A DNA stretch of 63,948 bases, filler included, from Reclinomonas americana ATCC 50394 (Eukaryota): assembly GCA_048213135.1 (NCBI GenBank). It is 8 parts of 5 records of this genome, joined end to end, with 100 filler letters (N's around TTAATTAATTAA, not from the genome) between each part and the next. Parts side by side here need not be neighbours in the genome. Positions count along the whole stretch, not along the records: positions 24,958 to 36,395 come from PS015675.1; 7 more parts are not named here. One strand, given 5' to 3'. Of the stretch, positions 1 through 63,948 are shown in pieces; the stretch's first letter is position 1; each line of letters starts with the position of its first letter. The notes under the pieces are model-generated. The model had not been told where the DNA came from. It saw nothing but the letters and a program-made list of their open reading frames with translations, and did no database searches. The position numbers were made by a program, and so were the translations under genes.

Positions 1-16
1 GCGCCATGATTTGCAG

Positions 17-781
17 TATCGCCCTCGAGCCAAGTTGCCCGACTCGCCTCCGCCTGTCAACGGACCTCTGCTGTCACTGTTGAGCCACCTCCAGCAGGTG
101 AAAGAATCACGCGACCGCTGGGCTGTTCTGCAGCCGCATCTCAAGCCAGACTTGCCTGGCTCGGTTCAGTATCCGACGCCAACGTTTGTGCTTGACGGGC
201 GCGGTGGCGTTGTCGCCGTGTTCAATCCGCAGGCTTTCCAACCCGCGGCTGCAAGCCTCACGATGCCAGACTCGTTCGGGACTGGCGCTGTGGAAGCTTA
301 CGATCCGTTGCATTTGCGGCGAACGCGTCTTCTCGGACTTCGGCGGCTCGTCTATGTGCAGCAGAGCGACGCGTTGCCACCGGCACCAGCGGTTACCAAC
401 TTTTCGCCGGTCATGCTCCCCTCCACGGCTGTGAATCCGCAGCAGCAACACTACAGCCCGCCATTGCCGCGCAAGGTGCCTTCTCGGCTCGCCGCGCTGG
501 TCACCAGCAAGAGCTCACAACGCCACCACTCGACGCCGATGCAGCCAATCAATCTCTCACCGCCACCACCGGCGGTCACGTTCACTCCGCAAGGCGACAG
601 CGGCTCCGCCGCATCGCCCATTAGCAACTCGGCCATGGTCGTGCAGGAAATGGTGGCGCGCATTCGAATGGAGGCCGCAGCCAGGGCATCCACGCGGCAG
701 CAGTCGTCGCATGCGCATCGGTTCACGCGTCATCATCTTCCACCACTTCAGTTGCATCATATGCCGGCGTTGCCGTGGTGA
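17..781 (+). CDS. 3' terminal exon of an unknown Pro/Ser/Gln-rich protein (5' part outside window)
   Basis: Open frame after ttgcag| acceptor at 16, ending TGA at 779-781; coding-like composition; no family recognised. Confidence 0.5.
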   Translation, partial: YRPRAKLPDSPPPVNGPLLSLLSHLQQVKESRDRWAVLQPHLKPDLPGSVQYPTPTFVLDGRGGVVAVFNPQAFQPAAASLTMPDSFGTGAVEAYDPLHLRRTRLLGLRRLVYVQQSDALPPAPAVTNFSPVMLPSTAVNPQQQHYSPPLPRKVPSRLAALVTSKSSQRHHSTPMQPINLSPPPPAVTFTPQGDSGSAASPISNSAMVVQEMVARIRMEAAARASTRQQSSHAHRFTRHHLPPLQLHHMPALPW

Positions 782-958
782 ATGAAAATATAGTGTGCGA
801 TTTTCACGAAAAATACGCGACCAATCAATCAATCAGCCGCCTCAAACGCACCCTCGCGCACTCGCGCACGTCTCCTTCGGTGCCCCTGTCTCTTCTCTGT
901 TCTCATCTCTCTGTGTGTGGGCGAGAGTGTGAGTGCGTGTTTTCCGTGGGTTTCAATC

Positions 959-15945
<14,987 letters not shown>

Positions 15946-16557
15946 NNNNNNNNNNNNNNNNNNNNNNNNNNNNNNNNNNNNNNNNNNNNNNNNNNNNNNN
16001 NNNNNNNNNNNNNNNNNNNNNNNNNNNNNNNNNNNNNNNNNNNNNNNNNNNNNNNNNNNNNNNNNNNNNNNNNNNNNNNNNNNNNNNNNNNNNNNNNNNN
16101 NNNNNNNNNNNNNNNNNNNNNNNNNNNNNNNNNNNNNNNNNNNNNNNNNNNNNNNNNNNNNNNNNNNNNNNNNNNNNNNNNNNNNNNNNNNNNNNNNNNN
16201 NNNNNNNNNNNNNNNNNNNNNNNNNNNNNNNNNNNNNNNNNNNNNNNNNNNNNNNNNNNNNNNNNNNNNNNNNNNNNNNNNNNNNNNNNNNNNNNNNNNN
16301 NNNNNNNNNNNNNNNNNNNNNNNNNNNNNNNNNNNNNNNNNNNNNNNNNNNNNNNNNNNNNNNNNNNNNNNNNNNNNNNNNNNNNNNNNNNNNNNNNNNN
16401 NNNNNNNNNNNNNNNNNNNNNNNNNNNNNNNNNNNNNNNNNNNNNNNNNNNNNNNNNNNNNNNNNNNNNNNNNNNNNNNNNNNNNNNNNNNNNNNNNNNN
16501 NNNNNNNNNNNNNNNNNNNNNNNNNNNNNNNNNNNNNNNNNNNNNNNNNNNNNNNNG

Positions 16558-17273
16558 TGAGGCCTATTGACTGCGAAGATGCGTACTGCGAGCACCTCAA
16601 TAGAGAGGAGAGACCGATGAGTGACAGAGTGAGAGGGGGAGGGGGAGACTGATGCAACCCTCTTCCATTTTCCACAAGCATGTTCGAAGATCTGAGCGCT
16701 GCGATATTGATTGCCCCACGAACTCACCGCCACTGGATCGCCAACAAAGTGAAAGTTGATGTACAGCGTCTGATTCTCTGAGTTCTCCCACGTGGCCGAC
16801 GCCCTGGCTGGCACATTCTCAGCGTTCACAAAGTTGCACTCGAGAGTGTTGAACTTCTCCTCCAAAGTGTCGACGTCTGCGTCCACTGACCAAGGCGCAA
16901 AGCACAGAGGTGCGATTCGAGTGTCGCGCTTCACGCGCTGACATACGCGTGCCGCCCACGCATGGCCTCCGTTGGCACCAGCATTCAGTACCTCCTTCTC
17001 CACAGGGCGCAAGATTCTGACGAGTTTTCGGAGGACAAGTCTGCATCGCGATCGCCGTGTTGAGTGCACGTGACAACAGATGCGGTCAGTGGATGGTGCG
17101 AATGGTACGCACGGGACGCTCGCACGGTCGCAGCGAAGTTCCAATCGCCGCAGCCCCGGAGTGGCCAAAGCTTTGTTGACGCAACAAAGAAAGCCACGAC
17201 ACGCGCGGTACGTGGTGAGCACGCAAGTTGTCGTCGTCTTATCGCACGTGCCGTTTATGTAATACGCGCGCAT
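16558..17273 (-). CDS. Possible 5' part of an unknown intron-containing gene
   Basis: Long open minus frame (MRAYYING...LVLRKLVRILRPVEKEVLN...TLEEKFNTLECNFV), donor gtgagt near 16727; exon borders not resolved. Confidence 0.3.
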
Positions 17274-17863
17274 GGCCACGGAGTGTGTGGTGCCCATTCG
17301 TGTGGTCTGTTCTCGCCGACACGCTGCGATCGAGCGGAATGCGGACAACTTTTTCGAAAACCGAACACGACACGTTATTCGTGCTGGGGCGATTGTTCAC
17401 TCCAGAATCTGCAGACCTCAAAGCGCGCAACGGAAACGAAGTCGGAGGCGATCAAGTAGTTTCGTTTCGAACTGGCCAAGGGGCGAGAGAGAATCCAAAG
17501 AGCAACAACAACAACAATTCAACAACAACACCACCAGTGAAGACGCTTCCTCTGCTTTTGCTTTGCTTGCCTCGCGGATCCGGACCCGGCTTTGCTTTGT
17601 TTGCCTGGCTTATGGCCTTTCCCCGAATTCGATGTGCCGTGTACAATCGCAGAAAACGCTATACGTCTATGCAAGTGCGTCATATCCACTGGTCAACCAC
17701 GCTTTTGCGGTGAAGATCGCAGTTCTCGACTTGTTCGGAGCTCCGAGAGCTCTCCTGACTACGNNNNNNNNNNNNNNNNNNNNNNNNNNNNNNNNNNNNN
17801 NNNNNNNTTAATTAATTAANNNNNNNNNNNNNNNNNNNNNNNNNNNNNNNNNNNNNNNNNNNN

Positions 17864-18390
17864 GGAAGAGGAAGAGGAAGAGGAAGAGGGAAGAGGGAAG
17901 AGGGAAGAGGGAAGAGGAAGAGGAAGAGGAAGAGGAAGAGGAAGAGTAAGAAGAAGAGGAAGAGGGAAGAGGAAGAGGAAGAGTAAGAGTAAGAGGAAGA
18001 GTAAGAGTAAGAAGAAGAGGAAGAGGGAAGAGGAAGAGGAAGAGGAAGAGGAAGAGGAAGAGGAAGAGGAAGAGGAAGAGGAGGGAAGAAGAAAGAGGAA
18101 ATGCGAGGAAAATGAGAAAGAGAGAGCGCGCGCGCGAGAGAGAGAGAGGAAGAGGAAGAGGAACATGGAGAGGTTCGCTTGAAGAGGAGAGCTTGGCGTC
18201 GTGGAATGTGAGGCTCGGGAGGAGGAGAATGAGGAGGAGAAGAATGGGGAGGAGAGGAATGAGGAGGAGAGGAATGAGGAGGAGAGGAATGAGGGGGAGA
18301 GGAATGAGGGGGGAGGAAAGAGGAGGAGAGGAATGAGGAGGAGAGGAATGAGGAGGAGAGGAATGAGGAGGAGAGGAATGAGGGGGGGCG
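17864..18390. repeat. Polypurine microsatellites (GAAGAG)n and (GAGGAGGAGAGGAAT)n
   Basis: Direct inspection. Confidence 0.9.
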
Positions 18391-18491
18391 GCTCGAGAGA
18401 GGCCGTCAGCAGGATGCATGGCGACATAATATCAACTTTAAGCGTTGTGTTATTTCTCTCTGCTTATTCGCCGCCGATGCTGTCGCTGCAG

Positions 18492-18938
18492 TTGCTGGTC
18501 AAGGTGCTGTCGGTGTGCACGCGCTTCGCCGACTATACGGAGCAGAATTTCAGGCCGCTGTTGTTGGAGTCGGAGCGGTAAGTGCTTCACGAAGCGGATT
18601 GAGTGCACGCTCGCGTGACCTGACTTGTCGCCCTCCCGCACAGCATCGAGGACCTCCACGAGGCCGCCGTGCGTGAGGCGTCGTCGGCCTCAAGCAAGCC
18701 GCTGAGCGCCATGCAGAAGCGAGCGCTGCGTGACAAGGTCACCGAGGAGGAGATCCGCCGCATGGTGCGCGACGAGAGCCACATTCGCACCGTCGAGGGC
18801 TTCAAAGAGACCTTTGATCGGCACATGCAGGAGCTGCTGTCGGCGCTGTTCAAGCACTCGGCGCACGAGCAGCACTTGACGAATCTGTGCTCTCGTCTTT
18901 CGTTCAACTCGTTCTACGAGCAGTACTACAGCAAGTGA
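18492..18938 (+). CDS. TUBGCP2: Gamma-tubulin complex component (GCP2/Spc97-like), last two exons
   Basis: LLVKVLSVCTRFADY and terminal F...LLSALF...HLTNLCSRLSFNSFY resemble the GCP2 C-terminus (RLDFNGFY); one GT-AG intron at about 18578-18643. Confidence 0.65.
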
Positions 18939-19579
18939 TGCGGTGGTGAGTGAGTGAGGGGGAAGAGAAGTGGTGTGTTGTTGAGGATCAATATTAGTGC
19001 AATGGTTTTCGGGAGCAAGGGGAAGGAAAGGGGCAAGGAGAAGGAAGGGTTGAGTGCGTTGTGGAGGGTGCAGGGTGTCCTCCACAGCTGTGAGAAAGTG
19101 AGTTGCATGATTGCTGCAACGTCTCCCTCCGTATGCACAATAGGGTCAAAAGTTCAATGGCAAGCTAGGTTGGACCCAGGGGAAGGAAGGCGGAGCGCGA
19201 TGGGCACAGTGTGAGGGGTGGCGAAGGGAAAGCACGATTTGAGGGCAGATCCAATGAAAGAAAGCCAGAGGGCGAATCAAGGGAAGGAAGGCAGCTTTGA
19301 AGGCCGCAGGTCAAGAGAAAGGTGATCAGGCACCTGGCAGAAGTCGGAGGATGGTGGTCATCGCCAAAAAACGCTATGCGTCCTTGCAAGTGTGAAGATC
19401 GAAGTTCTTGACTTTTTCGACGCTCCGAGAGCAAACACACACACACGTAAGAAATCTGCCCTCAAGACTGATGTTTGCGTTGAGTTTATGCGTTGGAAAC
19501 AGTGTGAGAAGAGGCAGAGAAAGTGATAATTAAATGCATTGCATTTCGTCCCGTCCCACCAATTGTGTGTGTCTCCCCC

Positions 19580-22500
19580 ATGAGCGGCGACGGTGACTCT
19601 CTGCTCCCCACACCCTCCTCCCTGCTCCCCGCACACTCACCACACACACACAAACACACAGACGAAAAGCGGCGCAACGCGCAAGCCGTCAAGAAGCGAC
19701 TGGACATTCTCTGCAGCGCTCCCCTGCAACGTCGCCCTTCCACCGCTCCCTCCTCTGTTGCCACGTCGACAACCGCAACCGTACCCACACCAGCCAATGC
19801 CGCGTCCTCCTCGCTGTCCTCGTCCTCCTCTTCGGCGGCTGGAGGTGCATCAGTGGCGAATGGCGCCGTGCCGGACTTTGTGCTCCGCGCGGCCGAGAGC
19901 ATGGCCAGCAATCCGCTTGCTGCATCACAGCTCCTCGACGCGCCTCCGTCCACTGGTCATCCATCATCATCTGTCGCTGCAGCAGCAGCAGGAGGGAAGC
20001 TGGGTGTGCGACCGCTGGCGACTCCTGCCACGCATGCCACGGGACCCATGTCGGTGTTGACTGCAGTGCCGCGACCGCGTGGTAGCGCAAGTGGTAGTGG
20101 AGGTGTGATGGGTCCGACGAGTAGTGGATCGTTGTCTTCTTCATCGTCTGCTTCGTTGATTGCGGCGGGGGGAGCGGCGAGTGCGGCGAGTGCGGCAAGT
20201 GCGGCGGCGGCGGCAAGTGCGGCGGGAGGTGGTGGGTTTAGTAAGCTTAAGGTGATGTGAGGGGGAAGCGGGGACGGGAGGGAGGGAGGGGGAAAGAGGG
20301 GAAGGAGGGAAGGGATCGAACAGACGATCATTTGTGCAGTGTTTGTTTGAGTTGGATGACGGAGAATCCACTCGACGATTGTGCTCAGACTGCGTGGGGA
20401 CCTACATTGTGAGACCTTACTCTGCGAGTCTTATCGTGCATTCCGAGCATTGTTCCTTGCTAGAAGAGCGTTGTAGCTTGCTGCGTGAAGCGGTTCTTCT
20501 TGCTCATTCGCTTGATCGCATGGGTTTCTGTGCTTCTTTCTCTCCTGACAAATCTTATGCCTTCCCTGTTGCTGACCTCTGTCTCCGCTCTCCAGGTCAT
20601 GCCGCGCGACGACAGGACGCAAGCGTTACGATGAATTGTGCTGCCTGCGTAATGTTGTCTTCAATGCTGTGCTTACCTTGCGTTGCAGTTCATCGAACAT
20701 GGAAAAGTGGCGCGAGAAGGTCAAGGTTTGTGTGCTCCACCTTGCCTGAATGACGATCGATTTTTCATCCGTGTTTCCCGTCAGCGTGATGCCGAGGAGA
20801 AGGAGCGCAAGGAGCAGGCCAAGTTGCAGAGGCAGCAGAAGCGAGTGCAGCAACACCAAGGTTCGTTCTTTGTTTTGCGTGTTCACTGACGTGTTGTTGC
20901 TCACTCCTTGGTGCGCGACAGGCGGTCGGCGCTTCGATCAGCCGCAACCTGGTGAGTGGGAACACAGGAAAGAGATTCTCTTTACAGGTTCTCTCTCTGT
21001 CGCTTTGCGCTGCTGCGCTGCTGCTCGTTGTCTCTCGCTTTGCGCTGCGCCGCTGCTGCTCGTTGTCTCTCGCTTTGCGCTGCGCCGCTGCTGCTCGTTG
21101 TCTCTCACTTCNNNNNNNNNNNNNNNNNNNNCTCTTGCTCACTCTCCGCTTCGTAGTCTTCAATGGCGCGGGTTCCGCTGGCGGTGGTCGAGCATCCCAC
21201 GGCATGGACGACGTGGCAGACGACGCTGACGACATGGCCATTGACGAGGAAGACGGTAGGTCGTGAAGAATGAGATGTAGAGAAACGCCACTCACTGTCC
21301 TCTGTCGCAGTCAACATTCGCGATCTGTATCCACCCGGCTTCAAGTACTATCCCACGAATCTGCCGTGGCCACACTCGTCGGGTTCGTCTTGTTGACGAG
21401 CTCTTGTTCCTCGTGCTTTAGACTGACCATCCTCGCAGCGAGTGACGCTTTCAACACTCGCGCCGCCGACATGTTTGTGGAGGTGAGCGTAAGAAAGGGA
21501 AGACGCCATGGCCTTCACTCTCTCTCACCCTTTCCTCTCTTATTGTGTTGCAGCGCGATGCGACTGGCGCCCTGGTTCCACTGGAGGGCCAGCAGCTGTT
21601 CCTGCAGTTCCCGTCGCAGCTGCCATTGAGTCGCGAGAATCCCACTGGCGAGGTTTGTTCTTGCTTGCTCTTTCCTCCAGTCTCTCCACATCCGTCTGCT
21701 TATCGCCTCACAGTCGGAAAAGACCGACAAGCAATCCAGCAAGAAAAAGGCTTCATCATCGTCTTCGACTGCCGCTGCCGGTGGCGGCTCCTCGTCTGGA
21801 TCGTGGTCGGGCTCAGCGTCGGCTGTTGGAGGTGATGATCTCGGCGGCTCGTCGTCGCGGTGGACGGAACACGAACTGGTCACCAAGCGCGATGTGGAGA
21901 ATCGCTTCAAGACGATGAAGCAGGGTCAGGTGGGCGAGCTGAGGATTCACAAGTCTGGCAAAGTGCGCCTGGTGATGGGCAATGTGGATTACATTGTTGC
22001 GTTGGCAAGGGAAGGGAGGGAAAGAGAGGGAAAGAGGGAAAGAGGGAAATAGGGAAAGAGGGAAAGAGGGAATGGGAGGAGGAGGAGGAAAGAGCAAGGA
22101 TATAGGGCGGAAGGAGGAGAAGGAGACGAAGGATGAAGACAAGATGGAGGAGGGCAAGAAGGATGAAGACAAGAAGAAGAAGCAAGAAGGAACGCGGAAA
22201 GTAGGCGCGCTGGTTGGGGGCTGTGATTGGGAGGCATGTAGGAAAATGCAGAAGTTTGCCAACAAGTGAGATTGCATGCTTGATGTTTCACGTGTTCCTG
22301 TGGATGCCATGAGGTCGAGTGCGATTAGCAGGGTGTGTCAATTCGTCAGAGAGTATTTGTGTTGAAGTGGGCTTCTTGACATTGTTGTTCGTGCGCTTGG
22401 GAAAGAGATGCTGAGCATGAACATCAGTGAGAGATTGCATTCCTTTATAACAGTCATGACTGGGGATGTTGAAGTCGGCACGGTGGTTTCTTGTGCTTTA

Positions 22501-22727
22501 TGGGTTGGGATTTCCTGTCGTGCTCACCTCGCTCATGTGTCCAGCTGTCAATCGGCGCCGAGTGCAACTTTGTGCAAGACGTGGTGGCTGTGGATCACGA
22601 TCGGCGGCAATGCCTGGTGCTCGGCAGCATCAGCAATCGCCTCGTGGCCACGCCGAATATCGGGTCGTTGTTGCACGCGGCAGATGCGGCAGTGGGGGAC
22701 GACGTGCAGCCAATGGCAGCCGACTAA
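19580..22727 (+). CDS. POLR3D: RNA polymerase III subunit RPC4/C53, about 12 exons
   Basis: Spliced product contains LFLQFPSQLP and GQVGELRIHKSGKVRLVMGNVDYI|LSIGAECNFVQDVV...LGSISNRLVATPN, the RPC4 C-terminal domain; low-complexity N-terminus. Confidence 0.85.
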
Positions 22728-22807
22728 CGTGGACGAGCGAGAATTCGACAAACAATACAATGCACTCTTTTCTCCATTCTTCTTCGTCTTCCATTTCATT
22801 CACCACC

Positions 22808-25062
22808 TCACAAGGTCGCATTGTGATACACGGCTTGCACATCGGCCTCCTCGTCCAACGCGGCCACCAGATCCAGGACCTGCTGGCGCGATTCGTCGTC
22901 CGGCAGCGCCACCTCTGACTTGGGCTCGAAGATCATTTCGTTCACCTGCCGCCACGATTTTGGTAAGAATGCATTTTCCGGCTCTTGCCTCGCACGCACG
23001 CTCACCTTGCAGAGGTCGCGCAAATCCGCGCGCGAGTCGAGGAGTGCGTGCGTGAGAGTGCCGTAGGCGTCGGGCGGGCACTCAATGTGCACCTCGTTGG
23101 TGCCTTCCACGTCGACTTCGCTCGCACCCTTCTCGATCGCCAGCTCAATCAGCGCCTCGGGATCGGGGACCTTCTCGAACAGGAAAATGCCTGTCGCGCA
23201 TGAGGGTGAACAATAGAGCGGAGGGAGGGGCAGGGGGATATCGTGGGTCTTGCCTTTGCGGTCAAACATCCACGACACGGCACCGGCCTCGCCCAGATGG
23301 CCTCCCTGAATCGCACAGTGAGTGGGTGGAGGCAGAGAGAGTGCTCGGCAAGAGAGAGACGCACATTGCCGTGGAAGTGGTGACGCATGATGGGAGCCGT
23401 CCGTTTTCTATTATCGGTCAGCGTCTCCACAATGAGCGCCACGCCCTTTGGTCCGTAGCTGCAGAGACAGACAGGATGAGAACGGCAGGGATGATTGTCT
23501 CAACAGCTCTGAACGCACCCCTCGTATATCACCGTCTCCATGTCGGTGGTGTCCTTGTTCCCGAGACCCTAACACGAGAAGTGAGCATCCTCAAGCGCAT
23601 GTACTTCCCCCTGGTAGATGTACCTTGTCAATGGCCTTCTGAATGTTGTCCTTGGGCATGCCAGCGGCACGAGCGCGATGCAGAATGGAGGCCAGACGCA
23701 AGTTGGCCGACACGTCGGCGCCTTGCCCTGTGCAGAGTGGTCAGTGCGCTGCTTTCAAGGAAGACGGGATGGGTGTGTGACAAGAGAACCTCTGACGGCC
23801 GCGACAATCTCAAAGCCGAACTTGCAAAAGATCTTGGCCTTTTTCGCGTCCTGTGCGCCCTTACGGTGCTGAATGTTCTTCCACTTGGAGTGGCCGGCCA
23901 TGAAGACGATGGAGAGGTCTGTGGGTGGGGATGAGGAAAGAGGAAAGCGAGGAGAAGGAGAAGAAGAACAGGGAGCGACGAGGAAGAGGTGAGGGTCTCC
24001 AACAAGAATAAGAAGGGAGCGCCGAAGGCGCGACTAACGCAGGATAACAGATGCAGGAAAGGAGTCAGAAGGGAGCGCCGAAGGCGCGATTTACAAGGAG
24101 GTCAGATGGAAGCACAAGAGACAGACGGGAGCGCCGAAGGCGCGACTTGCAAGAAGGTCAGATGGAAGAGACAGATGGGAGCGCCGAAGGCGCGACTAAC
24201 ACAGGATAACAGATGCAGGCAAAGAAGCCAGAAGGCAGCGAAGAGCGACTAACACAAGAGAACAAGAGAAGCGGGAGTCAAAAGGGAGCGCCGAAGGCGC
24301 GACTAACGCAGGATGACAGTTACAGGCACAAGAGTCAGAAGGGAGCGATAAAGAGCGACTAACACACAAGAGAACAGGAGAAGCAGGAGTCAAAAGGGAG
24401 CGCCGAAGGCGCGACTAAAGCAAGCAACGAGTCAGATGGGAGCGCCGAAGGCGCGACAAGCACATGATTATAGATGCAGGTGCAAGAGTCAGAAGGGAGC
24501 GCCGAAGGCGCGACTAACATCGAAGGGCGATGTGCAAGAGTCAACAGGGAGCGCGGAAGGCGCGACTGAAGACAACGAGAGTCAAAGGGAGCACCGAAGG
24601 CGCGACTAACACAGGAGGGCACATGTGAGTGCAAGAGTGAGGAAGAGAGCAAGAAAGCAGCGACTCACACGCGATGGCAGACACAGACACAAAAGCAAGA
24701 AGGCCGCGACGAGAGAGTGCCAGAGGTGACAGATGCACCAGCATGAGCGACAGCCACGCGTGAGAGAGAAGAGAGAGAGAGAGAGTGAGAGACAGAGAAT
24801 GCATGCGAAATGCAAAAAGATGCGGATGCATTGCTCTCTCTCTCTCTCTCTCTCTCTNNNNNNNNNNNNNNNNNNNNNNNNNNNNNNNNNNNNNNNNNNN
24901 NTTAATTAATTAANNNNNNNNNNNNNNNNNNNNNNNNNNNNNNNNNNNNNNNNNNNNGGTAAGGAACGGAACGGAACGAACGAAAGTAACGTACGACGTA
25001 CGTACGTAACGTAACGTAACGTAAAACGTAAACGTAACGTACGGTACGGTACGGTCGTACTC

Positions 25063-25124
<62 letters not shown>

Positions 25125-25317
25125 TCCCTTCATTACCTGGCAACAACGACGACGGCGATGGCGTTCTCTCCACCTCAGACGCTCCATTCACCACTCCAGA
25201 GAGTGCAGGAGTCAATGCAAAGGGCGCGGGCATCCACAATGATGGCGGCGGTGGTGGTGGAATCCACAGTGCACGCGACACTGCGTTTACAGCTCGTTGC
25301 CACACGCGCAACAGCAT
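22808..25317 (-). CDS. TACO1: YebC/TACO1 family protein with putative mitochondrial presequence, 7 exons
   Basis: [80 protein letters not shown]; exon 1 (25137-25317) is [18 protein letters not shown]. Confidence 0.93.
24012..24612. repeat. Minisatellite of about 12 units with conserved palindromic core GGGAGCGCCGAAGGCGCGAC, in TACO1 intron 1
   Basis: Cores at about 24015, 24071, 24127, 24177, 24284, 24396, 24438, 24495, 24547 and 24587, plus degenerate copies at about 24234 and 24341. Confidence 0.9.
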
Positions 25318-25592
25318 CGCAACGGGAGACACAGGAGCGGTCCTGCGTGACAACTGCATGCACGTCGAAGCCTTCCGTCGCCTTTCTTCTTGAATGGCAT
25401 GCTGACTCGTTGGTATTCACTACTATGAAAAGCCAACTGCTGCGCAATTGGGAGGCCACAGTGGATGGTTGATTTGCTTCGACGATGCTCCAACTTCGTG
25501 ATCTGTCTCCAACTTCGTTCAGGCACCGGCCTCCGTCGTTCTCCTGCTCCTTCCTTTCGCTCTTCTGCTCCTACCGGTCGCTGTGGTCCTTC

Positions 25593-25828
25593 CTGTCGCT
25601 CTGCTCCCTCGCTGTCGCTCTGCTCCCTCGCTGTCGCTCTGCTCCCTCGCTGTCGCTCTGCTCCCTCGCTGTCGCTCTGCTCCCTCGCTGTCGCTCTGCT
25701 CCCTCGCTGTCGCTCTGCTCCCTCGCTGTCGCTCTGCTCCCTCGCTGTCGCTCTGCTCCCTCGCTGTCGCTCTGCTCCCTCGCTGTCGCTCTGCTCCCTC
25801 GCTGTCGCTCTGCTCCCTCGCTGTCGCC
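25593..25828. repeat. Perfect 19-bp tandem repeat (CTGTCGCTCTGCTCCCTCG) x about 12
   Basis: Direct inspection; intergenic. Confidence 0.92.
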
Positions 25829-25949
25829 TCTCTGCTCCTCCCCTTGTCTCCCCGGTTAAACAATAAAGATCCCATTTTAAGCAACGAATAGAGACGAAAC
25901 AAGAAACAATGAGAGCACACGTATGCGCAGTGATTGGCACAGCTGCGCG

Positions 25950-28900
25950 TCAAGGAGCACCGAGTGAGCGACTCGGCAGCACGCGCTGATGCGACGGCGA
26001 GAATGAATAGTTGGTCCATATGTCGGCCGAGGCGGCGCCGGCCAGCGGTCCACCGCTTCGCGTGGAGCCGTATGACGCCTGCGGGTGTGGTGGTGGCATG
26101 GCAGAGGAGGCGTATGAGTTCTTCACGCTCGTGCCGGCCTGGCTCTCGTCGTCCGAGTCGTAGCGGTTGCGGTTTTGGAAGAGGTTGCGTGGTTGCACCT
26201 CCTTGCCCTCTGCTCAATGGGGGGAAGAAGGATGAGGGAGGGGGAAGGGAAACGGGAAGGGGAAGGAGATGGGAAAAGAAGGGGGTGGAGGGGAAGGGCA
26301 GTGAGGAGAAGGCAAGGACGAGAAATAGGAAAGGGAGGCAGAGCACAGACGGAGCAGAGACGGAGCAGAGCAGAGACGAGAGCAGAGACGGAGCAGAGCA
26401 GAGCAGAGCAAAGCAGAGCAGTGCAGAGCAAAGCAGTGCAGAGCAGAGCAGAGCAGAGCAGAGCAGAGCAGAGCAGAGCAGAGCAGAGCAGAGCAGAGCA
26501 GAGCAGAGCGAGCAGAGTAGAGCGGAGCGGAGCAGAGCAGAGCAGAGCGGAGCAGAGCAGAGCAGAGAAGAGGAAAGCAGAGCAGAGCAGAGCAGAGCAG
26601 AGCAGAGCAGAGGAGAGCAGAGCAGAGCAGAGCAGAGCAGAGGAGAGCAGAGGAGAGCAGATCAGAGCAGAGTAGGGCAGGGCAGGGCAGAGCAGAACAC
26701 AACAGAGCAGAGCAGAGCAGAGGAGAGGAGAGCAGAGCAGAGCAGAGCAGAGCAGAGCAGAGCAGAGCAGAGCAGAGCAGAGCAGAGCAGAGCAGAGCAG
26801 AGGAGAGCAGAGGAGAGCAGAGCAGAGGAGAGCAGAGCAGAGGAGAGCAGAGCACAGCAGAGCAGAGGGGAGCAGATGGGAACAGAGCAGGGCAGGGCAG
26901 ATGAGGAGACGCGAGCAAGGCAGAGGAGAGGAAAGAAGAGCTGAGAAGGCAGAAGAGGGCAGAGGAGAGGAGAGCAGAAGAGAGGAGAGCAGAAGAGAGC
27001 AGAGCAGAGCAGAGCAGAGCAGAGCAGAGTAGAGGAGAGCAAAGCAGAGAAGAGCAGAGCAGAGACGGAGCAGGGCAGAGGAGACGAGAAGAGAAGAGAG
27101 GAGAGCAGAAGAGAGGAGAGGAGGCTAGCGCAGAGTACGCGCGGAACACAGAGAGACCACCAAGAACTCACGTTGCGACCGCTTCACCGGCGCCGACATT
27201 GTGATACTCGTGGTGGCCGGCGCGTTCAAGCTGCCGCGCTCTGTCGGTGCCTTCGGAATGTACTCGAACTCAAAAGTCAGCACCACCATCGATCAACAGA
27301 GAACACTCGCTCGCACAATAACATATCTTTCGGAACTGGATGAGAATGAGCGCCGTGGGGATGATTTCCCACACGAGGAACATGAAGAAGCCGAAGAGAG
27401 TAATGCTGAAATTCTGTGCGCGCACTGTGTCAGCGCACAACACGTGACTCATCGTGTGCTGTCTGCACGCAACAGGATCGAATGAAATGGCTCCCCAATT
27501 CTCCACCGCGTCGTTGAAGGCGCTCACAAAGTCGTAGATGGAGCGCGTGGTGAAAATCACCGCAATCACATAGGAAAAGTAAATCATGCGTGGCGTCACT
27601 TGGCCGCGCAGGAACATGGACTGAACAGAGAGGGGTGAGCATGTGAAAGAGAAAGGGAGAGACTGGAGGAAGAGAGGCACCTTTTGGGTCGGCAGCAGGT
27701 CGCTGTGATCGGCGTGGAGACGAGAGCACTTGAAGGCGAACACCGCGAGGATGGCCATGAGTATCAAGAAGAGGATGCCGCAGACGACGCTCACGAGGGG
27801 TAATGAGAAGGTGAGGCCCGGGAACTCCGTGTCCAGGACGATGTAGACTGTGGGAGGCAAAGGGAAACAGGAAAGGGAGTGAGGAAAGGAAAGGGGGGAG
27901 AAAGGGAGTGAGACTTTCTCTTTTCTCCTCTCAATCAACGCAACTGATAAACGTGCAGCAAAACACCACCGTGAGGACAAGGTAGACTGTGACAAAGATG
28001 TTCTTGCGCTGGCAGTTCTTGCAGTCGCGCCGCTCGTGCGAGAGCACCTCGTTGCCCTGCGAGAGGAAGCCGAGGCAGCAGACGACCTCCTCCCAGCTGT
28101 TGTTGGCCTTGTAGAGGACGCTGCAGAAGAAGAGCACGAGGAGGGCGAAGGTGGCGAATTGGATGCCCATGGGGATCCTGCGGGGGAGGGGAAGGGGGGT
28201 GAGGGGAAGGGAAGAGGGGGGAAGGGAGGGGGGAAAGGGGGGAGGGAGAGGGGGAAGGGTGTGGAATAGGATGTGCGTGAGACTGTGAGGTGTGTGGGTG
28301 TGTGTCCTTGTGCACGAGTGGATAAGAATTCTGTGAGACAGAAGAGAGTGTGTCCGTGTGTAAGCAAGTCTGCACCTGACAGCATGCGTGTTTGGGGGGA
28401 GATTGGAAAGGGAGTGGAATAGGATGTGCGTGAGAATGTGAGGTGGGTGTGTGTCCTTGTGTATGATTGGACAAGAATTCTGTGAGACAGAAGAGAGTGC
28501 GTCCGTGTGTAAGCCAAGTTTGCATCTGACTGCATGCGTGTTGGGGGGAGATTGGAAGGCGGATGGAATAGGATGTGCGTGAGAATTTGAGGGATGTGTG
28601 TGTGTGTGTCCCGTGTGCATCGATGGACAAGAATTCAGTGGGAGAGGATAGAGAGGGCAGCAGACTGACAACGAGTCGTCCGTTGGGGGAGATGGGCAGA
28701 AACGCGAGATGAGCAGGATCTCTGTCTGTGCTGGCTTGCTGCTGTTCAAGAGGGAAGAAGGAAGAGACGGAGGATGAGAGGCTACGAAAGGAAAGGAACT
28801 GTGCTTATCGGTGTCTGTGCTGGCTTGCTGCTGTTCAAGAGAGAAGAGGGAAGACAGAAGATGAGACGTGGTGAAAGGAAAGTCAACTATGCATCGCTGT

Positions 28901-30145
28901 CTGTGCTGGTTTGATTCTGTCGAAGAGGGGAGAGGGAAAAACAGAAGAAGGAGGAAACACAACCGCCATGGGTGTGTGGGTCATCGTGACAAGCGAAGAA
29001 TCGGACCTCTTCTTCTCGCCCTCTCCTTCTCTGTGAGGAATCGTCTTTCCCTTTCTCATCTCTCCGCGCCACTCACCAATAGATGATCTGCACGCCCCAC
29101 ACTGGCCACGTGTCGAGGTTGTAATTGAGCCAGAACATGCACCGCAGCACCGTCCACACAAAGCACAGGATGAGGAAGGCGAACTGTACGAAATGCAAGA
29201 GTTAATAAGCCAGACGAGAGGGAGGGAGGGAGAGAGATAGGGAGAGAGAGTGGGAGAGATAGAGGGAGGGAAAGAGAGTGAGAGAAAGAGAGAAAGAGAG
29301 TGAGAGAAGGAGATAAAGAGTGAGGAAAGTTAAACGTCGCCAATTCGATACTCTCACATACACTCTCATTCACACACGCCACACGCAGAGAGAGAGAGAG
29401 AGAGAGAGTAGAAAGAAAGAGGAGGTGAGAGTGAGAAGAAAAGAAACAGACCGGAGAGTTCAGCGCCACCTTATCTGTCATCTATAAAGACACTCTCACA
29501 TACACTCTCCAAAACATAAACATGCAGAATGCTTGAGAGAGAGAGAGAGAGAAAGAGATAGACAGGCATCTGAAGGGCCACCTTATCCGTCGCCTATGGA
29601 GACACACTGTCTCTCTCTCACAGTCACACAAGCATGCAGAATGCATAAGAGAGAGAAAGAGAAAAAGCGAAAGAGAGCAAGAGGGAGANNNNNNNNNNNN
29701 NNNNNNNNNNNNNNNNNNNNNNNNNNNNNNNNNNNNNNNNNNNNNNNNNNNNNNNNNNNNNNNNNNNNNNNNNNNNNNNNNNNNNNNNNNNNNNNNNNNN
29801 NNNNNNNNNNNNNNNNNNNNNNNNNNNNNNNNNNNNNNNNNNNNNNNNNNNNNNNNNNNNNNNNNNNNNNNNNNNNNNNNNNNNNNNNNNNNNNNNNNNN
29901 NNNNNNNNNNNNNNNNNNNNNNNNNNNNNNNNNNNNNNNNNNNNNNNNNNNNNNNNNNNNNNNNNNNNNNNNNNNNNNNNNNNNNNNNNNNNNNNNNNNN
30001 NNNNNNNNNNNNNNNNNNNNNNNNNNNNNNNNNNNNNNNNNNNNNNNNNNNNNNNNNNNNNNNNNNNNNNNNNNNNNNNNNNNNNNNNNNNNNNNNNNNN
30101 NNNNNNNNNNNNNNNNNNNNNNNNNNNNNNNNNNNNNNNNNNNNN

Positions 30146-30226
<81 letters not shown>

Positions 30227-30587
30227 TCTCTCACTCTCACTCTTCGAACTCAATCACACACCCTCACTCTCTCTCTCTCTCTCCCTTCACACACACTGCT
30301 CTCTCCTTCTCTCTCTCTCACTCTCTCACCCTCCCTCTCTCCTTCCCTCTCTGCGAAGAGAGCACGCGACATGCCTCTCTCCCCTCTCTCCCCTTCCCTT
30401 TCTCTCTCACTCACACTCCCCCCTTTCACACACTCCTTCTCACGCAAACAAACAAAAAAAAACGCAACTTGAAACCTCATAATGCTATGCTTGAACGCGA
30501 TAATGCGCGCAAGTTGGAAGCAAACCACAAGCGCAAGTGCCTAATAAAAAACACAACAAACACACAAACAGAGCACATCATCAGTCA

Positions 30588-30618
<31 letters not shown>

Positions 30619-30762
30619 GACAAGACACGCACGTGCACTCTTTTGCACACACAGAGAGAGAGACACACACATCAACTTCACACGCATTCTCTCTCTTTTT
30701 TTCACATGCACACACACCAGGTAAAAGCACGACAGCGCAATGGCTGTCGGCCCCAGCTGCAT
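25950..30762 (-). CDS. GPR137/TM7SF1-THH1/TOM1 family seven-transmembrane protein, about 9 exons
   Basis: Spliced: MQLGPTAIALSCFYL|ALALVVCFQLARIIAFKHSIMRFQ|FAFLILCFVWTVLR...IYW|IPMGIQFATFALLVLFF...FTTRSIYDF...FLVWEIIPTALILIQFRK|IPK...NLFQNRNRYDSDDE; matches GPR137 motifs (P..LQF.T..L, WE..PT, RYDSDD). Confidence 0.82.
26338..27125. repeat. (GCAGA)n pentanucleotide satellite in an intron
   Basis: Direct inspection. Confidence 0.92.
28260..28640. repeat. About three diverged ~120-bp tandem units (TGGAATAGGATGTGCGTGAGA...) in an intron
   Basis: Motif recurs at about 28262, 28415 and 28564 with shared AAGAATTCTGTGAGACAGAAGAGAG blocks; the spacing is nearer 150 bp than the conserved core length. 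Confidence 0.7.
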
Positions 30763-31369
30763 TGTTGTCGCCGCAAATCCACTCTCACTGAACACAAAAG
30801 AACAGGAACGTCGCGCATGTCCTGTGCAACTGTATAAAGACGAGGAAGAGTTCAAAGTCAACAGACGTGTGGAGCGAGTGCGGGATGATGCCCCCCGCAG
30901 TCTTGCATGTTGCCTTTATTTTTCACGCAGCTGTGGCATTGAGCGTGACGTCGGCATTTGTCAGTCACGTATTACGGATGCAGCTGTGGCCCCACAAATA
31001 TGCACTTATATGCACTGGATATGCGGCTCTGCTTCCTCGCCTGTGCCGCCCTCGAATCATGTCACAGAGACCGGTGCGATGAGGAGGACAATCTCTCGTC
31101 GATAATGGATTTCGACCGTTTGACGCCGGCATCTGCGACTCTCCACATGCCTCGCCACGCACGCACCTCCGCGCAACTCTGTGCACGCACGCATAACCGT
31201 CTGCAGCACATGCGGACAGATGCGCGCGGGACGGACACGCGAGTCTGTCCCACTGACGGTTGAAAACGAGTGGTCTTGCGCGCCCTCAACTCCCTCTCTC
31301 TCTTTGCGCACATCTCCCTCTCTCTCCTTCTGCGCGTGTTTGTGTTTGTGTGTTTGTGTTGAGTCAAAG

Positions 31370-31850
31370 ATGTACGCGAACTTGAGGGGTTTCGCGGGTC
31401 AAGGCATCCCTGAAGGCTCCTACACGTCGACGATTTACACGCTGATTCGCGATCGCAAGTACCGCGAAGTCATCAACATTCTCAACGCCGAGCTGCCGTC
31501 GTTCCCGCGCTCGCGAGCCGCGCTCTCGGTGAGTGAATGGGGGGAAGCGGGGAAGGGGGGGGAGGAGGGCGGGAAAAGCAAGAGTGTGAGAGGGTGAGGG
31601 AGGGAGAGAGAGGGAGAGAGAGAAGGAGAGAGGGAGAGAAGGAGGGAGGGAGGGAGGTGTGATTGTAAAAGAGAAGACTCAAGCAAAGATGACACGATCG
31701 GACAGAGAGAGAGAGAAAGGCACATAAGCACACTCACACAGAGAGAGGAGAGGGAGGTGCAGCGGGCAGGGTTCAGGTGATTGCAGAGGACTCAAACAAA
31801 GAAGACGATCAACAAGGCTCAGTGACTTGCATAGAGAGATAGGTAGGCAG

Positions 31851-31900
<50 letters not shown>

Positions 31901-32828
31901 GACGACACACACACACACACACACACACACGAGACGACGACGACGTACGGACGGACGGACGGACGGACGAGACGAGAGAGAGAGGAGGAGGTACGGTAGG
32001 TACGGTACGTAGTTACGGTACGGTACGGTAAGGTNNNNNNNNNNNNNNNNNNNNNNNNNNNNNNNNNNNNNNNNNNNNNNNNNNNNNNNNNNNNNNNNNN
32101 NNNNNNNNNNNNNNNNNNNNNNNNNNNNNNNNNNNNNNNNNNNNNNNNNNNNNNNNNNNNNNNNNNNNNNNNNNNNNNNNNNNNNNNNNNNNNNNNNNNN
32201 NNNNNNNNNNNNNNNNNNNNNNNNNNNNNNNNNNNNNNNNNNNNNNNNNNNNNNNNNNNNNNNNNNNNNNNNNNNNNNNNNNNNNNNNNNNNNNNNNNNN
32301 NNNNNNNNNNNNNNNNNNNNNNNNNNNNNNNNNNNNNNNNNNNNNNNNNNNNNNNNNNNNNNNNNNNNNNNNNNNNNNNNNNNNNNNNNNNNNNNNNNNN
32401 NNNNNNNNNNNNNNNNNNNNNNNNNNNNNNNNNNNNNNNNNNNNNNNNNNNNNNNNNNNNNNNNNNNNNNNNNNNNNNNNNNNNNNNNNNNNNNNNNNNN
32501 NNNNNNNNNNNNNNNNNNNNNNNNNNNNNNNNNNNNNNNNNNNNNGAGAGAGAGAGACGCACACACACACTCACACACGCACACAGAGCAGTACAGGGTC
32601 GCGACGGGCGAGACAAGTGAGAGAGGTGCAGTGAGGTCATTGCTGAGTGAAGACTCAGCGACCAAGACTCACTCACTTGCACAGAGAGACAGAGAGGAAG
32701 AGAAACGCAACTCGCACGCATAGACACAAAGGCACATACGAGCACAGAGAGCAGTGCAGGGACGCAACGGGTGTGGTGATTGCAAACCGACAGACTCATA
32801 GATCGAAACACAGAATAGCGCAGGCTTA

Positions 32829-32859
<31 letters not shown>

Positions 32860-35800
32860 AGAGAGTTTGAGTGTGAGGATGAGGGTAGAGAGACAAAGAG
32901 TCCTGAATCAATCGAGAGACAACTGCAATTTCTGTGCTTTCCCGTCTGCCTCTTTCTCGCTGCTGTCGCACTATGCGCTGCTTGTGCTGTGCAGTGCCTC
33001 CTTAGCTGCTCTCCGTGCTCGATTTCTGGCACTGTTTTATATTGTGTCTGGTATTCGTAATCGTTTCACTCTCAAGCGTCTGTCTTCTGCAACGTGTTGT
33101 TTGCATAGCCCTCTCTCATTGTTTTATGCTTGAGGCTCGATTCCTCCGTTGTTGCCTTGTGCAGAATGCTCTAGTCTCGTTGTTCTCTCGATTTCTGTTG
33201 CCGTCTCATGTGCTTGCTTGCGACTTTGGCAGCTTCTTGTCTCATACCGGTTACAAGCGACTTCGTTCACTTGTTTCTTGCGCTGTCCGTCTCCCTCCCT
33301 TCTCTCTCTCTCCCCCCTCTCTCTCCCATTTCTCTCTCCCCTTCTCTCCCTCCCTCTCCCTTCTCTCTTTCCCTTCTTTCACCATTCACTCACTCCCTCC
33401 TCCCTTCTCCCCCTCCCACAGCTCCTCGGCTACTGCTACTACATGATCGAGGACTTTGTGTCGGCCTCCGGCTGCTACGAGGAGCTCCTCAAGTACTACC
33501 CCGACGTGGAGGAGTACAAGGTGTACTATGCACAGGCGCTGCACAAGGCCGCCCTGTACGCCGAGTGCATCAAGACCTGCAATGCGATCGACAAGCCTGA
33601 GTACTCGCAGCGAGTTGCGTCTTGGAGGGGAAGGGATTGGCACAAGGGAAGCTCGGGACACTTTCTATCTGACGCTTCGCTGTCGCTCTCTCTCTCGCTT
33701 CGCTGTCGCTCTCTCTCTCGCTTCGCTCTCTCTCTCTCTCGCTTCGCTGTCGCTCTCCTCGCGCTTCGCTGTCGCTCCCCTTTCGCCGCGATGTCGCTCC
33801 CCTTTTCTTCGCTGTTGCTCTCTCCTCCCGCTTCGCTGTCGCTCTCCTCCTTTCTTCCCTCTCCTCACTCTCCCCCTTTCCCCTTCCCGCAGATCCACAA
33901 ACTGCAAGCACTGGCACTGTACGAGAACGACGACTTCCCCGCCGCCGTCGCTCACCTCGAGTACTGCGTGGCCGACGACCCAGACGTGATTCTCCTCACC
34001 GCCGCCATCTTGTACAAGGTGCGTGCACTTTATATTCGCCTCCACACTCAAACCCTCCCTCACCCTCACCCTCTCCCTCTCTCTCTCCCTCTCCCTCTCC
34101 ACCTCCCTCTCCCTCTCCCTCTCCCTCTCCCTCTCCCTCTCCCTCTCCCTTCTCCCTCTCCCTTCTCCCTGTCCTTCTCTCTGTCCCTCTCCCTCTCCCC
34201 CTCTCTCTCCTTCACCCTCTCCCCCTCCCTCTCCCTCTCACCCTCCCACAGGAGGAGAAATACACCGAGGCCCAGGCCAAGTTCACCGAGGCCATTCAGC
34301 AAATCGGCTCGGGCCAGATGCCACCCGAGCTGGCCTACAACATCTCGCTCTGCTACTACCGCCTCAAGCAGTTCGGCCCCTCGCTCTCCATTATCACCGA
34401 CATTATCGAGCGCGGCATTCGCGAGCACCCCGAACTCAGTGTCGGCAGCAATGCGCAGGGCATTGATGTGCGCAGTGTCGGCAACACGCAGACGCTGAAG
34501 GAGACGGCGTTGATCGAGGCCTTCAACTTGAAGTGTGCCATTGAGTACATTCTCAAGAATTGTTGCGTGAGAGGGAAAGGGAAGGAAGGAGAAGGGAGGG
34601 GGAGAGAAGAGAGGAGGGAGAGATGGGAAAGGAGAGGGGAGGGAGAGGAGAGAGTGGAAAGGAAAGAATAGGAATGGAAGAAAAGAGAGGAGAGGGGAGG
34701 GAGGGGGAAGGGAGGAAAGGAGATGAGGCGGAGTGGAGAGTAGGGAAGAGAAGAGAATGGAAAGGCTGATAAGGAAAAATTTGATTGAGAAAGGTTGATT
34801 AGAGAAGAGCTGGCTGGGAATAGGTGGTGGGAAAGAAGGGGAGGGGAGGCAAGAGGGAGAACAAGTGATCGTCTCTTTTCCACGTGTTTCCTTTCGTCTC
34901 CTTTCGTCTCTTCTCGTCTCCTCTCGTTTCCTCTTGTTTCCTCTCGTTTGCACTCGTTTCCTCTCGTTTCCACTCGTCCCCTCTCGCTTCCTCTCGTTTT
35001 CTCCGGTTTCCACTCGTTTTCTCCGGTTTCCACTCGTTTCTTCTCATTTGCACTCGTTTCCTCTTCGTTTCCTCTTCGTTTCCTCTTCGTTTCCTCTCGT
35101 TTCCTCTTCGTTTCCTCTTCGTCTCCTCTCGTCTCCTCTCGTCTCCTCTCGTCTCCTCTCGTCTCCTCTTCGCTCCTCTCGTCTCCTCTTCGCTCCTCTC
35201 GTTTCGTTTGCACTCGTTTGCACTCGTTTGCACTCGTTTGCACTCGTTTGCACTCGTTTGCACTCGTTTGCACTCGTTTCCACTCGCTTCCTCTCGTTTC
35301 CACTCGCTTCCTCTCGTTTCCACTCGTTTCCACTCGTTTCCACTCGTTTCCACTCGTTTCCTCTCGTTTCCACTCGTTTCCTCTCGTTTCCACTCGCTTC
35401 CTCTCGTTTCCACTCGTTTCCACTCGTTTCCTCTCGTTTGCACTCGTTTCCTCTCGTTTCCACTTGTTTCCTCTCGTTTCCAGTCGTCTTCTCTCGTTTC
35501 CTCTCTTGCTGCGTCCGATGAAGCTTGTGACAAATAATTCGCTGACGCATTCTTTCCCCTGTCCCCGCGCAGACGACGTCGCTCGCGACGCCCTGCTGGA
35601 CATGCCACCGCGCTCTGAGGAGGAGCTCGATGTCATTTCGCTGCACAATCAGGCCTTGGTGAACATGGACACGGTGCGTACGCCAAGTGCCGCTCTCTTC
35701 TCGCTTCGTGCCTCTCACTCCACTTACCACAGGATCCCACTGGCGGCTTCCGGAAACTCAATTTCCTGCTGTCGAGTCCGCCGTTCCCGCCAGAAACATT

Positions 35801-38800
35801 CGGCAATCTGCTGCTGCTGTACGTCAAGTACTCGTACTTTGATCTGGCGGCCGACATTCTGGCCGAGAATGCGCATCTCACGTACAAGTATCTCACGCAA
35901 GTTGAGAAGGGTGAAGGGGAAGGGAGGGAAAGGGGAAAAGGTGGAAGGGGGAAGGGGGAGGCAGGAATGAGTGAGAGAAACAAGAGCAATAGTGTGCGGT
36001 CGGATGAAGACGATTCTAGTACAGAAGATCAGTACGGGAAGGAGAAGGTTACCAGTTGCTGATTGAGGTGTTCTGGCCACTTTAGCATTGTTTGCAGACG
36101 TGAGAGTCAGAGGTGATTAGAGAAAGAAGATGCATGTTGAGACTTTTTTGCACAAGCGTTATGTACTGTTCTGGAGATGAGATGCAGAGCTGAGACGGGT
36201 AATTGTGCGAGTGTGTTGTAGACTTGCGAGAGTGAGAAATAATTGGAAGCGCGAATTCAGCATGCAGAGGTGTGACGTTTGCGTTGTTCGAATATGAGAA
36301 TGGGAGTAAGGGGCACAAGGAGCATGCTGAGATGTAGGTCTTGCTTAAGTGTTATTCGCGGTCGAGACAGATGTGAGAGGGAGCAGCTGTAGTATNNNNN
36401 NNNNNNNNNNNNNNNNNNNNNNNNNNNNNNNNNNNNNNNTTAATTAATTAANNNNNNNNNNNNNNNNNNNNNNNNNNNNNNNNNNNNNNNNNNNNCCTGT
36501 CTCTTCTTGCCTGTCTCTTCTTGCCTTTCTCTTCTTGCCTTTCTCTTCTTGCCTGTCTCTGCGTGCCTGTCTCTTCTTGCATGTCTCTTCTTGCCTGTCT
36601 CTGCTTTCTCTTTGCCTCGTCCATCTTCTCACATCCCTTTCCCCTTTCCCCCTCTTCCGCAGGACCTCTTTGACTTCCTCGACGCCGTCATCACATGTCA
36701 AACGTCGCCAGCCGAGGCATTCCGCAAGTTCGAGGAGCTGTCCAAGAGACACATTGGCACGCTGCGCGACCTGACCAAGGAGATTCAGGTGCGTGTACTC
36801 ACTCTCTCTTCTCCTTGCACTCTTCTCTCATTCTACCCGTGAGTGCAGGAGGCCCGCATGAAGAAGGATGCCGATGGCATCAAGCAGGCGCTGAAGGAGT
36901 ACGACGAGGCACTCGAGCAGTTGAGTGGAGACAGGGAGAAGTTCCTATCTTCATGGAAGATTTCACTCACCGTCTCTCACACGTCGCAGATACATTCCGG
37001 TGCTCATGGCGCAGGCCAAGATCTACTGGGACATGGAGAATTATCCGATGGTCGAGAAGCTCTTCCGCCAGAGTGCCGAGTTTTGCGTGGAGCACGATGT
37101 GTGGAAGTTGAATGTCGCGCACGTGTTTTACATGCAAGAGTCGAAGTTCAAGGAGGCGATTCAGTATTACGATCCGATGGTCAAGAAGGTGGCGGATTCG
37201 GTGTGTGGGGGGAGGGAAGGAAGGGGGAAAGGGAAGGGGTAATAGGGAAAGGGAAGGGAAGGGAGGGAAGGGAAGGGGAAGGGAGGGAGATGAGAGAGGG
37301 GCGAAGGGAGACGAAAAAAAGGGAAGGGACGGGGGAGGGGAAGACAGGACTCTCTCGCATGGTCTTCTAGTGTGTGTATCTTTGCCTTGTAGTGTCTCTT
37401 TCGGCATCAGAGTTGGTTGAAATAGTGGAAAGAGGTGGGCGATCAAGACGGGATAGAGTTTTAGAGACAAGCAACGATTTTCTTGGTGTGTTTATGCGCA
37501 AGCGAATTTTTGACTATTTTTGCGCTGTTCGTCTCAGCCGCTATGTGTCTCTCTGTGTTTTTGTGTTTGTTTGTCTCTCTTTCTCTCTCACTGCCTATGC
37601 CTCTGTTAATTTCTGTGCCTTTTTCTCTGACTTTGACTCTGTATGTCTCTGCCTCCAATTTCAGCTCTGTCGCAGTGCTCTGTCGCTGTGCTCTGTCGCA
37701 GTGCTCTTTCGCTGTCGCTGTGCTCAATTGCTGTGCTCTGTCGCTGTGATCTGTCGCTGTGCTCTGTCGATGTGCTCTGTTGCTGTGCTCTGTCGCAGTG
37801 CTCTGTCGCTGTGCGCTGGCATTGTCTAGCTGTCGCAGTGCTCTGTGTCTGTGTCTGTGTCTGTGCTCTTGCGCTGTGCTCTTGCGCTGTGCTCTGTCGC
37901 TGTGCTCTGTCGCTGTGNNNNNNNNNNNNNNNNNNNNNNNNNNNNNNNNNNNNNNNNNNNNNNNNNNNNNNNNNNNNNNNNNNNNNNNNNNNNNNNNNNN
38001 NNNNNNNNNNNNNNNNNNNNNNNNNNNNNNNNNNNNNNNNNNNNNNNNNNNNNNNNNNNNNNNNNNNNNNNNNNNNNNNNNNNNNNNNNNNNNNNNNNNN
38101 NNNNNNNNNNNNNNNNNNNNNNNNNNNNNNNNNNNNNNNNNNNNNNNNNNNNNNNNNNNNNNNNNNNNNNNNNNNNNNNNNNNNNNNNNNNNNNNNNNNN
38201 NNNNNNNNNNNNNNNNNNNNNNNNNNNNNNNNNNNNNNNNNNNNNNNNNNNNNNNNNNNNNNNNNNNNNNNNNNNNNNNNNNNNNNNNNNNNNNNNNNNN
38301 NNNNNNNNNNNNNNNNNNNNNNNNNNNNNNNNNNNNNNNNNNNNNNNNNNNNNNNNNNNNNNNNNNNNNNNNNNNNNNNNNNNNNNNNNNNNNNNNNNNN
38401 NNNNNNNNNNNNNNNNNNNNNNNNNNNNNNNNNNNNNNNNNNNNNNNNNNNNNNNNNNNNNNNNNNNNNNNNNNNNNNNNNNNNNNNNNNNNNNNNNNNN
38501 NNNNNNNNNNNNNNNNNNNNNNNNNNNNNNNNNNNNNNNNNNNNNNNNNNNNNNNNNNNNNNNNNNNNNNNNNNNNNNNNNNNNNNNNNNNNNNNNNNNN
38601 NNNNNNNNNNNNNNNNNCGAGCACAGCAACGGAGCACAGCGACCGAGCACAGCGACAGAGCACAGCGACCGAGCACAGCGACCGAGCACAGCGACCGATC
38701 ACAGCGACAGAGCACAGCGACAGAGCACAGCGACAGAGCACAGCGACAGAGCACAGCGACAGAGCACAGCGACAGAGCACAGCGACAGAGCACAGCGACA

Positions 38801-40328
38801 GAGCACAGCGATAGCACAGCGATAGAGCGCAGCGACACAGACACAGACACAGACACAGCGACAGAGCACAGGCACAGACACAAGCGCAAGCGCAAGCACA
38901 AGCACAGAACACAGCGACCGAGCACAGCGATAGAGCACAGCGACCGAGCACAGCGACAGAGCACAGCGACAGAGNNNNNNNNNNNNNNNNNNNNNNNNNN
39001 NNNNNNNNNNNNNNNNNNNNNNNNNNNNNNNNNNNNNNNNNNNNNNNNNNNNNNNNNNNNNNNNNNNNNNNNNNNNNNNNNNNGTCGCTGTGCGCTGGCA
39101 TTGTCTAGCTGTCGCTCTCTCGTTATGTGTCTCTGTTTCTCTGTCTGTGTGTGTCACTATCGCTGTTTCTGTTGCTGTCTCTGTCTGTGTCTGCGCTCTG
39201 TTGCTGAGCTCTGTCTTATGCCCTTTCTTTAGTGTTGTTTCCCATCTCATCGGTTATCTGTCTCTGAAGTTGTTCTCGATACCAGTTCAGCCTTCTGCTG
39301 CCTTCTCCCTCTTCTATTTCTCTGCCTGACAGCTCTCCTTTCGGGTTGGAAGGTCATTTACTTCGTCTTGTCGTGTATCTGTTGCAAATGGAAGAGAAAA
39401 TGAGATGAGCATAGAGTACTTGAAGAGCACGGCAAAGTAAGAGAGTGTATGCTCTCTGCTGACTCTTGCGCCCCTCCCTTTCCTTTCACAGGACATCCTC
39501 TCCGTACCCGCCATGGTGCTGGCCAACCTGTGCGTGTCGTACATTATGACCAGCCACAACGAGGACGCTGAGGAGTTGATGCGCAAGGTGCGTGGGGTTG
39601 TTTTCTGTGGCTCGTGCGCATTGTTCTCACTCGCGTCGCAGATTGAGCACGAGGAGGAGATTGCGATTTCGGAGGATCCCGATAAGCAAGTGTTGCATCT
39701 GTGCATCGTCAATCTCGTCATTGGCACGCTGTATTGCTCGAAGACCAATTACGAGTTTGGTATCTCGCGTATCATCAAGAGTCTGGAGCCGTATGCCAAG
39801 AAGGTGTGTGGAGGGAGGGAGAAGGGAGAAGGGGAAAAAGAGGGAAAGGGACATTGAGAAGGGGGGTAAGGGGAAGGGAAAGGGCAGGGGGCAGTGAGGA
39901 AGGTGGAGTGCAGGTGAGCAAGTGAGTGAGAAGCAAGGGACAAAGATTGGGTTGTTAAGATAGAGAGGAAGGACGTGGGTTGTGAGTGAGCAGGACATAA
40001 ACTCGTGTAGAATAGTGTGAGGACGGCATACGTAAGCGCAGTGCATGTGTTCAAGTATTCCGATAAGTGCTCGAGTGTGAATGCGCTTAATCCACGTCAG
40101 CTCAGAACAAGAGAGATGTCACTGTCTTTCAAGACTCCCCTCTCTTTGTGTGTGTCGGCAATGCGCACGAAGAATGGTCACACTGCGGTTGCAGAGAAAC
40201 AAGTAGATGAGCGCAGTCGTCTTCTTGTTGTGCATGTTCATATGTGTGCGTGAGCAACGCAGTATGTGCTTGTGTACTCATGTACACATGGAATGGGCAC
40301 CAGTCAGTCATCTTTCTGCCCGTCTATG

Positions 40329-40376
<48 letters not shown>

Positions 40377-41195
40377 ACGTACGTCGTACCGTACCGGTAC
40401 GTACCGTTACGTCGTACGACGAGTAGTACGCGTAGNNNNNNNNNNNNNNNNNNNNNNNNNNNNNNNNNNNNNNNNNNNNNNNNNNNNNNNNNNNNNNNNN
40501 NNNNNNNNNNNNNNNNNNNNNNNNNNNNNNNNNNNNNNNNNNNNNNNNNNNNNNNNNNNNNNNNNNNNNNNNNNNNNNNNNNNNNNNNNNNNNNNNNNNN
40601 NNNNNNNNNNNNNNNNNNNNNNNNNNNNNNNNNNNNNNNNNNNNNNNNNNNNNNNNNNNNNNNNNNNNNNNNNNNNNNNNNNNNNNNNNNNNNNNNNNNN
40701 NNNNNNNNNNNNNNNNNNNNNNNNNNNNNNNNNNNNNNNNNNNNNNNNNNNNNNNNNNNNNNNNNNNNNNNNNNNNNNNNNNNNNNNNNNNNNNNNNNNN
40801 NNNNNNNNNNNNNNNNNNNNNNNNNNNNNNNNNNNNNNNNNNNNNNNNNNNNNNNNNNNNNNNNNNNNNNNNNNNNNNNNNNNNNNNNNNNNNNNNNNNN
40901 NNNNNNNNNNNNNNNNNNNNNNNNNNNNNNNNNNNNNNNNNNNNNNNNNNNNNNNNNNNNNNNNNNNNNNNNNNNNNNNNNNNNNNNNNNNNNNNNNNNN
41001 NNNNNNNNNNNNNNNNNNNNNNNNNNNNNNNNNNNNNNNNNNNNNNNNNNNNNNNNNNNNNNNNNNNNNNNNNNNNNNNNNNNCGACGTACGTAGTTGTC
41101 GTTCGTTGTTACGTTACTACTAGTACGTACACTAGGTAAGTAGGTCGGTACCGACCGTACGTACGTCTACTCTTCTTCTCCGTCCTCTCTGTCTC

Positions 41196-41245
<50 letters not shown>

Positions 41246-41683
41246 GTCTGCCTGTCAATCTCTCTCTCTCTCTCTCTGTCTGCCTGTCTGTGTGTCTTCT
41301 GTGTGTCTTCTATCTATCTGTCTTTCTGGCTGTCTGTCTCTCTCTCCCACACACACATTCTCCCTCTGTTTGTCTGTCTGCATGTCTGTCTACCTACCTG
41401 TCTGCCTTTCTCTCCCTTCCCCCGTCACGCACAGCTCATGATCGACACGTGGTTCTACGCCAAGCGCTGCTTTGTCGCGCTGGCCGAGAACCTCGCCAAG
41501 CACATGCTGCCGTTGGGCGACGAGAGCTTCCGTGAGATTCTGTCGTTCCTGGAGGCCGCCGACACGTACGGTCGCAACATTTACACCACTCCGGAGCAGC
41601 CGTTGGAGACGGAGGAGACGAGGCGCACGGTTAGCCAGGAGGCGCGCATTCTCAAGCGTATTTTCTTGAAGCTCAAGGGTTGA
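31370..41683 (+). CDS. TTC30: Intraflagellar transport protein 70 (TTC30/DYF-1/fleer), 12 exons
   Basis: IPEGSYTSTIYTLIRD, RSRAALS|LLGYCYY, IIERGIREHPELSVG, ETALIEAFNLK, DMPPRSEEELD, PFPPETFGNLLLLY, YIPVLMAQAKIYW, HLCIVNLVIGTLYC, DTWFYAKRCF, TVSQEARILK; 11 introns splice in frame. Confidence 0.96.
34890..35505. repeat. Pyrimidine-rich 10-mer satellite (CTCGTTTCCA / CTCGTTTGCA variants) in TTC30 intron 4
   Basis: Direct inspection. Confidence 0.9.
37664..39215. repeat. 13-mer satellite (CTGTCGCTGTGCT)n, present in both orientations across gaps, in TTC30 intron 9
   Basis: Forward at 37664-37917 and from 39084; reverse complement at 38618-38974. Confidence 0.85.
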
Positions 41684-42103
41684 GAGGGGGAGGGTGAAGG
41701 GCGAAGGGTGCGGGAGAAAAATGTGCAGTGAAAGCGTGTGTACGACGACAGAGTTCACCTGTGGAGTGTGTCACCGCAGCCGCCGACATGCGCAACTATA
41801 TTCCAAACGGCAGGCAGCAAGGTATTCTTCTCTTTCTCTCTCCTCCCCTCCTCATTCCTCCCTATATGCACCTCTTCCCTGCTCGCCCACTTTGTATATC
41901 AATCTCAAGGCAAGGCAAAACAAAGTGCATCTGGGGATTGTTGATGCCAAACTCACACGTGTTGAGAAATTCACTCCAAACCGCGAACAGCTGCATGATG
42001 ATCACCGGCATCGTGTCAATCAGCAACGCTCGCGTCGTCGTCTTCATCGCCAGCAGGGCTCACATCATCGTCATCGAAACAAAACTCTTCGTCCTCTTCA
42101 TCT

Positions 42104-45100
42104 TCATCGTCGTCCCTGTCCCACCTCGTCGGTCACTTCCTCAATGCCAACGCCACCCACAGCACCAAGCGCGTTGGTGAAATCGGGCAAGACGGTGCCG
42201 AGAATACGCTCCACAAGCCCGCGAGTGTTTCGACGCATCAGTTGGATCCTCTTGCCGGACACACGGGTGGTGTACGCAGAACCGAACGCCATGCAGCGAA
42301 GATAAGTCACACGACCCGCCGAAGGCTCAACGAGGTCCGCCTGCTCATCAAGAGGCACTTCTTCTCCAGTCGGCAGTGACCACACACGTACTTCTCCGTG
42401 ACCACCGCGGCTCACGATGTACTGGCCATCGGGAGTGACATCAACAGCCCACACCTCACCAGAGTGTCCCTCCAGTCGTAGCACTTCCTCGCCACTCGCC
42501 AGTGACCACACTCGTACTGTCTTGTCGTCACTCCCACTTACGATGTACTGACAATTGGGAGTGACAGAGACAGACACCACAGTGCCGGTGTGTCCCTCCA
42601 GTCGGCGCACCTCCTCGCCGCTAGCCAGTGACCACACACGCACTGTGTTGTCAAAACTTGTACTAACAATTTGCTGACCATCAGGAGTGACGGCGACAGA
42701 CAGCGCAATTGCAGTGTGACCCCGCAGCCACCGCACTTCTTCTCCACTCGCCACTGACCACATACGCACTGTTGCGTCCCCGCCTCCGCTGACAATGTGC
42801 TGACCGTCAGGAGTGACGGCGACACATGTCACCCATCCAGTGTGTCCTTCCAACCGCCGCAACTCTTCTCCACTCGCCAGTGACCACACGCGCACTGTAT
42901 TGTCATGGCCTCCGCTGACAATGTATTGGCCATCGGGAGTGACGGCGACACACCTTACGTAACCATCGTGCCCCTCAAATTGTCGCATTTCTTCTCCACT
43001 CGCCAGTGACCACACCAGAATCGACCCGTTCTCACCCCCACTCACAGCGAATTGACCATCTGGAGAAACAGTAAATGTGGAGGACTGTCCTGCCACCTGC
43101 CACAGTTCCTCGCCTGTTGACACAGACCACATCCTCACCGTGCCGTCATCACCGGCACTCACAGCATGCTGACAGTCGTGGGTGAGCACAACTGAATGCA
43201 CCGATCCAGTGTGTCCACCTAACCGCCGCACTCCTTCATCACCCGCCACAGGCCACATTCGTACTGTCATATCTTCACCCCCACTGACGATATACTGACC
43301 ATCAGGAGTCACCTTGATTGAATACAATCCACCAGTGTGTCCCTCCAACCGTCGCACCTCTTCGCCACTCGCCAGTGACCAAACCCGCACAGTCGAGTCC
43401 CTACTCCCGCTGACGACGTGCTGCCCATCAGGAGTGAAGGCGACAGTCCGTACTGCCGCAGTGTGTCCCTCGAACCGTCGCACTTCATCTCCATTCGCCA
43501 CTGACCACACCCGTACAGTCATGTCCACGCTGCCACTCACGATAAGCTGGCCATCGGGTGTCACTGCCACTGCCAGCACCCCATTCGTGTGGCCTTTCAG
43601 GTGGCGCACCTCCTCGCCCCCTGCCAACGACCACACCCGTACAGTCCCGTCATAACTGCCACTCACAATGTGCTGGCCATCGGGTGTCACTGCCACTGCA
43701 TGCACCGAATTCGTGTGGCCTTCCAGTAGGCGCACCTCCTCGCCACTTGCCATCGACCACACCCGTACAGTCTTGTCCAAACTGCCACTCACAATGTGCT
43801 GGCCATCGGGGGCCACCGTCACTGCAAACACCCAGCCCGCGTGGCCTTCCAGTCGGCGCACCACCTCGCCACTTGCCACCGACCACACCCGTACAGTCTT
43901 GTCTCGACTGCTACTCACAATGTGCTGACCATCGGGTGTCACTGCCACTGCAAGCACCGTTCGCGTGTGGCCTTCCAGTCGGCGCACCTCCTCGCCTTTT
44001 GCCACCGACCACACCCGTACAGTCTTGTCAGAACTGCCACTAACAATGTGCTGACCATCTGGAGTGACAACTAAAGAGTGCACAATTCCAGTGTGCCCCA
44101 CCATCGGCTTTCTCGGCCACTTCACACCCGTCACATCCGCCCCCCTGAAATCTGCCTCCCTCGCATACGCCATGCACACATTCACTCCTCGCAAATCCGC
44201 TCCTCTCCACACCGTCCGGTGCATCACTGCATCTCTCAAATCCGTACCCCTCACTCTCACGCCCGACAGATCCCGCCCGCTGAACGACACTTGTGCCACA
44301 CACAACACCGTTGCTGCATTCGCTGCGGCCGTCACCGCTCGCTCCTCATCCACCTCCCGTGACATCTCAATCACCTCCCACAGTCTCGCTTGCAATCGAG
44401 GAGATCGTCGCACCACCTCGGCCATCTGCTCCACCAGCGACGGTCGATCATTCAGCAGTCGCACTGCCAACACATGTTGCTGCACATCTTGCATCGTCAA
44501 CCTCCTCTCCTCATCCCATGTCTCCCACGTAAACACATGCCTTGCCACACAGTGCTCCAGCAACGACAGATGCACAAATCCCCACTGCGTCGTCCCATAC
44601 CGTCGCACAATCGGACAGCACACTCGCACATGCTGGTTCTTGTGTCCGAGGAACTTATCAAACGGTCCCTCTTTCACTCGTCTCCGACGACCGAGTGGCG
44701 CACCACCAGAGTCTTCCTCCTCCTCACCGTCATCGCCTGACCGATTCTCTATCGCAGACACACGCACAACATTCCTCTCATGCATCAATCGTGCCAGTCC
44801 CTCACAGAATGAGAGACACGTCTCCTCACTCGGCACACGCTCCGCACCGAGACGTGTCTGTCTCTCCTGTTCCCTCACAATCCACTGTCGAATGAATCGG
44901 TCAAACACATCACACCGAGTCGGTCGCTGCACACCACTCGCCACCAACTGCGGCAACACACGAGTCACCACTGCCAACAGGAATGGATTCGACACCAATG
45001 CATCTAGTCCATGCACACCCTTCAATGCGCGAATGTACTCCTCGGCAGTTGACCATCGCACTTCATCGTCAGCATCACCCACTTGCACCAGTCGCTCAAA

Positions 45101-47004
45101 GTACTGCTCAATTTGCTCATTGTTAAACGGCGCAATGTGTCGCTCCATCAACTGCTGCATGCACAACTGTCCTCGTGCATCCACCGGTGCAAAGAACCGT
45201 CGATACTGCGCCGCTCCTCCAAGTGCCGTCAGTGCGTAATCGCCACGGCACGTGATAATCACCTTTACATCGCGACACACACCCAGCTGGTTTTTGACAA
45301 ACAGATTCACGCCACGGTACAACTCATCGTACCCGTCAAGCAGCAACAACAGTGGTTCCTCCTTCAGCCGTCGCACATCCGACTCGCTGAATCCCAACTC
45401 GGGCGACAGTCGTTCCAGTGCCTCCTCCAACAGTCGCTCGTCGGCATTGCGCAGTGCACCAAGAGGCACACGCACAGGTACTCGTCGAGTCTCTCCCGTC
45501 TGCCACTGCCGCCATGCTCGCTCAGCCAGCACCGACATGGTGGTCGTCTTGCCGGCACCACTGTTACCAAATAACACCAGCACACGCTGCGCGGTGTTGG
45601 AATCGGAGAGGAACGCATCCATCTCTGTCAATAGATCCGCCATCTTCTCTCTCGACGAGACGTCACGATCACGAGAGCACAGCAGCGGCACATACATCTG
45701 CATGTCCTGGCGCACACTCTCGTCCTCGTGATAATAGGCCATCTCAAGCACTGCCAGTCGATGCAGTCGCTCCTCGAATGTGCTGACACTAAAATCGAGG
45801 TGACGAGCCTCTCGAATCCGCGTTGCAAAAACGTCAATCACGTCGGCTGGCAGCTGCAACTTGCCAAGGAATGTAAGGAACGTGCCGTGGTCGCCGAGAT
45901 ATTCATGAACGCTGGCCGCTGTCCATGCCGGCGAACCGTGCGCCAACTCATTCCGCACTTCCCGCAACTGCGCCACCGTGACACGTTCGCTTGCGCGACT
46001 GATCAGGGGGAAGGAAGCATCATCGTGCACAAAGCCACCGAACAGCAGGATGGTGGTGAGTGCTGTCACGTCAAAGGCGTCACACGAGGGATCGGAGGCG
46101 GGATCGTCATCAAAGGCAGCCTTCCAGTCGAGCACGTGCTGCTGCTGCTGCTGCGCAAACAACTTGACTCGCCCAGGAGCGAGTGGTGCATGTTGATCGT
46201 ACCACGCCTTGATCGTCATTGGATGCCAGAACAACGGAGGCGTCCACGCGTCGGGAGTCCACGCCCGCACATTGAAGTCGGCATGATCGCGACTGAATTG
46301 CGCCAGTGCGCGTTGACACCGCAGACGCACGGCCTCCTCCACTACCTCGAAGGCCATGTTGATGCGTTGGGAGTTGATCATGCTGCGCACCCAGCGCTGT
46401 CAGTTCCAAGTGCAAGAACAAGCAGGGGAGGGCGAGATAACAAACCGAGTTACTCGGTCCGAGTTGCTGGGCGGAGACATGAGAGTGAGATGCATGCTTT
46501 GCACAGAGAGATGAATCAAACACATACCTTCCACTCCCACTCCCACTCCCTCCACTCGGCTGCAGCGCCACGCCAAGCGTCAGACGGACGATAAGATGAG
46601 TGGATGAGTTGATGCCAAGTGCACCAACTGGCATGCCAGCCAGGACCTCTATGTCGAANNNNNNNNNNNNNNNNNNNNGCTCGTACAGGCTCACAGAGCG
46701 CGTAATGTTGCGCACGTGGATCTCAATGACGAGTTGTTCGGTGGAGGGGACCACTAGTGCACGTGAGGATGAGGGAAGGGAGAGGATGCAGAAGTCTGAG
46801 AGAGACAGTGAAAAGGGATACCACACCTGCATTCTGTGCAGCGAGTGCGGAGGTGAGGCCGACAGCCATGAACGCAGTGGTGCCCAAGGCCATGCGACGG
46901 GCGAGGGAGGCAAGCAAGTGCATTGGCGCTTGATCGGAGAACGGGTCGGAGATTTGTGTGGGACGGGACAGCCGACGGCTGAGCTTGCTGCGTTCAGGCA
47001 TCAC
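42104..47004 (-). CDS. NLR-like STAND protein: HEPN-like domain, NACHT, pentapeptide repeats, 14 WD40 repeats; main exon 42104-46396 plus small upstream exons, 5' end uncertain
   Basis: FDVTALTTIL...LREVRNELAHG; Walker A GNSGAGKTT; Walker B LLLLLDGYDE; VIITCR; NPFLL; FVHLSLLEH; FSGRDLSGVRVRGTDLRDA; GH...VTPDGQHIVSGS.DKTVRVW repeats. Confidence 0.92.
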
Positions 47005-49108
47005 CGACGATGATTTGTTGAGCAGGGCTCCGAGTGATTGCGCAGCATGAAAGCTGGTGACAAGTCAGATATTGGACTTTGCTTGTGCTTCGACTTCTTG
47101 CAGGAAAAGAGTGACGAGCAGATCGCAAGCGAGCTGAAGAGGCCATTGTTGTAAGCTGTTGCTGCGCACGCAGTGCTATCGCTGCGCTGATGTCTCGGCA
47201 GTGCCAGGCGTTGTGGTGCGCTGCAAAAGCGTCGAATCGGGAATTCGTCAAAGTCCCTTGCTCGCAAACTCACTGCCGTTGTTGACAACACAAGAGAGAG
47301 AGAGAGAGAGAGATATAGAGAGAGAGAGCATACTTGTGCAAACTGCTGATGTGGAGGAGAAGAGCAGCACAGCCCTTCTGAAACGAGCGCGACAATGACA
47401 CGACACAGTGACGGCAAAGGGCAGTGTCGATTCTGCTTGCTGCATTCACTCTTCGAAGAAAAGACCCGGCATCGCTTCCGTGGTGCCCTTGAAGTTTGCC
47501 ATCTCTGCGCGACATGACCTCGCCTCCCTCACAAGTGCGCAACAATCATCGATCACATACACTGTAATTGCCAACCATAGAAGATCTTCGCTCAAAACAA
47601 ACAAACAGAAAACCAAACAAACAAACAAAGAGACGCCATCGTCACGCGCACAAGCACCCCTCAGATGCACGCTCGTCACACACTACCGTTTAGACACTCC
47701 GTAATTTTACCTCGATAGCCGTGACGTGAGGTCACCAAGGAGGTTACCGACGGCCGACGTCAACTGCACGAGGTGAATGAGAAGGGATGCCACACTCTTT
47801 CGCTCTTGTTGACTCTGCTTCCTGATGTGTGTCTCTCATACCAACCTCTTGTTCCTTTTCCCTCTCTTGTCCTCTCTCTCTCTCTCTCTTGAATACCCCT
47901 GCACGCAGTCCCTCTAAAGTTCAGCAGTCGCTCTCCTTCTCTCCTTCTCTCGTACCTCCTTCCTTCTGCTTGCTCTCGGTCTTCCTTTTCCTCTCTTTCC
48001 TCGCGAGCTTTTACTCGCCCCTCTTTCTCTGCTGGCAGTCTCCACTCAGCTTCCTTTTTTTCTTTCTGTCTTTCTTCCAGTCTCACGTCTTCTTTTGCCT
48101 GTCTCTCCCGCTCCCGCTCTCACACCACTCCAACTCTCTCTCTCTCNNNNNNNNNNNNNNNNNNNNNNNNNNNNNNNNNNNNNNNNNNNNNNNNNNNNNN
48201 NNNNNNNNNNNNNNNNNNNNNNNNNNNNNNNNNNNNNNNNNNNNNNNNNNNNNNNNNNNNNNNNNNNNNNNNNNNNNNNNNNNNNNNNNNNNNNNNNNNN
48301 NNNNNNNNNNNNNNNNNNNNNNNNNNNNNNNNNNNNNNNNNNNNNNNNNNNNNNNNNNNNNNNNNNNNNNNNNNNNNNNNNNNNNNNNNNNNNNNNNNNN
48401 NNNNNNNNNNNNNNNNNNNNNNNNNNNNNNNNNNNNNNNNNNNNNNNNNNNNNNNNNNNNNNNNNNNNNNNNNNNNNNNNNNNNNNNNNNNNNNNNNNNN
48501 NNNNNNNNNNNNNNNNNNNNNNNNNNNNNNNNNNNNNNNNNNNNNNNNNNNNNNNNNNNNNNNNNNNNNNNNNNNNNNNNNNNNNNNNNNNNNNNNNNNN
48601 NNNNNNNNNNNNNNNNNNNNNNNNNNNNNNNNNNNNNNNNNNNNNNNNNNNNNNNNNNNNNNNNNNNNNNNNNNNNNNNNNNNNNNNNNNNNNNNNNNNN
48701 NNNNNNNNNNNNNNNNNNNNNNNNNNNNNNNNNNNNNNNNNNNNNNNNNNNNNNNNNNNNNNNNNNNNNNNNNNNNNNNNNNNNNNNNNNNNNNNNNNNN
48801 NNNNNNNNNNNNNNNNNNNNNNNNNNNNNNNNNNNNNNNNNNNNNNNNNNNNNNNNNNNNNNNNNNNNNNNNNNNNNNNNNNNNNNNNNNNNNNNNNNNN
48901 NNNNNNNNNNNNNNNNNNNNNNNNNNNNNNNNNNNNNNNNNNNNNNNNNNNNNNNNNNNNNNNNNNNNNNNNNNNNNNNNNNNNNNNNNNNNNNNNNNNN
49001 NNNNNNNNNNTACCGTTACCGTTACCCGTTCCTTTTTCCGTTTTTCCGTTTCCGTTTCCGTTCTTCCTCCCGTCCCGTCCCGTCCCGTCCTCCTACACCT
49101 ACCACCAC

Positions 49109-49157
<49 letters not shown>

Positions 49158-49304
49158 CTCTCGCTCACTCTCTGCCCTCCTTTCCCGCTCCCTCTTCCTC
49201 TCCCTTTCCCTCTTCCTTTCCCTCTTCCGTTCCCTCTCCCTCCCCCTCTCCCTTTCCCATCATCTCCTTTCCCTCTCCCACCAACCTTCGCGCCACCCTC
49301 CTTC

Positions 49305-50967
49305 AGGAAACCCGCCACACGCCGCATGTCGTCCTTGGCCTGCAGCGCCAACTTCGAGGCGAACTCAGCGGCCGCATCGGTGGCTGTCAATCACGCGTGT
49401 TAGCAAGACTTCATCAATCAATCATCCCCTTCTCTTCCTCTATCCACTCACCACTCTGCGACGATCCACCGCCGCCACCACCACCACCACCAGCACCTGA
49501 CGGTGAGGCGTCGGCCTGCCGATCAAAGAACATATCGCTGGAGATGCCGCGGGCAGCCGAGAAGCGCCCGATGCGCTCCTTGACCTCCGGGTCGTCCTCT
49601 TCCTCGGCGCGGCGCAGGTCGGCCGAGGAGATGGCCTTGGCGGAGGCAAATTTGTTCACTGCGATAATAGGGAAAGGGGTGAGAAATGGGAAGGAGAAGG
49701 GGGAATTATATCATTTCTTTCTTTCTCTTGACCATCCCTTCCCCCGACAACTCAACAATGCACATTCCCACCATTGGGCACCGGGCTGCTGCTCTCGGCG
49801 GCCGGAGACACCGGCGACGAGACGCGCTGCGCCTGCGGTGGGGGTGACGGTGCCGGGGCGACCGTGCCGGCCTCCACCTTCTTCGCGCCGAGACTGCGGC
49901 GGCCGCCAGCGCTGGACAGCGGGCGCTTGGCAGAGGACGAGGACGACGAGGAACAGGGGGCGGCTGCTCTCGCGGAGGCGCTGGTGGGGGTGCCGATGTC
50001 TGCGGGGTGGTAGAAGGACAAGGGTATTTAGCAAAGGGGATGTATATATATTAAAGGCACACAGAAGTGAAAGAGATAAGATTAAGGAAGAGAGAATGGA
50101 TGAACGAGAAATATGAAAGGTCATCGACGAACACAATAATTCGCGTCATCAATCACGAATTGACAAGACGAAAGGAAGGAATCATGCGAGTGAGTTTACA
50201 AGGTGGGGAGAACGAGAGATGAGAAGAGAGAGAGAGAAGTGAGAGAGAAAAGAGAAGAGAGAGAGAGAAAAAGAGAGAGAAGAGAGGACAAGAGCAAGAG
50301 ACGAGAATGGGGAGAGACGAGAGAATGGAGACAAGCGAGGCAAGAGAAGTGAGGGAGAACGATGAGGGAAAGAGACAAACAGAGAAGGTTGCGGGAGAAG
50401 CGAAACAAGCACAGGAAGAGAAAGTACAATCTTATGGCAAGCGTCAACAAGCAAGCAGCATCAACAGAATAAAGGACATTCAGTCCTTCGCATGAAACTC
50501 TTCAGAACTTCAACTCGCCAAAGGAGCACTGCAAAGAGATCGGCCCACCTGAACAATCTCTCTATCTCCACTCTCTCGCTTTCCCATCACCACTCTCCCT
50601 CCCCAATGGAGCACTACAAAGAGATCGGTCCCTCTGAACAATCTCTCTCATCGCAGAGCCTCCAAATTCTCTATCTCTCTTTCCCTTCCCCTCCCTCTCA
50701 CGCAACTCGACGCCACACGCGACGGCGCCGACGGACTGCGATCCAAATCGGCAATCAGCGCATGCACATCCAATCCCTCGCGCTTGACATCAAAATCGCC
50801 CTCCACGTCGTCCAAACTGCGCGACAGCCCCGCGTTAGTCAACTTCCTCCTGCCTAACTTCTCGTCGACATCCTTTGTGCAACGCAACTGCGGCTCCACA
50901 GAAGAGGGTCCGAGCGAGCCACTCGAGGCCGCAGTGGTGGTCGTGGTGGTGGCCGCCGCCGCCGCGG
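49305..50967 (-). CDS. ARFGAP2: ArfGAP2/3 (Glo3-like) central and C-terminal exons; both ends lie in gaps
   Basis: SLGAKKV basic motif and tandem Glo3 motifs KFASAKAISSADL and RFSAARGISSDMFF; C-terminal amphipathic segment. Confidence 0.8.
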
Positions 50968-51292
50968 NNNNNNNNNNNNNNNNNNNNNNNNNNNNNNNNN
51001 NNNNNNNNNNNTTAATTAATTAANNNNNNNNNNNNNNNNNNNNNNNNNNNNNNNNNNNNNNNNNNNNAGAGAGAGAGAGAGAGAGAGAGAGAGCACTCGC
51101 CTAATGGCACTCGCAAGCAGGGACTACTCATCCACGCACTCTCTCGCAATTCCTCAATCGATACCACACTCTCACTTCTTCTCATCCCCTCCTTCTCTAC
51201 CCTCCCTTTTCCTCATTCCTACCTTCCTACCTTCCCCCTTTCCACCCTTTCCCGTCCCCTCTCCCTTCCCCCTCCCCCTTTGCCCCACGCAC

Positions 51293-52391
51293 CATCAAAA
51301 CTGAATTTCTTCGTCTGCTCCTCCTCCGGGTGCGTCACCTGCGCAAAGAATCGCGCAATCCCCTGCGGTTGCAACGCCGCCGGGCTAATGTACACCGGCA
51401 ACGAGGCGGTGGCATCGACGGTGCCACTGGTCGGCAGCAGCGCGCCCCCGTCCGACTGCTTGCTCTGCTGGTGAATGTAGCGCATGGCCTCACGAAATCG
51501 GCGTGACTCCACCGAGTCGCCACGGAACTGGCCGCCGATCGTCGGCAGCAGGTCGGCGAGTGGAATGTCGTCGGGGTCGACGGGTGCGGCCTGGTGAGAA
51601 GGAAAAGTGAGTGCGACATAGGAGAGATTCTCTCTCAATCCCATGCACCTGCGACTCATCGTCGCCCATGGCATCCATGTCCATGCCGCCATCCTCCGCT
51701 GGGAATAGGGAGATGAATTCGGAGCTCGGCCCGCTGCCACGGCACAAGAAAAGGTGAGAAACTAATCACAAGAGGCAGGGGTGGCAAGAGGGCGCACCGA
51801 AACAGGGCATTCTGCATCGACACCACCGACCCGGAGACCACGGCTTTGGGCGCACCGCCGTGCGACGGCTGACGTCCGAGGGTGGACGAGCCGCGCCTCT
51901 GCTCGTCAGCCACGCGGAGGATGGTCGCCGAGGCCGAGGAGATGGCGGGCACGGAGTAAATGCTGCCGCGTCTGTCGGGTGCGGCGGCGGTGGCGGCGAC
52001 AGAGGCGGAGGGTGACGAGTGCAAGGATTGCAGGCGGTGGCGTAATCGGTTGGGTTCGGTGCGGACCTGGAGGGGGAAGGGGGGAGGGGGGAGGGGGGGA
52101 AGTAAGAGGCGGAAAGAGGAAGTGGAAGAGAAGCACACAGATACGAAAGAGAAGCACAAGTCCTCAGTCTCTCTCGCGCACATATAGGTGCTCGACACAC
52201 GCACGCTGCCGAACAGCTGTGCACCTCAGACTCGCTCTTCCTTTCTCCCACCTGAGACTCTCTCTCTCGCACGCACTCTTCCTGTCTCTAAGACACTCTC
52301 CATCTCACACGCCTGAAAACACACATACACCCTCCCGAACAGCCGCGCATCACAGACTCGCTTCTCCCCCTCCTCCCCAGTTACTCCTCTT

Positions 52392-52442
<51 letters not shown>

Positions 52443-53193
52443 CTCTCTCTCTCTCGCACANNNNNNNNNNNNNNNNNNNNNNNNNNNNNNNNNNNNNNNN
52501 NNNNNNNNNNNNNNNNNNNNNNNNNNNNNNNNNNNNNNNNNNNNNNNNNNNNNNNNNNNNNNNNNNNNNNNNNNNNNNNNNNNNNNNNNNNNNNNNNNNN
52601 NNNNNNNNNNNNNNNNNNNNNNNNNNNNNNNNNNNNNNNNNNNNNNNNNNNNNNNNNNNNNNNNNNNNNNNNNNNNNNNNNNNNNNNNNNNNNNNNNNNN
52701 NNNNNNNNNNNNNNNNNNNNNNNNNNNNNNNNNNNNNNNNNNNNNNNNNNNNNNNNNNNNNNNNNNNNNNNNNNNNNNNNNNNNNNNNNNNNNNNNNNNN
52801 NNNNNNNNNNNNNNNNNNNNNNNNNNNNNNNNNNNNNNNNNNGAGAGAGAGAGAGAGAGAGCGAGAGTGAGAGTGAGAGTGAGAAAGAGTGGAACAAAGG
52901 GCGCTGACTGCGGTCAAAGTCTGCGAGAAATGCATCTTGCTCTCACCTCTCTCTAGCACACACACACACTCACACTCACACACACACAGAAAGAGAGTGC
53001 AAAGATGCATTTCCCACACACTTTGACCACAGTCAACACACTCAGTCGTCCTCTCCTCTCCCTTCTCTCTCTCTCTCACTGAAAATCGGACCTTATATGC
53101 CGCCCTCCTGCACTCTGCCAGCGCGACAAGGTCGTGTGGAGAGGCAGAGTGGCCGGAGACTGCGTACCGCTGGAAGATCACGTTGACATCCAT
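51293..53193 (-). CDS. Unknown multi-exon protein, 3' end in gap
   Basis: Exons MDVNVIFQRY...AAYK|, VRTEPNRLRHRLQ..., AEDGGMDMDAMGDDESQ|, AAPVDPDDIPLADLLP...KKFSFD bounded by GT-AG. Confidence 0.55.
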
Positions 53194-53337
53194 TAATTCG
53201 TAAAATATGACAAAGGGACGCAGAAGTCCTGTGCATGAAACGTCGTCACGGCCGCGCTCCGAGTGACACAAGCGTCTGGCAAAAGAGAACCCCCTTTCGT
53301 CACGAATGCACTTGCCGGCAAGAAGCAAACTTGCAAT

Positions 53338-53577
53338 TGAAAGGGAAGATGACTGTTGGAGAAGGAATTATGTGCTTAAGAAAAGATATTGTTGGTGTGC
53401 CAAGATCATTGCCGGCAAGGGATTTGTGGGCGTTCATCGCATTATTGGAATGTGGTGAATGAAGTGATTTTTCATTCACCACAAACGACCACAAATCCCT
53501 TGCCGACAATGATCTTGGCACACCAACAACATACAAAACACATAATTACTCTTCTCCAACAGTCATCTTCCCTTTCA
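53338..53577. ncRNA. 240-nt imperfect inverted repeat (candidate pri-miRNA/hairpin RNA, or MITE)
   Basis: Three nested stems: TGAAAGGGAAGATGACTGTTGGAGAAG / CTTCTCCAACAGTCATCTTCCCTTTCA; TGTTGGTGTGCCAAGATCATTGCCGGCAAGGGATTTGTGG / CCACAAATCCCTTGCCGACAATGATCTTGGCACACCAACA; TGTGGTGAATGAA / TTCATTCACCACA with a 7-nt loop. The inverted repeat is certain; RNA function is inferred. Confidence 0.5.
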
Positions 53578-53952
53578 GGAGGCAACGACAATCAAGCGCG
53601 TGTTGGCCATTTCGTGGCGCAAATAGTGTCAGCGGCCTACGTAGACGCTGAACTCGTTGAAGTTGGGTGCTGCAGTAGCGACGCGATGCCCTGAGGCTGC
53701 GGGTGAGAGATTGTTTGCTTGAGCCTGATTGCCACCGGCACAGCGGAAAGCGAACATTGCACAGTCCGCCCGCAGAATCTCCACACAGCACCTGTCCACC
53801 ATTCGGCGCAGTTGGCCGCTCTCAATGCCCATCTTCTTCAACGACTGTTCTCTTACCCTATCAAATATCCGCCACGCACACAGTTTCCCGGGTTCGACGA
53901 AAGACAAGTTCACCAACTGGATACGCACGCTCTTCCTCTTTCTCCCATGTCA

Positions 53953-54699
53953 TCATATCTTCAACCCCGACGTGCAGTCGCCGCTCGTGGCACACGCCGT
54001 CCCTGTCGACGTGGCCACGACGCCACTCTTCGGCACACACTGCTTGGTCGACGCCGTAAATGTCCACGAGCCGCACGCAGTCAACTGGGAGCACCACAGC
54101 GAGCATGCTTGAGGGCCGGTTGTCGTCTTGATCGCCCACGTGAGATCGCCACCAGGTCGATCTGCATGCCAACACCCACATCAGTCACAGATCTCTCCCT
54201 CACCTCTTTTTCTCTGCGAAGACTCACCCGTGCTGGTCTGGAAGCCGCTGCTGTCGTACGCCGTCGCACTCGTTTTGCGTCCCGACACCAAGCAGAAATG
54301 CGTGCCACAAATGTTGCTGGTCTCTGCATTGGCTGCAGTTGCCGGCACGGTGCTCTGCAAGTTACAAATAATGCAGTGAGTTTGTCGTTCCCTCACACAA
54401 TCTCTTTCTTCGACCACCGATCGTGCCTTCAGGGTGCAAAGGCTCACTCCAAGAGTGTTGGATGCCGCAGCGGCATCCAGGAAGGTCCACGATCGACATT
54501 GCGAGTACTGATCACACATCTCGCAGCATCCGACCTCACTGCGCGCAGAAACAAGGGTCGCCACGATCGTGCCGCCGGGTCGATCCACTGCCTCGAACAG
54601 GCACACTTCCAACGCAGCTGCTTGGTGCAAAAGAGAGTGAGACGGCAGAGGATTGTGCACGCCTGAGTTGACAATGAACGCAACGAGCCACAACTCCAT
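53953..54699 (-). CDS. Small, probably secreted protein with two PAN/apple domains
   Basis: DRPGG...CCEMCDQYSQCRSWTF...CTLK and DRPGGD...ACSLWCSQLTACGSWTF...QCVPKS; start and first intron uncertain. Confidence 0.72.
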
Positions 54700-54999
54700 T
54701 CTGCACCGTTCCGCAACCTGCATTCGATGCTGCACATACACCCAGATCATCATCAATATCATTCACATGGTGAAGTTCCAGGCAATACATAAGGTGCACA
54801 AGAACATCGATAGAGAGAGAGAGAGAGAGAGAGAGAAGAAAAGAGAGGGACGAGTACATGCGCACGTCTCCGTTGACAGAACCACACCCGAAGCGGCAGC
54901 AACAGGGCATGAACGATGGTAATATTCCCACTCTCTTCTGCACACTAAATAGTGCAACAACCCAATATATGTGTGCAATCGCCGCGCTGCCCTTCCATC

Positions 55000-60908
<5,909 letters not shown>

Positions 60909-61168
60909 AACGCTGACGTGAGGGTGTGGATGGGAGAAAGCGTGGGAGACTGATAAATGATAAGAACGAACGGAAACGCCAGATTTTGGCGCCAAGAAGT
61001 AAGCTAAATCTTCGAATAACGCGAACATAACCAACTGCGTCCTCGCTCTCTCGCCCTCGCCCAATCGTCTCCAGTTTCCTTGTCCTTCCTCATCGCTGCC
61101 TCGCAACTTTTTCATTCACACAGACGTCCACTTCACCAACCAAAACCCGCCAGCGCCTCAACGCGAGC

Positions 61169-61670
61169 TCACTTGTAGTCCACCCTCAAGTCCACCGGCA
61201 CCATGTCCTCCATTCCTCCAGGCAGCGGTACCAGGTCGAACAACGTCACCACCTCACCGCCCATGACAAACTCCGACAGACTCTTCTCCAAGTTCACCTC
61301 GGTTCTATCACGAACATGCGTGTGTGAGAGAGATAGAGAACTGAAGCAAAATGCGAGCCCCTTCTCCCTTTCCGCTCACCTGGCCTTCAGCGCCGGCACA
61401 CTGCAATCGTAAATGTTCGTGCCCGCCTTGGCCAGGCGCACCACATTGTGCACGTGAACCACCGGCGAGTGCTTGAGGCTCTCCAAAAAGTCAAAGACGG
61501 TGCTCTCGCTCGCCACCTGAATCGAGCGCACGCCGCCGCGACCGCACACCGGGCAGTTGGGGTTCCTGTGGGCGAGGGGGAAAGGGGGTAAGGAGGGGAA
61601 GAGAGGTAACACAAGAAACAAAGGCAAAGAACATGGGAGGGGAAGGAGAAAATAGAGTGTGCGTGTGTGT

Positions 61671-61716
<46 letters not shown>

Positions 61717-62692
61717 AGTACGAAGAAGACGAGAACGANNNNNNNNNNNNNNNNNNNNGTAAGAGAGAGAGAGAGAGAGAGAAGAAGACAAAGAACATAG
61801 AGAGAGCGAGAGAGAGAGAGAGAGAGCAAGCATTTGAAATGCAAGTTGTGGAGTCGACAAAGTAGGGACAGAGTCATCGACCATGAGCGACACTCAGTCA
61901 GATATCTCTCTCCCCGTCTCTTCACCATTGTCTCCCTCCCACCCTCCCTTCCCTTCACCCTCCCCATCCCACACTCACTTCTCAATGCACTGCGTTGACG
62001 TGTGCACTCCCTCCAGTCCCACCACCAGCATGAAATCATTCAAGTTGCTGGCAAACAGTGTCAACAACTTGATGGCCTCGCTGCAGCAGACGGCCGAGAT
62101 GGTCGCGTTGGTGGAGGCAATGGCCGGAATAATATTCTTCACCACGCCTTGCGTCAGCTGCAGTGTCACGCCCTGGATGTTGAATTGCTCGGCGCGCGCT
62201 ACCGACTGCTCAAACACCCACTTGATGTGCTCGGGATTGTCCGTGTCGAAGGAGACGCCCGGGTTGCTGCCGTCCCACTGGTACCGCACGTACAGGATGC
62301 AGTGCTCGGGGAGACGCGGGGCGGACTTGAGAGTGCACAGCGGCACCGCGTCGCGTGGCGGGAACAGGTTGAGAATGCACTCGAAACAGGCGGTCTTGTG
62401 GGGGATGATGACTTTGACTTGGCCCATGAATCCTGCGAGCGACGAAAGGATTGAGGGGAAGAGTGAAGGAGAAGTGTCTTTTTTTGTTCCTTATTGCTCA
62501 CCCTCGGTACCGCCATCCACCATCGGAATGCAAGTCGACATGTCGACCTCGCCCGTTTCCGGATCTCGCTGACACAACTCCACCAACTTGGCGTTCATCC
62601 ACGCGCGCGGTGCCACGGCGTCGAGGCCCGTAATCACCACGTGGAACTGGCGGTAAAAGTCGTCGTCCTTGTCCTGGATGGCGCAGTTGTGC
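61169..62692 (-). CDS. UBA3: NEDD8-activating enzyme E1 catalytic subunit; 5' part missing at the gap
   Basis: IQDKDDDFYRQFHVVITGLD, IPMVDGGTE|GFMGQVKVIIP..TACFEC, PLCTLKSAPRLPEHC, ARAEQFNIQGVTLQLTQGVVKNIIPAIASTNA, CPVC. Confidence 0.93.
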
Positions 62693-62940
62693 CTGCGGGG
62701 GGATGGGGGGGTCAGGCAGGGAGGAGAGGTGAGAAACGAGGGATGGGCGCAACGGATTGACTTTGCAGCCAGGNNNNNNNNNNNNNNNNNNNNNNNNNNN
62801 NNNNNNNNNNNNNNNNNTTAATTAATTAANNNNNNNNNNNNNNNNNNNNNNNNNNNNNNNNNNNNNNNNNNNNATATATATATATATGTGTGTGTGTGGG
62901 TGTGTGTGTATCTAACATGCACATCGTATGTGCGTCGTAG

Positions 62941-63654
62941 GCGCCGGAAATGTGCGGCTGGGACGAGGAGTTTGAGGAGTGGGGCGTCGCTGCCGACATG
63001 TGGTCTTTTGGTGTGACGCTCGCACTTTTGCTGCTCAAACGTCAGCGCCCTTGGTACAGCGACATGGTGCATCCGATGGACGTGCGTCCCATGCTGCTCA
63101 AGGCCGTCGGCACATTGGCGAAGTCGATGTCGGCAGAGGAGTCGCGTGCGCTGGCCGAAGCTGTCGATTTGCTCGAACGGTTGCTTGTGATCCGTCCGGA
63201 TGATCGAATCACTGCGGCAGATGCTCTGCGTCACCCGTTCTGCGAGCGCGGCCGCAGGGTGACTGGTGCGCTCGTCGGCGCCGGTAGCCATCGCGTCGAT
63301 GAGGTACGGAGAAGTGCTGAGCGGTTGCTGTTTACTTCGTGCGTTAACTGTGTACTCGTGAATTTGTGTCGACGTGAACAGGAGGTGCGAGTGACGCAGC
63401 TGCAGCCCGCAGTGCAGAATCCGATGACTGCGGTCCCCGAACAACAGGTTTCCGATGGCACTGAGCGGCAGCCATCGCGAAGCGCCGGCAGTCAGCATCA
63501 CCAGCACGGACGCCGTCCGTTTGGAGTGTTGTCACAGTCGGACGTGAATCGGCGTGAAGTGCGTGCAGGCAGTGCAAGCAAGAAGATGACGACCGCCGAA
63601 GCACCTCAGCCGCCGGACGCACAGTGGCGTAAGTCAAAGCGAGAGCTTCACTAG
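62941..63654 (+). CDS. Ser/Thr protein kinase, subdomains VIII-XI and C-terminal tail (5' part missing)
   Basis: tag|APEM...ADMWSFGV...AVDLLERLLVIRPDDRITAADALRHPF; probable intron at 63304-63381. Confidence 0.85.
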   Translation, partial: APEMCGWDEEFEEWGVAADMWSFGVTLALLLLKRQRPWYSDMVHPMDVRPMLLKAVGTLAKSMSAEESRALAEAVDLLERLLVIRPDDRITAADALRHPFCERGRRVTGALVGAGSHRVDEVRRSAERLLFTSCVNCVLVNLCRREQEVRVTQLQPAVQNPMTAVPEQQVSDGTERQPSRSAGSQHHQHGRRPFGVLSQSDVNRREVRAGSASKKMTTAEAPQPPDAQWRKSKRELH

Positions 63655-63948
63655 ACACGCAGGCGTGGACAGTCGTATAGAGACACCACCAATACAACTC
63701 ACGTACGTATATACCACAAGCAAAAAAAAAAAAAGGAATGCGGCTTCGAAGCTTCGACCAAAATCGAGAAACAGTTTTGCATCTTGTGTATGCATATGAT
63801 GTGATCGGCAACAAGGGCAGGATCCAGAATTACAAGGCTTGGCGCCGCGCACGTTCGCTGACAACAATTTGTTGTCAGTGTGGATCCGGAGCTTAGAGAC
63901 GCCGACGGCGATCATGTTTCCGCTGGATGAGGATCCCATTCTGCGGTG

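What the first reader, a model, noticed from the sequence alone, without database searches (positions are those of the whole stretch)
27260..27326. Probable U2-type AT-AC intron in the GPR137/TOM1-like gene
Seen: on the minus strand the exon ...LIQFRK (CGA AAG) must join the frame IPKAPTER..., which is fixed by the downstream phase-1 junction leading to RNLFQNRNRYDSDDE. I found no GT-AG pair giving that frame, and read-through hits TGA. Removing AAG|ATATGT...GCTGAC...GAGTAC|ATT (67 nt, the usual short-intron size here) gives EIIPTALILIQFRKIPK, colinear with the TOM1-family E.LPSALVLFILRKLP motif. The donor is ATATGT (the GTATGT donor with G>A), not the U12 ATATCC, and the branch site is U2-like. 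Inference: a major-spliceosome AT-AC intron, a very rare class.
Basis: partly seen in the sequence, partly recalled or inferred. Interest (0 to 1): 0.7.

Follow-up and report, generated by a model that had tools for sequence, protein, structure and literature searches.

The report
Probable major-spliceosome AT-AC intron
A 67-base stretch in a membrane-protein gene of an unidentified protist is most likely a rare intron that starts with AT and ends with AC but otherwise looks like the organism's ordinary introns, a kind already known from animals and here not yet confirmed by RNA.

Summary
The 67-nt segment 27326-27260 (minus strand) is there as described: AAG|ATATGT...GCTGAC...TAC|ATT, phase 0, in a GPR137/TOM1-like gene. 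The claim 'no GT-AG pair gives the frame' is wrong: 17 GT-AG and 16 GC-AG pairs do. Scored against 87 hand-picked introns of the window, the AT-AC parse (ends converted) gets 21.4 bits (real median 21.9), the best GC-AG pair 18.1, the best GT-AG pair 9.2. Codon usage collapses right at the AT donor. U12 consensus tests fail: +5 is G and there is no CCTTAAC. Best reading: U2-type AT-AC intron (about 0.62). No reads, genome or orthologous locus could be obtained, so nothing is shown at RNA level. The class is known. This scan has already noted three similar introns, U12-type AT-AC introns and the shifted GTTGCG donors elsewhere in this genome (AI notes; only the donors were re-tested here).

The parts
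27260..27326 (-). proposed AT-AC intron, 67 nt, phase 0 (intron 5 of the modelled part of the gene)
   Evidence: top-scoring of 154 frame-keeping parses, 21.4 bits with ends converted
27321..27329 (-). 5' splice site AAG|ATATGT (U2-type: -2A, -1G, +5G, +6T)
   Evidence: donor 8.2 bits, median of real donors; GTATGT is used by 3 of 87 introns; 3 mismatches to RTATCCTT
27276..27281 (-). U2-type branch site GCTGAC, branch A at 27277 (-18)
   Evidence: CTVAY consensus, mean distance 21.7 +/- 6.5
27270..27274 (-). TTTGA with A at -11: matches the Physarum minor-intron branch motif in sequence and position; overlaps the T4 run 27275-27272 where a one-base overcall would join the frames
   Evidence: 1 of 87 canonical introns has it at -9..-12
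27260..27262 (-). 3' splice site TAC; first Y-A-(C/G) after the branch site
   Evidence: acceptor 2.9 bits, weak (6th percentile)
27327..27413 (-). upstream exon (last hydrophobic helix, ends ...WEIIPTALILIQFRK)
27172..27259 (-). downstream exon (IPKAPTER...KRSQ), GC3 0.79
25950..26209 (-). last exon with RYDSDDE motif and stop
27474..29183 (-). four upstream exons (29183-29077, 28177-27945, 27847-27681, 27620-27474) with GT-AG introns; 5' end of the gene not identified (N gap at 29689-30145)
   Evidence: family lead GPR137/TOM1
27241..27310 (-). best canonical rival: GC-AG intron, 70 nt (CGA|GCGAGT...GACAG)

Best explanation
The segment is a 67-nt spliceosomal intron with A and C as terminal bases, removed by the major (U2) spliceosome. 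U1 and then U6 read AAG|AUAUGU through the exon AG and intron +3..+6 (+5G, +6U), tolerating A at +1. U2 pairs with GCUGAC and branches at A-18. The second step picks the first Y-A-C after the branch, because a first-base A pairs with a last-base C in place of the usual G-G contact. Shown: the sequence elements, their fit to this genome's introns, the coding break, the frame. Inferred: that splicing occurs, that the acceptor is the AC, and which spliceosome acts. The A-C terminal compensation is established knowledge (Parker and Siliciano 1993, seen only as cited in PMC5029451 and described in PMC1557818). Origin is unresolved. The simplest route is direct conversion of a minor ATATCC/T-AC intron by a +5 C>G change, the route proposed in PMC2831892; the alternative is G>A and G>C changes in a GT-AG intron.
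For:: best of 154 frame-keeping parses; 21.4 bits against a leave-one-out median of 21.9 for 71 real short introns (31 of 71 score at or below it). Best GT-AG pair 9.2 (1 of 71 as low), best GC-AG pair 18.1. Markov content favours it over the two best GC-AG parses by 9-17 bits and over 3 of 4 GT-AG parses tested by 9-26 bits; the fourth (27374-27269) ties but removes most of the last helix and needs a GAG acceptor; the five codons after AAG are rarer than all but 1 of 1,894 real 5-codon runs; read as code the segment has GC3 11 of 22 against 0.82 for the gene (p 5.5e-4); donor has 3 mismatches to RTATCCTT including +5; best CCTTAAC match 3 of 7, no better than any of 87 ordinary introns. PMC2831892: +5G marks U2-type AT-AC introns. 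Two independent base-call errors giving exactly the A/C pair are very unlikely (inference).
Against: No RNA, read or orthologue support. The prior is low: 24 of about 610,000 introns in five species (PMC1557818 table); on splice signals alone this prior cancels the 3-bit lead over the GC-AG rival. The acceptor is weak (6th percentile), and the last four triplets GAG TTC GAG TAC look like good codons (only 11 of 261 real intron ends look as coding). 3 of 70 real introns have an equally good AT..AC decoy. Known metazoan cases have a strong ATAAGT consensus (PMC5029451); this one is ATATGT. TTTGA at -11 points to a possible minor-type branch. The reference intron set is my own curation under a GT/GC-AG model, so its all-YAG rule is partly circular.
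Confidence: 0.62

Rival explanations
1. No intron. The assembly has one T too many in the T4 run at 27275-27272; without it the two frames join and the segment codes for 22 extra residues after the last helix.
For: The two frames overlap across 27292-27273 and the T4 run lies in the overlap. Flow-order junk beside gaps (about 25000-25060) suggests 454-type data, whose typical error is a homopolymer miscount (inference and own knowledge). The last four codons are near-optimal.
Against: Synonymous-codon score -9.6: 0 of 1,783 22-codon windows of the conserved genes are as low (14 of 1,783 with a broader training set; windows are in-sample; 365-406 of 2,547 windows of the two repeat-protein genes are as low). 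GC3 11 of 22 against 0.82. No frameshift at 54 runs of 4 or more bases in 13,620 frame-intact coding bases (these were chosen as intact). It leaves the donor, branch and modal length as coincidence.
Confidence: 0.1
2. A GC-AG intron 27310-27241 (70 nt) is used, giving ...FRKICYCAKRGSL...
For: 18.1 bits, donor GCGAGT mirrors the commonest GTGAGT, acceptor ACAG is the first YAG after the branch site. GC-AG introns exist here (1 of 87, 23253-23191) and are far commoner than U2 AT-AC introns.
Against: A at -1 (62 of 70 ordinary donors and the one GC donor have G). Branch at -37, where only 1 of 64 nearest sites lies beyond -35. Three purine-AG skipped, where 0 of 64 skip more than one. It forces the rare-codon run into the exon: -10 to -17 bits of content.
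Confidence: 0.08
3. The AT-AC intron is real but spliced by the minor spliceosome, or by both, using TTTGA (A at -11) as a divergent U12 branch site.
For: In Physarum the minor branch is TTTGA with A 9-12 nt from the 3' end, in 67% of ATATCYTT-AC introns and 6% of others (bioRxiv 10.1101/2020.10.12.336362). Here 1 of 87 ordinary introns has it. The donor differs from ATATCYTT only at +5 and +8. Unchecked notes report minor AT-AC introns in this genome.
Against: +5G breaks the rule quoted in PMC2846911 and is the hallmark of U2 use. A strong U2 branch at -18 and AG at -2/-1 are present. The notes call this genome's minor introns 'textbook', which suggests a normal CCTTAAC-type branch (not checked). 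I looked for TTTGA after seeing it, so its rarity is overstated.
Confidence: 0.08
4. The AT donor at 27326 is real but the main acceptor is one of the in-frame AGs (27269, 27263, 27251), or several are used.
For: All are in frame with the donor, so the protein would change by only -3 to +3 residues. AT-AG 27326-27251 scores 18.7. The coding look of the last 12 nt fits an earlier acceptor.
Against: All three are GAG or AAG; none of 87 curated acceptors is (partly circular). A first-base A favours a last-base C in the major spliceosome (PMC1557818 section 20).
Confidence: 0.07

Closest known systems
U2-dependent AT-AC ('AT-AC II') introns of human SCN4A/SCN5A/SCN8A and TAF2 (Sheth et al. 2006, PMC1557818; de Wolf et al. 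2021, PMC8280824 supplement)
   Same: AT and AC ends with a major-type donor (+5G, +6T, exon AG), major-type branch, no U12 consensus.
   Different: Short protist intron; donor ATATGT rather than the ATAAGT consensus; weak pyrimidine tract; no conservation or experiment shown; host gene family absent from the human lists.
Proposed direct AT-AC U12 to AT-AC U2 conversion (Lin et al. 2010, PMC2831892)
   Same: The donor equals ATATCC with +5 C>G and +6 C>T, the changes that paper names; phase 0 with G at -1, the profile said to favour conversion (PMC7367187).
   Different: No orthologous minor intron was found; human GPR137 genes have none listed.
U12-type AT-AC introns, including the Physarum TTTGA variant (Larue et al., bioRxiv 10.1101/2020.10.12.336362)
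   Same: AT-AC ends, ATAT start, T at +7, TTTGA with A at -11.
   Different: G at +5, A at +8, no CCTTAAC, strong CTGAC branch; the window holds no minor-type donor among 87 introns, unlike Physarum.
Endogenous AT-AC junction nested in yeast RPL30 (PMC5029451)
   Same: AT-AC splicing without minor-spliceosome signals.
   Different: That is a 1-2% side product with an atypical donor; here the intron would be needed for the full-length protein.

Membership tests
U2-type AT-AC intron | AT first and AC last dinucleotide at a junction needed for the frame | tested here: inconclusive
   Best-scoring parse but canonical, indel and other-acceptor rivals remain; 2-nt ambiguity
U2-type AT-AC intron | 5' site matches the major consensus apart from +1 (Sheth et al. 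rule) | tested here: met
   Donor 8.2 bits, 51st percentile of this genome's donors; I used a window-trained matrix, not the SpliceRack score of 75
U2-type AT-AC intron | major-type branch site at normal distance | tested here: met
   GCTGAC, A at -18, 68th percentile
U2-type AT-AC intron | removal seen in RNA | not testable with these tools
   no run was listed
U2-type AT-AC intron | dependence on U1/U2/U6, not U11/U12/U6atac | not testable with these tools
   needs experiment
U12-type AT-AC intron | 5' site RTATCCTT (one of +5/+6 may be T) | tested here: not met
   mismatches at +5 (G), +6, +8 (rule)
U12-type AT-AC intron | CCTTAAC-type branch site | tested here: not met
   best 3 of 7 in -40..-5
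Physarum-type transformed U12 intron | TTTGA with A 9-12 nt from the 3' end | tested here: met
   A at -11; 1 of 87 controls
Physarum-type transformed U12 intron | RTATCYTT donor and a co-changed U12 snRNA | tested here: not met
   donor fails at +5 and +8; the snRNA could not be searched
GPR137/TOM1 (PF27607/PF06454) host gene | profile match above the curated cut-off | tested here: inconclusive
   single exons only: PF06454 E 0.5, 10.2 bits against cut-off 25; Atlas 0.92 and 0.90 to TOM1 clusters, 0.88 to GPR137B, both queries below the recognition threshold
Ancient minor-intron position | orthologue carries a U12 or AT-AC intron | tested here: not met
   GPR137 absent from human U12 A-type, G-type and U2 AT-AC tables with E2F1, TAF2, SCN8A found (1 of 13 files not searched); also absent. 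Human, mouse and one human-Arabidopsis set only; no protist orthologue obtained

The most novel reading that the evidence does not exclude
The intron is a snapshot of direct minor-to-major conversion with the AT-AC ends kept: ATATCY became ATATGT, a CTGAC branch took over, and a relict minor branch survives at -11. With at least three similar candidates, many minor AT-AC introns and a second, shifted donor class reported in the same genome, this lineage may have a major spliceosome with relaxed reading of intron position +1 that routinely captures AT-AC introns. That would make a route proposed in 2010 testable across a genome.
Probability: 0.2. Interest if true: 0.58.

Novelty: new member of a known kind. 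Interest (0 to 1): 0.3.

Why it matters
U2-type AT-AC introns are among the rarest natural introns (24 of about 610,000 in five species, PMC1557818) and their origin is unsettled. One more unconfirmed case adds little by itself. Its value lies in the setting: a genome that seems to hold both spliceosomes, several such introns and an unusual second donor class, where a genome-wide count and orthologue comparison could show whether they come from minor AT-AC introns or from GT-AG introns. In practice, a GT-AG-only gene finder misplaces this junction and cuts away most of the last helix (my model did so).

Tried and rejected
Own genome: none held, so U11/U12/U4atac/U6atac and other AT-AC junctions could not be searched; Rfam finds nothing in the window. 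Sequencing runs: none was listed; this is no evidence either way, and no reads were laid. Homologous proteins: three word-index searches found nothing; the full scan gave 2 hits, P0001 (116-aa fragment, 50% identical over exon 3 only, 743-base contig) and P0002 (a repeat protein I judged unrelated by eye); PDB gave nothing relevant. Two of six Pfam queries were in the wrong frame and were redone. Metagenome scans: protein-based 0 of 288 confirmed; junction pattern 18 loci, none homologous on translation and tblastn (L001 looked close but its flanks hold no matching exons). My recollection that GPR137 genes carry a minor intron was not borne out (with controls; negative without a working control; no supplement). 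Rejected: two base-call errors hiding an ordinary GT-AG intron (needs two exact substitutions; one error at +1 alone leaves only GAG/AAG acceptors in frame); GA-AG 27327-27231 (6.0 bits); GT-AG pairs (9.2 bits at best); simple retention with the stop at 27272 as the real end (the two later exons keep an open frame, GC3 0.75-0.79 and proper junctions). In one search one training gene was out of frame; one search is the corrected run. Paper searches for U2-type AT-AC introns and for jakobid plus AT-AC showed no report on this gene; bioRxiv supplements were closed and may hold plant AT-AC lists that bear on TOM1.

Full report
What is there. On the minus strand, 27326..27260 is 67 nt, follows AAG, begins ATATGT, holds GCTGAC and ends GAGTAC before ATT. 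A seven-exon model (29183-29077, 28177-27945, 27847-27681, 27620-27474, 27413-27327, 27259-27172, 26209-25950) gives a stop-free 362-residue partial protein; the segment is its fifth intron, in phase 0, and the other five introns are GT-AG. Read-through stops at 27272. The family label GPR137/TOM1 is a lead, not a test passed: two separate parts hit TOM1 or GPR137 clusters in the Atlas at 0.88-0.92 but below its recognition threshold, and Pfam PF06454 is hit at E 0.5.

Enumeration gives 33 canonical pairs that keep the frame, 17 GT-AG and 16 GC-AG. The question is therefore which parse fits this organism.

Reference set. A self-trained GT/GC-AG gene model proposed 135 introns in 11 gene regions. 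I kept or re-set 87 by eye on frame and protein continuity and dropped the rest, including those ending GAG or AAG. The set has 86 GT-AG and 1 GC-AG, acceptors CAG 81 and TAG 6, a CTVAY branch in 64 of 87, and a modal length of 67. Terminal bases are fixed by construction and the all-YAG result is partly circular.

Scores. With ends converted to GT and AG, the AT-AC parse is the best of 154 frame-keeping parses: donor 8.2, acceptor 2.9, branch 8.4, total 21.4 bits, against a leave-one-out median of 21.9 for 71 short introns. The best GC-AG pair (27310-27241) scores 18.1 and the best GT-AG pair 9.2. These totals carry no prior for the ends; GC-AG is roughly a hundred times commoner than U2-type AT-AC, so signals alone do not settle it. 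Content does most of the work. The five triplets after AAG are rarer than all but 1 of 1,894 real 5-codon runs, and Markov content puts the GC-AG rival 10-17 bits behind. That rival also has A at -1, a branch at -37 and three skipped purine-AGs, where 0 of 64 controls skip more than one. Chance controls are less flattering: 8 other AT..AC pairs in 48,582 sense bases score as high, and 3 of 70 real introns have a frame-keeping AT..AC decoy as good.

The two frames overlap over 27292-27273, which contains a T4 run. One T fewer would give an unbroken frame with 22 extra codons and no intron. The window shows flow-order junk beside gaps, which I read as 454-type data. Against this, the 22 codons score -9.6 on synonymous usage, lower than all 1,783 windows of the conserved genes (14 of 1,783 with broader training; 365-406 of 2,547 windows of two repeat-protein genes are as low), and GC3 is 11 of 22 against 0.82. 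For it, the last four triplets look like good codons. I give it 0.10.

Which spliceosome. The donor misses RTATCCTT at +5, +6 and +8, and the best CCTTAAC match is 3 of 7 (consensus from passages of PMC2846911 and PMC3033335). It has the exon AG, +5G and +6T, and a CTGAC branch at -18. PMC2831892 (passages) names +5G as the mark of U2-type AT-AC introns. One feature points the other way: TTTGA with its A at -11 matches the transformed minor branch of Physarum (passages of bioRxiv 10.1101/2020.10.12.336362), seen in 1 of 87 controls. I noticed it after the fact, and the donor still fails at +5.

Mechanism and origin. Most likely the major spliceosome reads AAG|AUAUGU, branches at 27277 and ligates at the first YAC, the terminal A and C replacing the G-G contact (PMC1557818 section 20; PMC5029451 passages). 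In-frame AGs at 27269, 27263 and 27251 would buffer imprecise 3' choice. The donor is ATATCC with the +5 and +6 changes that PMC2831892 proposes for direct conversion, and only 4 of 70 ordinary donors here have AT at +3/+4, which leans to a minor-intron origin. But human GPR137 genes are absent from the U12 and U2 AT-AC tables of PMC8280824 (supplement search with three controls found; 12 of 13 files) and from partial lists, so no ancient position is shown. No orthologous locus was found.

Earlier notes of this scan (unchecked AI notes). Other pieces of this genome are reported to hold textbook minor AT-AC introns, three other probable U2-type AT-AC introns, a variant U1 and the shifted GTTGCG donor class. 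I had found the donor class independently before looking (17 of 87; G at -1 in 2 of 17 against 62 of 70, p 2e-9). The rest I could not test. They raise the prior that such introns occur here and keep the minor or hybrid reading alive.

Papers seen: passages or single sections of PMC1557818, PMC2831892, PMC2846911, PMC3033335, PMC7367187, PMC10639083, PMC11347168, PMC5029451, PMC8280824 and the Physarum preprint; supplement term searches only for PMC6717393, PMC10853781, PMC2426677, PMC4066798, PMC11347168 and PMC8280824; header only for PMC8848931. None was read whole.

Verdict. Probable U2-type AT-AC intron, about 0.62; an intron starting at this AT donor under any spliceosome or acceptor, about 0.77. 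It is a new member of a known rare kind, without RNA proof. Interest 0.3.

Noticed in passing
window, 17 introns, e.g. 27944(-), 27473(-), 33614(+), 34562(+), 35901(+), 36920(+), 21996(+): A second donor class GTTG(C/A/T)G: the usual motif shifted by one base, used when the exon does not end in G (G at -1 in 2 of 17 against 62 of 70; p 2e-9). Two are in this gene and four in IFT70. Already noted many times elsewhere in this genome by the scan.
   Followed up: partly
window 23253-23191 (-): A GC-AG intron (AAG|GCAAGA, 63 nt) in a YebC/TACO1-like gene (label from the N-terminal motif, recalled).
   Followed up: partly
window 8958-9057, 17764-17863, 24858-24957, 36396-36495, 50968-51067, 60581-60680, 62774-62873: Seven joins of 44 N, a 12-base TTAATTAATTAA linker (read at six of them) and 44 N; one lies inside the IFT70 gene, so these are ordered contigs. 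Flow-order junk beside other gaps suggests 454-type reads.
   Followed up: no
window 31370-41683 (+): IFT70/TTC30-like gene with 11 introns (label by eye; Pfam gave only weak TPR hits), implying a flagellate.
   Followed up: partly
window 42104-46399 (-): 4.3-kb intron-free frame with a P-loop, pentapeptide-like and WD40-like repeats (by eye), unusual in so intron-dense a genome.
   Followed up: no
window 1000-15945 (+) and 53600-60960 (-): Two large Ser/Thr-rich repeat-protein genes (IPT/NHL/fibronectin-like by eye); the first has a 3.5-kb exon of 315-nt tandem repeats.
   Followed up: no
window 28230-28920 (-): Tandem duplications of about 120-150 nt inside intron 1 of the GPR137/TOM1-like gene, each ending in an acceptor-like ...CAG; intron 6 (27171-26210) is mostly a CTGCT microsatellite.
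   Followed up: no
window 27271-27260 (-): The last 12 nt of the proposed intron read as near-optimal codons in the downstream frame, possibly former exon absorbed by acceptor sliding; unexplained.
   Followed up: partly
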